Virus record (IMG/VR): IMGVR_UViG_2778261425_000003
Direction: 5' to 3' (one strand)
Length of the DNA stretch: 47,028 nt
Source of the DNA: a virus
Lineage: Duplodnaviria > Heunggongvirae > Uroviricota > Caudoviricetes
The position numbers and the translations under genes are program-made. Shown here piece after piece: positions 1 through 47,028 of this stretch. Each line of letters starts with the position of its first letter. Within the stretch, counting starts at the first letter, position 1. The notes beneath the pieces were generated by a model. It made no database searches and was not told where the DNA came from. It saw only the letters and a list, made by a program, of their open reading frames with translations.

Positions 1-443
1 TGAAATGTAAAACACTACCTCTGCTGGCGATGGTTGCCACCACTCTGTTTCTGAGCGCCTGCGATGACAGGAGTGATGACCTGAAAGCTATCAGTAAATT
101 TAAGGACCTCACGCCTCCGCGCTTCAGCGATGTGGTCAGTCGGCAGGATGATGTCAGCGAAGAATGGTCACAGGTTGGCTTTTCATCAGGTCTCACCCTG
201 CAGGTCTTACGTACCCGTGAGTCGCCCGATGGCTGCGAGGGCGGTAGTTACTACTACCTCGTGGATATGCAGGAAAAAACCATCCAGCCGCTGATGAATG
301 CGCTGTGTATTGCCGATAACATCAAACTGGAATACCAGGAGGTGACGGACCCGTATACCAAAGAAAAATACTTTGAGTACGCCCATGACGGCAAACTGAT
401 GGGGCAGCTACTGATACCCTCGAACCCTGACAATCAGGAATAA
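1..443 (+). CDS. YafY/YfjS-family prophage lipoprotein; start codon lies about 1 nt upstream of the window
   Basis: Frame is open from position 3 (KCKTLPLLAMVATTLFLSAC), lipobox LFLSAC, stop at 441-443; recalled similarity to CP4-type island lipoproteins. Confidence 0.6.
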   Translation, partial: KCKTLPLLAMVATTLFLSACDDRSDDLKAISKFKDLTPPRFSDVVSRQDDVSEEWSQVGFSSGLTLQVLRTRESPDGCEGGSYYYLVDMQEKTIQPLMNALCIADNIKLEYQEVTDPYTKEKYFEYAHDGKLMGQLLIPSNPDNQE

Positions 444-465
444 AACAACGACAAAGGAGACAAGA

Positions 466-933
466 ATGACAATACTTTCACTAAGTCGGTTTATGCTGGC
501 GGGTGTACTGCTCGCGAGCTTTAATGCCTCTGCTATCCCGGGGTTCTGGCAGCAGGGTTACGGTCAGGGCAATACGGAATACAGCGTGACCGAAGCCAGC
601 GGAAAGACGTTTACCATCAACTGCACAGGGAACCCGGACCAGAATGGTTTCTATCAGCATTCAGTCTTTCTTACCCTTGCCGATGACAAGATGGTCAGTT
701 CGCACGATGACGACACTACTATCACCGTAGTGATGGATCACCAGCAGTACATTATTCCGTCCAGCCTGGGCTGGCGTAACGGCGATAACGCCTGGTTTGA
801 CTTCATCAGCAATATCTCTGAGGCCGGGCAGTTCGACGTCTACGTCAATGACCACAAAGCAGGGACCTTCACTGCGGACCGGAAGAACACTGAGAAAGTT
901 CTGTCCACTCTCGGAGACTGCAGCAACGACTGA
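466..933 (+). CDS. hypothetical exported protein with N-terminal signal peptide, CP4-type island
   Basis: 155-aa ORF with hydrophobic N-terminus ([18 protein letters not shown]), ATG preceded by AAGGAGA. Confidence 0.55.
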
Positions 934-1009
934 TAGTAGTATCTTCCCCAGCAAATCCACCCCGACAGCTAGCAGGCTGCCGGGGTTTTCTTTTATCAGG
1001 AGCCCGAAA

Positions 1010-1249
1010 ATGACCCAATCCGTGTTGCTGCCACCGGGGCCTTTCACCCGGAGACAAGCGCAAGCGGTCACTACCACGTACAGCAATATCACACTCGAAG
1101 ACGACCAGGGCAGTCACTTCCGTCTGGTGGTTCGTGATACTGAAGGCCGGATGGTCTGGCGGGCATGGAACTTTGAGCCGGATGCCGGTGAAGGTCTTAA
1201 CCGCTATATCCGCACCTCAGGCATCCGTACAGACACGGCCACCCGCTGA
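1010..1249 (+). CDS. DUF905-family small protein (YkfF-like)
   Basis: Internal ATG at 1010 with AGGA RBS; 79-aa product [20 protein letters not shown]... typical of CP4 islands. Confidence 0.6.
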
Positions 1250-1346
1250 TCGCGAAGCATTTACCCGCATTCACCTCCCCGAACACACTTTATATCCCCA
1301 TACGCCAGCCATCGCCGCTGGCGTTTTTATTGACGGAGACATACCC

Positions 1347-1805
1347 ATGACAACACAGACGCAGCACGACCTCGCACCCGCTAACCAACCCGAATTTGAA
1401 CTGACCGTCACGCCGGTCCCCGATGAACAGCGTATCGATTTCTGGCCACAGTACTTTGGCGCTATCCCGCAGTGGCTACTCCTGGAGCCGCATATCTTCG
1501 CCTGGATGGACCGCTTCTGTGAGGGCTACAGCGGTGGTATCTGGTCGTTCTACACCCTCAGCAATGGCGGCGCATTTATGTCCCCCGAGCCTGACAACGA
1601 TGAGACATGGCGTCTGTTTAACTGCCTGAACGGTAACGATGCCCAAATGAGTGCAGAAGCAGCAGGTATTGCTGTCTGCCTGATTGCGTATAGCCACCAT
1701 GCCTGCCGTACAGAATGTGACGCGATGACCGCACACTATTACCGCCTGCGGGAGTATGCCATGCAACATCCAGAGGCTCACGCCATTCTGCGTATTATCG
1801 ACTGA
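1347..1805 (+). CDS. antirestriction protein, KlcA/ArdB family (YafX/YfjX-like)
   Basis: ATG at 1347 with GGAGA RBS; 152 aa; recalled family of CP4 island antirestriction proteins. Confidence 0.7.
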   Translation: MTTQTQHDLAPANQPEFELTVTPVPDEQRIDFWPQYFGAIPQWLLLEPHIFAWMDRFCEGYSGGIWSFYTLSNGGAFMSPEPDNDETWRLFNCLNGNDAQMSAEAAGIAVCLIAYSHHACRTECDAMTAHYYRLREYAMQHPEAHAILRIID

Positions 1806-1820
1806 CCGAAGGAGCAACAG

Positions 1821-2297
1821 ATGAAACAGCTTTCCTTTTTACCCGGCGAGATGACGCCACAGGACCGGCGTCTCATTCAGCGGGCGCTCAGGGCTCTGGA
1901 CCGCCACCTGCATGAGCCCGGCGTAGCCTTCACCTCTACCCACGCCGTACGTGAATGGCTGCGACTGCATATGGCCGCGCTTGAGCGGGAAGAGTTCCGG
2001 GTGTTGTATCTGGACAACCAGAATCAGTTGATTGCCCATGAAACGCTCTTCACCGGCACGATTAACCGCACCGAGGTGCATCCCCGGGAGGTGGTCAAAC
2101 GTGCTCTGCACTTCAACGCGGCGGCGGTGATACTCGCGCATAACCATCCTTCCGGCGAGACGACACCTAGCCAGGCCGACAAAACCCTCACGCAGCGACT
2201 GGTTCAGGTGCTTCAGCTGGTGGATATCCGTGTCCCTGACCATCTGATTGTCGGTGGCAGGCAAATCTATTCGTTCGCAGAACACGGTCTGCTTTGA
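1821..2297 (+). CDS. RadC-like JAB-domain protein (YkfG/YeeS family)
   Basis: 158-aa ORF with JAMM motif region HNHPSGETTPSQAD; RBS AAGGAG. Confidence 0.8.
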   Translation: MKQLSFLPGEMTPQDRRLIQRALRALDRHLHEPGVAFTSTHAVREWLRLHMAALEREEFRVLYLDNQNQLIAHETLFTGTINRTEVHPREVVKRALHFNAAAVILAHNHPSGETTPSQADKTLTQRLVQVLQLVDIRVPDHLIVGGRQIYSFAEHGLL

Positions 2298-2305
2298 GGT
2301 ATTAC

Positions 2306-2527
2306 ATGAAAATTATCAGTAAACGCAGGGCAATGACGATATACCGCCAGCATCCTGAGTCCCGAATCTTTCGCTACTGCACCGGCAAATACCAGTGGCA
2401 CGGTAGCGTCTGTCATTACACCGGCAGGGACGTTCCGGATATCGCCGGAGTCCTCGCGGTATACGCCGAACGCCGCCAGGACCGCAATGGGCCCTATACC
2501 TGCCTGATGAGCATCACCCTGAACTGA
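2306..2527 (+). CDS. DUF987-family protein (YeeT/YkfH-like)
   Basis: ATG 2306 six nt after GAGG; 73 aa MKIISKRRAMTIYRQHPES... Confidence 0.6.
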   Translation: MKIISKRRAMTIYRQHPESRIFRYCTGKYQWHGSVCHYTGRDVPDIAGVLAVYAERRQDRNGPYTCLMSITLN

Positions 2528-2545
2528 CAATAGTGGAGAACTGTA

Positions 2546-3225
<680 letters not shown>

Positions 3226-3290
3226 ACATTGCGTACAACCTTCCCGATTTACATTTCTGAACTTCCTCCCTTGTTTACCTATTGCGTAAT

Positions 3291-3326
3291 GCGCCTGCTA
3301 CTACCCGGCAGGCGCGTTATCTTTTT
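3291..3326 (+). terminator. rho-independent terminator downstream of the toxin gene
   Basis: Perfect 8-bp stem GCGCCTGC/GCAGGCGC, 9-nt loop, then GTTATCTTTTT. Confidence 0.6.
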
Positions 3327-3596
3327 ACGGACAAACAATCATGCAACCAGAAGTTGAAGTATTAACCGATCATAATGAGCTAATTTGTTCGAGCTTTATT
3401 GAACACATTGCCAACACATTAAATTTAGGAGTGGTGTACAACTAAACCTGCAGCCAAGGATGTATAGTGAGCGAAGCCCTATCAGGCCTTTTTGGTCAGT
3501 AGATAAGATTGATCTTCGTTGATAGAATTTACTTACACCAGCTGTTACATTAAGATAATTTTTTGGTGGGAGAATGATAAGATCTTACGTAACAAT

Positions 3597-3652
3597 TTGA
3601 TTTTAATGGTGCCGATAATAGGAGTCGAACCTACGACCTTCGCATTACGAAT
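3597..3652. repeat. attR: 56-bp direct repeat of the thrW 3' end (55/56 identical to 45575-45630)
   Basis: ttgatttTaatggtgccgataataggagtcgaacctacgaccttcgcattacgaat repeated at 45575-45630; covers the 3' 46 nt of the tRNA plus 10 nt of flank. Confidence 0.85.
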
Positions 3653-3872
3653 CATAAGAATCCGCTTCTAATTCAAAGTATTACCCCATCAACACTGCGC
3701 TCACACGTCCCACCACATCAAAACATGTAAAGCCTTGCAAGCCATTGTGAGGCCTTATGTGTCTCAGTTTTGTCCCACTACGACCTGCACAGAAAATAAG
3801 AAAATAGCGGTGATATCAAACAGTACAGAAGTCTTTTTTCTTTCAAATGGAGAAACTGATTAACCCGTTTAA

Positions 3873-4100
3873 TTGTACTCCTCATGGGTAATCAGCAGTC
3901 CTCAGAGTAATGGAATGGCAGAAAGATTCGTGAAAACGATGAAGGAAGACTACATCGCGTTCATGCCGAAACCGAATGTAAGAACGGCATTGCATAATCT
4001 TGCAGTGGCGATCGAACATTACAATGAAAACCATCCGCACAGTGCGTTGGGTTATCGCTCTCCGCGAGAATATCGACGTCAGCGGGTAACGTTAACTTAA
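3873..4100 (+). pseudogene. IS3-family (IS2-like) transposase C-terminal fragment
   Basis: 75-aa ORF ending ...[30 protein letters not shown]; only the last part of a transposase, no upstream catalytic region or inverted repeat. Confidence 0.6.
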
Positions 4101-4141
4101 GATACACCCCCTGTCTGGAAATAAGGGGGCAAGAACAATGA

Positions 4142-4885
4142 TCAGATTCCCTGGTGAGTAAGAATTTTACTTTCTGAACTCCTCTGAGAGTATTGACTTG
4201 GAGAAACACCAAAATAACGTCTAAATACATAAGTAAAGTATGAGACACTGGCATAACCACAGACCTTAGCTACTTTACTAATAGGATAACAACGAGTGCT
4301 GAGTAAATATTCAGCCATTTGCATCCTCTCATCAAGTATGATCTTACTGAATGATATCCCCTCTTCTTTCAATTTCCTCTTTAGTAAACTTTCGCTGAGA
4401 TATAATCTTGATGATATATCCTTAAGACGCCATGGTGCAGATAAATCCGTATGAATAATCGTTTTAACTTTAGCCCCTGTGCTTTTCAAACATCCAAACA
4501 GAAATACTCCAAATTGTTTTTCAGAAGAAAATGCAGAGAGACATGTAAAAGCAATAGACTCATCAAAAATTTCTATGTATTCAGCACAGTGATTAGCCCA
4601 ACTAATTAATCCTTTAATTAAACTGAAGTTAGCAAAGTTTATTTTTAAATAAGATGGATATTCCCTACAATCAGAAATATCCCTTAAGTTATTAGCTTTC
4701 AAATAGCGACTAATAAACTCAGCGCCAAAATCCGCCACTATCACTCTTTCAGGATATGTCAGGAAAAAATCTCTAGAGCTAGAGTCGACAAGTACAGATG
4801 AACCTCTCTCCAGAAACACACTTTCTTTTCCGAAATAAATATCAAAGGACTCCAAAATCAATATAACTGAACATGTAGTTGCCAT
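4142..4885 (-). CDS. AraC/XylS-family transcriptional regulator (YdeO/AppY/GadX-like), low-GC cargo gene
   Basis: C-terminal double HTH (..SESLLKRKLKEEGISFSKIILDERMQMAEYLL...CGYASVSYFTYVFRRYFGVSP); ATG 4885 with GGTGG RBS, in-frame ATG also at 4894. Confidence 0.75.
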   Translation of the reverse strand: MATTCSVILILESFDIYFGKESVFLERGSSVLVDSSSRDFFLTYPERVIVADFGAEFISRYLKANNLRDISDCREYPSYLKINFANFSLIKGLISWANHCAEYIEIFDESIAFTCLSAFSSEKQFGVFLFGCLKSTGAKVKTIIHTDLSAPWRLKDISSRLYLSESLLKRKLKEEGISFSKIILDERMQMAEYLLSTRCYPISKVAKVCGYASVSYFTYVFRRYFGVSPSQYSQRSSESKILTHQGI

Positions 4886-5469
4886 ATCATCCACCCAATT
4901 TAACTGAAACCAGGATGAAGTATATGCATATAAAGTTCACTTTGCCAAACTTCAGTATAAAAAACCACATAAAAAATAGGGTGTGATAAAAAATACCGTA
5001 ACAATAAAGCAAAGGATTATAAATTCCGTTACAGTTACAAATGATACTCAAGAAACAATTTCTTAGGAAAAACTTATTTACAGCCAATAAGTAAGACACT
5101 TATATGATATCAAGTTTTCATAAGGCATAACTAGGCTAAATAGCTGCGCCTAATACCGCTACACTTTTGCCAGCCCATGTTTGCCTCCGGGTATTGACCC
5201 CTTCTTTACGCAACTTCAGTTCCCACCACCAACTTTGCGGCAGCTTTGTAGGATCAATGTCTAAAAGAATAATGGTGACCGATAAGAAAACGACTGAATA
5301 ACTGCAGATTTTCGCTCAAAACCTTCCTGTCAGATCCATAGCGAATCAAGTGCTGAATGTCACAGTATCGAACAGAAAACAGTGACGATCTAACCCTTCA
5401 AGAATATTCTACGATTGTTCTGTTTAGGAAAAGCAAGGCGGGAAGTCGGGAGATAAGTCATTGATAAAG

Positions 5470-5535
5470 TGGCGGAGAGAGGGGGATTTGAACCCCCGGT
5501 AGAGTTGCCCCTACTCCGGTTTTCGAGACCGGTCC
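5470..5535 (-). other. truncated tRNA-Ser(CGA) 3' fragment (serU-like); att-site relic, not a functional tRNA
   Basis: Reverse complement reads GACCGGTCTCGAAAACCGG (anticodon arm, CGA), long variable arm, GGGGGTTCAAATCCCCC T-arm, CTCTCTCCGCCA; D-arm and 5' acceptor strand absent. Confidence 0.75.
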
Positions 5536-5615
5536 AATCATCAAACGAAACATAAAATTAATTCACATTATGAGGAAAAGTATCTTTTTTGTACTATGTA
5601 AATTCAAAGACTTAG

Positions 5616-6485
<870 letters not shown>

Positions 6486-6542
6486 GTCTTTAAGTGATAA
6501 GCATAAACCGCAGCACGATCTTGCATACGACGTGCTACGGTT

Positions 6543-7097
6543 TCATTTATCTCCGACCGGAAACTTCTTATACAGTGTCGATATACCAACATCATAGATG
6601 ATCGCCACCTTCTGGCGAGGAACGCCTGATGCAATTAATCGCCCGGCCTGCGCCCATTGTTCTGGTGTAAGTTTGGGACGACGTCCACCAATTCGTCCCT
6701 GTGCGCGAGCAGCCTCCAGTCCAGCTTTTGTTCGTTCAACAATCAGCTCTCGTTCCATTTCAGCCAGGGCCCCCATCACATGAAAGAAAAAACGCCCCAT
6801 CGGTGTGCTGGTATCAATTGAATCCGTCAGACTACGAAAGTTGATGCCTCGTTCGCGCAACTCCTCCACCAACACGACAAGATGCCGCATACTACGCCCC
6901 AGCCGATCCAGCTTCCAGACAACCAGAGTGTCACCTGCCGATAATGTCCTGAGCAGTTTTTTCAGTCCCGGCCTTTCGGACTTTGTGCCGCTTATCTTAT
7001 CTTCAAAAATCAGCTCGCATCCTGCACAGTTCAGCGCATTACGTTGTAGATCTGTGTTCTGGTCATTTGTTGACACACGTACATAGCCAATAAGCAT
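6543..7097 (-). CDS. pin: serine DNA invertase, Pin/Gin/Hin family
   Basis: 184 aa MLIGYVRVSTNDQNTDLQ...; catalytic Ser in YVRVSTNDQ, C-terminal HTH; GGGAG RBS before ATG 7097. Confidence 0.9.
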   Translation of the reverse strand: MLIGYVRVSTNDQNTDLQRNALNCAGCELIFEDKISGTKSERPGLKKLLRTLSAGDTLVVWKLDRLGRSMRHLVVLVEELRERGINFRSLTDSIDTSTPMGRFFFHVMGALAEMERELIVERTKAGLEAARAQGRIGGRRPKLTPEQWAQAGRLIASGVPRQKVAIIYDVGISTLYKKFPVGDK

Positions 7098-7123
7098 GGT
7101 AGATCTCCCTGACAAAAGCAGGA

Positions 7124-7516
7124 ATGATGCCATTTGCTCGTTATTTATGTATTTTTATAAACGTTGGTTTGGGAGAAGCGGCTAAAAGGAATGTAGGGAC
7201 AGGGGCGAATCAGATACCTGATATGGGTAGCTTCACGCTTTCTGTTTCAGGTACTGGATATCAAAAATTACCATCAGGTTTTATTCTTCAGTGGGGCTCA
7301 ATCGGCGCACCAGGCATTGCACAGGATGTAGTAACCCATTTCCCGATTGCATTTCCAAACAGATGTCTGCGTGTTTTGGTCTCACAAGACTACACACCAG
7401 ATAGCGGGGCTGTTGGTTATATTGCCTGTGCAGGTTTTAGTCCCGACCCGGTTAAATTTATATCCAGAGCCAGTACTCCTGGCCTCGGCGCTTCATTTTT
7501 AGCGTTAGGCTGTTAA
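7124..7516 (+). CDS. alternative tail-fibre C-terminal segment (Sv'), promoterless in this orientation
   Basis: Open frame running from the left crossover site; no own start context; would fuse to the constant N-terminus after inversion. Confidence 0.45.
7153..7178. repeat. gix/pix-like invertase crossover site (left)
   Basis: Reverse complement TTCTCCCAAACCAACGTTTATAAAAA matches the inverted copy at 9029-9054 over 14 contiguous nt plus a partial right half. Confidence 0.7.
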
Positions 7517-7537
7517 TTTAGCTATATGGAGTGAAAA

Positions 7538-7978
7538 ATGAATTACATATATTCCGCGACTACAAACTCTTTCTATCCGCTGGAGATGAAAGAGGATTAC
7601 ACTCAAGCTGACTCATGGCCAGATGATGCTGTTGAAGTTGATGAGCAAGTGTATATTGAGTTTTCCGGATTACCGCCGAAAGGAAAAATCCGTATCGCTG
7701 GAGAAAATGGTTTTCCTGCATGGTCTGAAATTCCACCACCAACACATGAGGAACAGATTGCTGCAGCCGAACTGGAAAAGCAGCAACTGATTAATCAGGC
7801 CAACGATTATATGAACAGTAAACAATGGCCTGGTAAAGCGGCTATTGGTCGTCTGAAAGGTGAGGAACTGGCGCAATATAATTTGTGGCTGGATTATCTG
7901 GACGCACTGGAACTGGTTGATACCTCCAGTGCTCCAGATATTGAATGGCCTACGCCTCCGGCAGTTCAGGCCAGATGA
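7538..7978 (+). CDS. tail fibre assembly protein (U'-type), alternative orientation
   Basis: 146 aa MNYIYSATTNSFYPLEMKEDY...; conserved C-terminus DYLDALELVDTSSAPDIEWPTPP shared with the opposite-strand paralogue. Confidence 0.75.
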   Translation: MNYIYSATTNSFYPLEMKEDYTQADSWPDDAVEVDEQVYIEFSGLPPKGKIRIAGENGFPAWSEIPPPTHEEQIAAAELEKQQLINQANDYMNSKQWPGKAAIGRLKGEELAQYNLWLDYLDALELVDTSSAPDIEWPTPPAVQAR

Positions 7979-8552
7979 CATCCGGCGCGGTGCTGGTATC
8001 TGTTGCCGTCACCGCGTCAATGTAATCCAGCACGGCGTTAAGTCGGGTTGTTTCTGCCTGCGTCAACTTCCGTCCGGCCTGTAATTTCAGCTGAATCAGA
8101 CTAATGGAAACCATTGCTGCATCAATCAGTGACTGGCGCTGTGCTTCTGCCGCTTCTACTGCGGCGCTATGCTGTGCCTCAGTATCCGTCACCCATTTCT
8201 CACCATCCCATTTATCATATGGCGTTAACGGGGCGATAGTGGTTGTATTTTCAGGGTAATCACCCGGAGCTGTGATTTCTTTGGCGTCTCCCGTTTCGGT
8301 GTTATAGACGATTTCACCGCGATGGTCTGACACATATTCCCATGATTTTAAATCCACAGAACGGCAAATTGTATAACCAGCTTTATGTGTAACTGGTGCA
8401 TCTAAACAAGAACATGCTGGGATACCGACGCCAACCGCAAGATATTCAGTTGATGTGGAAATATATTCCCGCGTTTCACCATCATAGTTATAAACGGTAA
8501 TATCCCCTGCCTTTGTAGCAACAAGTCCACTATTTAATATTGCTTTATCCAT
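7950..8552 (-). CDS. tail fibre assembly protein (U-type), currently expressed orientation
   Basis: 200 aa; C-terminus LDYIDAVTATDTSTAPDVIWPELPEA; directly downstream of the tail-fibre gene. Confidence 0.75.
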   Translation of the reverse strand: MDKAILNSGLVATKAGDITVYNYDGETREYISTSTEYLAVGVGIPACSCLDAPVTHKAGYTICRSVDLKSWEYVSDHRGEIVYNTETGDAKEITAPGDYPENTTTIAPLTPYDKWDGEKWVTDTEAQHSAAVEAAEAQRQSLIDAAMVSISLIQLKLQAGRKLTQAETTRLNAVLDYIDAVTATDTSTAPDVIWPELPEA

Positions 8553-9331
8553 TATGCTGCTCTCACGATATAGTTAAATGCAATGTTTCTTGGTCTGTTC
8601 TCTGAGGCAGTTGGCACTACTCTTGAAGCATCAAAATTGACTAAATGAGGATTGTTTGGGGTATTTGGAATGATTGTGGTGTTACCTATCGTATTACGAA
8701 GTGCTGATTGACTTACAAAAACACCACTCGCTGTATTAAAGCTAATAGCCGCATTAGCTTCGGTTTGTCCATTACCAAATGTGCCGGTTATATTACGAAT
8801 AGCATCCCCCTGAGCAGACAGAATTTCGCGCCCCGCGTCAATACCGCGCCCGTCATCCCAACCACGAATAAACTCACCACGTAAATCAGGCAATTTATTT
8901 GTTGGATAAGCCTTTGCCAGTTCCGGGTATTCTTCAGCAGAAAAAACCGCACCATTGCATTTCAGCCAGCCTGTTGGCGGAGTGGCGGAAGGCCACGGAA
9001 CAGGGACACCAACAGGTAATGCAGAGCCTTCTCCCAAACCAAGGTTTTCGAGAGCCGTTTTCACCGTGCCGTCCGATTTGATATCACCAAACGGATTCTT
9101 GCGGCTTAACAGCAGCGCACGAAGCGCGGTAAGCAGCTGGTCGTGCCGCGCCTTCTCGAGACTGGCACCGGATGCCTCCACAACGCTGCAAAGCTCCTCC
9201 TGCAACATGTCAAAGTAGTCATCATCCAGATCGGTGGCAGGCGTGCCAGTCTGGGGGTTACCACGGGTAAAACCGTTCTTACCCGCGCCGAACTTATCCT
9301 TCTGCGCGGTTTTCGTGTCTATACGATGCAT
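8552..9331 (-). CDS. tail fibre protein (constant N-terminus plus variable C-terminus in the current orientation)
   Basis: 259 aa; crossover site falls at about codon 97; position after the baseplate genes. Confidence 0.7.
9029..9054. repeat. gix/pix-like invertase crossover site (right), inside the tail-fibre gene
   Basis: TTCTCCCAAACCAAGGTTTTCGAGAG in inverted orientation relative to 7153-7178. Confidence 0.7.
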
Positions 9332-9334
9332 GGA

Positions 9335-9919
9335 TTACTCCGGATATTTAAAAATTACGTAGGTATGCGACGGGCAGAGTTTGTTAAGCACGCACTCGAC
9401 AACGGTGTCCCCCCAGATACGCAGTGCGGAATCACAGGGATCGCCACATGTCATCCAGGTGGTGTTGGTGGCGGCTGGCATGTTGACCTGCCAGTAATAC
9501 CGCCATTCCGGCGCATTCACCGCGTCAGTACAGGCCGATGAGCAGGTGAACGTGATTTTGTCGTATCGCGTGATGGTAGCGTCTGGTCTGCCCAGGGCAG
9601 CAAGCTGTGCAAGGTAAAAATCCTCATTGATGCCGCCCGCTAGGTTAACCTTCGCATCCAGTCGTTGCTGACGCTGGCGAAGGGTCTGTGTCCCTGCGGG
9701 AATACATTCATCCGGCAGGCCGCACAGACGCTCCCAGCGATTTATCAGTTCGGTGGTGGTGCGCGGATCCAGCTCCCGCATCAGGGCATCCGCACGCTGA
9801 TGAACACGAGTTAATGACGGTGCCGCACCGGCAATCGCCGGATCGCTGGCTGACCACGCCGGACCGGGCGGCAGCAGTGCCGACAACAGACGGATGTAAT
9901 CATCGTTTGTCACGTCCAT
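9335..9919 (-). CDS. Mu gp48-like baseplate/tail protein
   Basis: 194 aa; position and size in a Mu-like baseplate gene series. Confidence 0.6.
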
Positions 9920-10968
9920 GAAATCGTCCCCAGAACCGCCAGTTCATTTTTTGCAATGGAGATATTGTCCGCCGGTGCAAGCAATTGATGGCTGTATTCC
10001 CCGTTCGCACCGGAAATCGCTTCACTGATACGCGACACCTTCAGTTCTCCCTGCGGATAACCATCACGCAGCAGGAACGAACGCAACTCAGCAGTGATGG
10101 CGGCTCGTATTTCCGGTGTGTCCGGCGTCACGCGGATATGAAAATCCACCGTATGCGCCACCGGCCTGAACACATACAAATCAGAGCCTGCCACCGGGGC
10201 CAGTGGCTCAATGTGTTGTCTTGCCGCCGTTTCCGTTGATTCTTCCGGAATGGGATTAATCAGGTCACTGCCGGCAATCATCACACCGACAGTCCCCGTT
10301 CCCATCCAGTGACGGTATGTCCATGCGCGGGTAATGCCGGGCACTTCTTTAGCCCAGACGACATAGTCCCCGTCAGCCCCGCCCTGCGGCGTCCAGTAAT
10401 ACCGCTCAATGACGCGGGCGCGCCACGTTTCCAGCTCTTCAGTATCAAATCCGCCTGTAAGGGTGTCAGCCACACCGGAAGACGGCAGACCATTCACCGG
10501 CGTGACCAGGATTAATGCCGTACCGTCGTCAGCGTTACCGACCGCACCTGCACTTGAGCAGGCGATCGGCACGCGCAGGACACCACCGGAGCTGGTTGCA
10601 TCGGCAGTTGCCGTGTACTGAACCAGGTCATCGCGCTGAATAACACTCCCGGCGGTCACCTTCAGGCCATCGCTGACACCTTCCCAGCGCATATACCCGC
10701 TGGCAGCCGTGGCCCCCTTGCGCGGACACCGTTTCATAGCAGCATGTCGCGCCAGCCAGGACTCATCGCACAGGTCAGGCAGCATGTTCATTGCCAGATA
10801 ATCGATGTAACCGTAAACCGTATGCAGCGCCGCCGCATACACCTTTGCCCGCACGTCTTCATCCATGCGCCGGAGCGTGTCGCTGACGTCCAGCCTGGCG
10901 AATAAATCGTTACGGAGCATACTGATATTTTCTGCCAGCGTCGGGCGTTGAAATTCACTGTCCGCCAT
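9910..10968 (-). CDS. baseplate J-like protein (Mu gp47-like)
   Basis: 352 aa; overlapping start/stop coupling with flanking baseplate genes. Confidence 0.7.
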
Positions 10969-11383
10969 GCGTTATCGCACTCCACAGATCATCAAAAGAA
11001 ATCATTACCGGTCCGTCACGACGCCAGAGAGTGATACTGTTACCCAGTTCATTAATCCCGGTGCGGCGGATATCCAGATCAATACGGGACACCACGCCAT
11101 CATCAATCATCCATTGCAGGCATTCGCGGATATACCCCCTTACCGTCTGCACCAGCTGATTGGTCAGTTTGCTGCGCTGAAGCAGCCACAGTCGGGAGCC
11201 GTAACGGTCATTCTGTACCGCAGGCCAGGTATCCCCCCACCATCCCATCGGGACGTCGGCGTTGTCATCAGGCTCCGCCCGCCGCCAGGTAAACAGGGAA
11301 ATCACCACGGAGCGGGTCAGCGGATCCAGCGGTGCGCTGGCGCAGGTGCGTTTACCGTTCACCGTCAGCCACAGTTCCATCAT
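10955..11383 (-). CDS. Mu gp46-like baseplate protein
   Basis: 142 aa; conserved position. Confidence 0.6.
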   Translation of the reverse strand: MMELWLTVNGKRTCASAPLDPLTRSVVISLFTWRRAEPDDNADVPMGWWGDTWPAVQNDRYGSRLWLLQRSKLTNQLVQTVRGYIRECLQWMIDDGVVSRIDLDIRRTGINELGNSITLWRRDGPVMISFDDLWSAITHGGQ

Positions 11384-11928
11384 GCCTCCATCGCTTTATC
11401 CGGTTTGTCGGTGTTACTGCCCTGACCGTTCTCTCTGTGACGATGCCCGTTATAGGCAAGCCGCATCGCTGACATGGTGGTGCCGCCGGAGTCGCACAGG
11501 TCTTTCACCTGTCCGGTCACTTCCAGGTCCATTTCAAAACGTGCTTCAGGTGCATTGCGAAACGTGATCGTTTTACCTGCACCGTCCACCACGATCCCCT
11601 CCCGGGTCAGCGTCACGGACTGCCCCTGATCGTCATAGACAGCCACCTCACCCGTCTGCAGCCCTTTCAGGCGGTAGCGACGGTCCGACACCGTAACAAC
11701 CACCGCATGAGAACGGTCGCCATCCGGAAACAACACCACAGCTTCCGCACCGCTGTTTGCCCTTGCGGTAAAACCGTAGGGTTCAAGATGTTCAACCCCG
11801 GCTTTGGGTTCACCGGCAATCAGGGACACATCCACGGTCTGACATTTCGTGGCGGCACTGATGCTTTTCACCACGGCCCGCCCAATCAGGCCGAGGAGTT
11901 GTCGCTGCATGGCTTCAATCGTCCTCAT
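11380..11928 (-). CDS. baseplate assembly protein (Mu gp45 / V-like)
   Basis: 182 aa; conserved position. Confidence 0.6.
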   Translation of the reverse strand: MRTIEAMQRQLLGLIGRAVVKSISAATKCQTVDVSLIAGEPKAGVEHLEPYGFTARANSGAEAVVLFPDGDRSHAVVVTVSDRRYRLKGLQTGEVAVYDDQGQSVTLTREGIVVDGAGKTITFRNAPEARFEMDLEVTGQVKDLCDSGGTTMSAMRLAYNGHRHRENGQGSNTDKPDKAMEA

Positions 11929-13007
11929 CAGAACGGGTCCTCCTGTACTCTGGCTTTTTTCTTTTTCCGCGCGCCGGGGGCTTCGGGTTCAGGCAGATAA
12001 GCATCAGACGGGCCGACACGGATTTCCGTCAGGGTGCCGTTCTGGTCCTGAGTAAACGTGACTTCCGAAACAAGCAGTTCGGTATTGTCGAAACCACAGA
12101 CCGGATCGAAGACAATCACCCGCTGGTTGGGCTGCCACAGCGTACCGTTACCCTGTCGCCAGCCCTGCACCACATAGGTGGTTTCATCCGTCCGCGCCGC
12201 CCGTTGTCGGGCTTCAAAGTCCGCACGGGCAATACAACCTGCCCCCGTAGCCTGCCCTGTCTGCCTGATATACATCGGACGGTAACGGGCAATAAATGCG
12301 TCCTCTGTGCGGGCCCGCAGCGCGGTGGTGGTGGCCTCACCGAAATCATCGTCGTTTCCGGCACGCTGCCCCGCCACCTGGTAAACAGAAAATCGCTCCC
12401 GGATACTCTTCTCCGTATCGCAGGAAAGGATGTTTTCCCCGAGTACCAGCGCGGTATGTGCCCGCGTTGAGCCAATACCGCCAATCACCAGCCTGCCGTG
12501 CGGGTCGTCATAAGCCAGCGCCTGCTGCTGACCGAGTATTTTGTTAATCACCTCGATCACCGTTTCACCGTGATCAGGCTGGACATCAGGAATAACACCC
12601 GACGGCGCACCGCTGTTCACCACCTCAATGCCGAAGGGCGCAGCAAGCGCCTGCGCAATCTGTACCAGTGATCGTCCGTTAAACTGTGTCGGTTCGGCTG
12701 CACAATCAATCAGGTCAGCGGTCAGACTGCGTCCGGCAATACCGGTGCTGACCGAACGGGCATCGTAACGAACGGGCGTCGCCTCCACCCAGCCGGTGAT
12801 CACCAGCTCATCACCAATCAGCACCTCCACTTTTGAACCGTTTTTAATGCGCGGCTGAAGCGTGGTAATACCCTCATCACCCGGCCACTGGCGGGTGATC
12901 TCCACACTGAAATCCCGCGCCAGCCGTTCAATACCGGCACCGATGCGCACCGATGTCCAGCCATTCCACTCCCGGCCATTTACCCGTAGCGTGACATTGT
13001 CGTTCAT
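11928..13007 (-). CDS. Mu P-like (gp44) baseplate hub/tail protein
   Basis: 359 aa; follows the DNA circulation gene as in Mu. Confidence 0.6.
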   Translation of the reverse strand: MNDNVTLRVNGREWNGWTSVRIGAGIERLARDFSVEITRQWPGDEGITTLQPRIKNGSKVEVLIGDELVITGWVEATPVRYDARSVSTGIAGRSLTADLIDCAAEPTQFNGRSLVQIAQALAAPFGIEVVNSGAPSGVIPDVQPDHGETVIEVINKILGQQQALAYDDPHGRLVIGGIGSTRAHTALVLGENILSCDTEKSIRERFSVYQVAGQRAGNDDDFGEATTTALRARTEDAFIARYRPMYIRQTGQATGAGCIARADFEARQRAARTDETTYVVQGWRQGNGTLWQPNQRVIVFDPVCGFDNTELLVSEVTFTQDQNGTLTEIRVGPSDAYLPEPEAPGARKKKKARVQEDPF

Positions 13008-14338
13008 TGCACTGGCACCTTCAGAGGGATCACCGGCACAAAGCCGGGATGCGTAATGGCATTACGCCGGATAATGTCCGCGTCACGCGCCGCGTTATCA
13101 AACCAGGTCGCCGCCAGCACCAGCGCGGGTAAAACCTCATCCGGTGTGCGCTGAATGATCCGTGCAGACTGTTCAAGGCGCGTGTTGATATCCGCATTCA
13201 GATCTGCTTTCACCCGGCGCAGCGCCAGAAACAGCGCATCGCTGGTTGTACGGGACAACTCCTTATCAATTGCCGTATTCAGTGTGTCGCGAATGTCAGT
13301 CAGTTCTTCCCACGTCGGCAGGTCAACCGTGTTTTTCACCGCCGGTGCATTGTTCAGTGCCGGATGCGTGACGGAAGGCCAGCCAGTGCTCTGCGCGGGT
13401 GTTGTTGCCTGCCCCACTGTGGCATTCTGCATCACCGCGGAAGTTGTTGGCGCAGGCAATCGGGTGACGGCATACGCCGCTTCGCTGATTGCGGTCGTAC
13501 GAAGGGTGCTGGCAACCACGTTACGCTGCTGCGTCGCCGTGGCGGTGGTTTTACTGTCCGTTTTCCAGACGCCGCGCGGTTGCAGATCGCTGCCGAGGCT
13601 GACACCGGAAAGCGTTTTGATCATGGTGACCAGGTCGCTGGCGTTACCATAAAGGCGTTTCCCGGTACGCCACATTTTCTGCACCTGCTCAACGAAATTT
13701 TTGCCTGACGATGGCGGCGGCAGAAGTACCGAGATATCCCCCTGCAACAGCCTGGCGGCGTCCGATACGGCAGAATCCACCACTTTCATCGCATCAGAAA
13801 CATACCCCAGCATTATGCTGGCATTACCGATAACGTCGTTCTGCACGAAATCCGCCACACCATCGATACTGAAACCGCTGAAGCTGTCACTGATGCAGTT
13901 ATCCAGTGCAGAACAGGATGACATCAGCGTCTGCGCCGTCGCCGCACCTGATGTGGGGTAAGAGAGTTCTCCTGCTTCGACAAACTTCAGGTCAAAGCGG
14001 ACAATACGCCCTTCACTTTTCGATGTGCTGACCCGAACTTCCCCGTCAACACAGACTTTCAGCTCACCGTATGTCGGATGGACAAGCGTGCCGGGACCGG
14101 GTTTATTCAGCGCGTCAATCAGGCGATCGCGCTGGTCAAAGCAGTCATCTCCCACCACATAAGCCGTGATGGACGGGCGAAAAGTGATTTTCCCCAGGTC
14201 TTCGGTATAGGGTTTGTCGCGGTTCGGGTATTCATGTGTTTCCACACGGCGACCGGTTCCCGCACTTTCTTCTTCAACCTTAAACGGCACACCTCGAAAT
14301 GACGCATCCTGAAGCCTGTCTTTCCACGTCATATACAC
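13004..14338 (-). CDS. DNA circulation protein (Mu N-like, gp43)
   Basis: 444 aa; downstream of the tape measure gene. Confidence 0.65.
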   Translation of the reverse strand: MYMTWKDRLQDASFRGVPFKVEEESAGTGRRVETHEYPNRDKPYTEDLGKITFRPSITAYVVGDDCFDQRDRLIDALNKPGPGTLVHPTYGELKVCVDGEVRVSTSKSEGRIVRFDLKFVEAGELSYPTSGAATAQTLMSSCSALDNCISDSFSGFSIDGVADFVQNDVIGNASIMLGYVSDAMKVVDSAVSDAARLLQGDISVLLPPPSSGKNFVEQVQKMWRTGKRLYGNASDLVTMIKTLSGVSLGSDLQPRGVWKTDSKTTATATQQRNVVASTLRTTAISEAAYAVTRLPAPTTSAVMQNATVGQATTPAQSTGWPSVTHPALNNAPAVKNTVDLPTWEELTDIRDTLNTAIDKELSRTTSDALFLALRRVKADLNADINTRLEQSARIIQRTPDEVLPALVLAATWFDNAARDADIIRRNAITHPGFVPVIPLKVPVQ

Positions 14339-14341
14339 TCC

Positions 14342-14378
14342 GAAAATAAAAAAGCCACCTATTAGAAGGTGGCCTTGT
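14342..14378 (-). terminator. rho-independent terminator of the tail-operon moron
   Basis: On the minus strand: hairpin AAGGCCACC/GGTGGCCTT (14352-14376) followed by TTTTTTATTTT. Confidence 0.7.
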
Positions 14379-14393
14379 AATGAATTTTATTAA

Positions 14394-14924
14394 TTAGCGA
14401 GTCAGAAACAACGAATCTTTATACTTTTGCTGTTGTTCATTTAAATACTTAGCTGTTTCATCGCTGGCAAATGGAAATATTACCGTATTTTTAGGCATGG
14501 TAATTTCTTTTTTGTCCAGCGTCAAAGTAAACATAGGAACATACTGAGCAGAGTAACGCACCGCAGAAACGAGCTCTAGTTTAGACTCTTCAATAACACT
14601 CAAATTATCCAGGCTAACTTTCTCTTCATCTTTTTTCTTTGACGCATTTAAAGTTTTTATTACTTTATTTAATTTCTCCTGAAAATCCTCCTTAAAGTTT
14701 TCAGGATTGCCGTCGACAATAAGAATCTGTTCACCCTGATTATCTGGAAAAATAATCTTTGCACTTATCAATTTATTTTCTTTATAAACATCACCAAGTT
14801 TTATGGCTCCTCCAGATAACTGAATAATATGTTCATCTTTAAAGGAGATGTTGCCAGAGATTATGAGAGATGAAAAAATAGCCGCTACTCCAAGAATTAC
14901 ACTTGCTGTGATATAGCCTTTCAT
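14394..14924 (-). CDS. moron: hypothetical membrane-anchored or exported protein, very low GC
   Basis: 176 aa, N-terminal hydrophobic segment ITASVILGVAAIFSSLIISG, Lys/Glu-rich; inserted between the tape measure and DNA circulation genes with its own promoter-like element and terminator. Confidence 0.7.
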   Translation of the reverse strand: MKGYITASVILGVAAIFSSLIISGNISFKDEHIIQLSGGAIKLGDVYKENKLISAKIIFPDNQGEQILIVDGNPENFKEDFQEKLNKVIKTLNASKKKDEEKVSLDNLSVIEESKLELVSAVRYSAQYVPMFTLTLDKKEITMPKNTVIFPFASDETAKYLNEQQQKYKDSLFLTR

Positions 14925-14949
14925 TTTTCGCCTATTAACATTTTTCTAA

Positions 14950-14977
14950 ATGTGCATTAATTCTATCACTCTATTTA
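14950..14977 (-). promoter_or_regulatory. putative sigma70 promoter for the moron (TTGTAA, 16-nt spacer, TAGAAT)
   Basis: Minus-strand -35 at 14977-14972 and -10 at 14955-14950, about 25 nt upstream of ATG 14924. Confidence 0.45.
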
Positions 14978-15015
14978 TGACTTACAACCAGCAATACATG
15001 TGAGGGGAATCCTGG

Positions 15016-16848
15016 CTACCAAAATCGGGTATAGCCAACATCGTGATTTATATCAATGCCACTGGAGCGTGTTTCCGTAACCCGCATACCTGGTGGCATA
15101 TTTATAAATGATACTTTGATCTCACCATCAACTTTTGGCGCGGTAGCTTTATTAATCATGAAGGGATTCGGGCCTGTGGCACCGGAGGCGTTGTTTGCCT
15201 GAGCCGGATCCACCGCCGGATAAGGAGTGTATCCCCGTGCCGGTATTCCCGTCCCATAAGCATCATAAGCACCCGCGCCCCACTGCGCAGAGTTAATGGC
15301 ATCGACCGTGTCACCGGAACTGTCGGTAAACCACTCAATAATTGGCTTCAGCTTGTCCCACATATCCTGAAACCACTTAACAACCGGCCCCCAGTTATTG
15401 ATCACCATCCCCAGCGGCGACCAGGCAAAAACTTTCTTAAGGAGTTCCCAGCCAGCCTCAAAATAAGGACCAATGGTTTCCCAGAGCTTCTTGAAATAAG
15501 GTCCGACAACATCCCAGTTAGTGATAATTAATCCCGCAGCCAGGGCTATCGCCGTCGCAATCATGCCAATCGGCGTCATCGACATGATCCTGCTGACAAT
15601 GCTGATGGCACCGCCCACGCCCATCAATCCCAGTTTCAGAATCGCAAGACCGGCAGCAAGCCCGACGACGCCGCGAATAACCCGGGGATTTTCATCCGCA
15701 AACTTCGTGAATTTTTCCCCCAACTCCCCCAGCCATTGCGTGATATTTTTAGCGTCACCAGAAAATGCGCCGCCAATAGCTGCAAGACCGTTAGTTGCGG
15801 TCCCCGTCATTGCCTCCCACAGGTTGGACAGCGTACCAAGCTGTGCCTGAACACGTTTATTCAGGCTGGCCTGTTTATTCATCTTCTGCTGGATCTGATC
15901 GTAACCATCCTTTCCTTTATCGATCAGAGCATTGACCACCTGAAGGGTTTCGGCATCATCACCAAATATTGCCTTAAGTACACCGGTTCGCTTAACGTCG
16001 GTCAATTTTCGCAGCTTTGCCAGTTGCTTAAACATGTTATCAAGACCGCCAAAACTCCCTTTGCCGTCAGTAAAATCGAGCTGTACCCCGAGTTTCTGGC
16101 GGGCCATAACTTTATTAACGTCCCTGATTTTCTTAACGCTTAATCCGGACTGGATAACTTTTCGCAGGGCATTACCTGCCGACTCCCCGTTCATCCCCAT
16201 CTGATCCATCATGACGCTGATGGGGGCAAGGCTCTGTGCAGCCTGAAGACCGTCCTTGTTCACCATCTTCAGAACAGAACTGGTTTTAGTGAAGAAGGAC
16301 AACATGTTGGTATCGTCAACGCCCAGATAAAACGCCTTCTGGATAGTGTCGAACAGCCCCATCATGTCTTCTGACGCCGTTCCGGTAGCATCCTGCATCT
16401 TTGCGGCAAACTCGGCAGCCGCTTCCGGTGTTTTTTTCAGTTGTACCGCAAGATAAGCTGTCGCTTTACCCACACCGCCAAGAATGTTTTCTGCCGGGAT
16501 CCCCTGACGCACCAGCATCTGCATCATGTTCTGAAAATCAGCCGTTGTACCGGGTAGCTGGTTACCCAGACCAATAGCCAGTTTATTGATGTCCTGAAAG
16601 CTCTTTCCGACCTCACCGTTCGCATCCATCATGGCAACTTTCAGCCCGGTGGCGGCGTTTTCCTGATCGGCATAAGATTTCAGGGAAAGCGTCAGACCCG
16701 CTGCCAGTCCGCCACCAAGCGCCAGCCCACCCTGTGACGCTTCTTCCGCCTGGCGTTTAAATCCCCGGATTTTCTTTTGCATTTTCGACAGCGCGGGAGA
16801 AAGCCTGTCGACACCGGTGATCAACGCCTTAAGCTCAAATTCAGCCAT
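15016..16848 (-). CDS. tail tape measure protein
   Basis: 610 aa, Ala/Gly-rich with hydrophobic central segments; downstream of the chaperone frameshift pair. Confidence 0.8.
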   Translation of the reverse strand: MAEFELKALITGVDRLSPALSKMQKKIRGFKRQAEEASQGGLALGGGLAAGLTLSLKSYADQENAATGLKVAMMDANGEVGKSFQDINKLAIGLGNQLPGTTADFQNMMQMLVRQGIPAENILGGVGKATAYLAVQLKKTPEAAAEFAAKMQDATGTASEDMMGLFDTIQKAFYLGVDDTNMLSFFTKTSSVLKMVNKDGLQAAQSLAPISVMMDQMGMNGESAGNALRKVIQSGLSVKKIRDVNKVMARQKLGVQLDFTDGKGSFGGLDNMFKQLAKLRKLTDVKRTGVLKAIFGDDAETLQVVNALIDKGKDGYDQIQQKMNKQASLNKRVQAQLGTLSNLWEAMTGTATNGLAAIGGAFSGDAKNITQWLGELGEKFTKFADENPRVIRGVVGLAAGLAILKLGLMGVGGAISIVSRIMSMTPIGMIATAIALAAGLIITNWDVVGPYFKKLWETIGPYFEAGWELLKKVFAWSPLGMVINNWGPVVKWFQDMWDKLKPIIEWFTDSSGDTVDAINSAQWGAGAYDAYGTGIPARGYTPYPAVDPAQANNASGATGPNPFMINKATAPKVDGEIKVSFINMPPGMRVTETRSSGIDINHDVGYTRFW

Positions 16849-17023
16849 GTGTGCGTTTCTCCTGCTCTATCCTGTTTGCCTGACTGACCAGCAAGGGAAT
16901 TTCACTGATCGGCATATTCAGCAATTCGAAGGGATTAATGCGCCAGTAGCTGGCGCAGTCAAAGAAGCGATCAGTGAGGTATTCAGCCGTCAGGCCTGGA
17001 GGAAAAAACCAGCCACAAGCCAC
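16841..17023 (-). CDS. tail assembly chaperone, -1 frameshift extension ORF
   Basis: Overlaps the 3' end of 16990-17259 in the -1 frame; slippery heptamer T TTT TTC at 17008-17002. Confidence 0.55.
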   Translation of the reverse strand: MACGWFFPPGLTAEYLTDRFFDCASYWRINPFELLNMPISEIPLLVSQANRIEQEKRTHG

Positions 17024-17259
17024 GCCGCTGCATTCAGGTCTGCCGGAGACATCTGGTCGACAGAGCTTTGCGGCACTTTCGCCAGCCGCACAATGTATTT
17101 CGACACCACATGCGCCAGAAGTCTGACGGACTCATCCTGATTCATCTGGTAGGGATACCCCAGCTCGCGGACATCCTTCCCGGTGGGTTCATCAAACTCC
17201 AGTACGGAGAGTGTCTCACCATGAGCGATAATCGGTTTCTTTAACTCAAGCTCTTTCAT
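16990..17259 (-). CDS. tail assembly chaperone (between tube and tape measure)
   Basis: 89 aa; conserved position; ends 6 codons after the slippery site. Confidence 0.6.
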   Translation of the reverse strand: MKELELKKPIIAHGETLSVLEFDEPTGKDVRELGYPYQMNQDESVRLLAHVVSKYIVRLAKVPQSSVDQMSPADLNAAAWLVAGFFLQA

Positions 17260-17615
17260 TACTGGTAATCCCCTTCTTCACCGTGGAACTCAAGATCAAC
17301 CGTGCCTTCTTCGGCATTATGGTTCGCTTCTCCGTGCAGCCAGGCGGACGACAATACATAGACCTGACCGTTCGCCAGCTCGGCAGTGATAGTCATCTCA
17401 TCAGACGAGGTGATTTTGCTCACCGGAAAATTCTTCGGCACCTTGAAGGTCCCTTTGACATAAGGCGCACGGTGAGTTTCCTTGCGGTCCACTGAACCGT
17501 CCAGGCCGATGATGTCATCATTGACCGTCCTGTTCATGGGCACCTCAATGCCGCCGGTCAGCGATAGCTGCTGACCGTCAATTTTGAAATAACAGGTTCC
17601 CCCGATACGGGCCAT
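17259..17615 (-). CDS. tail tube protein (contractile tail)
   Basis: 118 aa immediately downstream of the sheath gene. Confidence 0.7.
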   Translation of the reverse strand: MARIGGTCYFKIDGQQLSLTGGIEVPMNRTVNDDIIGLDGSVDRKETHRAPYVKGTFKVPKNFPVSKITSSDEMTITAELANGQVYVLSSAWLHGEANHNAEEGTVDLEFHGEEGDYQ

Positions 17616-19111
17616 TATGCAGACTCCTCTGAATACTGAAGACGGAACTGGTTAACCACGGCAAAGACACGCAACTGGTTAACATAGTCAGGCGGGAACA
17701 GCGTGTTCAGGCGGTTCGGATCGCTGGCATCACGCTCCACAACCAGGTACTGCTTAAACAGTTCGTAGTTTTCCACGATCCCCGCACGCTCAAGCTGACG
17801 GTAGGTTGCCAGCAGTTCCCCTTTGATCACCGCCGGGGTGACAATCGCCTGACCGGGACCAAAGCGGGTACCGTCACTGGCAAGCTTGTGACGCCCGTAC
17901 TTACTGGTAATGACGGATTTCAGTTTGCGCAGTACATACGAGCTGGTATGCAGAGTCTCACTGTCTAGGTAGCTGTTATCCGCAATCCCGTAAGCGTTTT
18001 TCCTGTACGTGGTGACATCACGCTGAATGCGCAGTACCCCGCTTTCGACATACGCCGTTGCCACGCCATGAGACAGCAGGGTCTGTTGTTCGGTCATCGT
18101 GAACCGTTTCCCCTTCGGCGCAGGCAGCATACCCACCAGCTCACCGGTCTGCGTGGGACGTGCCGGATCGTTGCGAATAAACACCGCTGCGCGGGCGGTA
18201 CGGCTTGCCGCCAGTTCGTCGGCAGGCGTCTGGGTCTCTTTTTCGTACCCCGCCAGGGTAATGTGCTGCTGGTTAAACTGGTCACCTGCGGTCACCAGTT
18301 CTGACAGCGTGCCGATCTTTGCCGTATACACATGACCATACAGCTGACGCGCATAGCTCCAGCGACCGCTGGTATCGTTCATCTCGGTCACCAGCGTGTT
18401 AACGGAGGCCGTGTCGTTGAACGGCAGACCGATATAATCAAACGGCTCATCCGCCATTGCAGCCACCGCGCCGGTGAGAACCGGAGCACCCGTTCCGGCG
18501 GTACCCGTCGCCACGGCAATCTGTACGCCCGCTGGCAGCACTTCGCCCCCACCAAAGCCGTAGTAATTGAGGCTGACAGGAATTTCATTCCCGCAAAGCC
18601 CCTTATGACGCGCGGTCAGTGTGACCACGCCTGCCGAAGATGAAGCCGTAAACGGCAGGGCCGGAACGGCATTGATGGCATCTTTGATACTGCTGGCAAT
18701 CGTCGTGACGTTATCGCCGTTGGTCACCGGAGCCTGCACGCGGGTACGTCCCACATAGACATTCACCGTGCCGGTTTCGGTTGCCGCCCCGGTCACCGTC
18801 AGCGTAACCGTTGCCGCCGCGCCTGTGGATTCAGGAACGGCAATCACATACAGCTCGCCAAACGGGTCGGTCTGGCGATAAGCCTCAACCATACGCGCCA
18901 GCTGACTTCCCGCACCACAAATCTGGCGTGCATAGTCTGCCGACGGCATCAGTACCAGACTGTTGGCAACAATCTCTGCACCGTTATTGGCATGACCAAT
19001 CAGCAGCGATGCTCCGCTGTCCTGTGCAGTATTCGCCGCCTGATTATCCATTTCCGCATAAAACAGCGGAACCAGCGTATTCGACGGAATGGTGTTAAAG
19101 CTTATCGTCAT
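17615..19111 (-). CDS. tail sheath protein
   Basis: 498 aa; size and position typical of Mu L-type sheath. Confidence 0.8.
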   Translation of the reverse strand: MTISFNTIPSNTLVPLFYAEMDNQAANTAQDSGASLLIGHANNGAEIVANSLVLMPSADYARQICGAGSQLARMVEAYRQTDPFGELYVIAVPESTGAAATVTLTVTGAATETGTVNVYVGRTRVQAPVTNGDNVTTIASSIKDAINAVPALPFTASSSAGVVTLTARHKGLCGNEIPVSLNYYGFGGGEVLPAGVQIAVATGTAGTGAPVLTGAVAAMADEPFDYIGLPFNDTASVNTLVTEMNDTSGRWSYARQLYGHVYTAKIGTLSELVTAGDQFNQQHITLAGYEKETQTPADELAASRTARAAVFIRNDPARPTQTGELVGMLPAPKGKRFTMTEQQTLLSHGVATAYVESGVLRIQRDVTTYRKNAYGIADNSYLDSETLHTSSYVLRKLKSVITSKYGRHKLASDGTRFGPGQAIVTPAVIKGELLATYRQLERAGIVENYELFKQYLVVERDASDPNRLNTLFPPDYVNQLRVFAVVNQFRLQYSEESA

Positions 19112-19265
19112 CGGTGTTCACCTTTTTATTCACGCGCCGGATATCACCCGCTACTTCACGGCGCAGCCAGTAGTTGTTCTCGTCAACATTTCGCCCTTCG
19201 GCGGGCAAAAGGTCGCCGCGGGCAGGGTCAGGAACTGACCGCCCTTTAACAGGTTTGACAAACAT
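19095..19265 (-). CDS. small hypothetical protein upstream of the sheath gene
   Basis: 56-aa ORF MFVKPVKGRSVPDPARGDLLPAEGRN..., overlaps the sheath start by 17 nt. Confidence 0.35.
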   Translation of the reverse strand: MFVKPVKGRSVPDPARGDLLPAEGRNVDENNYWLRREVAGDIRRVNKKVNTDDDKL

Positions 19266-19273
19266 GAGGATCC

Positions 19274-19834
19274 TCAGGAAGGAAGGGTTATTTCGGTGTG
19301 ATGTTCGATATCGCCGTCAGGCCCGTTACCGGGCTCGAGATAATCAACATCAATCGCCAGCGTTTGCAGTTCATCCAGACTGTTCAGATCATCCTGCTGG
19401 CGGGTATCGTCTTCAGTCAGCTCGCTGATGACCGAAAAATCGAACTGATAAATCAGCTCATGACGATTCAGATCCAGCAGCGTGCCGCCGTCATAGGTAA
19501 TCGGGTTACCGCACGCTTCCGGGTTCCAGCCCAGCAGGGCCTTAAAGAGCATCTGCCGGACATCGTCCACCACATCATACGAGGCAAACTGACCGCGCTC
19601 ATCACGCCCGTTACTTAGTATGACAACCACGGAGAAGCCCTCTTTCAGCTCCTGCCAGTAGTCGGTCTGGCTTTTGTTTTCTCCCGGAGAGTCATCACCC
19701 GGTACCACATACGCCGCCGGGAGTCTCAGCTTTCCGACCTCCGGCAGATTTTTGAACTGTGCCGCGCCTGCCACCCGGTTTTCAAAATACGGGCAGCGGG
19801 CACGCAGCGCAGCAATAACAGGCGTCAGTTTCAT
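19274..19834 (-). CDS. tail completion/neck protein (Mu gp37/38-like)
   Basis: 186 aa; position between head-tail joining genes and sheath. Confidence 0.5.
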   Translation of the reverse strand: MKLTPVIAALRARCPYFENRVAGAAQFKNLPEVGKLRLPAAYVVPGDDSPGENKSQTDYWQELKEGFSVVVILSNGRDERGQFASYDVVDDVRQMLFKALLGWNPEACGNPITYDGGTLLDLNRHELIYQFDFSVISELTEDDTRQQDDLNSLDELQTLAIDVDYLEPGNGPDGDIEHHTEITLPS

Positions 19835-20337
19835 CTGTGTCGTCGCTCCGGCTTCAGTGATTTACGCAATTCCCGCGCCAGAAAATAGCGTGTCCAGCTG
19901 CGGTTCTTTTCAAGCGTTTCCACCATGAAGTTATTACGTGGAGCCAGTCGCCAGCCGCTGCCACCGGATGCACCACGATGATGACTACGACGACGTTTTG
20001 CTCCTCCCCGGACACCAAAAAACAGAAATGCCGGATAGAAGTCACCAGAGATCATCCGGTTCCCCTTCCCGTTGCGCTGGTTAGGGGCAATGCGTGTCAT
20101 AAAACCGGCTCGCTTTTTACTGGCTCTCGGCACCATATAACCAATCGAACGAGCCAAGCGTCCGGTCTGATAACCGGGGTTTTCACCTGGTGCCGACCGC
20201 GCACGGCGCATCACCAGCCGACGGGCATCACGCATATGACGCTGCCCAATCGTGACAAACGCCCGCCGGACACGGGCGCGGTTAAAGCGCATCTCGGCGG
20301 GCTGCTGAACATCAACGTGAAAAAAGGGAGTCGCCAT
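19831..20337 (-). CDS. virion morphogenesis protein (HK97 gp10-like / Mu G-like), Arg-rich
   Basis: 168 aa; translationally coupled to neighbours. Confidence 0.5.
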   Translation of the reverse strand: MATPFFHVDVQQPAEMRFNRARVRRAFVTIGQRHMRDARRLVMRRARSAPGENPGYQTGRLARSIGYMVPRASKKRAGFMTRIAPNQRNGKGNRMISGDFYPAFLFFGVRGGAKRRRSHHRGASGGSGWRLAPRNNFMVETLEKNRSWTRYFLARELRKSLKPERRHR

Positions 20338-20722
20338 TGCTGCCTCCGTGACTCTGCCTACATTCGCCCAGCTCCGTACACTCCAGCAGCAGAAAGCGCC
20401 GCGCCCCGTTCAGATCACGCTGACGTTTCACCCGGTACACACTGTCATCACAGACCACCTCATAATCAGCAGTGATCCCCCGGCGGTAACGAATGGTGAT
20501 GTAATGGGTGATGGCGTCCCCGGTCTGCGCGGTTTCCTGCCAGGTGGTGGCACTGGTCTGGATAACCTTCGCCCATGTCCGGAACGTAACCGGGTATTGA
20601 GGCTCCACGCCAAAGTTATCCGCGGGCATATCCACCCGCTGGCGGATCAGGACGCGTTTATTCAGTTCACCGGGGTCCGGCAGAATGTAGGTTGCGCTGG
20701 TCTGCGCCTGACGAATTTTCAT
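20312..20722 (-). CDS. head-tail adaptor / head closure protein
   Basis: 136 aa; conserved position after the gp6-like connector. Confidence 0.55.
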   Translation of the reverse strand: MKIRQAQTSATYILPDPGELNKRVLIRQRVDMPADNFGVEPQYPVTFRTWAKVIQTSATTWQETAQTGDAITHYITIRYRRGITADYEVVCDDSVYRVKRQRDLNGARRFLLLECTELGECRQSHGGSNGDSLFSR

Positions 20723-21042
20723 TGCGGAAAGTACCTGTACGGGCCGACAAGCCAGCCAAAACTCTGCGGCATGTCGAGTTTCTCCACTTCCGTAACCGAC
20801 GAGCGGTTTTCGTAAAAATGGCTGATAAGCATCAGCATCCCCAGACGAATATCATCCGGCAGGTGCAGCCCGTCCGGATCGCTGTCCGGAATGGTTTCAT
20901 CCGGTGCATAGAGCTTCCGGTTCAGATACGTTTCCGTCCGCTTTTGTGCCGCACAGGCCAGCAGTTGCAGATGACGGTCATCAGCATCGAAATCCTCATC
21001 CAGCCGGAGTTGGGCTTTAATCTCTTCCATTGTCAGAAGCAT
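20719..21042 (-). CDS. head-tail connector protein (gp6-like)
   Basis: 107 aa MLLTMEEIKAQLRLDEDFDADD...; immediately after the capsid genes. Confidence 0.6.
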   Translation of the reverse strand: MLLTMEEIKAQLRLDEDFDADDRHLQLLACAAQKRTETYLNRKLYAPDETIPDSDPDGLHLPDDIRLGMLMLISHFYENRSSVTEVEKLDMPQSFGWLVGPYRYFPQ

Positions 21043-21044
21043 AC

Positions 21045-21245
21045 TCAGCCCTCTTTACTGGTCGTGGCTTTTTTCTCTTTTGCCGCTTTACTGCTTTTTG
21101 CACTGGTTCCGCGCTCTGCTAACCCGGCCTGAAGTGCAATCTCCTGCACCCGGGCAGGAAGCGCCCCGTCGTCATACTCACCGGCCCGAATGACCTCAAC
21201 ACGCATACCGTCCGGTGACCATTTCAGATCTTGTTTCAGGATCAT
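21045..21245 (-). CDS. small hypothetical head-module protein
   Basis: 66-aa ORF with Lys/Ala-rich tail between capsid and connector genes. Confidence 0.4.
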   Translation of the reverse strand: MILKQDLKWSPDGMRVEVIRAGEYDDGALPARVQEIALQAGLAERGTSAKSSKAAKEKKATTSKEG

Positions 21246-21294
21246 GATTCTTCACCCGTCAGAACAGGGGGCGCGGTTCCGCGCCCCTGAGTGA

Positions 21295-22503
21295 TTACGC
21301 CGCTGCAATCTTCAGCAGTTTGATGGCCTGCGAATCGACCAGCATCCCGCCGGTGCGCTTGGTGGTATAAAAACCGACAAACGGTTTATTGGTGTACGGG
21401 TCACGCAGAATGCGGGTGCCGATACGGTCAACGATGGTGTAACCCCGTTTGAAGTTACCAAATGCAATGGCTTTCGCATCAGCGGCGATATCCGGCATCT
21501 GTTCGTTTTCAGCGATACCGTAACCCGCCAGAGAGGACGGCTGCCCCAGTTCCAGCCCCGGACGCCACAGATAGTTACCCTCGGTGTCTTTCAGCAGACG
21601 GATGGCAAACAGGCTGTTGTTGTTCATCATGAACTTCGCGCCAGTGCGGTGTGCCTTACGCAGCGTGTAAATCAGTTTGATAATGGCGTCTGCGGTCACC
21701 GCGGTCGCTTCGCCGGATACAATATGCTGAAGTTTGCCGAACGCCCGGACCTTGTCGGTTTCATCAGTGGATTCATACGCCAGGAACCCTTTCGGCTTCT
21801 TGGTGCCATCGCCTGAGGTAAAGGCAATTTCTTCCTGTTCGGCAAATTCGGTTGCCAGCTCGCTGTTAATCCAGGCCTCCACGTTGAAGAAGGCATCGTC
21901 CAGCATTTTCTGGGTAGCCTGCGGGTTGCCGTAGATTTCCCCCATGAGAGGTTCAATCAGCTCCAGTCTGGAGGTGGCAGTCTGGGATCGCGTATCCGTT
22001 TCCCCCACCCATCCGGAAGCCGTACCGCCCAGATTCACCAGTTTTTTGTAGTCGGAACCGCCAACGGTGATCACCGTGGCTTCCTGACGCATCACCACTT
22101 CATCTTTCAGCAGGTTAAGAATGTTGCGATCCAGTTCTTCCGGCACGGCGTAGCCACCGTCTTCATCGGTACCCACCTGCAATGCCTTACGCTCCAGATC
22201 GCGCAGACCGTCTTCACGGCCTTTACGTAGAAAGCCCACAAACGCCTCTTTATGCTCGGTGGCCAGTTTATTTTGCGCTCCACCTGCCGGACGTTTCAGC
22301 TCAAGCAGCTCTTTTTCAAGGTCGCTTTTGAGATTTTCCAGCTCGCTGAGTTTCCCGTTCAGGGTTTCCACCTGCCCGGCAAGCTTGCCTTTTTCCTGCT
22401 CAATCGCATCCACGCGCTTGTCGTTCTTTGCTTTGAAGTCGTCAAACTTCTGCTGCAGCTCCTGCGCGACCTGTTCGACATCTTTAATATCAACCGACAT
22501 CAT
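21295..22503 (-). CDS. major capsid protein, HK97 fold family
   Basis: 402 aa with long coiled-coil N-terminal delta-like region and C-terminal capsid domain; follows the prohead protease. Confidence 0.85.
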   Translation of the reverse strand: MMSVDIKDVEQVAQELQQKFDDFKAKNDKRVDAIEQEKGKLAGQVETLNGKLSELENLKSDLEKELLELKRPAGGAQNKLATEHKEAFVGFLRKGREDGLRDLERKALQVGTDEDGGYAVPEELDRNILNLLKDEVVMRQEATVITVGGSDYKKLVNLGGTASGWVGETDTRSQTATSRLELIEPLMGEIYGNPQATQKMLDDAFFNVEAWINSELATEFAEQEEIAFTSGDGTKKPKGFLAYESTDETDKVRAFGKLQHIVSGEATAVTADAIIKLIYTLRKAHRTGAKFMMNNNSLFAIRLLKDTEGNYLWRPGLELGQPSSLAGYGIAENEQMPDIAADAKAIAFGNFKRGYTIVDRIGTRILRDPYTNKPFVGFYTTKRTGGMLVDSQAIKLLKIAAA

Positions 22504-22514
22504 ATTTCTCCTGA

Positions 22515-23165
22515 TTAGAAGTTCAGATTTTTCAGTGCATTCAGTGCAGAGCCCACATCCTCAGCGTCGCGCAGGGACAGTGCGCCATAGCCCCCGGCCA
22601 TGAATGCTTTGGCCTGGGTACGGGAGAGTCCGACATCACGCAGGACTCTTTCGATTTTTTTCTGTTCGGGGATTTCCCCGCGGGCCAGCGCGTTCTTGAC
22701 GTCGCTGATCCGCGCCTCGTCGTTAGACGGAAACGTCACCAGACTGACTTCCCAGAGGTCGATTTCTTTCAACAGAAAGGCTTCTTTGCTCCGGTCGTAT
22801 TCCCAGTCTTTCAGGACGTACCCAATAGAAAGGCCGGTTAACGAACCGGCCTTCATGTGTGCATGTGCGCGTTTTGCGAGGGGATCATCATCAATGAGCA
22901 ACCGCCCCCTGACGTAAAGCCCGACATCGTCTTCCTTCATTTCGGTGTAAACACCGATGGGTTCATCCATGCGGTGCTGCCAGAGCAGCGCAGGTAACGC
23001 TTTTCTGTCACTCCACGCCCGCAGGGAAGCAGCAAATGCCCCGGACATCACCACATCATCGTGGCTGTCCTTTACACCAAAGACGGAGCCATACCCTTCA
23101 AACTCACCGGAGTCACTGACAGATTTCAGACTCAGCGGTACATCAAGACGTTGTTTCGTCTGCAT
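22515..23165 (-). CDS. prohead protease, HK97 family
   Basis: ATG 23165 has AGAAGGA RBS; upstream in-frame ATG 23201 lacks one; between portal and capsid. Confidence 0.75.
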   Translation of the reverse strand: MQTKQRLDVPLSLKSVSDSGEFEGYGSVFGVKDSHDDVVMSGAFAASLRAWSDRKALPALLWQHRMDEPIGVYTEMKEDDVGLYVRGRLLIDDDPLAKRAHAHMKAGSLTGLSIGYVLKDWEYDRSKEAFLLKEIDLWEVSLVTFPSNDEARISDVKNALARGEIPEQKKIERVLRDVGLSRTQAKAFMAGGYGALSLRDAEDVGSALNALKNLNF

Positions 23166-24384
23166 TGGCGTTATCCTTCTGCTTACCGGCTTTACTGCCA
23201 TCGGAGGGTTTCGTGGTCATGTTCATCGGTGTGAGATAGACATCCCCACCGGGACGCGGATTCATATCTTCCAGGTCGCGGCAGTCATTGGGAGAGTAAA
23301 TTCCCCAGTTAATCCCGGTGGCGTAGGCTTCAAAACGGGACTTCATATCCCCGCGCAGTAACGCCCCGGCGTTAAATTTGGCGTAATAAACGCCCTGCTT
23401 ACTTTTTCGTACCAGTCCGGTGTTGATCCGCTGCTCAATGCGGGTCAGATACGGCACCAGTGAATAGTTGATAAATCCGAGCCCCAGCTCTTCGATATTG
23501 TTGAAGGTGGCGCGATCGGTGTTCTGCACCATGTGCAATGGCACACGGAACAGACGACAAATTTCTTCAAGCTGAAACTTGCGGGTTTCCAGGAACTGGC
23601 TGTCCTCTGCGTTCAACGCCATCGACTTCCAGTCCAGCCCCATCTCAAGGATCATCGGGCGGTGAGCATTGCCAAGCCCGGTGTGACGCTCCTCAAAATC
23701 TTTCTTCAGGCGCTCATAAGCCTGATCCGACAGCGTCTGCTCTGTACGCAAAACACCCGACGTCACCGCGCCATTGCTGAACAGTCTGGCCCCGTGCTCT
23801 TCGGTCGCTGCCGCCAGCGATATTGCCTCGCGGGCATAGGCGATGGGATTCAGCCCCACCAGTCCGTCCAGCGTCAGCGTACGCACATGCCAGATATCCT
23901 CTTGGCTCAGTACATCCGTGGAGCCATCCGGGAATGTGACCTGATAGATCGGCTCCCAGCTACTGTTAAGCTTCGGTACCACACAGCCGGGATCGACGGG
24001 CAGCAGTTCAGCCACTTCGCCAAATGCTTTCACTTTGTAGGCGTAAAAGTTTCCCCGCAGGCACAGACAGGTGACCACCAACTCCCAGAACTCCTGCGGC
24101 GTCATATAGCCATTGGGATGCGTGGAGATCAGCTTATGCAGACGTTCGCCAGTGGCTCTCTGCTTCAGGCTGCCGTTCAGGTGATACAGATTGCAGGGCA
24201 ACATCCCGACCGACTCTGCCAGCACCCTGACGCAGGAAAAAACCGCCGTCAGTCGCATGGCCCGCTGGCTGCTGATCTGCTTTCCGGTATAGGTGTCGTA
24301 TGACAGCCCGATAGCATCCGCCAGCTCTGCTGGCGTGGTCACCGGTGTGTCACTTTTTCGTTGAAATAATCCCGAAAAGAACAC
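23143..24384 (-). CDS. portal protein, HK97 family
   Basis: 413 aa; follows the large terminase. Confidence 0.8.
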   Translation of the reverse strand: MFFSGLFQRKSDTPVTTPAELADAIGLSYDTYTGKQISSQRAMRLTAVFSCVRVLAESVGMLPCNLYHLNGSLKQRATGERLHKLISTHPNGYMTPQEFWELVVTCLCLRGNFYAYKVKAFGEVAELLPVDPGCVVPKLNSSWEPIYQVTFPDGSTDVLSQEDIWHVRTLTLDGLVGLNPIAYAREAISLAAATEEHGARLFSNGAVTSGVLRTEQTLSDQAYERLKKDFEERHTGLGNAHRPMILEMGLDWKSMALNAEDSQFLETRKFQLEEICRLFRVPLHMVQNTDRATFNNIEELGLGFINYSLVPYLTRIEQRINTGLVRKSKQGVYYAKFNAGALLRGDMKSRFEAYATGINWGIYSPNDCRDLEDMNPRPGGDVYLTPMNMTTKPSDGSKAGKQKDNANADETTS

Positions 24385-24566
24385 TATTTACCTCCACCAA
24401 CAGACATCTGTGTACGGTCGAGATATCGCGCCACCAGCCACGACCAGAACAGGCACAACGCCCCGGCAACAACAAACCCCGCAGGGGGATAAATCAGCCA
24501 GGCACCATACGCCAGCAAAAGCACCCCCAGCACGCCCACCAGAGGCGCGAGAATCAGCATGATCAT
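24384..24566 (-). CDS. small two-helix membrane protein between terminase and portal
   Basis: 60 aa [49 protein letters not shown]. Confidence 0.45.
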
Positions 24567-24577
24567 AATTACCTCAG

Positions 24578-26311
24578 TTAAAGCGAGCGGATCCCGTAGG
24601 ACTCAATGTGATCAGACAGCGTGTCTTCTTTCTCGTACAGCATGGCTCTGCCAACCGCCATAATCAGCGCAACTGCACCGTCAATTTTGTTTTCCGCCTG
24701 CTCTTTGACGGGTTTCACCACATCATCGTTACCCGGCATGTTTTTGCCGACCACGTTGCCGATACACCAGGTCATGATGGGATTGCCGTCATGATGAAAA
24801 CGTCCCGATTCAATCGCTGCTTCCAGCTCTTTCATCGGATCGGACATATTGGTGAAGTTCTGGAAGATAGTGACGGGATTCAGGTCTTCATCAGCAAGGT
24901 CATGTGACAGCCCGGTCGCCCCGAAGGGGTCGATGGGTGACTCGCTGACCGGGCTGATTTTGTTCGCCGCTTTGGCCTCTTCGAGGATGTAGCGATAATC
25001 CACCTCTGCACCATCGGTAACGGTCAGGACGCCCATTTCCACCCATTTCTGAAAGCGTTCGGCTGTCCGGCGATCTTCATTTTTCTCGACGCTGTACACC
25101 GTGTCATACGGTACCCAGAAACGCGGGGCCACACTGTAGTAATGCGTTTTACCGTCAATCTCGCGGGTATAAAGTCGCGCCATGCTGTTCATATCCAGTT
25201 TACGCGCCAGGTCAAAGGCCAGAATGCACGGCTGCCCCTCGAATTGCTCAAGAGTCAGTGATTTATCCTCGCAGCTCTGCCAGCTCACCAGGTTGAAATA
25301 CGCCGAACGCGCCGACACCCAGATATTGAGGTGTTTTGTTTTAAAGACGTTTGCCAGACGGGCGTTATTTTTCGCACGCTGTTGCTGACTTAACAAAAAC
25401 TCACGGTAAACCGACACCCCGATATTCGGGTTGGCTTTTTCCAGCACCTGTGGGTTGGTCCAGTCGTCACCTTCGTCAACGGTATAGATGATCCCGAACA
25501 GTTCATCGTTGGGTACCGAACCGTTGAGCATCTCGATAACTTCCCGCCGTTTGTCGTAGCACGGCCCCTCAATGTTGTACCCGGCAGTAGTAATGGCCCA
25601 CATCAGTGGCTGACGTCGCGCCCCCATCCCGGTAAGCATCGTGGTGTAAAGCGCATCGGTGGCGTGCTCGTGATATTCATCCACCACAGCACAGTGGGGT
25701 GATGAACCATCACCGGGGTTACCGATCAGCGGTTCAAACCGCGCGCCATCCTCCGGACGGTTCATGTTTGAGGCGTTAACCTCAATCCCGAACGCTTCCG
25801 TCAGCATGGGTGTGCGTTTACACATCAGTCGCGCCGGGCGAAAGACTTCCCACGCCTGTTTCTCCGTCGTGGCACCGGAATACACTTCCGCGCCAAACTC
25901 GTTATCACAGGCAAAACAATACAGGGCGACACCGGCAGAGATTGCCGATTTGCCGTTCTTACGGGGGATTTCGGTATACACCTCCCGGAAGCGGCGCAGC
26001 CGGGTACCTTTATTGACCCAGCCAAACGCACAGCAGATCACAAAGAGCTGCCACGGCTCCAGCGTGATGGGCATCCTCTTGAATGCCCACTCCCCCTTGG
26101 TGTGTGGCAACAGCTGAATAAATTTCGCGGCCCGTTCAGCCAGGTCCTTGTCGAAGCGGTAACGAAACGACTTACTTTTTTCCGCCATCAGGTCATCAAG
26201 ATGGCGCTGGCAGGCCTGAATCACAAACTGGCAGGCCACAATCTTTCCGCGCACGACATCACGGGCATACTGATTGGCAGCATTTACGTTGGGGTAAGAT
26301 TTCCGGCTCAT
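24578..26311 (-). CDS. terminase large subunit
   Basis: 577 aa; ATPase region with DEYHEH acidic motif, C-terminal nuclease; coupled to small subunit. Confidence 0.85.
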
Positions 26312-26811
26312 GATTCGATGATTTTCAGAAACGGGTTAGTGGCTTTCTTCTGCCCCGCCAGGCCAATCAGACGCTGGCGGCTGCTGGGGTCGAGTCCGAG
26401 CATTGCCCCCGTGCTGCTCATCTCGGACTCCTGTTCTTTCTTGGCGGTCAGCTCCGGATTTTTGACCATGCCACCCATTGCACCGGTGATGGTGTTGCCC
26501 TGTCTGGCAATATTTTTCACGGCACGCCGCCAGAACTCGTAGGCCACGCACCACCGCTCAAGCACCGCGAGGTCAGTCACGCACAGCAGGCCCTGACCGC
26601 AGAGTTCTTTGGTTGTCAGTTGCCACATGATCGTGGCGAGAGGGAGATCTTCTTCAGCGAACCACTCCGGTGGCTCAACACCTTTGATGGGCGTAAAAAC
26701 AGGTTCATCTTTATTCAGGGCTCGCTTGCCGGGGTTTCCGGCCAGCGCCTTGCGCGCCGTTGGCTTGGGGCGACGCCCGGAACGCCCCGCCGTTCCAGCC
26801 ATATGCGGCAC
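26308..26811 (-). CDS. terminase small subunit (P27 family)
   Basis: 167 aa, basic N-terminus; directly upstream of the large subunit. Confidence 0.7.
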
Positions 26812-26927
26812 TCCTGGTTAAATTTCATTTTTCGCGGGTATAAAAAAACGATGGGGCGGGCAGTCCGGAAGACGTCAGGTCACAGGGATTTGACCCGCCC
26901 CTCCCCTCAGACAGTTGAGAATTATTA

Positions 26928-27278
26928 TCAATTTAACCGTTCACGGGCCGTCTTCGCCTTATGACACGGCCAGCACAGACTCTGCAGATTACTGTCAGCA
27001 TCAGTGCCGCCATGCGCTTTAGGGATGATGTGGTCAACAGTTTTCGCCTCACGCACCACACCAGCACGCAGACATAACTGACACAGGCCTTTGTCACGCT
27101 TCAGGACACGCGCGCGGATACTGTCCCACTTCGAACCGTAGCCGCGCTGATGACGGGATTGTCCTGGTTTGTATTGCTTCCAGCCTTCGCTTTTGTGGCT
27201 TTCGCAGTAGCCTGACGGGTCTGTGGTTGTAGAGCGGCAGCCGCGAACACGGCAGGCTTTTGGGGTTCGAGGGGGCAT
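26928..27278 (-). CDS. HNH endonuclease (packaging-associated)
   Basis: 116 aa with CxxC...HIIPKAHGGTDADSNLQSLCWPCH HNH motif; position before terminase typical of HK97-like cos phages. Confidence 0.8.
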   Translation of the reverse strand: MPPRTPKACRVRGCRSTTTDPSGYCESHKSEGWKQYKPGQSRHQRGYGSKWDSIRARVLKRDKGLCQLCLRAGVVREAKTVDHIIPKAHGGTDADSNLQSLCWPCHKAKTARERLN

Positions 27279-27385
27279 TATTAATGTCCTAAATAGTTTC
27301 CTCTCTAAAAACTAATTTGTGTTAGGGAAATCATTAAATGAAGTGAACCTTTTAGTACCCACTGTAAAATTCACTTCATTAATAT

Positions 27386-27895
27386 TTAACCAAATACAAT
27401 GAATGTTCCAAAAGATGCTAATGATATATTTATCAGAGAATCCATACGAGCCTTAATTTCTGGCGTATCCTCGACCTCAGTACGCCATTGATTGACTGCC
27501 TCAATCATATCTCGACAAAACACATCTATTTGCAACTGAAGTTTGCCATTTAAGTGATTTAAATGCACTTGGCAATTTGGCCTAGGTGGTGGTGTAAAAT
27601 TAAACTGCATCATTCTTTTCCTGTTCTCTGGATCCTGTCCAGCATGTAAACAAGAACAACGATACAGCCAAAAATCATCCGCATAAAATCGACACTGTTC
27701 ATGTGTACCGGATGTATATTTATTTTCAAGATAACGAGAAACCCAATCTTTATACCATTTCCCTGTTTCACCCTTACCTATTTTGGGACGTTCAACGCTC
27801 CTGCAAATATCAGGCATAGCAAGAGCCATAAACAATGCCGCTAACCAATTCTCACTTTCAATTGAAGATTCAATTGATTTTATAAACCTTTCCAT
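27386..27895 (-). CDS. hypothetical Cys/His-rich protein, low-GC cargo between lysis and packaging modules
   Basis: 169-aa ORF, GC visibly lower than flanks; CRFYADDFWLYRCSCLHAG and CQVHLNHL suggest possible metal binding. Confidence 0.6.
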   Translation of the reverse strand: MERFIKSIESSIESENWLAALFMALAMPDICRSVERPKIGKGETGKWYKDWVSRYLENKYTSGTHEQCRFYADDFWLYRCSCLHAGQDPENRKRMMQFNFTPPPRPNCQVHLNHLNGKLQLQIDVFCRDMIEAVNQWRTEVEDTPEIKARMDSLINISLASFGTFIVFG

Positions 27896-27961
27896 AACTC
27901 ACCTTTATATTATTTGATGATTATATTTATAGCACAGTTACAATCATTTTCAGGAAAATAT

Positions 27962-28213
27962 TTATTCATTTTGATATCCTATTTTTAGAATATCCTTTTT
28001 ATCTCTATTGCATTGCGCTAATGCAGATAACAAACTCGCATTCAGTTCCAGGCTAGCACCATATGTCAGTGGACTAGGTACAACTGGAATCGGTGTTTCA
28101 GAAGTCAGGCTGGCTGGCAGTGGTACCGCCGGAGTGTTCACGTAAACTGTCCGCGTACTTCCGCAACCGGTCAGCAGCGGCAGCAGGCACAGGACGTGAA
28201 GCACAATCATCAT
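27962..28213 (-). CDS. Rz1: o-spanin (Rz1-type outer-membrane lipoprotein), embedded in the Rz gene
   Basis: Lipobox LLTGC after a hydrophobic leader, Pro-rich; out-of-frame overlap with Rz. Confidence 0.7.
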   Translation of the reverse strand: MMIVLHVLCLLPLLTGCGSTRTVYVNTPAVPLPASLTSETPIPVVPSPLTYGASLELNASLLSALAQCNRDKKDILKIGYQNE

Positions 28214-28490
28214 CCGCAACAGCCACTTTGATATCTTCCTGGGTTCTCTGTGACTCCAGTGCAATCTGCTGTTTTGCATGCTGGTTAGCCTCTATAACTG
28301 TATTGATGATTTGCAGTGATTGCAGAACGTTACGGGTAATGGCAGTTGCTGATTCAGCATTTCGTATAGCCTCATCAACACGCTCCTTTTCGTGCAGATA
28401 TTTGCTGTAGTAATGCCCGGCAGACCAGATGAAGGAACCAATGACGGTAACAAAGAAGGCAACAATAACCAGCTTATATCTCAGCTTCAT
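28098..28490 (-). CDS. Rz: i-spanin (Rz)
   Basis: 130 aa, N-terminal TM then coiled coil; follows endolysin. Confidence 0.8.
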   Translation of the reverse strand: MKLRYKLVIVAFFVTVIGSFIWSAGHYYSKYLHEKERVDEAIRNAESATAITRNVLQSLQIINTVIEANQHAKQQIALESQRTQEDIKVAVADDDCASRPVPAAAADRLRKYADSLREHSGGTTASQPDF

Positions 28491-28950
28491 TTACCACCCC
28501 ACCAGCTTCTTTAAATCGGGAAATCAGGTCACCGATTCTATGTTCATACTGACCGTAACCAGCCCCCGGCAACGAAGCCCAGATATTGCTGCAACGGTCG
28601 ATTGCCTGACGAATATCACCGCGGTCAATCATCGGTAAAGCGCCACGCTCTTTAATCTGCTGCAATGCCACAGCGTCCTGGCTTTTCGGAGAGAAGTCTT
28701 TCAGGCCAAGCTGCTTACGATAGGCATCCCACCAACGGGAAAGAAGCTGGTAACGTCCGGCTGCTGTTGATTTGAGTTTGGGGTTTAGCGTGACAAGTTT
28801 GCGAGGGTGATCGGAGTAATCAGTGAATAGCTCTCCGCCAACAATGACGTCATAACCATGATTTCTGGTTTTCTGCCGTCCGTTATCAGTTCCCTCTGAC
28901 CACGCCAGCATATCGAGGAACGCCTTACGTTGATTATTGATTACCACCAT
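28474..28950 (-). CDS. R: endolysin, lambda R-type lytic transglycosylase
   Basis: 158 aa [39 protein letters not shown]..., close to recalled lambda R. Confidence 0.9.
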
Positions 28951-29257
28951 CTTCTACTCCGGCTTTTTTAGCAGCGAAGCGTTTGATAAGCGAACCAATC
29001 GAGTCAGTACCGATGTAGCCGATGAACACGCTCGTTATATAAGCGAGATTGCTACTTAGTCCGGCGAAGTCGAGAAGGTCACGAATGAACCAGGCGATAA
29101 TGGCGCACATCGTTGCGTCGATTACTGTTTTTGTAAACGCACCGCCATTATATCTGCCGCGAAGGTACGCCATTGCAAACGCAAGGATTGCCCCGATGCC
29201 TTGTTCCTTTGCCGCGAGAATGGCGGCTAACAGGTCATGTTTTTCTGGCATCTTCAT
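28934..29257 (-). CDS. S: holin, lambda S-type with dual start (MKM)
   Basis: 107 aa [31 protein letters not shown]..., three TM segments. Confidence 0.9.
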
Positions 29258-29376
29258 GTCTTACCCCCAATAAGGGGATTTGCTCTATTTAATTAGGAAT
29301 AAGGTCGATTACTGATAGAACAAATCCAGGCTACTGTGTTTAGTAATCAGATTTGTTCGTGACCGATATGCACTGG

Positions 29377-29412
29377 CAAAACGGCATGAGGTTGTTAGCG
29401 CAACCTCCTGCC
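29377..29412 (-). terminator. tR'-like intrinsic terminator about 200 nt downstream of pR'
   Basis: Minus-strand hairpin GGCAGGAGGTTG/CAACCTCATGCC followed by GTTTT. Confidence 0.55.
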
Positions 29413-29548
29413 ACCCGATTTCACGAAGCCAGCCATTGAGCTGGTTTTCTTTTATGCAAAGCACACCGCACCGTAGCCACAGCGGATAAGGTGATTATTT
29501 TGGTCTGTCTGGTATTTGGTTTGATGTGCTTTCAGAAAGGCCGTGCTT

Positions 29549-29583
29549 AAAACGCAAAAAGCCCCGAGCTATTAACTCAGGGC
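29549..29583 (-). terminator. promoter-proximal hairpin with U-tract in the late leader
   Basis: Minus-strand GCCCUGAG/CUCGGGGC stem with 7-nt loop followed by UUUUUGCGUUUU, about 30-60 nt after the pR' start. Confidence 0.45.
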
Positions 29584-29611
29584 TTTATTTAACGAGTGCA
29601 TTTATCCATCG

Positions 29612-29650
29612 TTGAGTCAAATTTACCCAACTTTATTCAAAAAGTCAATA
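29612..29650 (-). promoter_or_regulatory. late promoter pR' (TTGACT, 17-nt spacer, TAAATT) with qut region
   Basis: Minus-strand TTGACTttttgaataaagttgggTAAATTtgactcaacgatgg directly downstream of Q. Confidence 0.7.
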
Positions 29651-29690
29651 TCATGCCGTTAATATGTTGCCATCCGTGGCAATCATGCTG

Positions 29691-30314
29691 CTAACGTGTG
29701 ACCGCATTCAAAATGTTGTCTGCGATTGACTCTTCTTTGTGGCATTGCACCACCAGAGCGTCATACAGCGGCTTAACAGTGCGTGACCAGGTGGGTTGAG
29801 TAAGATTTGGGATTAGCATCGTTACAGCGCGATATGCGGCGCTTGCTGGCATCCTTGAATAGCCGACGCCTTTGCATCTTCCGCATTCTTTCTCAACAAC
29901 TCTCCCCCACTGCTCTGTTTTTGCTATATCAACCGCACGGCCTGTACCGTGACAATCTCTGCATCTTGCGCCCGGCGTCGCGGCACTACGGCAATAATCC
30001 GCATAAGCGAATGTTGCAAGCACTTGCAGTACCTTTGCCTTAGTATTTCCTTCAAGCTTTGCCACACCACGGTATTTCCCCGATACCTTGTGTGCAAATT
30101 GCATCAGATAGTTGATAGCCTTTTGTTTGTCGTTCTGGCTGAGTTCGTGCTTACCGCAGAATGCAGCCATTCCGAATCCGGCTTGTGATTGCGCCATCCC
30201 CATAGCAGCCATCACATCAGTACCAGAAAGAGAGTCAGAAGCCGTGGCCCGTGGTGAGTCACTCATCATCGGGCTTTTTGGCGAATGAAATTTAGCCACG
30301 CTTTCGAGTCTCAT
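29691..30314 (-). CDS. Q: late antiterminator Q (lambda-type)
   Basis: 207 aa [27 protein letters not shown]..., zinc-finger cysteines CRDCHGTG...CGRCKG. Confidence 0.9.
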
Positions 30315-30976
30315 GCGCCTTCTCCCTGTACTTGAATCAATGTGAGGTTTCCGCAGAACACTGCGCCGGTATCGATATACATCTGGTTGGCAAACTTGAG
30401 TGGTTTCACTGCTGGCGTATGACCAAAGATGAACGTGTCCGCGCCTTTGATTTCTTTCACGATCCCGTCTTGTGAGTTGCTGATTCGTTCGCGGTTCCAG
30501 ATTACCTGCTGATGATCAACTGGCTTTCCAAACTCGTATTCGTCACAAGGATAATCGGCGTGGCAGATGACATATTTTTTATCTTTGCTCACCAGTTCGA
30601 TGATTAACGGAAGTTCATCTGCTTTATGGGCAAGAGCTTTAGCCAGAATTTCTTTGTCGTAATCGAGATTAAAGAACCAGCCACCGCCATTAAGCATCCA
30701 GTGATTGACGTTTCCGCGCTCTGATAAGCCATCAATCATCATTTGCTCATGGTTTCCACGTACAGCTCTGAACCAGGGGAATGTGATTAATTCCAGGCAT
30801 TCGACGTTCTCTGTACCGCGATCGACCAAATCGCCAACCGAGATAAGCAGGTCTTTTTTGGTGTCGAATCCTATCGTCTCCAGTTTTTTCATCAGGTTCG
30901 TGTAGCATCCGTGCAGATCGCCAACTACCCAAATATTTCGGTATTTGCTGCCATCAATTTTTTCGTAATAGCGCAT
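30311..30976 (-). CDS. ninI: Ser/Thr protein phosphatase NinI
   Basis: 221 aa from MRYYEKIDG; metallophosphatase motifs GDLHG, GDLVDRG, GNHE. Confidence 0.85.
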
Positions 30977-31160
30977 CTCTTTCACTCCATCCGCGATGAA
31001 CCATGAGAACGTCGTTGACGATGGCGTGCATTTTCCCGTCTTTATCATCAACGTATTTTCTGACCGTACCGCGACTACATTTCAGTCTGCGTGCTACTTC
31101 TGTCTGGTTTCCGTATGCTTCAACGAGCATGTCTGGAATGGTTTTTACTGAGAACGTCAT
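30954..31160 (-). CDS. ninH: NinH
   Basis: 68 aa [37 protein letters not shown]... with HTH. Confidence 0.8.
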
Positions 31161-31768
31161 GCGGCCTCACTTCTGCTATTTCGCAGGTCTTTGAGTTTCT
31201 GCTGATACTCCGCCTTGATGGCCCTGCACTCTTCGACAGTCCAGCGATGGCGGTTATGGTTTGATTCGATTTCGTCTACTGCTTCCTGCCCGATGCGATT
31301 AATCAGTTCGACGCGATACGGAACGAGATTTCCGCTTTTGTGCTGGTTGCACACCACGCATTGCTTGTGAATATTGCGTTCATCAAATCGGAGTTGAGGT
31401 GCCGCAGCAGTTGTCCGGTAATGTCCGGCATCCCACTGAGCAGACGTGAGCGTTCCGCACGAGATACATGGTAAGTCGCGGTCTCTTTCTCTGATGAAGG
31501 CGTTTACGGCTTGTTGGGCTTGTTTAATCCAGTAACTGCGGGGCTTTAAGGCGAGTTTTCGAATCTTAAGTTTATCTTTCTGTTTCTGCTCCTCTCGTCG
31601 TCGTTTCTTCTCTGCTGCTTTTTCCGCTTTTTCGCGTTCTTTACTTCGTCGTTCGAGTGCTATCTTGGTTCCACACTCTGGAGAGCACCACCACTGATTG
31701 GCGAATGCAGGGTGAAACCATTCCCGACATTCATCGTTTTTACATCGTCTTCGCGCTGGTTTAGCCAT
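31157..31768 (-). CDS. ninG: NinG (Rap-like recombination-associated endonuclease)
   Basis: 203 aa [20 protein letters not shown]... Confidence 0.8.
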
Positions 31769-31941
31769 CGTCTTCTTCCTCGTACATTGAGCTATTCGGA
31801 TCGCTCATCAGTTCTGCGCAGCAGTGCTCACACACGTGAACTTCCAGCACATGCAGCTTCTGACCGCAGTTAGCGCACGTTAATGCCCGCTCGACGCTTT
31901 CTTTCTGGTATTGAAGGGATTGGGATGGGCTAAGCATTATT
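31762..31941 (-). CDS. ninF: NinF (small Cys-rich protein)
   Basis: 59 aa [40 protein letters not shown]..., translated by hand; not in the supplied ORF track. Confidence 0.65.
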
Positions 31942-32298
31942 GGCGTCCTGAATCATGAGAAAGACAATCATGGCGGCACGGAGTGGATTGTCATATGCGA
32001 CACCAACATTCGGTCCGGCATCATCAAACAAGTCCCTTGCGTTGTCTGTAGCGCACGGCATTGAGGGATTGTCTAAAATTATGCTGATGTTGTTTTCAGT
32101 GATAATCGGCCATGCGTCTGATGGTCTTTTACAGTAATCAACCGTTTTTATTGCATAACCAGTTTCGTCATCCCACTCAACACCAACGATTGATGTTCCC
32201 AACTTTGCGATTTCGCAATCTTCGGGAGCAAATCCACAGCAAATTGCCACTCGCTTGTTAATTTCAAAATCACTTAACTGTGAATAATCCATTGTCAT
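31930..32298 (-). CDS. hypothetical nin-region protein
   Basis: ATG 32298 overlaps the NinE stop (ATGA); 122 aa [23 protein letters not shown]... Confidence 0.55.

Positions 32299-47028: not shown

Follow-up and report, generated by a model that had tools for sequence, protein, structure and literature searches.

The gene at positions 4142-4885 (minus strand) of the window, by which we mean the whole stretch of 47,028 nucleotides of tailed-phage DNA that was analysed, is very probably an orthologue of patE and thus codes for a known regulator rather than a new one. In the explanation that we favour, and with the same high confidence, patE would act as a host-directed 'moron' regulator that sits between the tail-fibre/invertase module and attR of an SfV-type temperate phage integrated in thrW. 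This finding is carried by the integrity of the gene, its near-identity to a gene of Escherichia coli O157:H7, its family, its position in the prophage and the spread of the DNA cassette in which it lies, all of which were observed directly. The features to which we refer are the following:

3589-3652, minus strand: attR, the prophage end, a duplicated 3' part of thrW with a few flanking bases (direct repeat)
3873-4100, plus strand: remnant of an IS3-family (ISEc48-like) transposase gene, C-terminal part only (ORF; RefSeq and Sakai annotation)
4142-4885, minus strand: patE, intact gene of a 247-aa transcriptional activator of the AraC/XylS family (ORF, Pfam, identity to ECs_0287)
4886-5135, minus strand: patE-specific upstream DNA with 29.6% GC, presumed promoter or regulatory region and a likely H-NS target (composition, conservation)
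4919-4948, minus strand: putative promoter TTGGCA-18 nt-TATACT, some 34 nt before the ATG (best-scoring site of a consensus scan)
5136-5191, no strand assigned: IS630-family remnant of 56 bp between the patE upstream DNA and the serU flank (blastn)
5192-5535, minus strand: piece of the E. coli core chromosome with the 3' 66 nt of the tRNA-Ser gene serU and 278 bp of downstream flank, far border of the cassette (K-12 identity; alignment with K-12 serU)
5712-6485, plus strand: gene of a 257-aa GIY-YIG protein of the PD-T4-3 anti-phage defence family (PADLOC, E 2.4e-140, full length)
6543-7097, minus strand: gene of a pinE-type DNA invertase at the border of the invertible tail-fibre segment; conserved phage genes end here and the cargo slot follows (ORF; RefSeq pinE, 555 nt)
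44407-45570, plus strand: SfV-type tyrosine integrase gene at the attL end (ORF; SfV identity)
45585-45660, minus strand: thrW, tRNA-Thr(CGU), integration site on the attL side (ARAGORN; Rfam tRNA, 71.8 bits)

The regulator gene, its match to PatE and its family

The longest frame of the interval in a six-frame ORF list (4142-4894, minus strand) starts from a GTG and encodes 250 aa. An in-frame ATG at 4885, closely preceded by the Shine-Dalgarno-like GGTGGA, gives the 247 aa that match the length of the RefSeq CDS elsewhere (744 nt). The product scored above the gathering cut-offs of two Pfam models, both across residues 161-238, namely HTH_AraC (PF00165; 60.4 bits, cut-off 26.6) and HTH_18 (PF12833; 58.6 bits, cut-off 33.6). 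[quoted passage not shown] The GC content of the gene is 34.7% and that of the 250 bp upstream 29.6%, compared with 49.5% in the window and 49.7% in the rest of the prophage. An initial annotation made from the sequence had described a very low-GC regulator of the AraC/XylS type here, and its coordinates, its family assignment and its remark on composition all proved exact.

We compared the protein with ECs_0287 from prophage Sp1 in thrW of the Sakai strain and found 244 of 247 residues to be identical (98.8%), with no gaps. Both proteins fall into the same 90%-identity cluster of 1788 members. The same gene occupies the same place in EDL933 (WP_000246059.1, at 309,101-309,844), where it is the sole AraC-family gene of the thrW prophage remnant. 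Moreover, the window, Sakai Sp1 and EDL933 have one gene order in common, which runs tail fibre, tfa, pinE, GIY-YIG gene, patE, IS3 remnant and prophage end. Across window positions 3890-7200 this context is conserved at 97% nucleotide identity, and the 250 bp upstream of patE are the same in Sakai. Z0321 has been listed as a 'putative regulator (prophage CP-933H)' of O-island 8 (PMC2907692), and a passage of a review names PatE as z0321 on OI-8 (PMC10877973, citing Bender et al. 2012). We equate Z0321 with ECs_0287 by position and annotation, which makes this link a probable one. Full-length near-identity is thus combined with a conserved thrW-prophage context, and therefore we take the window gene to be patE. 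Judged by its sequence, it is a member of the PatE orthologue group, as it is nearly identical over the full length and lies in the att-end thrW context together with the GIY-YIG gene and the IS3 remnant.

The source name of the shared cluster is 'AraC family transcriptional regulator' only. This is also the only public annotation name, and the link to PatE is easily overlooked.

The reading frame in the window is full length and holds neither a frameshift nor a stop codon. Three substitutions, V16I, D86N and V177I, all of them conservative, separate the protein from ECs_0287. Positions 16 and 177 show conservative variation among relatives, and residue D86 is nearly invariant across the PatE clade and its sister clade while position 86 is variable (P, T, N) in YdeO, GadW, AppY and PsrA. 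The exact allele was present on 61 contigs, and all eight of its distinct contexts were of the SfV-type/thrW kind. Inactivating mutations relative to homologues, which the initial annotation had named as an observation that would speak against its reading, were looked for in comparison with the studied allele; beyond the three conservative exchanges in a full-length protein there were none, and the sequence gives no sign of inactivation. We infer that the allele with V16I, D86N and V177I acts like the O157 allele in its host.

The protein had been assigned to a YdeO/AppY/GadX-like subfamily. The best NCBIfam models were YdeO (4.7e-43, full length), followed by GadX, HilD and HilC, all of them far under their equivalog cut-offs. 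The YdeO equivalog NF007407 gave 147.6 bits (cut-off 348), and the GadX equivalog NF007432 gave 110.2 bits (cut-off 500) with only the C-terminal half aligned (residues 105-242). Aligned identities were 38% to PsrA, 34% to YdeO, 33% to GadW, 28% to AppY, 27% to GadX and 26% to EnvY, PsrA being represented by ECs_1087, whose RefSeq start is short and whose ORF we extended to 237 aa. A phylogeny against such regulators had been suggested as a check. In our neighbour-joining tree the PatE clade, with members down to 79% identity, adjoins a sister clade of 243-aa proteins that are 51-53% identical to PatE and come from lambda-like phages, for example 1H12; the next branch is that of PsrA, followed by YdeO, GadW and AppY. 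PatE hence groups with PsrA, YdeO, GadW and AppY. The assignment to the subfamily is supported by the best models, by structures and by the tree, but the protein failed the cut-offs for being YdeO or GadX itself. We also considered whether the 243-aa proteins are PsrA/PsrB and rejected this, as they form the sister clade of PatE and are only 38-40% identical to PsrA.

By sequence, the closest solved structures were the DNA-binding domain of GadX (4e-24) and then Rns, CsvR and ToxT (1e-15 for this group). An AlphaFold model built from a 13-sequence alignment had a mean pLDDT of 71.6, with 79-94 in the C-terminal domain and 39-77 in the N-terminal half. Seven helices span residues 136-238 of the model, again at a pLDDT of 79-94. 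The modelled DNA-binding domain could be superposed on GadX (3mkl) with 1.5 Å over 105 columns at 43% identity. With the full-length model Foldseek returned Rns, CsvR and ToxT as best matches (E ~1e-10), at a TM score of only 0.40 and an rmsd of 13-15 Å in the presence of the low-confidence N-terminus. The protein has two domains, a regulatory or dimerisation domain of about 135 aa at the N-terminus and an AraC domain with a double helix-turn-helix at the C-terminus.

The carrier prophage and its cargo slot

By gene content and identity, the carrier looks like a complete phage of the SfV type. The prophage of 41,978 bp is enclosed by two copies of a 64-nt direct repeat that includes the 3' part of thrW; the copies lie at 3589-3652 and 45567-45630 and are 94% identical. 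The attR copy is identical to the thrW region of L001 at 56 of 56 positions. The integrase gene abuts thrW, which is the only tRNA gene of the window, and patE lies at the opposite end of the prophage, 490 bp inside the att repeat. We use the name attR in accordance with the lambda convention; the attR-end position given in the initial annotation was correct. A Rfam scan of the whole window yielded thrW only and no known sRNA near patE. Window positions 43567-45630 are 99.0% identical to the xis-int-attP region of SfV. Furthermore, identity to SfI, SfII, SfIV and SfV amounts to 96-97.5% in the head and tail genes, which are also colinear with a prophage annotated as intact in strain MS 69-1, and the early region is lambdoid and HK97/HK106-like.

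Directly beyond attR a separate CP4-6-like element (window 1-3300) carries an antirestriction gene, a RadC-like JAB gene and a yafW/ykfI toxin-antitoxin pair. It is conceivable that patE belongs to this thrW island, or to an IS composite that abuts the prophage, and is not phage cargo at all. The proximity of the element, the IS remnants on both sides of patE and the chromosomal serU fragment within the cassette would fit such an arrangement. However, the att repeat at 3589-3652 separates patE from the CP4-6-like element and so places the gene on the phage side. Besides, the neighbour past attR varies between genomes (CP4-6-like, P4-like Sp2, paoD and others) whereas the linkage of patE to phage DNA is constant, and the cassette is present in the genomes of isolated, plaque-forming phages. 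We regard an origin outside the phage as highly improbable. The gene is prophage cargo, as had been proposed; it lies within the att boundaries, in a slot that separates the tail-fibre genes from attR.

This slot is a known site of accessory genes. Between the tail-fibre assembly gene and attP, phage SfV carries gtrV-gtrB-gtrA, which are genes of O-antigen (serotype) conversion. The equivalent slot of the window holds the pin invertase with its invertible tail-fibre segment, the PD-T4-3 gene and patE. The pinE DNA is 98% identical in L001 and L002, and the GIY-YIG neighbour is named 'LEM-3-like GIY-YIG domain-containing protein' in RefSeq. Taken together, patE is a moron by its location inside the att bounds, by the slot that it shares with the gtr genes of SfV and by its deviant GC content (34.7% compared with 49.7%).

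Anatomy, spread and possible origin of the cassette

Read in the sense of patE, the cassette consists of the serU 3' end with its flank, the IS630 scar, the AT-rich region of 250 bp, patE and the IS3 remnant. The last of these had been noticed before as an adjoining IS transposase remnant; it is the C-terminal part of an IS3-family transposase, located 3' of patE. RefSeq labels it 'integrase core domain-containing protein, missing N-terminus' and the Sakai annotation 'ISEc48 Family: IS3 partial'. Alignment with Sakai revealed an extra deletion of about 260 bp in the window. On the other side of patE, promoter mapping had been suggested for an AT-rich region at 4886-5460. This turned out to be a mosaic rather than one promoter region, in which only 4886-5135 is specific to patE and conserved along with it in every context examined, and the IS630 scar and the chromosomal serU piece follow. 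The scar matches IS630-family transposase genes in many genomes (query positions 251-306, up to 98% identity), and positions 5192-5535 are 97.1% identical over 344 bp to K-12 2,043,190-2,043,533. Homology to the lambdoid phages ev099 and mEp332 stops at 5529-5531, which leaves window 3890-5531 as the common block. A promoter scan of the upstream region found 5 sites, with 6.2 expected from shuffled sequence, and the best-scoring candidate at 4919-4948 is thus not above chance. A terminator scan revealed none at the 3' end of patE, its hits lying inside the coding region or on the attR side at 3732-3766. A limited literature search found no prior description of this cassette anatomy.

The gene is widespread in E. 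coli. We detected patE in 654-658 of 5426 complete genomes (~12%), nearly always as a single copy and always with at least 95% nucleotide identity. The carriers comprise O157:H7 and, in addition, many non-O157 strains of human, animal and water origin. This prevalence at such a level of identity fits a gene that is maintained. In the strains 13P477T and E2, patE is found at the end of att-lambda prophages beside ybhB/bio. Moreover, three isolated lambdoid phages, ev099 (Radostvirus), mEp332 and PhiR70_1, encode PatE with 97-98% protein identity. All three have the same cassette, corresponding to 3890-5531, and patE lies between the tail-fibre genes and att/int. Nevertheless, they belong to the lambda-like siphoviruses, have tails with J, Lom and Stf and use other integration sites, for example att-lambda beside ybhB/bio, and neither PD-T4-3 nor pin is found beside their patE.

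The distribution also bears on the question of whom the regulator serves. PatE might control the PD-T4-3 gene, the pin/tail-fibre switch or the decision between lysis and lysogeny, in which case an effect on acid resistance would be incidental. The gene is always linked to phage DNA, PD-T4-3 and pinE adjoin it in the SfV-type carriers, and a limited literature search found no test of PatE on phage genes. However, the cassette 3890-5531 also resides in lambdoid siphophages that lack an adjoining PD-T4-3 or pin gene, and there is therefore no conserved phage partner. Morons are classically found in this slot, which in SfV is taken up by gtr genes. Furthermore, the chromosomal acid fitness island is a target of all the closest relatives (PsrA, YdeO, GadW and AppY), and the PatE targets given in the review passage are chromosomal (PMC10877973). 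A role in the service of the phage is very unlikely in our view, and we retain the host-directed moron regulator as the preferred explanation.

Concerning its origin, the cassette is possibly a fossil of specialised transduction, a scenario that we put forward tentatively and hold to be somewhat less probable than its opposite. A phage integrated at serU would have excised aberrantly and taken neighbouring DNA with it, patE included, and the block would later have recombined between unrelated virion types. An element integrated at serU would have just such an attR junction, a serU 3' fragment followed by native flank, and capture by aberrant excision is therefore possible. The later exchange would have involved siphoviruses of the lambda type, integrated at att-lambda, and myoviruses of the SfV type, integrated at thrW. 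We found no patE at the native serU locus among the eight contexts of the window allele and the att-lambda prophage contexts of other alleles. If the scenario is true, one att-proximal slot carries serotype conversion, phage defence or the rewiring of a stress regulon, depending on the phage. The points of our analysis that may be new are modest; they comprise the apparently complete SfV-type carrier, the pair of patE and PD-T4-3 in the former gtr slot and the cassette scarred by serU and IS sequences.

Reported function of PatE and comparison with known regulators

The regulatory targets and the phenotype of PatE are taken from the literature on the O157 allele. According to the review passage, PatE was characterised in EHEC in 2012, and a patE mutant showed reduced expression of gadB, gadC, gadE and hdeAB (PMC10877973, citing Bender et al. 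2012). The same passage states that PatE works via a cis-element of the hdeA promoter (-132 to -45), and that 18 genes are under its negative regulation, among them six LEE genes (PMC10877973, citing Bender et al. 2012 for the latter). For the O157 allele, better acid survival of the lysogen is also reported. Another report (PMC10057817) jointly cites AppY, PsrB and PatE as AraC-type regulators of prophages through which the AR2 acid-resistance system is activated. The proposal of the initial annotation that phage-borne regulators of this type can rewire host regulons is thus documented for patE itself, in the form of the O157 allele. With regard to expression, Z0321 showed a 6-fold dependence on RpoS (PMC2907692), and ECs0287 rose by 2.9 log2 units as cells passed into stationary phase and reached a log2 signal of 12.4 (PMC2241611).

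These expression data are of special relevance for the possibility that patE is intact but a silent passenger, silenced by H-NS or weakened by an exchange such as D86N, with no regulatory effect of lysogeny in the host. H-NS could silence DNA of such low GC content, 34.7% in the gene and 29.6% upstream, under many conditions, but good expression in stationary phase (PMC2241611) and RpoS dependence (PMC2907692) are on record for the near-identical allele of O157. The column of D86N is nearly invariant in PatE and the sister clade, although position 86 varies in functional relatives. The flanking IS scars mark the region as subject to decay and the promoter candidates do not exceed chance; nevertheless, the ORF is full length, the gene is kept at 95% identity or more in ~12% of complete genomes and in viable phages, and its 250 bp of upstream DNA travel with it conserved in every context. 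Hence, we consider a silent passenger unlikely and continue with the active regulator.

For the window allele the mechanism is most likely the same as for the O157 allele, by analogy to the latter. In stationary phase patE would be expressed in an RpoS-dependent manner from a promoter in the AT-rich region of 250 bp, presumably within 4886-5135. PatE would then bind to AT-rich operators of hdeA and gadE and switch on the acid fitness island, probably by counteracting silencing by H-NS as is suggested by its family. As a consequence, gadE, gadBC and hdeAB would be upregulated and the lysogen would be better at surviving acid, and in LEE-positive hosts LEE genes would be downregulated. This LEE or virulence branch may not apply in the source host of the window.

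Through PatE, the core circuitry of acid resistance in E. coli (gadE, gadBC, hdeAB) is linked to a mobile phage, and in LEE-positive strains the genes of type III secretion are affected as well. A patE lysogen may withstand stomach acid better. The location of patE on an apparently complete and potentially transmissible phage, together with its presence in ~12% of complete E. coli genomes, bears on the spread of acid tolerance among commensals and pathogens; it adds no new principle.

The closest known system is PatE of O157 itself, which lies at the same thrW site next to the same neighbours pinE, the 257-aa GIY-YIG gene and the IS3 remnant. However, the O157 carrier is a decayed remnant of 10.6 kb, whereas the carrier in the window is an apparently complete SfV-type prophage of about 42 kb. 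In addition, the IS3 remnant is shorter in the window than in Sakai, and the element beyond attR is CP4-6-like in the window and the P4-like Sp2 in Sakai.

PsrA and PsrB of EHEC are likewise prophage-borne AraC-type regulators and have the xxCSVI N-terminal motif and the overall length in common with PatE. They have been described as activators of gadE and hdeA that thereby repress type III secretion. A 2026 paper placed psrA at ecs1087 in Sp4, and we found it there in Sakai. In the lambdoid Sp4, psrA is located downstream of an antiterminator gene, by tRNA genes and pchA, whereas patE is located at the att end. A tblastn search with PatE detected no PatE-like gene in Sakai prophage Sp6, the phage of espK/espN.

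More distantly, Rns, CsvR and ToxT are virulence regulators of the AraC type with a fatty-acid-binding N-terminal domain, and their identity to PatE is about 20%. YdeO, GadW, GadX and AppY, the K-12 regulators of the AR2 acid-resistance system, resemble PatE in subfamily and architecture, and regulation by all of them meets at gadE and the acid fitness island. One of the four, AppY, is likewise encoded on a prophage (DLP12). Nevertheless, the genomic location and the upstream signals of PatE are unlike those of all four. YdeO is under the control of EvgAS. Expression of patE, in contrast, is dependent on RpoS (PMC2907692).

DNA flanking patE

The AraC/XylS regulator gene patE (4142-4885, minus strand) lies among IS scars and a piece of chromosomal DNA, beside a predicted defence gene:

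3873-4100: IS3 remnant
5136-5191: remnant of an IS630-family element (56 bp), between the serU flank and the DNA upstream of patE
5192-5535: piece of the E. coli core chromosome within the prophage, consisting of the 3' 66 nt of serU (tRNA-Ser) and 278 bp of its downstream flank
5712-6485, plus strand: GIY-YIG protein of 257 aa, PADLOC match to PD-T4-3

The IS630 scar and the IS3 remnant thus place insertion sequence scars on either side of patE. The serU fragment with its flank is 97% identical to K-12 positions 2,043,190-2,043,533 and exactly delimits the cassette of patE that is shared with lambdoid phages. It looks like an old attR junction which was captured through aberrant excision. Along its whole length the GIY-YIG protein matched PD-T4-3, a family of anti-phage defence proteins (E 2.4e-140). 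Its gene is linked to patE in SfV-type thrW prophages, including the O157 prophage remnant Sp1/CP-933H, and lambdoid carriers of patE lack it beside patE.

Relatives of PatE and a possible duplicate of its region

The sister clade of PatE comprises unnamed AraC-type regulators of 243 aa with 51-53% identity to PatE, which fall into clusters of more than 1000 members. In many lambda-like phage genomes their genes are located close to the right end (e.g. NC_049947.1, 43556-44236). A characterisation of this clade was not found. For psrA of Sakai (ECs_1087; 18677-19390 of the Sakai region containing prophage Sp4), RefSeq lists a product of 195 aa. The frame stays open upstream of this start, giving a product of 237 aa that begins with MVVVCSVIM and whose N-terminus aligns with the conserved xxCSVI motif of PatE, YdeO, GadW and AppY. 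Because of this open frame and the aligned N-terminus, the RefSeq start looks too short.

Besides, the assembly of strain MS 69-1 contains the patE region twice, on the chromosome (NZ_CP146675.1) and on a separate record of 64,057 bp (NZ_CP146678.1). This may reflect a prophage that was excised or duplicated, or else an artefact of the assembly.

The carrier phage and its neighbour

A second thrW-associated element, resembling CP4-6, lies in tandem with the prophage past attR and is 98.8% identical to the RefSeq-annotated homologous genome region:

1-3300: YfjS/YfjT-type genes, ykfF, an antirestriction gene, a RadC-like JAB gene, a DUF987 gene and the yafW/ykfI type IV toxin-antitoxin pair

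The carrier of patE (5536-45660) is apparently a complete SfV-type phage of about 42 kb. Identity to SfV is 99% in its int/xis/attP region, and identity to SfI/SfII/SfV is 96-97.5% in its head and tail genes; the early region resembles that of HK97/HK106. The phage also contains a tail-fibre segment:

6543-8552: pinE-type invertase with tail-fibre C-terminal and assembly genes in opposite orientations
7124-7516 (plus), 7538-7978 (plus), 7950-8552 (minus): the tail-fibre C-terminal/assembly genes

This is a putative invertible host-range segment similar to that of e14 and Mu. Whereas SfV harbors the gtr serotype-conversion genes in its slot, the carrier lacks gtr and the slot is occupied by pin, PD-T4-3 and patE.

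Follow-up and report, generated by a model that had tools for sequence, protein, structure and literature searches.

The window, by which we mean the whole stretch of 47,028 nucleotides of viral DNA that was analysed, contains a prophage bounded by a 48-bp exact direct repeat (3605-3652 and 45583-45630). The features needed to describe its ends are as follows, with a strand where one applies.

3605..3652, minus strand: thrW att core forming attR, the 3' 46 nt of tRNA-Thr(CGT) plus 2 nt, one copy of the 48-bp repeat
3653..3886: phage arm of a thrW-type attP, matching SfV-family phages
3887..4100, plus strand: IS3-family (ISEc48-like) transposase fragment (Pfam rve_3, E=8e-17; 95.7% identical to ISEc48)
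4142..4885, minus strand: AraC-family regulator of the PatE type, 247 aa (Pfam HTH_AraC and HTH_18)
4886..5136, minus strand: AT-rich upstream and promoter region of the AraC gene (GC 0.30)
5137..5191: outer end of an IS630-family element, ~55 bp, internally truncated, similar to an element in locus L013
5192..5469, minus strand: 278 bp of E. coli chromosomal DNA, the serU 3' spacer towards yodB (96-97% identical to native loci)
5470..5535, minus strand: serU core, the 3' 66 nt of tRNA-Ser(CGA)
5536..5711: phage (P) arm of a serU-type att site; the same sequence abuts the 66-nt core at the native attR of MB15 and PM4
5712..6485, plus strand: LEM-3-like GIY-YIG gene of the serU-type right end (Pfam PF22945, E=2e-14)
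6543..7133, minus strand: pin-type DNA invertase, start of the tail-fibre module (Pfam Resolvase and HTH_7)
beyond 7133: tail-fibre genes
44407..45570, plus strand: thrW-type tyrosine integrase, 387 aa, adjoining thrW (Pfam Phage_integrase, E=3e-48)
45585..45660, minus strand: intact thrW tRNA-Thr(CGT) gene, attL (ARAGORN; Rfam 71.8 bits)

Forty-six of the 48 bases of the direct repeat correspond to the attP core of phages SfI, SfII, SfV, SfX and P22 (PMC3636060). The arm next to it is of the same kind, with 3600-3777 being 96-98% identical to the attP regions of SfI, SfII, SfIV and SfV, and 3695-3892 matching PhiR29_1. The structural genes are 97% identical to those of SfII and SfI (over 63-81% of a 21-kb query) and similar to those of SfIV and SfV, and a CP4-6-like region with ykfI and yafW lies to the left of the thrW core. 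The resident element is an SfII/SfV-like prophage integrated at thrW.

Within this prophage, starting 1,817 bp from the end of the thrW attR core, is a fragment of a second host tRNA gene. The minus strand of 5470-5535, GGACCGGTCTCGAAAACCGGAGTAGGGGCAACTCTACCGGGGGTTCAAATCCCCCTCTCTCCGCCA, is identical at 66 of 66 positions to nucleotides 25-90 of serU, which is 90 nt long in a K-12-like chromosome (locus L003). It takes in the CGA anticodon arm with 3 nt 5' of its stem, then the long variable and T arms and, at the 3' end, the acceptor strand and CCA; with similarity to serU ending at 5535/5536, it lacks the D arm and the 5' acceptor strand. No other match to these 66 nt, with up to three mismatches allowed, is present in the window, and none was found in 100 dinucleotide-preserving shuffles. 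The original prediction, made from the letters alone, had placed a 66-nt 3' fragment of tRNA-Ser(CGA) at this position, about 1.9 kb inside an element bounded by thrW repeats, and had taken it for the relic of an att core rather than a gene, and on each of these points the analysis agrees with it.

Neither ARAGORN nor Rfam at its gathering score calls a tRNA at the relic, and thrW (45585-45660, minus strand) is the sole call in the window. With relaxed Rfam thresholds the relic gives sub-threshold partial hits, such as one to tRNA-Sec that scores 29.7 bits where 47 is the cut-off, and it lacks the complete, model-detectable cloverleaf of a functional tRNA-Ser. Among the copies of the relic in IMG/VR contigs, 13 of 31 carry one or two core substitutions each, including changes in the T loop and an anticodon change of the CGA-to-CAA type; a change in the T arm turns TTTGAACCC into TTTGCCCCC. 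The core of locus L001 has one substitution and that of locus L040 is split by a ~1.3-kb insertion. Substitutions that would damage a tRNA are present in many copies, the copies show no purifying selection on the T loop or anticodon, and the changes amount to neutral decay. A search of 4800-5750 found no terminator-like site, such as a retained serU terminator, and no promoter-like site in the relic itself, the sole candidate being one predicted sigma-70-like site in the AraC upstream region (4948-4919, minus strand, 10/12 matches). Positions 5470-5535 are an att-core relic and not a tRNA gene. Nothing points to a function for it, and its demonstrable consequence is historical only, namely the three phage arms that are joined to one captured block (see below).

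The sequence beside the relic is also derived from the serU locus. A counterpart of 5192-5469 is present, at 96-97% identity, in 5,406 of 5,426 complete E. coli genomes, and in a K-12-like chromosome it lies directly 3' of serU in the interval between serU and yodB, so that 5192-5535 is one continuous 344-bp piece of this locus. Host identity outside the tRNA is confined to these 278 bp on its 3' side, and they are the only demonstrable host DNA in the block. The native flank of strain C4 carries the haplotype of the relic and is 99.1% identical to it over the 344 nt of flank and core, with about three differing positions, suggesting that the donor was an E. coli strain with a C4-like serU flank.

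On the other side of the core, the sequence corresponds to the end of prophages that are integrated at serU. MB15 contains a complete prophage at this site in the order mtfA, intact serU, three ORFs, a 328-aa integrase gene, early genes, head and tail genes, pinE, the GIY-YIG gene, core, spacer and yodB. The direct repeat flanking it has the same extent as the relic, its attR junction is identical in sequence to that of the window, and the sequence across the core at its attL differs from the spacer. Segments 5192-7225, 8829-14320 and 17222-27281 of the window are 96-97% identical to the MB15 prophage (97.2% for 5192-7225). The junction of the 66 nt with AATCATC is found at serU in both MB15 and PM4, exactly as in the window, and the GIY-YIG gene adjoins the native serU attR in MB15, BS15R-A, RMDEC332, GF130 and PM4. 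A chimeric query of yodB, spacer, 66-nt core, GIY-YIG gene and pinE is covered in full in three genomes, versions without yodB are present in an SfV-like prophage of GF130 and a lambdoid prophage of PM4, and a tail-fibre module starting at the pin invertase is common to serU prophages. The presumed parental arrangement, with the GIY-YIG arm at serU, was thus seen in at least five genomes, as against 413 with the derived arrangement. Among 50,697 deposited phage records we found no free phage with the GIY-YIG (serU-type) arm, and hence no circular serU-type attP of this phage group; all occurrences of the window-type arm were in prophages and IMG/VR contigs.

Because phage arm, core and bacterial flank all match the native ends of serU prophages, the structure is a genuine serU attR. 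The core matches the 3' end of the tRNA gene exactly, from 3 nt ahead of the anticodon stem to the CCA; the bacterial side is the DNA that lies downstream of serU in unoccupied chromosomes, at 96-99% identity; and the phage side is the end of prophages integrated at serU. Positions 5192-5535, with the arm from 5536 onward, thus constitute a complete attR junction with captured host DNA, of which 5192-5469 is the bacterial (B') side. What a resident serU prophage should have at its other end, a matching attL and a cognate integrase, is missing. The resident integrase aligns with that of the MB15 serU prophage at 31% identity over 58 aa only and is not the enzyme that made the relic, and comparison with the MB15 prophage revealed no stretch of the window homologous to its serU-type integrase region. 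Because the element has thrW ends, a thrW-type integrase and no such homology, the junction is a relic and not a live attR.

The block between the two att cores also contains the AraC gene and the remains of two insertion sequences. Homology with phage ev099 begins at 3887, with the IS3 fragment, which marks the left edge of a block common to lambdoid phages. The AraC protein falls in the same 90% cluster as a copy in O157:H7 that is encoded in the same block. The regulator Z0321 has been assigned to prophage CP-933H in O-island 8 of O157:H7 (PMC2907692), and in a further report it is named PatE and described as an RpoS-dependent activator of the gad and hdeAB acid-resistance genes and a repressor of the LEE (PMC10877973). 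The AraC gene of the window is therefore putatively patE, an assignment that derives from position and clustering and not from a deposited PatE sequence. Upstream of it, the IS630-family end is identical at 49 of 52 positions to the element in locus L013, and its 13-nt terminal repeat recurs in inverted orientation at the other end of the L013 element. The junction 5191|5192 joins the broken interior of this IS630-family end to the host spacer; because the junction falls inside the IS630-family sequence, it is an illegitimate one that reflects a rearrangement rather than an insertion.

The same block is present in other phages and is widespread in E. coli. Positions 3887-5531 are 98.8% identical to a segment of ev099, in which the block lies between tail-fibre genes and a lambda-type integrase gene, and the block is also present in mEp332 and PhiR70_1; in E. 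coli chromosomes the ev099-type element is at the classical lambda site, beside ybhB and bioA. The right arms differ. In the ev099-type relic the serU identity extends for 62 nt and is followed by the arm ATGATACAGAG, and the same 62 nt with ATGATACAGAG form the native serU attR junction of lambdoid prophages, in F1140 and in SerU-LTIIb (KU052038), a record in which the depositor's annotation for the 62 nt is pseudo tRNA-Ser. In ETEC H10407 and O157:H7 the relics have the 62 nt followed by ACCCGATCATC, as does the native serU attR of GF130. There are thus three right arms on one block, each of which is also found at native serU attR sites.

Among the 5,426 complete E. coli genomes, the window-type junction (AraC upstream region, spacer, core and GIY-YIG arm) is present in 413, O157:H7 included, and the ev099-type junction in 97; the AraC gene with the spacer is at least 80% covered in 542, and the thrW core, attP arm, IS3 fragment and AraC gene are contiguous in 456. 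The AraC protein is also encoded by 36 IMG/VR contigs, 34 of which match a 30-nt probe across 5191|5192 with up to two mismatches. A first probe for the 62-nt core detected it in 31 of the 36, distributed among the three arms as 14, 10 and 7. The remaining five are L025 (IS5 deletion), L029 (IS1 deletion), L040 (insertion), L030 and L046, and in the last two BLAST alignments span the core at ~98% identity despite the probe miss.

The break at 5191|5192 and the IS630 remnant are identical in nine further relic loci that were compared directly at the junction or by alignment (L001, L002, L004, L008, L010, L030, L040, L046 and the ev099 counterpart in strain 214-4), and the six relic-bearing sequences that were aligned share one 278-bp haplotype that differs from most native loci. 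The simplest reading is that the block was captured once and that its arms would subsequently have been exchanged, at or within the relic, with those of serU prophages. The one lasting property of the relic is its identity with the serU locus over about 344 bp, and either this stretch or the core alone would have provided the crossover point. When native variation is taken into account, the last ~190 bp of the spacer together with the core contain no informative difference, and site-specific and homologous exchange of the arms are therefore indistinguishable.

Could the relic be a live attP core, in a phage able to use thrW or, alternatively, serU for integration? The window has an intact core next to a genuine serU-type P arm, but a free-phage attP is ruled out because host identity extends beyond the tRNA on one side only: the 3' side consists of 278 bp of bacterial flank instead of a phage P' arm, and the P' arm at the MB15 attL is a different sequence. 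Many core copies carry substitutions and one is split, as noted above, and the integrase adjoining thrW belongs to the thrW type. With the bacterial flank and the lack of homology to the MB15 serU-type integrase region, we reject dual specificity as highly improbable. That the relic is a decayed phage-encoded tRNA-Ser, a chance match or an assembly artefact is less credible still, to the point of being negligible. There are indeed tRNA genes in temperate phages of this group, two in SfI (PMC3636060) and four in SerU-LTIIb, but the relic is 100% identical to host serU, is continuous with the host spacer, and has a boundary that coincides with the att repeat of serU prophages; together with the shuffles, in which the expected number of matches is zero, this refutes both a phage tRNA and chance. 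An artefact is contradicted by the presence of the structure in 413 plus 97 complete genomes, 34 IMG/VR contigs and three deposited phage genomes.

A more serious rival holds that the entire segment, from the IS3 fragment and AraC gene to the IS630 end and spacer, lay downstream of the donor serU as chromosomal or island DNA and was taken up in one imprecise excision. Among the copies examined, the AraC segment is always linked to the serU spacer unless the spacer was lost through a secondary IS1 or IS5 deletion. Three candidates for a pre-capture copy of the AraC segment were rejected as secondary deletions: in CT282 homology breaks off at an annotated IS1A transposase gene, L025 carries an IS5 insertion plus a deletion that extends towards pin, and L029 carries an IS1 insertion plus a deletion. 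IS scars frame the AraC gene on both sides, as is often so for island cargo, and three serU-phage arms would be easily explained by independent captures from one donor flank. Against this, no complete E. coli genome out of 5,426 has the AraC segment (3887-5191) flanking an intact serU (by a chimeric query that combined the AraC upstream region with spacer, full serU and mtfA), no relatives of the protein are encoded in GTDB species-representative genomes, and the segment is AT-rich, with 30-35% GC compared to 41% in the spacer; for these three reasons we consider an island origin the less likely one, and on balance improbable. Moreover, 3887-5191 was found in phage and prophage settings only, lambda-att phages included, and the spacer meets a broken IS630 interior and not an IS end, so that a deletion or illegitimate event is needed in this reading too.

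These results also bear on what the original prediction had made of the relic's history. Its proposal of a past recombination or imprecise excision that captured serU-flanking DNA was right in substance, as seen from the 278-bp spacer and the serU-type arm, and the two comparisons that it suggested were positive, in that the flank is the yodB-serU spacer of nearly all complete genomes and the GIY-YIG, pin invertase and tail module occurs at serU with the exact junction. Its further claim that all of 3653-5469 is transduced host or island DNA is supported for 5192-5469 only; 3653-3886 is the thrW attP arm, and 3887-5191 was never seen beside an intact serU in the 5,426 genomes, whereas it does occur in lambda-att phages, which the prediction had not foreseen.

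From the identities, the junctions and their native counterparts, the common left junction and the sequence decay described above, we consider that the relic is very probably the core of a fossil attR from a serU-integrated ancestor, stranded in a thrW phage by a join of the lambda-bio kind. In the order of events that we infer, an SfV-like phage with a serU-specific tyrosine integrase would have lysogenised an E. coli strain having a C4-like serU flank. This ancestor would have contributed the late-gene half, with the GIY-YIG gene, pin invertase, tail fibres, Mu-like baseplate and tail genes and head genes, and its integration would have generated the right junction of phage arm, 66 nt of serU and chromosome towards yodB. 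An illegitimate event of the lambda-bio kind, either aberrant excision or an equivalent, would then have broken the chromosome 278 bp past the tRNA and joined it to the interior of an IS630-family element upstream of a patE-type gene, in a patE-IS3-attP(thrW)-int segment of a related thrW phage, in which the AraC segment was presumably already phage cargo. Alternatively, recombination may have been followed by a deletion inside the IS630-family element, for example between two IS630 copies; the sequence does not distinguish aberrant excision from other illegitimate joins, and the exact recombination mechanism is likewise something that we infer. A homologous crossover elsewhere in the shared genome would have completed a viable hybrid that integrates at thrW and carries the old attR and its 278 bp as a passenger in the non-essential slot between the tail fibres and attP. 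Later recombination within the 344-bp patch with other serU prophages could have placed the block behind other arms, including lambdoid ones, and the lambdoid recipient would have then gained, or already had, a lambda-type att/int module.

The relic was unmarked in the annotated records that we examined, and we found no description of it in the literature on serU, thrW, CP-933H, PatE and Z0321. As a scar it is real and unannotated, it belongs to the familiar class left by specialised transduction, and it is mechanistically ordinary; it also provides a datable sequence record of temperate phages switching integration site and swapping cargo: one serU capture accounts for a block that about a tenth of complete E. 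coli genomes contain, that is seen with three serU-phage arms, and whose phages use two other attachment sites. Part of the DNA upstream of patE is displaced chromosomal DNA. The relic also duplicates 344 bp of the serU locus at thrW or att-lambda, with consequences for how prophage boundaries, tRNA-based island predictions and large rearrangements are interpreted, and because the annotations examined leave it unmarked, island-finding tools that use tRNA fragments could mis-call a prophage end there. A more speculative idea, which we offer with considerable doubt, is that the 344-bp patch may still recombine and act as a repeated crossover point that moves the PatE regulator between phage families. 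These would be the SfV-like myoviruses at thrW and the lambda-like siphoviruses at att-lambda, each via a serU prophage, and a serU-specific integrase and excisionase, or RecA, could use the relic for rearrangements between thrW and serU or for the formation of hybrid phages. This could concern the ~10% of E. coli strains that carry the relic, including O157:H7, which also has Sp14 at serU.

The closest parallel is with the specialised transducing phages lambda-bio and lambda-gal, which are accounted for by the Campbell model of aberrant excision. As in these phages, bacterial DNA contiguous with a prophage end lies inside a phage genome beside a hybrid att site, the junction between host and phage DNA is illegitimate, and the phage no longer has its original integrase end, which was lost or replaced; here the illegitimate junction is 5191|5192 and the serU-type integrase region is absent. 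The att-contiguous host DNA, with the 62-nt core, is moreover present in the deposited genomes of ev099, mEp332 and PhiR70_1, which we take to have been isolated as free phages. Unlike lambda-bio and lambda-gal, the structure is natural, fixed and widespread (413 plus 97 of 5,426 genomes), the surviving host DNA is only 278 bp of non-coding sequence and contains no host gene, integration was regained via another att/int module (thrW here and lambda att in ev099), and the junction falls inside an IS630-family remnant.

The resident prophage resembles SfI, SfII, SfIV and SfV in its structural genes, 46-nt thrW attP core, attP arm and the placement of cargo directly upstream of attP. In those phages this slot is occupied by the gtrABC O-antigen modification genes (PMC3636060), whereas in the window it has the pin invertase, the GIY-YIG gene, the serU relic and the PatE-type regulator. 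The PatE locus of CP-933H and O-island 8 in O157:H7 has the same block, including the serU relic, with 97.4% identity over 4900-5900, but in the strain examined the surrounding prophage, unlike that of the window, is reduced, degraded and interrupted by IS elements (IS1203). In the Sakai strain, prophages Sp1 and Sp2 are at thrW and Sp14 is at serU (PMC8190617). The relic shares the 62- or 66-nt core, the flank and the phage arms with the serU attR of Sp14, SerU-LTIIb, MB15, PM4, GF130 and F1140. The attR junctions of these known prophages are at the serU locus, opposite an intact serU and with a cognate integrase, whereas the relic is 1.8 kb inside a thrW prophage, has no partner attL, and has a flank that ends after 278 bp. 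In how it works the relic is a transduction scar of the lambda-bio type, and as an object it is the same as the annotated serU attR of KU052038.

The phage arm of the serU type, which in the window extends from 5536 onward beside the fossil attR core (5470-5535, minus strand; 66 nt from the 3' part of the tRNA-Ser(CGA) gene serU), always has a LEM-3-like GIY-YIG gene as its immediate neighbour, with copies at the following positions:

Window, 5712-6485: LEM-3-like GIY-YIG gene
Locus L005 (E. coli MB15), 46210-46983: LEM-3-like GIY-YIG gene
Locus L007, 7693-8466: LEM-3-like GIY-YIG gene
Locus L006, 7689-8462: LEM-3-like GIY-YIG gene

The gene and the arm are found together in SfV-like myovirus prophages (MB15 and GF130) and in one lambdoid prophage (PM4). 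Because the arm-adjacent gene is present in both myovirus and lambdoid prophages, we conclude that it moves together with the att arm rather than with the tail genes' module. No carrier of the gene was found in the deposited phage genome collection, and nuclease, defence and homing functions are all possible roles for its product.

The same GIY-YIG arm adjoins a serU core reduced to only ~19 nt, the portion that corresponds to the anticodon arm, in E. coli CE10 (NC_017646; locus L051, ~5003-5021). The prophage remnant that contains this core is SfV-like and lies near ssrA, and the core appears to be a further serU relic, shorter than the first and in a different integration context. Following the core in CE10, a type II restriction endonuclease and cytosine methyltransferase pair replaces both patE and the spacer of chromosomal yodB-serU DNA. 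In the relic-bearing locus L040 (IMGVR_UViG_2537561945_000005), the serU core is split by an insertion of ~1.3 kb at the equivalent of window 5483-5490; about 8 bp are duplicated, and the insert is probably an IS element.

In relaxed-threshold Rfam searches the core region also matches the plastid psbI-rps4 3'UTR family (window 5473-5524, plus strand; score 40.9 bits, cut-off 68). This match runs antisense to the tRNA fragment and was treated as an artefact of tRNA similarity, the likely cause being that the family overlaps antisense plastid tRNA-Ser.

The AraC gene of the window (4142-4885, minus strand; the inferred patE) is flanked by two IS scars:

Window, 3887-4100: IS3-family fragment
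Window, 5137-5191: 55-bp end of an IS630-family element, matching a complete copy carried by plasmid pJNE23-001_1 at 49 of 52 positions

The IS630-family end is preceded by CTAG, the usual target of IS630 elements.

At the thrW att copy, different elements are present in tandem (window 1-3604; 4631-5845 and 5586-8080 in the relic-bearing loci L002 and L008, respectively). Those in the window include the CP4-6-like genes yafW and ykfI, in place of which ETEC H10407 and O157:H7 have a further tyrosine-integrase element, broken in two by IS1203 in O157:H7.

The MB15 prophage has a set of genes in a cargo position at attL:

Locus L005, 8183-10434: three hypothetical genes (350, 143 and 265 aa) between the intact serU and the serU-type integrase

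Window 7124-8600 contains tail-fibre and tail-fibre-assembly ORFs in opposite orientations adjoining the pin invertase. Among their counterparts in relatives, one is annotated as a gp53-like protein and two as convergent assembly genes. Such an arrangement is typical of an invertible host-range segment, and identity to the MB15 prophage falls to 89% here.

In some E. coli genomes (hits H158 and H159), the serU-flank match (query 293-584) comprises only the spacer and the final 14 nt of the tRNA; these records have 2-3 places. Such short matches suggest that further elements, possibly of PAI-serU type, integrate at serU with a much shorter core.

Follow-up and report, generated by a model that had tools for sequence, protein, structure and literature searches.

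A Pin (e14-type) tail-fibre inversion locus in an SfI/SfV/e14-like prophage of Escherichia coli

Two tail-fibre C-termini on opposite strands, enclosed by an inverted repeat and flanked by an invertase gene, raise the question of whether such a locus is a working genetic switch, to which family of switches it belongs, and whether it serves the virion or the bacterial host. The locus was analysed within a stretch of 47,028 nucleotides, hereafter called the window. The region is very probably an intact Pin inversion system of the e14 type, carried by a complete SfI/SfV/e14-like temperate myovirus of approximately 42 kb that resides at thrW of E. coli. The component parts, their integrity, their reading frames and their identity to the functional e14 system were read directly from the window. 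By extension, the strain from which the window derives probably switches, and inversion would be expected to change the host range, as with Mu, P1 and e14.

The prophage (~42 kb) is complete and is inserted in E. coli at a tRNA-Thr gene (thrW). The tRNA-Thr(CGT) gene occupies positions 45585-45660, and the att repeat is 48 nt long. The structural genes are 96-97% identical at the nucleotide level to those of the serotype-converting Shigella myoviruses SfI, SfII, SfIV, and SfV over approximately 17 kb, and the two features by which the SfV group is recognized, integration at thrW and an SfV-type head and tail module, are both present. The gtrA-gtrB-gtr(type) cargo for O-antigen modification was absent from its place after the fibre genes, where the slot holds pin, PD-T4-3 and a regulator of the AraC family. 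The defence gene PD-T4-3 (5712-6485) adjoins pin. Integration at icd was considered as an alternative location and ruled out, as the att site is tRNA-Thr with its 48-nt repeat and the flanking 417-aa open reading frame (ORF) belongs to the Aldedh family (proA-like). The features of the inversion region are the following:

6543-7097, minus strand: pin, DNA invertase (small serine recombinase), 184 aa; Pfam Resolvase (1.8e-51) and HTH_7 (5.3e-13)
7013-7075, minus strand: candidate recombinational enhancer (Fis-bound) within the first part of pin, from a motif scan; cores at 7075-7061 and 7027-7013
7124-7516, plus strand: P-type fibre C-terminus (SvP), gp53-like C domain, unfused at present; Pfam Gp53-like_C (4.3e-15)
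7152-7177, minus strand: pin-proximal pix site, TTCTCCCAAACC-AA-CGTTTATAAAAA when read on the minus strand; core 7164-7165
7164-9042, no strand: invertible segment, 1,879 bp from core to core; homologue of the e14 P segment
7538-7978, plus strand: TfaP-like chaperone of the P-type cassette, 146 aa; Pfam Caudo_TAP (1.9e-38); 61% identical to e14 TfaP over aa 51-146
7950-8552, minus strand: TfaE-like chaperone of the E-type cassette, 200 aa; Pfam Caudo_TAP (4.6e-32); 90% identical to e14 TfaE
8552-9040, minus strand: E-type fibre C-terminus (SvE), tail-collar domain and hypervariable tip, fused at present; Pfam Collar (1.9e-15)
9029-9054, plus strand: distal pix site, TTCTCCCAAACC-AA-GGTTTTCGAGAG; core 9041-9042 in fibre codon 97; encodes LENLGLGE
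9043-9331, minus strand: constant N-terminal fibre part (Sc) of ~97 codons, not included in the segment; shares 98% identity with the N-terminus of e14 StfP

A repeat search returned inverted arms of 20 nt at 7159-7178 and 9028-9047 that are 95% complementary (19/20 overall, with 13 nt in one perfect stretch). Around these arms the two 26-bp pix copies share their inner half-sites and core and differ in their outer half-sites, which gives 20/26 identity overall. When both are read from the common inner half-site TTCTCCCAAACC, the central dinucleotide is AA at each, so that the ends could religate after a 180-degree rotation. In the comparison with K-12, the distal copy is identical at 26/26 positions to the site inside stfP (L002 4779-4804), and the pin-proximal copy at 25/26 positions to the pinE-proximal site of e14 (L002 6606-6631). 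The first-pass annotation had proposed two inverted 26-bp sites; the inverted alignment and the right-hand position are borne out exactly, and the left-hand site, given there as 7153-7178, is shifted by 1 nt. Its description of the sites as gix-like is apt for the Hin/Gin/Cin/Pin class as a whole, the precise family being Pin of e14. A 19-nt site pattern, searched with up to 3 mismatches, matched only these two places in the 47,028 bases (0.04 matches expected), and two matches were reached in 0 of 100 shuffles. The locus thus has exactly two inverted 26-bp sites with imperfect 12-bp half-sites and a 2-bp core. Systems of the Min or shufflon type have more than two crossover sites and permit several permutations; a multi-site arrangement of this kind (Min of p15B, shufflon) was ruled out, as only two sites occur in the window even with 3 mismatches.

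The constant part Sc, presumably the portion that attaches to the baseplate, lies directly downstream of a homologue of Mu gp48/YmfQ (9335-9919). In the assembly it is continuous with the E-type cassette, forming a fibre gene of 259 aa (8552-9331, minus strand). SvE is 61.5% identical to e14 stfE' and resembles a solved short tail fibre (9cuy, 7e-31), as well as T4 gp37 and gp12; the E-type fibre region also shows 91.9% nucleotide identity to the stf/tfa region of HK97. The opposing cassette encodes SvP, whose ORF begins outside the segment with a leader of 13 codons and reads through the left site (FINVGLGE). SvP shares only 27% identity with the C-terminus of e14 StfP and has weak similarity to the C-termini of R-pyocin fibres; the exact 130-aa sequence occurs in 7 public contigs. 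The two fibre C-termini are unrelated (Collar vs. gp53-like C), and each is followed on its own strand by a Caudo_TAP chaperone gene, the two chaperone genes being convergent with a 29-nt overlap. The ORFs and Pfam domains agree with the layout expected of the family, in which the segment holds one cassette per strand and excludes the constant N-terminus and its promoter. In silico inversion yields an in-frame alternative fibre of 213 aa, which is 211/213 identical to an annotated, physically fused protein of WP4-S18-ESBL-09; both fusions are in frame. These results uphold what had been proposed for this region from the sequence, namely two divergent sets of fibre C-terminus and chaperone, a right-hand site at about codon 97 (the AA core at 9041-9042 falls within that codon of the gene), fusion of the minus-strand set to the constant region, and the predicted exchange of the receptor-binding domain upon inversion. 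As to the suggestion of predicting receptors by comparing the variable domains with known fibres, likenesses to e14, T4 and R-pyocin fibres were found, and for the receptor of either tip the PDB sequence matches give only general classes (a T4 gp12/gp37-type collar and an R-pyocin-like foot).

The invertase gene lies directly outside the left site, adjoining the segment as had been noted. Pin is full length, rather than inactivated, and 97% identical to K-12 PinE, with the catalytic S9 and M114 retained; its start at 7097 agrees with PinE and Gin, and the 196-aa ORF that begins at 7133 represents a version extended in the upstream direction. Its match to the crystallized Mu Gin (3uj3) has an E-value of 2.7e-94, with ~80% identity by hand count on the alignment. 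Over the 5' 215 nt, pin differs from the functional e14 pinE at 3 positions only. Inversion by Din invertases depends on the host factor Fis (and HU) and on negative supercoiling, and their enhancer comprises a pair of Fis sites with a spacing of 48 bp, situated early in the invertase gene at approximately 100 bp from the nearer crossover site. In the window, two 15-bp cores resembling a highly degenerate Fis consensus have centres 48 bp apart; their distances to the left crossover core are ~96 and 144 bp. The 48-bp pair was found only with the most degenerate consensus, two stricter Fis patterns giving no matches or one implausibly placed pair. A gapless alignment of 251 nt shows both cores unchanged relative to Mu gin, and e14 pinE departs from them at a single N position; this conservation may be protein-driven, because the cores fall on those codons of the enzyme that are best conserved (the catalytic motif). 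The spacing of the candidate enhancer agrees with the geometry of Hin, in which ~100 bp separate hixL from the proximal Fis site (PMC3798978). Pin has the wild-type M114, and M114V in Gin yields a Fis-independent mutant (PMC3575834). Inversion here would be expected to depend on Fis and the enhancer. In a scan of 6400-9500, no convincing sigma-70 promoter was found for pin (4 promoter-like matches vs. 4.7 expected from shuffles), and a terminator scan of the same interval gave nothing above shuffles.

The assembly of the window holds one orientation only, and the evidence for both orientations comes from relatives and from the cassette allele itself. Two E. coli strains, ECONIH1 and WP4-S18-ESBL-09, carry near-identical prophages at the same chromosomal site with the segment in opposite orientations; the segment interior (1,856 bp) is an exact (100%) reverse complement, and the flanking partners are swapped reciprocally at ...AACGTT/GGTTTGGGAGAAG. 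Among complete E. coli genomes, at a coverage of at least 80%, the form seen in the window was found in 22 and the flipped form in 15. In junction-specific BLAST, the window's SvE allele is joined to the pin side in the genome of XH988 (99.4% at full coverage), whereas in G47-1 and a further four genomes the same allele adjoins ymfQ/Sc. Each of the four predicted products is present as an exact public sequence (17, 56, 7, and 5 contigs). At the level of sequence comparison, inversion is documented in relatives, and complete genomes show the cassette allele of the window in both states.

In the proposed mechanism, Pin dimers would bind the two 26-bp pix sites (7152-7177 and 9029-9054) and, with host Fis bound to the enhancer in the 5' end of pin, would assemble into an invertasome. 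Both sites would then be cut at the central AA/TT through Ser9, one pair of subunits would turn by 180 degrees, and religation of the ends would leave the 1,879-bp segment flipped. Since the distal site lies in codon 97, Sc would be joined to either the E-type or the P-type C-terminus. State 1, that of the assembly, would produce Sc with the collar-domain E-type C-terminus (259 aa) followed by the TfaE-like chaperone, and state 2 Sc with the gp53-like P-type C-terminus (213 aa) followed by the TfaP-like chaperone. A population of lysogens could in this way release virions with two alternative receptor-binding tips, a form of bet-hedging on host range. For e14, inversion of the P segment by PinE has been demonstrated by reads, PCR and qPCR (PMC4272514; PMC12529663). 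In K-12, PinQ contributes more than PinE to inversion at the same sites, and the cognate Pin may therefore not be the sole or main driver (PMC12529663).

Only the shortness of the perfect match within the inverted repeat (13 nt contiguous, 19/20 overall) would favour a chance match or an assembly artefact lacking any recombination function, and such an origin is extremely improbable: two occurrences were found where 0.04 are expected, no shuffle reached that number, the experimentally defined e14 sites are matched at 25/26 and 26/26 positions (PMC12529663), and the reciprocal exchange of junctions between strains falls exactly at these sites. A structurally complete switch could also be effectively frozen in the lysogen, with pin silent or the enhancer impaired and the assembly orientation the only product. 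The single orientation of the assembly and the lack of a clear pin promoter are consistent with such a state, as are the frameshifted pinE of XH988 and the IS1 insertion in the tfaE homologue of the relative L009. We regard it as very unlikely, however, given a full-length Pin with Ser9, identical cores at both sites, the 3 differences from functional e14 pinE in the 5' 215 nt, and the open reading frames of both cassettes and both chaperones; moreover, E. coli has other invertases of the Pin family that are able to use these sites in trans (PMC12529663).

A further reading concerns not whether the segment inverts but whom the switch serves. The leader ORF from 7124 could yield a free, unfused receptor-binding domain that masks a surface receptor, so that the switch would also or mainly benefit the host. 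Both orientations contain this ORF in frame; it is conserved in e14, is annotated as a CDS in relatives, and falls into clusters of 205 and 105 members. In e14, flipping of the P segment gives rise to StfE2, which is reported to confer protection against T2 by blocking its adsorption (PMC12529663), and the orientation of the window, with a leader and a P-type domain, is analogous to the protective e14 state. A bona fide defence gene, PD-T4-3, is also the next gene beyond pin. On the other hand, SvP and the C-terminal part of e14 StfP are no more than 27% identical, so the T2-blocking activity is not transferable to it; no promoter for the leader ORF rose above chance in the scan of 6400-9500; and its Shine-Dalgarno spacing is poor, with AGGA 0-3 nt before the ATGs. 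Mu has the same kind of ORF, Mup52, which continues beyond the boundary of G and is not known to have a receptor-masking role. Because the prophage is complete here, it is simpler to assign the switch a role in virion host range, and a host-serving switch appears unlikely. By analogy with StfE2, the "silent" cassette might not be silent at all, a lysogen always making one free receptor-binding domain that possibly masks a receptor against phages; we consider this quite unlikely. If it were true, the pin end together with PD-T4-3 would form a switchable two-layer defence islet in which inversion toggles the protected receptor.

The Pin inversion switch is already known, and its copy in the window is real but ordinary. 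The e14 Pin system has been described since 1985, the homologues already bear the names pinE, tfaE and ymfQ in RefSeq, and their exact protein sequences are publicly available. The discovery value is accordingly small, and the practical value lies in annotation: since the fibre gene has two isoforms, one assembly alone gives an incomplete basis for predicting host range or receptors, and the region can be mis-joined or collapsed during assembly. The prophage also shows the former state of the defective e14, an intact SfI/SfV-type myovirus with a Pin switch, and is a further instance in which the variable slot beside pin carries an anti-phage gene (PD-T4-3).

Among known systems, the closest is Pin of e14 in K-12 (pinE, stfP, tfaP, tfaE, stfE'). 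The gene order ymfQ-stfP-tfaP-tfaE-stfE'-pinE-cargo is shared, the invertase is 97%, Sc 98%, YmfQ 98% and TfaE 90% identical, the sites match at 26/26 and 25/26 positions, a leader ORF reads through the pin-proximal site, and a defence gene follows pin. In contrast, e14 is a remnant of 15 kb, located at icd, whose baseplate has decayed (jayE is a pseudogene), whereas the window holds a complete ~42-kb prophage at thrW. The receptor domains are 27% (P-type) and 61.5% (E-type) identical, the cargo is mcrA in e14 and PD-T4-3 with an AraC-type regulator here, and the MG1655 reference has the P-type cassette fused, whereas the window has the E-type. The segment measures 1,879 bp from core to core here and is reported as 1,797 bp in e14, although the end points may differ (PMC12529663).

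Compared with SfV, SfI, SfII, and SfIV, the thrW/proA integration site and the structural module, including the Mu-like baseplate gp44-48 homologues, are shared (PMC3636060). SfV has one fibre gene and one chaperone followed by gtrV-gtrB-gtrA, without an invertase, whereas the window has a dual invertible cassette, pin, and defence and regulator cargo. The Gin/G segment of Mu and the Cin/C segment of P1 belong to the same mechanistic class, with Sc outside, two Sv and U cassettes inside, and the invertase immediately outside, and the spacing from site to invertase start is identical to that of Mu (gapless alignment). The Mu gix site, TTCCTGTAAACC-GA-GGTTTTGGATAA, differs from pix. The S coding sequence of Mu is 1,515 nt long (~500 aa), as opposed to fibres of 259 and 213 aa here, and the phage backbone is unrelated except for the Mu-like baseplate genes. 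The Hin/H segment of Salmonella shares the invertase family and the 26-bp sites of 12-2-12 structure with an AA core, as in hixL. In Hin, the Fis enhancer sits within the invertase gene at ~100 bp from the proximal site (PMC3798978), a placement to which the candidate enhancer here would correspond. On the other hand, the Hin switch turns a promoter around, giving flagellin phase variation, and the hin gene is part of its segment, whereas in the window coding sequence is swapped and pin lies outside.

The two sets of fibre C-terminus and assembly chaperone that the first-pass annotation had placed beside an invertase gene were recovered by domain matches: one cassette is gp53-like and the other bears a tail-collar domain, each has a Caudo_TAP chaperone, and a Pin recombinase gene adjoins them.

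Features of the invertible fibre region (window coordinates)
6543-7097, minus strand: Pin, serine recombinase, 184 aa (Resolvase and HTH_7)
7124-7516, plus strand: P-type variable fibre C-terminus (SvP), gp53-like by domain match
7152-7177: left (pin-proximal) crossover site, reading TTCTCCCAAACC-AA-CGTTTATAAAAA on the minus strand
7538-7978, plus strand: chaperone of the P-type cassette (Caudo_TAP)
7950-8552, minus strand: second chaperone, of the E-type cassette (Caudo_TAP)
8552-9331, minus strand: fibre of 259 aa, constant N-terminal part (Sc) plus E-type variable C-terminus (SvE), tail-collar domain
9029-9054: right (distal) crossover site, TTCTCCCAAACC-AA-GGTTTTCGAGAG
9335-9919 and beyond, minus strand: homologues of Mu gp48/YmfQ, gp47/Baseplate_J, gp46, gp45 and gp44

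The proposed repeats do align as inverted copies, since a repeat finder returned 20-nt arms at 7159-7178 and 9028-9047 that are 95% complementary. Read in the 26-bp layout of hix and gix sites (12-bp half-site, 2-bp core, 12-bp half-site), the right site lies exactly where it had been annotated; the left site is also present, but its matching register is one base off the original placement. The two sites share their inner half-site and AA core; their outer half-sites are unlike, as they are in e14 (the cryptic prophage of E. coli K-12). With up to 3 mismatches allowed, a 19-nt site pattern occurs at just two places in the 47,028-bp window, namely the two crossover sites; shuffles give an expectation of 0.04, and none of 100 contained two matches.

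The distal core falls in codon 97 of the fibre gene, in agreement with the earlier estimate, and the minus-strand cassette is the one fused to the constant region in the assembly, again as first described. In silico inversion of 7164-9042 places the same 97 N-terminal codons in frame with the plus-strand cassette, yielding a 213-aa fibre. Every part is present and intact, the two cores match exactly, and either fusion is in frame. The convergent chaperone genes overlap by 29 nt (7950-7978), and an 18-nt inverted repeat (7888-7905 / 8014-8031) flanks this overlap; this repeat is probably not a recombination site but a reflection of the C-terminal motif (LDYLDA / LDYIDA ...APD..WP) that both chaperones share and that is encoded on the two strands.

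If Pin works as Hin and Gin do, its dimers bound at both sites would assemble with Fis on an enhancer into an invertasome, Ser9 would make staggered cuts at the AA/TT core, and one subunit pair would rotate by 180 degrees before the ends are religated. The constant N-terminus would then be joined to either receptor-binding domain, with the cognate chaperone following it on that strand. Hin, Gin, and Cin systems have their Fis-bound enhancer within the 5' portion of the invertase gene. The Hin enhancer is ~100 bp from the nearer site (PMC3798978). A single motif pair in the window, scored against a weak, degenerate Fis consensus, is spaced exactly 48 bp apart (7075-7061 and 7027-7013), its centres 96 and 144 bp from the left crossover core. 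In a gapless alignment of 251 nt running from the crossover site into pin, neither candidate core differs from Mu gin, although nearby synonymous positions do; the cores coincide with the enzyme's most conserved codons. Against e14 pinE, the first ~215 coding nt hold 3 differences. By position and spacing, the pair would fit a Hin/Gin-type enhancer and is a weak candidate for one.

Both orientations occur in nature, in relatives and for the window's own E-type allele. Public assemblies were taken as a population sample of orientation states. Among complete E. coli genomes matched at a coverage of at least 80%, 22 have the window orientation and 15 match the in silico flipped query, with equal top scores. 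In ECONIH1 and WP4-S18-ESBL-09, one and the same prophage occupies one chromosomal position, and the flanking protein accessions are identical. Its junctions show a reciprocal partner swap within ...AACGTTGGTTTGGGAGAAG, and the 1,856-bp interior of one is the 100% exact reverse complement of the other. The fibre predicted from the flipped window is identical at 211/213 residues to the annotated fused protein of WP4-S18-ESBL-09. The window's E-type allele, hypervariable tip included, lies on the pin side in E. coli XH988 (99.4% identity, full coverage); G47-1 and four other genomes have it joined to ymfQ and Sc. All four predicted products (two fused fibres and two leader-fused forms) exist as exact public sequences, on 17, 56, 7, and 5 contigs. 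In e14, inversion of the P-segment has been documented from reads and PCR (PMC4272514) and by qPCR, with both PinE and PinQ acting on these repeats (PMC12529663).

Relatives carry many different cassette alleles, and some copies have decayed: one genome has IS1 within tfaE, and XH988 has a frameshift in pinE. The XH988 copy (NZ_CP019355.1, 2503-5315) has the window's E-type allele in the flipped state at the classical e14/icd locus, adjoining the frameshifted pinE, and its P-type cassette is a different one. Evidently, cassette alleles pass from one e14-like prophage to another at a different attachment site, and some copies are locked. The IS1-bearing locus (NZ_CM194533.1, 8141-9901) also has a frameshifted fibre gene in a truncated prophage; its cargo region, the top match for window 3300-6600, is 99.2% identical over the full length, and it is a decayed copy of the window's element. 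Coliphage vB_EcoM-689R6 (ON470584.1, 1-2309; deposited as a 'partial genome') has an invertase, mcrA, and then a 516-nt fibre gene, with neither chaperones nor a second cassette. The assembly seems to have collapsed or broken at the invertible region, which is a practical hazard of this switch.

The E-type tip resembles collar-bearing tips of the T4 gp12/gp37 type and a solved short tail fibre, and that of the P type has weak similarity to R-pyocin fibre feet; comparison with solved structures assigned a receptor to neither. Homology to HK97 stf/tfa (91.9% nt) spans window 7898-9052, covering the E-type chaperone and fibre C-terminus, and ends at the outer edge of the distal site. The site-encoded LENLGLGE motif may therefore also delimit a module in the horizontal exchange of fibre tips.

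An ORF that starts at 7124, outside the segment, crosses the pin-proximal site (..FINVGLGE..) and continues into the cassette that is left unfused. Its 13-codon leader (7124-7162, continuing to 7516) supplies that cassette's start codon in both orientations; e14 has the same leader, as does Mu in principle. StfE2, an e14 product of this kind, was reported in a 2025 study to block T2 adsorption (PMC12529663), and the window is in the analogous orientation. A promoter and terminator scan of 6400-9500 found no expression signals for the ORF above chance relative to shuffles. Given this, and a P-type domain only 27% identical to that of e14, it is improbable that the leader makes a free receptor-binding domain acting as a StfE2-like adsorption blocker.

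The prophage, ~42 kb long and hosted by E. coli, is bounded by a 48-nt exact direct repeat (3605-3652 = 45583-45630) and tRNA-Thr(CGT) at 45585-45660, and adjoins a proA-like gene. To its left (30-3225) lies a CP4-6-like island with YfjS/YafY lipoprotein, antirestriction, RadC/JAB, and CbtA toxin genes, so the thrW site appears to be occupied by two elements in tandem. Several complete genomes share the cargo beside pin at 99.2-99.7% identity. The gene directly beyond pin (5712-6485, plus strand; ORF from 5661) is a full-length match (PADLOC E=2.7e-140) to PD-T4-3, a single-gene anti-phage defence, with a LEM-3-like GIY-YIG Pfam domain. Elsewhere this slot holds mcrA (e14, XH988, vB_EcoM-689R6), Avs2 (STK39-3-E), or an FRG-domain gene (ECONIH1, B2, WP4-S18-ESBL-09); the pin end therefore looks like a variable hotspot for defence cargo.

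Across the head, tail, and baseplate module, nt identity to the isolated Shigella myoviruses SfI, SfII, SfIV, and SfV is 96-97%, and vB_EcoM-689R6 is equally close. These Shigella phages also use thrW, and their relatedness to e14 is known (PMC3636060). SfV has one fibre gene and one chaperone gene, then gtr cargo, and lacks an invertase; in this lineage, the Pin switch is therefore the variant of e14 type, and the phage carrying it here appears complete. The gene order of e14 (ymfQ, stfP, tfaP, tfaE, stfE', pinE, then a cargo gene) is that of the window, its two sites match those of the window at 26/26 and 25/26 positions, and close relatives carry the RefSeq names pinE, tfaE, and ymfQ. The window's Pin is 97% identical to PinE, keeping catalytic Ser9 and M114 (M114V is the change giving Gin Fis independence; PMC3575834), and matches crystallised Mu Gin at E=2.7e-94. 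The constant fibre part (98%), YmfQ (98%), and TfaE-like chaperone (90%) are likewise close to those of e14, whereas the variable domains have diverged (E-type 61.5%, P-type only 27%). The switch described in the first-pass annotation is thus real and was correctly interpreted, and is an instance of the long-known e14-type Pin system.

Follow-up and report, generated by a model that had tools for sequence, protein, structure and literature searches.

Membrane-anchored superinfection-exclusion proteins such as lactococcal Sie2009 and Sp of phage T4 act at the envelope; each has a single hydrophobic helix at its N-terminus and then a soluble domain. Defence and accessory hotspots of P2-like phages and P4-like satellites have reportedly been described by Rousset et al. 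2022, and the work on gp15 of phage HK97 is said to be that of Juhala et al. 2000 and Cumby et al. 2012. HK97 gp15 was the first moron described; its gene adjoins the tape-measure gene, and the protein, which inserts into the inner membrane, prevents genome entry (PMC3594210). It is expressed from the prophage, and the block is specific to the kind of tail that the infecting phage has (PMC3594210). According to the Juhala/Hendrix definition, a moron is optional DNA of differing base composition with its own promoter, its own terminator and expression from the repressed prophage; P22 SieA and Cor are further superinfection-exclusion proteins (PMC3594210). Morons in tail operons are already known, and the anatomy of the gene described here is ordinary.

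The prophage is SfV/e14-like, and its contractile tail is of the Mu type. We give a probability of roughly 45% to the reading that the cassette analysed here is an accessory moron in a polymorphic cargo slot of this prophage and that it encodes a prophage-expressed exclusion protein. In the window, which is the whole 47,028-nt stretch of DNA analysed, the cargo gene (here called X) is an ORF of 176 aa with an ATG start at 14394..14924 on the minus strand, and its product is a predicted single-pass envelope protein of PHROG 5485. The slot has two conserved anchors, both on the minus strand: upstream the tape-measure protein gene (15016..16848; PF10145 and PHROG tape-measure families) and downstream a Mu gpN-like DNA-circulation or baseplate hub gene (13004..14332; PF07157 and PHROG 184 baseplate hub). 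The true start of the hub gene is the ATG at 14332 with GGAG at 14341..14338 ahead of it, and PGAP places the start at the same codon in a prophage of 99.9% identity. X is oriented like the late operon and starts 91 nt past the tape-measure stop codon. The exchangeable cassette, composed of a promoter-like site, the ORF and a terminator stem, spans 14357..15015 (minus strand), from the tape-measure stop codon to the shared T-run and Shine-Dalgarno sequence of the hub gene.

A sequence-only reading of this DNA had placed a 176-aa ORF between the tape-measure and DNA-circulation genes and had described its GC content as far below that of the flanking tail genes. The ORF is present, and in 300-bp windows GC was 0.31-0.33 across it versus 0.51-0.62 in the flanking tail genes. 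The 659-bp cassette as a whole has a GC of 0.337 versus ~0.53 in the late region (z = -3.4) and is among the three deepest GC troughs of the 47-kb window; in composition it is foreign to the genes on either side. All further elements named in that reading were also found in the sequence, on the minus strand. A search of the cassette against Rfam gave no match, and a 6-nt inverted repeat in the 5' UTR (14938..14953) was no better than many others in the same AT-rich DNA.

The comparison with related tail modules that the sequence-only reading had proposed revealed that most E. coli modules lack the gene, as do phages SfV, SfI and SfII. In the three phages the slot is empty, with a 60-bp junction between flanking genes of ~95% nucleotide identity, and it is likewise unoccupied in the majority of E. 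coli modules. Six states with the same breakpoints were found: empty, X, bPH_1, OB-fold, lipoprotein and secreted protein. The flanks of X are 94-98% identical to those of empty or alternative alleles; homology breaks at 15016-15022 and resumes at 14335-14359, that is, at the tape-measure stop codon and at the 3' arm of the terminator. Our census covered 5426 complete E. coli genomes, of which ~1096 contain the tail module and about a fifth contain the slot. X is the commonest cargo (174/5426 genomes, or 174/~1096 with the module), ahead of the secreted 164-aa protein (84), the OB-fold protein (58), the lipoprotein (54) and the bPH protein (24), and about two thirds of the modules have none of these five counted cargoes. 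Homologous modules do not always contain the gene, as a conserved structural component would require; besides the 174 carriers among ~1096, unrelated cargo is found elsewhere. Sequence comparison shows that the insert is optional and exchangeable.

A signal peptide, lipobox or membrane anchor was detected in four of the five occupied alleles. The OB-fold cargo (L003 and E. coli 042 are among its carriers) lies on the opposite strand, has an N-terminal anchor and the Pfam domain tRNA_anti-like, and matches phrog_8545 'superinfection exclusion Sie-like' with E 1.5e-49, the label being an annotation. None of the five cargoes matched a PADLOC model. Profile-profile comparison found the X family unrelated to the secreted 164-aa cargo, to the lipoprotein cargo and to a 180-aa neighbour in Pseudomonas islands described below. 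In the literature searched, neither this slot of the SfV/e14-like tail modules nor the X family was specifically described. Linkage of the X allele to the type of tape measure was considered and rejected: different cargoes adjoin tape-measure genes whose 3' ends share 94-97% identity, and X proteins of 53% identity stand beside tape-measure proteins that are 36% or 76% identical.

The distribution of cargoes bears directly on the view that X is a structural or assembly component of the tail, for instance a membrane-associated assembly factor for tape measure and hub. Such a role would suit a gene whose position between the tape measure and the hub is kept in several genera, and whose distant relative lies inside the baseplate cluster of another myovirus. 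It is contradicted by the comparative data, since X is absent from the functional modules of SfV, SfI and SfII; judged by these phages, which are infectious without it, X is dispensable for a working tail. The cargo-free majority of E. coli modules and the replacement of X by unrelated cargo in others argue in the same direction, as do its membrane anchor, its foreign base composition and the existence of family members outside phages. We regard a structural role as very improbable.

The X protein matched PHROG 5485 over its whole length (residues 1-176 against profile positions 1-176 of 176, E 7.7e-108), and the distant relatives P0108, P0110 and P0071 matched the same profile. PHROG 5485 is an uncharacterised family. 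For X, nothing was matched in Pfam, NCBIfam or PADLOC by searches that also took in 47 family members and the four alternative cargoes; a PDB sequence search with two profiles returned noise only, and no PDB entry was related to X by fold. The sequence-only reading had suggested structure prediction followed by Foldseek. The resulting AlphaFold2 model (pLDDT 90.8) shows residues 2-21 as a helix and ~150 aa as a compact alpha/beta domain, and its sole significant structural match was a 'Lipoprotein' of Pseudomonas phage ventosus (UniProt A0A2H4P829; Foldseek E 5e-6, TM-score 0.56/0.66, 16% identity). The hydrophobic N-terminus that had been noticed as a membrane anchor or signal sequence and the Lys/Glu-rich body are both present in the protein. 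A transmembrane helix or signal-anchor is predicted at residues 5-23 (14856..14912, minus strand) from Kyte-Doolittle values and the AlphaFold helix; the 19-residue mean of this segment is 2.23, no second such segment occurs in X, and K, E and D together make up 29% of the body. A hydrophobic N-terminus with K/R ahead of it is conserved across the 47 family members. The alpha/beta domain probably faces the periplasm.

X codes for a genuine protein, and purifying selection acts on it. In the one usable pair of diverged alleles, the single comparison in which synonymous change was not saturated, dN/dS was 0.09; between the other diverged alleles saturation made the ratio uninformative. Among 75 copies of this X allele, the variable sites comprised 16 synonymous changes, 10 non-synonymous changes and one indel.

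Beyond this prophage, X homologues of 51-59% identity occupy the equivalent slot in Leclercia, in Citrobacter, in a second E. coli allele and in an IMG/VR contig, within modules whose tube and hub proteins are 69-90% identical. Low GC recurs in the homologues of Leclercia (0.35-0.39), Raoultella (0.33 versus 0.53) and Lelliottia (0.38 versus 0.54). One relative of 29% identity (P0108) lies with its own hairpin terminator inside the baseplate cluster of an unrelated E217/Pam3-like myovirus. Relatives of 23-27% identity were found in integrase/resolvase islands of environmental Pseudomonas and Halopseudomonas, adjoining an Mrr-type nuclease and an AAA_15 protein; such nuclease and ATPase neighbours are typical of defence islands. 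A lone copy beside icd in Lelliottia is a prophage remnant reduced to the final 41 codons of the tape-measure gene, the intergenic region that follows, the X homologue and its terminator. Searching 50,697 deposited phage genomes by tblastn with X and with the 29% relative gave no match; the family was seen in prophages and metagenomic viral contigs and not in deposited phage genomes. A profile search of genome contigs with a narrow family alignment yielded no confirmed relative.

X could instead be a prophage-expressed host-fitness or virulence factor apart from phage defence, acting on the surface, on stress tolerance or on host interaction like Bor or Lom of phage lambda. Moron roles of this kind are known (PMC3594210). 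The moron anatomy is the same under this explanation as under exclusion, the product is a predicted envelope protein without similarity to known defence proteins, and Lelliottia has kept X as a lone gene. The carriers of X, however, are of diverse origin (humans, pigs, poultry, wastewater and sediment) and follow no niche pattern, the Pseudomonas and Halopseudomonas relatives stand beside genes of the defence-island type, and the OB-fold sister allele is annotated as 'Sie-like'. A fitness function outside phage defence is in our opinion unlikely.

A sigma-70 promoter-like site was detected by consensus scan at 14960..14987 (minus strand). It consists of TTGTAA (14987..14982), a 16-nt spacer and TAGAAT (14965..14960) in an extended -10 context (TGnTAGAAT), and the -10 hexamer ends 35 nt upstream of the ATG of X. 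The motif that the sequence-only reading had proposed as a plausible promoter thus exists, and with an extended -10 in addition, but its match of 9/12 taken alone is at chance level: five such sites occur in 2.5 kb, where 3.6 +/- 2.3 are expected. The interval delimited in that reading was also slightly too short, with the -35 hexamer falling 10 nt outside it. The 28 promoter-like columns are invariant among the 75 copies of the allele, which is not significant. At the homologous position of diverged cassettes, -35/-10 pairs scoring 9-11/12 were found in L093 (11/12), L014 and L114, and no comparable pair was found there in L011, L105, L108 or L095; the upstream arrangement differs in the L011/L105/L108 subgroup. 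The Raoultella relative has an upstream gap of only 27 nt and no recognisable promoter. Taking together the promoter-like site in diverged homologues and the lone copy in Lelliottia, we consider the odds slightly better than even that the promoter of X is active in the lysogen.

On the other side of the gene, inverted-repeat search and folding identified an intrinsic terminator at 14341..14376 (minus strand) with a 10-bp stem (14376..14367 / 14360..14351), a 6-nt loop and a T-run at 14350..14341; the letters after the stem are TTTTTTATTTT. Its fold energy is -15.6 kcal/mol, and no other inverted repeat in the region is as strong. The hairpin and T-run attributed to the insert as its strong terminator are present, but they are not specific to it. 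Every same-strand allele examined, the empty slot included, has a hairpin and T-run just before the Shine-Dalgarno sequence of the hub gene, with an allele-specific stem sequence, and the GenBank record of SfII annotates a terminator at the same junction. The opposite-strand OB-fold allele is the exception and has no hairpin and T-run at that position. Because an equivalent stands in the empty slot, the presence of the terminator does not mark out the insert. It had further been proposed that late transcription would need Q to pass this terminator. In agreement with this, the same prophage encodes a lambdoid Q antiterminator in the window (29691..30314, minus strand; PF03589, E 1.3e-57), so that polymerase modified by Q could plausibly pass the internal terminator.

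These features of the junction can also be read in another way, namely that X is expressed only late, through the Q-dependent late operon, and is a lytic accessory that, for example, bars superinfecting or progeny phages from injecting into a cell already infected or lysing, or modifies the envelope, with no part in lysogenic conversion. The co-orientation with the late operon, 91 nt past the tape-measure stop codon, the chance-level promoter match, the narrow upstream gap in Raoultella and the presence of a Q gene all fit this explanation, and a junction terminator that exists without cargo need not belong to a moron. Several findings speak against it. The lone Lelliottia copy is intact with neither late operon nor Q nearby, X is AT-rich with a promoter-like element at the homologous position in several homologues, and the distant relatives in non-phage integrative islands have no late operon. 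The OB-fold cargo of the same slot, moreover, is not transcribable by the late operon because it lies on the opposite strand. We consider exclusively late expression rather unlikely.

The lone Lelliottia copy, the promoter-like pairs in diverged cassettes and the opposite-strand OB-fold cargo favour a self-contained unit.

Set against the definition of a moron, the insert is absent from collinear relatives, its GC is unlike that of its neighbours and a terminator is present; the 9/12 promoter at chance level and the co-orientation of X with the late operon weigh against the moron model. In this model, cassettes would be exchanged between related tail modules via recombination in the conserved flanking genes. 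In the lysogen, X would be transcribed from its own sigma-70 promoter and the hairpin would halt the transcript ahead of the baseplate genes, and during lytic growth Q-modified RNA polymerase would pass the terminator. X would sit in the inner membrane and may block incoming phages at the envelope, which would amount to superinfection exclusion at the genome-entry step. Such an anti-phage role is favoured by the export or membrane signals in four of the five occupied alleles, by the 'Sie-like' sister allele and by the example of HK97 gp15, and we put it at somewhat less than an even chance. No homology of X to a characterised exclusion or defence family was detected (PADLOC, Pfam, NCBIfam, PDB sequence and fold). 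There was also no sign of exclusion of like phages, as a second related tail module occurs in 10/60 X genomes (five of them clonal) compared with ~12% overall. A wider proposition, which we regard as doubtful, is that the junction of tape measure and hub in SfV/e14-like prophages, and perhaps in further prophages with contractile tails, is a dedicated hotspot for envelope-acting anti-phage genes. PHROG 5485 would then be an unrecognised class of membrane-anchored exclusion proteins with a fold absent from solved structures, spread across unrelated myovirus modules and islands and occasionally domesticated by the host, as in the icd copy of Lelliottia.

If the moron reading is confirmed, the junction would be an easily scanned cargo slot with at least six alleles, mostly for exported proteins. 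It would offer a compact natural collection of candidate genes for exclusion or surface modification, in which modules with an empty slot serve as isogenic controls. Its commonest cargo would be a conserved protein of ~175 aa without a Pfam family or solved structural relative, from a family that moves between tail modules and genomic islands and between Enterobacteriaceae and Pseudomonas-type bacteria. An entry-blocking prophage gene, if X is one, would help to explain differences in susceptibility from strain to strain and could be of use in phage therapy and typing.

Among known proteins, the PHROG 8545 'Sie-like' OB-fold protein shares the slot in sister prophages and an N-terminal anchor with X; it differs in its unrelated sequence and fold and in its strand, and 'Sie-like' is a family annotation. 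The ventosus 'Lipoprotein' and, by prediction, X are both envelope-tethered phage proteins, the former lipid-anchored and the latter helix-anchored. With Sie2009 and T4 Sp, X has in common that it is phage-encoded and is predicted to consist of one N-terminal hydrophobic helix and a soluble domain. The slot resembles the P2/P4 hotspots in its fixed position between conserved core genes and in the swapping of unrelated cargoes among near-identical elements; unlike those hotspots, it holds single small genes, mostly for exported proteins, with no PADLOC defence model matched. The closest parallel in layout is HK97 gp15, a small YebO-family protein encoded upstream of the tape-measure gene of a siphovirus, whereas X has 176 aa with a ~150-aa alpha/beta domain, lies downstream of the tape-measure gene of a Mu-type myovirus tail and has no Pfam or PADLOC homology. 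Both are optional inserts immediately beside the tape-measure gene in a tail operon under lambdoid regulation, with a GC unlike that of their neighbours, a promoter-gene-terminator layout and an N-terminal membrane segment (the promoter of X being putative and its membrane segment predicted).

The 176-codon ORF that the sequence-only reading had placed between the tape-measure and DNA circulation genes was found at 14394..14924 (-), with an ATG start, and is here called X. It lies 91 nt behind the stop codon of the tape-measure gene (15016..16848 (-), 610 aa, PF10145) and 61 nt ahead of the DNA-circulation/baseplate-hub gene (13004..14332 (-), 442 aa, PF07157), surrounded by Mu-type contractile-tail genes (sheath, tube, chaperone, gpP-like hub, Gp45, Gp46 and baseplate J). 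The low GC content claimed relative to the flanking tail genes was confirmed, with 0.31-0.33 across the ORF versus 0.51-0.62 on either side. The cassette that carries X (659 bp) has a GC content of 0.337, 3.4 SD under the late-region mean, and is among the three lowest GC troughs of the 47-kb window.

The deepest of all troughs (0.316 at 4483..5141) lies over an AraC-family regulator gene (4142..4894 (-)). A second moron candidate of low GC (0.34) is a 169-aa ORF at 27386..27895 (-), which belongs to PHROG 18591 (unknown function), has no Pfam match and sits between the Rz1-like LysC gene (27962..28279) and HNH/terminase genes, a place behind the lysis cassette that is classic for accessory genes.

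Comparison of the same tail module in the deposited genomes of SfV, SfI, SfII and vB_EcoM-689R6 revealed flanking genes about 95% identical to those of the window and an empty slot, with a gap of just 60 bp. These comparative data contradict the reading of X as a tail component, which is highly improbable; X is dispensable for a working tail. The tape-measure/hub junction was found in 1096 of 5426 complete E. coli genomes and the X insert in 174. Sampling of the remaining E. coli modules detected four more cargoes, unrelated to one another, at exactly the position of X: a 164-aa protein whose signal peptide looks cleavable (84 genomes), a membrane-anchored OB-fold protein of 148 aa encoded on the opposite strand (PF12869; 58 genomes), a 225-aa lipoprotein with an LLGGC lipobox (54 genomes) and a bacterial PH-domain (bPH) protein of 125 aa (PF08000; 24 genomes). 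X is the commonest of the five, and roughly two thirds of the modules carry none of them. Homology between alleles ends at the tape-measure stop codon (15016-15022) and restarts at 14335-14359, within the terminator (3' arm and T-run), which sets the cassette bounds at ~14357..15015. Such a multi-allelic cargo slot at the tape-measure/hub junction of SfV/e14-like prophages appears to be undescribed in the literature searched.

The slot cargoes themselves are mobile. The bPH proteins of Edwardsiella phage EPP-1 (897..1274 of its locus) and E. coli Cn5 (997..1374) are ~90% identical, versus ~71% DNA identity of the flanking tail genes, which suggests that this cargo alone was recently transferred horizontally between Edwardsiella phage and E. 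coli prophages. The OB-fold cargo, as found in E. coli HCP17S3_I4 (1044..1490 (+), PF12869) and also in E. coli 042, matches phrog_8545, labelled 'superinfection exclusion Sie-like' (E 1.5e-49). In E. coli EC21Z-014 (NZ_CP101274.1, 870919..873791) an IS5-family transposase lies within the tape-measure/X/hub interval, which spans 2873 bp versus 2001 bp. E. coli MS 69-1 (NZ_CP146675.1 and the 64,057-bp NZ_CP146678.1) has one and the same X-bearing tail module on its chromosome and again on a separate 64-kb record; the second copy could be an episomal or excised prophage or a phage-plasmid.

The prophage of the window is lambdoid-regulated with an SfV-type tail (CI, N-like protein, Q, holin and lysis cassette) and is integrated beside tRNA-Thr(CGT) (45585..45660 (-)). 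The tyrosine integrase gene (44407..45570 (+)) abuts this tRNA gene and an aldehyde-dehydrogenase-family gene, and 44407..47028 is presumably the attachment end. Strain SOI121 carries a 99.9%-identical tail module at the icd/e14 locus instead, so one tail module can be linked to different integration modules. The early region (38696..40968) contains genes for the N-like antiterminator (38696..39079), an Nmad5 nucleotide-modification-associated protein (39081..39764) and an HNH-AP2 endonuclease (40441..40968, in a stretch of 0.37 GC). At the other end, genes for a GIY-YIG protein (5661..6485 (+)) and a serine invertase (6543..7133 (-)) adjoin the AraC-family gene. Two tail-fibre-assembly genes in opposite orientation (7538..7978 (+) and 7950..8552 (-)) suggest an invertible tail-fibre segment.

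X matches PHROG 5485 ('unknown function') end to end (E 7.7e-108) and has no match in Pfam, NCBIfam or PADLOC. Homologues with 51-59% identity were found at the same slot of two Leclercia loci, Citrobacter, a second E. coli allele, a metagenomic contig and an IMG/VR contig. The tube and hub proteins that flank them share 69-90% identity, so X evolves faster than its structural neighbours; the homologues remain AT-rich (GC 0.35-0.39). The dN/dS ratio was 0.09 in the sole allele pair with unsaturated synonymous change, and 75 near-identical copies differ at 16 synonymous and 10 non-synonymous sites and by one indel, a pattern of substitutions that indicates purifying selection.

In an exhaustive profile search the family numbered 77 cluster representatives, nearly all of 165-200 aa and with the same hydrophobic N-terminus. 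A relative with 29% identity is embedded in an unrelated Raoultella baseplate cluster of the E217/Pam3 type, with a GC content of 0.33 versus 0.53 and a hairpin terminator followed by the SD of the next gene. Directly upstream of it, a 113-aa gene (5632..5973 of this locus) whose product begins with a signal-peptide-like segment and matches nothing in Pfam may be a second cargo of the cluster. Relatives with 23-27% identity were found in integrase/resolvase islands of Pseudomonas/Halopseudomonas, adjoining an Mrr-type nuclease or an AAA_15 ATPase. A lone intact homologue in Lelliottia amnigena (GCA_053585915.1, 5806..6568) sits between icd, the e14 attachment locus, and a GATase gene, and keeps just the last 41 tape-measure codons, the intergenic region, the X homologue and the terminator. 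Its 74% DNA identity to a Leclercia prophage slot across 763 bp identifies it as a minimal prophage remnant, the cassette alone, and possibly a domesticated gene. Both the family, which has neither a Pfam family nor a solved structural relative, and its spread over unrelated tail modules, islands and the Lelliottia remnant appear to be undescribed in the literature searched.

The proposed N-terminal membrane anchor or signal was found as a single hydrophobic segment (residues 5-23, Kyte-Doolittle 2.23), and the body is Lys/Glu-rich as described (K+E+D 29%). Throughout the family K/R precedes the hydrophobic helix, which favours a predicted N-in, C-out orientation with a periplasmic domain. Small residues are not conserved at the potential signal-peptidase site, and an uncleaved anchor is therefore the favoured prediction. 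An AlphaFold2 model (pLDDT 90.8, 47-sequence alignment) showed an N-terminal helix (2-21), a short hairpin and a four-stranded antiparallel sheet on two long helices, in the order beta-beta-alpha-beta-beta-alpha. Its sole significant match in a viral structure library was an unannotated protein of Pseudomonas phage ventosus named 'Lipoprotein' (E 5e-6), so the same domain seems to exist in helix-anchored and lipid-anchored forms.

The strong terminator described directly downstream of X is present, but it is not specific to the insert. Consensus scanning detected a hairpin of 10-bp stem and 6-nt loop followed by TTTTTTATTTT at 14376..14351 (-), the top inverted repeat of the region (-15.6 kcal/mol). 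A GC-rich hairpin with T-run stands directly before the hub-gene GGAG in the four same-strand occupied alleles and in the empty slot (CCCACTCCGGTGGG then TTTTTT; -18.7 kcal/mol over a 60-nt region), and the deposited SfII record marks a 'putative rho-independent terminator' at the junction. In the opposite-strand OB-fold allele no hairpin with T-run was found at the terminator position; its sole hairpin lies at the tape-measure end and lacks a T-run. A terminator between the tape-measure and hub genes is thus a standing feature of the tail operon, does not mark out a moron at this junction and would require Q-dependent read-through (Q gene at 29691..30314) with or without cargo. Since the stem sequences vary from allele to allele, each cassette may have brought its own.

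The promoter proposed for X, TTGTAA-16-TAGAAT, is likewise present (14987..14982 and 14965..14960 (-), preceded by TG), but its -35 hexamer falls outside the unit as first delimited, 10 nt past its end, and the match alone is at chance level (5 such sites per 2.5 kb versus 3.6 +/- 2.3 expected). In several cassettes a conserved ATGTATTG motif is followed, at the homologous position, by a retained -35/-10 pair: TTGTCA-16-TATAAT (11/12) in the IMG/VR contig, TTGTCA-17-GAAAAT in the Lelliottia copy and TTGGCT-17-CATAAT in the metagenomic contig. The -10 is degenerate in one Leclercia locus (L007). In the other (L011), Citrobacter and the second E. coli allele, a conserved palindrome (CGCTAT, 6-8 nt, ATAGCG) ~25-45 nt after the tape-measure stop replaces the pair and may act as an operator or form an RNA hairpin; another 9/12 match overlaps the stop codon. 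The 28-bp core has no variable column among the 75 copies versus 5/28 just upstream, an invariance that is not significant (~1.5 expected). Autonomous transcription is thus plausible rather than demonstrated; expression of X only late, with a role in the lytic cycle, is unlikely.

The cassette is optional, exchangeable, compositionally foreign and under purifying selection, and encodes a predicted single-pass envelope protein. Its most likely mechanism is that of a classic moron, following the account in PMC3594210: in the lysogen X would be transcribed from the cassette's own promoter, the transcript would terminate ahead of the baseplate genes, and during lytic growth Q-modified polymerase would read through. 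For its function we favour superinfection exclusion at the envelope (probability roughly 0.35-0.4), because four of the five occupied alleles encode exported or anchored proteins, the PHROG of the OB-fold allele carries a 'Sie-like' label, the surroundings of distant relatives resemble defence islands and HK97 gp15 is the closest precedent. Against exclusion, X has no homology to any tested exclusion protein, and a second related module is about as frequent in its carriers as overall. That X is a host-fitness factor unrelated to phages is improbable. A reading in which genes acting against phages at the envelope have a dedicated hotspot at this junction, with X as the founder of a new exclusion family, is doubtful. 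The moron is a known kind of element, and the moron layout claimed for X was upheld, its anatomy being textbook. HK97 gp15 is an inner-membrane moron product that blocks genome entry (PMC3594210), and its gene, like X, adjoins the tape-measure gene.

What the first reader, a model, noticed from the sequence alone, without database searches (positions are those of the whole stretch)
16841..17259. Programmed -1 frameshift site in the tail assembly chaperone pair
Two overlapping ORFs lie between the tail tube and tape measure genes. The downstream ORF is in the -1 frame and overlaps the end of the upstream ORF exactly at a slippery heptamer T TTT TTC (minus strand, 17008-17002), six codons before the upstream stop. 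This is the conserved chaperone frameshift (lambda G/GT analogue) and shows the tail module is intact.
Basis: partly seen in the sequence, partly recalled or inferred. Interest (0 to 1): 0.4.

Follow-up and report, generated by a model that had tools for sequence, protein, structure and literature searches.

The report
Tail chaperone -1 frameshift, P2 type
This is the well-known programmed -1 ribosomal frameshift that lets a phage make two versions of its tail assembly chaperone from one start codon; it is real and very strongly conserved, and ordinary.

Summary
On the minus strand an 89-aa ORF (17259-16990, Pfam Phage_TAC_7) lies between the tail tube and tape-measure genes. It carries an in-frame T_TTT_TTC at 17008-17002. 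The -1 frame stays open to 16841, which is 8 nt into the tape-measure gene.

The window is an SfV/SfII-like E. coli/Shigella prophage (99% nt identity). I compared 156 distinct relatives (about 38-100% aa identity):
- 154 keep an in-frame T_TTT_TTN at the homologous Phe-Phe position.
- The codon before the heptamer always ends in T, whatever it encodes.
- 90 of those 154 have no possible start codon in the -1 frame upstream of the heptamer.
- Third-position variation switches from frame 0 to frame -1 at the heptamer.

Phage P2's E/E+E' site is annotated and, per the literature, experimentally shown. It has the same layout: TTTTTTG and an 8-nt overlap with gene T. Phage Mu itself has no such heptamer and is reported to use a -2 shift, so the site is P2-type, not Mu-type.

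No stimulatory structure at a canonical distance is supported. A conserved 8-bp GC hairpin lies 44 nt downstream and is unexplained. GenBank and RefSeq records do not annotate the fusion.

Verdict: already known kind, low interest.

The parts
17259..17615 (-). Tail tube gene (118 aa). Its stop overlaps the chaperone ATG (TAATG).
   Evidence: Pfam PF10618 Tail_tube, E=2.4e-33. ORF list.
16990..17259 (-). Tail assembly chaperone 'G' ORF, zero frame, 89 aa, stop TGA at 16992-16990.
   Evidence: Pfam PF10109 Phage_TAC_7, E=2.4e-15, 56.7 bits against cut-off 25. phrog_166 tail protein, E=4e-23.
17002..17008 (-). Slippery heptamer T_TTT_TTC in X_XXY_YYZ phase (zero-frame codons GGT TTT TTC).
   Evidence: Read directly. 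It is the only in-frame heptamer in the ORF. An in-frame T_TTT_TTN sits at the homologous position in 154 of 156 distinct relatives. The preceding codon always ends in T.
16841..17002 (-). 'T' segment. After the slip the -1 frame is read from the re-read C at 17002 (CCT CCA GGC ...). It adds 53 aa and stops at TGA 16843-16841. The predicted GT fusion is 86 + 53 = 139 aa.
   Evidence: Translation. phrog_32181, E=4e-40. Third-position variation follows the -1 frame here: entropy 0.43/0.26/0.94 for codon positions 1/2/3. The peptide is conserved in distant relatives.
16990..17131 (-). Stretch where the zero frame and the -1 frame are both open (about 47 codons).
   Evidence: Stop-codon map of the -1 frame.
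15016..16848 (-). Tape measure gene (610 aa). ATG at 16848, AGGAG at 16863-16859, 8-nt overlap with the end of the T segment.
   Evidence: Pfam PF10145, E=1.1e-26. Sequence. The same 8-nt overlap is seen in P2 and most relatives.
16939..16957 (-). Conserved 8-bp GC-rich hairpin UGCGCCAG-CUA-CUGGCGCA inside the T segment, 44 nt 3' of the heptamer. Role unknown. Possibly associated with the frameshift region.
   Evidence: -13.7 kcal/mol, z=-4.5. 100% paired in 78 distinct sequences. Stem wobble positions are nearly invariant (0-0.10 bit) against a median of 1.0 bit elsewhere, Mann-Whitney p=9e-4, while the loop wobble varies. One compensatory G-C to A-U change and several G-U-preserving changes.

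Best explanation
This is a programmed -1 ribosomal frameshift of the lambda G/GT and P2 E/E+E' kind.

**Proposed mechanism.**
1. All ribosomes start at the chaperone ATG (17259).
2. Most terminate at TGA 16992-16990 and make the 89-aa chaperone.
3. A minority slip when tRNA-Phe occupies both the P site (UUU) and the A site (UUC) on U_UUU_UUC.
4. Both tRNAs re-pair one base back, on UUU UUU.
5. The next codon read is CCU, and translation continues in the -1 frame for 53 more codons. This yields a 139-aa fusion that ends 8 nt inside the tape-measure gene.

**Inferred function.** By analogy with lambda, the shared N-terminal part binds the tape-measure protein. The frameshift-specific C-terminal 'T' part recruits the tube protein. 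The fixed ratio of the two products is needed for tail assembly. Neither product stays in the virion.

**Shown here:** the anatomy, the family membership, the conservation of the site, the lack of an independent start, and translation of the -1 frame (from substitution periodicity).

**Inferred, not shown:** that slippage is ribosomal, its efficiency, and the protein-level roles.
For: - Anatomy and phase of the heptamer.
- Position between Tail_tube and the tape measure, and membership of Phage_TAC_7.
- 154 of 156 distinct relatives at about 38-100% aa identity keep an in-frame T_TTT_TTN at the same Phe-Phe position. The -1 extension has a median of 49 codons, against 5 codons for the +1 frame.
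- The distance from the heptamer to the zero-frame stop varies from 5 to 23 codons, and that tail is unconserved.
- The codon before the heptamer always ends in T although it encodes Gly, Ser, Arg, Asn or Pro.
- 90 of the 154 relatives that carry the heptamer have no ATG, GTG or TTG in the -1 frame between its upstream stop and the heptamer.
- Third-position variability follows frame 0 upstream of the heptamer and frame -1 downstream of the G stop.
- P2 E+E' is annotated as a -1 frameshift at TTTTTTG with the same 8-nt overlap with gene T. Its N-terminal part hits the same Pfam family.
- Literature: the frameshift is conserved in long-tailed dsDNA phages and the lambda mechanism is described (PMC5009743). 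The P2 TTTTTTG site is described in PMC3091744.
- U_UUU_UUC is one of the heptamers that shifts above 0.1% in E. coli without a stimulator, and H_HH.U_UU.Y is in the most efficient class (PMC4066793).
Against: - No direct evidence for the fusion protein in this phage.
- The records examined (SfV, SfII-like, RefSeq E. coli) do not annotate the fusion.
- No 3' stimulatory structure at the canonical 5-9 nt is supported. Lambda and P2 also lack one, so this is not a strong objection.
- The T part does not hit Pfam PF06528, the P2 E' domain. It matches P2 E' only weakly by profile comparison (E=8e-4, probability 24%).
- Two relatives lack the canonical heptamer: L187 (GGG TTT TTT) and Paraburkholderia phage IPK (TTC TTC).
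Confidence: 0.9

Rival explanations
1. The frame change is made by RNA polymerase. Transcriptional slippage on the T6 run would add one U to a fraction of mRNAs, and ordinary translation of those mRNAs would give the same fusion.
For: The site is a homopolymer run. U7 and A7 runs are said to be avoided in E. coli genes, partly because of transcriptional slippage (PMC4066793). The sequence data here cannot formally separate the two routes.
Against: The run is only 6-7 nt in all 154 relatives and was never lengthened, although longer runs slip much better (established knowledge). The homologous P2 event is described as a translational frameshift (Christie et al. 2002, as cited in PMC3091744). 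The heptamer is always in exact X_XXY_YYZ phase.
Confidence: 0.05
2. The second ORF is an independent small gene, started at GTG 17023 or at an internal ATG, and no frameshift occurs.
For: Some records call it as a separate 60-aa hypothetical protein (phrog_32181).
Against: There is no Shine-Dalgarno before GTG 17023. 90 of 154 relatives have no start codon at all in that frame upstream of the heptamer. Conservation of the -1 peptide begins exactly at the heptamer, with FFP.G.
Confidence: 0.03
3. The heptamer and the overlapping open frame are coincidental, and the 141 nt between the chaperone stop and the tape-measure start is untranslated spacer.
For: TTTTTTY is common in the window (47 copies). 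PGAP leaves the interval unannotated.
Against: The interval shows protein-coding periodicity in the -1 frame. It stays open for 30 or more codons in every relative. It encodes a conserved peptide down to about 38% identity of the chaperone.
Confidence: 0.02

Closest known systems
Phage P2 E / E+E' programmed -1 frameshift (FETUD tail operon)
   Same: - Same Pfam family for the upstream part (PF10109).
- Same position between the tube gene and the tape-measure gene.
- T6 slippery run at the homologous G-F-F/L position.
- -1 extension of about 50 codons.
- Identical 8-nt overlap of the fusion stop with the tape-measure start.
- No stimulatory structure reported for P2 (PMC3091744).
   Different: - The heptamer is TTTTTTC here and TTTTTTG in P2.
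- The zero-frame tail is 5 codons here and 8 in P2.
- The T part does not hit PF06528 and resembles P2 E' only weakly.
- Pairwise BLASTP of the two fusions is not significant (E=0.41).
- This clade carries a conserved hairpin 44 nt downstream.
Phage lambda G / GT frameshift (Levin, Hendrix & Casjens 1993; Xu, Hendrix & Duda 2004, 2013, 2014)
   Same: Same logic: a chaperone gene before the tape-measure gene, a low-level -1 shift near its end, and a fusion whose extra domain is thought to recruit the tail tube subunit (PMC5009743).
   Different: Lambda is a siphovirus and uses G_GGA_AAG with tRNA-Gly and tRNA-Lys. No detectable sequence similarity was found. The efficiency in P2-like phages is said to be 2-3 times higher than in lambda (PMC5009743).
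Phage Mu gp41 (tail assembly chaperone, reported -2 frameshift)
   Same: The surrounding tail genes of the window are Mu-like: sheath L, tube M, N and P homologues. Mu gp41 scores marginally on PF10109, at 24.7 bits, just under the cut-off of 25.
   Different: Mu gp41 is 144 aa and belongs to PF23746. It has no in-frame X_XXY_YYZ, and its open downstream frame is +1. This is consistent with the -2 shift reported for Mu (PMC2628397, PMC5009743).

Membership tests
Conserved tail-assembly-chaperone frameshift of long-tailed phages (G/GT type) | The gene pair lies between the major tail or tube gene and the tape-measure gene. | tested here: met
   Tail_tube at 17259-17615 and tape measure at 15016-16848 flank the pair.
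Conserved tail-assembly-chaperone frameshift of long-tailed phages (G/GT type) | The second ORF overlaps the end of the first in another frame and has no start of its own. | tested here: met
   The -1 frame is open 17131-16841. There is no Shine-Dalgarno at GTG 17023. 90 of 154 relatives have no start codon upstream of the heptamer in that frame.
Conserved tail-assembly-chaperone frameshift of long-tailed phages (G/GT type) | A slippery sequence in the correct phase lies within the overlap. | tested here: met
   T_TTT_TTC at 17008-17002 in X_XXY_YYZ phase.
Conserved tail-assembly-chaperone frameshift of long-tailed phages (G/GT type) | The site and the downstream frame are conserved among relatives despite sequence divergence. 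| tested here: met
   154 of 156 distinct relatives keep the site. Substitution periodicity switches frame at the heptamer. The T peptide alignment is conserved.
Conserved tail-assembly-chaperone frameshift of long-tailed phages (G/GT type) | The fusion protein is produced at a set low ratio and is required for tail assembly. | not testable with these tools
   Needs proteomics, a reporter assay or genetics.
Pfam PF10109 Phage_TAC_7 (P2 gpE, Mu gp41) | HMM score above the gathering threshold. | tested here: met
   56.7 bits against a cut-off of 25, covering residues 4-86.
Pfam PF06528 Phage_P2_GpE (the E' part of P2 E+E') | HMM match of the frameshift-specific C-terminal part. | tested here: not met
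   No hit at E<=1 for the 55-aa T part, whereas P2 E+E' scores 76.3 bits. Profile comparison with P2 E' gives E=8e-4 but only 24% probability. Distant homology is possible but unproven.
Mu gp41-type chaperone (PF23746, -2 frameshift) | Gp41_Mu domain, with the downstream ORF in the +1 frame. | tested here: not met
   The window protein hits only PF10109. Its +1 frame extends only 2 codons past the stop.
Canonical -1 frameshift signal with a 3' stimulatory structure | A stable, conserved hairpin or pseudoknot starting 5-9 nt after the heptamer. | tested here: not met
   The proximal hairpin is only -4.4 kcal/mol with z=-1.0, and it is paired in 76.6% of cells with no covariation. The strong conserved hairpin begins 44 nt downstream.

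The most novel reading that the evidence does not exclude
The 8-bp GC hairpin at 16957-16939 may be a functional RNA element of this prophage clade. It sits in the T-only segment, 44 nt past the slip site, and has near-invariant stem wobble positions.

Possible roles:
- It could tune the G:GT ratio from a non-canonical distance, for instance by stalling a leading ribosome so that a trailing one queues near the heptamer.
- It could protect the sparsely translated 141-nt stretch before the tape-measure gene from Rho or RNase E.

Either role would be a new accessory feature of an otherwise classical chaperone frameshift.
Probability: 0.25. Interest if true: 0.35.

Novelty: already known. Interest (0 to 1): 0.15.

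Why it matters
The main value is for annotation.

- The same chaperone/tape-measure region is present in 1112 of 5426 complete E. coli genomes.
- The GenBank, RefSeq and PGAP records examined give only the 89-aa chaperone. They leave the 141-nt T segment unannotated, or call it a separate hypothetical protein.
- A 139-aa fusion that is probably essential for tail assembly is therefore missing from these annotations.
- The survey also gives a clean example of nucleotide-level constraint. T_TTT_TTN is kept from Enterobacteriaceae to Burkholderia, Pseudomonas and Derxia prophages.
- It shows that 'Mu-like' tail modules can carry a P2-type rather than a Mu-type recoding site.

None of this changes what is known about the mechanism.

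Tried and rejected
1. **Proximal stimulatory hairpin** (GGCC-UGAC-GGCU, 5 nt after the heptamer). It is weak (-4.4 kcal/mol, z=-1.0) and poorly conserved (76.6% paired, no covariation). Rejected.

2. **Long 10-bp stem** (window 16977-16968 with 16911-16902) enclosing the hairpin. It contributes to the strong fold of the region (z=-3.9). It is paired in only 79.6% of cells. Its apparent double changes come mostly from one Pantoea-type clade in which the helix does not form. Not supported beyond the SfV clade.

3. **Long-range pairing of UUUUUCCU at the slip site with the tape-measure Shine-Dalgarno AGGAGAAA**, proposed by RNAalifold. It shows only one-sided changes. In a duplex-energy scan of 114 relatives, a median of about 10% of the scanned windows (from 240 nt upstream of the heptamer into the T segment) pair at least as well, and the best partner is usually elsewhere. 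Rejected as a composition effect.

4. **Full-length 'fused' proteins in the protein database** (P0001-P0006). I hoped they were natural fusions. Their sequences show scattered indels and frame noise, so they are assembly errors.

5. **Alignment-based scan of genome contigs with distant homologues.** It failed for lack of a conserved stretch and was repeated with closer sequences.

6. **Rfam scan of 16700-17300.** Nothing credible.

7. **PDB sequence search with the fusion.** Only spurious light-harvesting-protein hits.

8. **Literature on this exact phage group.** Christie et al. 2002 was not held in the library. No accessible paper describes the frameshift specifically for SfV, SfII or SfI.
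Full report
**1. The observation**

Read on the minus strand, the genes run in this order:
- tail sheath, 19111-17615, 498 aa
- tail tube, 17615-17259, 118 aa
- an 89-aa ORF, 17259-16990
- tape measure, 16848-15016, 610 aa

Pfam confirms these identities:

| Gene | Pfam family | E-value |
|---|---|---|
| sheath | Phage_sheath_1 | 9.7e-34 |
| tube | Tail_tube | 2.4e-33 |
| 89-aa ORF | Phage_TAC_7 ('tail assembly chaperone proteins E, or 41 or 14') | 2.4e-15 (56.7 bits, cut-off 25) |
| tape measure | PhageMin_Tail | 1.1e-26 |

The last zero-frame codons of the 89-aa ORF are GGT TTT TTC CTC CAG GCC TGA.

The -1 frame is open from 17131 to a TGA at 16843-16841. That stop overlaps the tape-measure ATG (16848) by 8 nt (ATGGCTGA). 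After a -1 slip the next codon is CCT, and the predicted fusion is 86 + 53 = 139 aa.

The heptamer is the only in-frame X_XXY_YYZ in the ORF. TTTTTTY is frequent in the window, with 47 copies on both strands against 28 expected. From that count I estimate about 0.02 in-phase copies by chance in the 47-codon overlap. That is suggestive, not conclusive.

**2. What the window is**

The 1.2 kb around the site is 98-99% identical to Shigella phages SfII, SfV and SfI and to Escherichia phage vB_EcoM-689R6.

The same region occurs in 1112 of 5426 complete E. coli genomes.

None of the records examined annotates a frameshift:
- SfV and RefSeq/PGAP list only the 89-aa 'tail protein' or 'phage tail assembly protein' and leave a 141-nt gap.
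- One record calls the -1 ORF a separate 60-aa hypothetical protein.
- PHROGs holds that separate ORF as phrog_32181.

**3. Comparative test**

I collected relatives from four sources:
- annotated phage records
- one genome per bacterial species
- IMG/VR viral contigs
- Mu and P2 themselves

After removing duplicates, 156 distinct chaperone-end regions remain. They span about 38-100% aa identity to the window protein. Hosts range from Escherichia, Citrobacter, Edwardsiella and Pantoea to Pseudomonas, Burkholderia and Derxia.

Results:
- 154 of the 156 carry an in-frame T_TTT_TTN at the homologous Phe-Phe position: 149 TTTTTTC, 4 TTTTTTT and 1 TTTTTTG.
- The -1 frame continues 30-199 codons (median 49) beyond the chaperone stop. 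The +1 frame continues a median of 5 codons.
- The zero-frame tail after the heptamer varies from 5 to 23 codons and is not conserved.
- The -1 peptide is conserved (FFP.G...[YF]W[RK].NP...QANRI).
- The codon before TTT TTN always ends in T, whether it encodes Gly (146), Ser (4), Arg (2), Asn (1) or Pro (1). This is a nucleotide-level constraint.
- In 90 of the 154 there is no ATG, GTG or TTG in the -1 frame between its upstream stop and the heptamer. Independent initiation upstream of the conserved peptide is therefore impossible in those sequences.
- In a 78-sequence alignment, variability sits at zero-frame third positions upstream of the heptamer (entropy 0.34/0.00/1.23 for positions 1/2/3). 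It sits at -1-frame third positions downstream of the chaperone stop (0.43/0.26/0.94). The translated frame changes at the heptamer.

The two exceptions:
- One IMG/VR contig has GGG TTT TTT, which differs by two synonymous changes (L187).
- The unverified Paraburkholderia phage IPK has TTC TTC (L090).

Database proteins that look like natural fusions (P0001-P0006) are indel-ridden assemblies.

**4. Mechanism**

*Shown:* the anatomy, the family membership, the conservation, the absence of an own start, and translation of the -1 frame.

*Inferred from established knowledge:*
- tRNA-Phe(GAA) occupies both the P site (UUU) and the A site (UUC).
- Both tRNAs can re-pair perfectly one base back.
- In E. 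coli, U_UU.U_UU.C is among the heptamers that shift above 0.1% without any stimulator. H_HH.U_UU.Y is in the most efficient class, and UUC is the second-best A-site codon after AAG (PMC4066793).
- In lambda, the G part of both products binds the tape-measure protein. The T part binds the tube subunit. The roughly 30:1 ratio is essential, and neither product is in the virion (PMC5009743).
- In P2-like phages the efficiency is reported to be 2-3 times higher than in lambda (PMC5009743).
- The P2 site is TTTTTTG, giving E (91 aa) and E+E' (142 aa) (PMC3091744; annotation).

P2's layout matches the window closely. The run lies at G-F-F/L, there are 8 codons to the zero-frame stop, the -1 extension is 50 codons, and the overlap with gene T is 8 nt.

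**5. P2-type, not Mu-type**

The flanking genes are Mu-like. Mu gp41 differs from the window's chaperone in several ways:
- It is 144 aa and belongs to PF23746.
- It has no in-frame slippery heptamer.
- Its open downstream frame is +1, extending 43 codons.

This fits the -2 shift reported for Mu (PMC2628397, PMC5009743).

The window protein is in PF10109, as is P2 E. The T part does not hit PF06528, the P2 E' domain. It aligns with P2 E' only weakly in a profile comparison (E=8e-4, probability 24%). Pairwise BLASTP of the two fusions is not significant.

**6. Stimulatory elements**

- The region 17010-16900 folds unusually well (z=-3.9).
- The hairpin at the canonical distance (5 nt) is weak (-4.4 kcal/mol, z=-1.0). 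It is paired in only 76.6% of cells.
- RNAalifold proposed pairing of the slip site with the tape-measure Shine-Dalgarno. Only one-sided changes support it, and it is no better than a median of about 10% of the other windows scanned from 240 nt upstream of the heptamer into the T segment.
- Rfam finds nothing.

Like lambda and P2, the site probably works without a canonical stimulator.

**7. An unexplained side feature**

An 8-bp hairpin, UGCGCCAG-CUA-CUGGCGCA (16957-16939, -13.7 kcal/mol, z=-4.5), lies 44 nt after the heptamer. It sits in codons C-A-S-Y-W-R-I of the T part.

- It is 100% paired in 78 distinct sequences.
- Its four degenerate stem wobble positions have 0-0.10 bit of entropy, against a median of 1.0 bit for 41 other codons of the T segment. 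Only 2 of those 41 are as low (Mann-Whitney p=9e-4).
- The loop wobble has 1.14 bit.
- In the wider set there are G-U-preserving changes (TAT; TGC replacing CGC; GTC). There is one compensatory G-C to A-U change (AAA...TAT, n=2) and its single-change intermediate (n=1).
- The hairpin is lost in the CAKYW[KNEQ] clade (57-62% identity) and in more distant clades that still keep the heptamer. It is therefore not required for the frameshift as such.
- Its distance is far outside the range of known -1 stimulators.

**8. Verdict**

The finding is correct and its interpretation is supported. It is a textbook case: a close analogue of the P2 E/E+E' site, and probably its homologue, in a very common prophage family.

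Its practical value is for annotation. The only mildly new element is the conserved distal hairpin.

The statement that the site 'shows the tail module is intact' goes beyond the evidence. The neighbouring genes are full length and form an uninterrupted overlapping gene train. The one break in that train is an inserted low-GC gene cassette between the tape-measure and DNA-circularisation genes.

Noticed in passing
window 16939-16957 (minus strand): A conserved 8-bp GC hairpin lies inside the T-only coding segment, 44 nt past the slippery heptamer. Its stem wobble positions are nearly invariant while the loop and flanking wobbles vary. One compensatory change was seen. The hairpin is lost in more distant clades that still keep the heptamer. 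Function unknown.
   Followed up: partly
window 14351-14987 (minus strand; ORF 14394-14924): A low-GC cassette (32-33% against about 53% around it) is inserted between the tape-measure and DNA-circularisation genes. It is absent from SfV, where that intergenic gap is about 45 nt. It encodes a 176-aa protein with a hydrophobic N-terminus. There is no Pfam or PADLOC hit, and it matches phrog_5485 (unknown function). A promoter-like site lies at 14987-14960 and a terminator-like hairpin at 14376-14351, so it looks like a moron. About 166 of the 1112 E. coli genomes that carry this tail region seem to have it. Megablast finds no match in the phage collection.
   Followed up: partly
L274 (NZ_AP035757.1), L002 (SfV NC_003444), L001 (ON470584): RefSeq/PGAP and GenBank records of this prophage family annotate only the 89-aa chaperone. 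The 141-nt T segment is left blank or called as a separate 60-aa hypothetical protein. The 139-aa fusion is never annotated.
   Followed up: yes
proteins P0001-P0006, P0008, P0115: Apparent 'fused' or extended chaperone proteins in the large protein collection come from single contigs with scattered indels and frame noise. They are assembly artefacts at and around the T6 run, not natural fusions.
   Followed up: yes
L187 (IMG/VR contig, 98.8% identical) and L090 (Paraburkholderia phage IPK, PV588664): These are the only two of 156 distinct relatives without the canonical heptamer. L187 has GGG TTT TTT, from two synonymous changes that shift the T run by one base. IPK has GGC TTC TTC with a 68-codon -1 extension. 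They could be a sequencing error, a decaying prophage or an alternative recoding site.
   Followed up: no
L086 (phage Mu, NC_000929, locus 3553-4132): Mu gp41 has no in-frame X_XXY_YYZ. Its +1 frame is open for 43 codons past the stop and ends 14 nt before the tape-measure start. This is consistent with the -2 frameshift reported for Mu. 'Mu-like' tail modules therefore carry two different recoding solutions.
   Followed up: partly
protein P0120 (Candidatus Williamhamiltonella defendens): This chaperone homologue ends ...AGFFFPG in the zero frame. That suggests a longer T run or a different phase at the slip site in this symbiont prophage.
   Followed up: no
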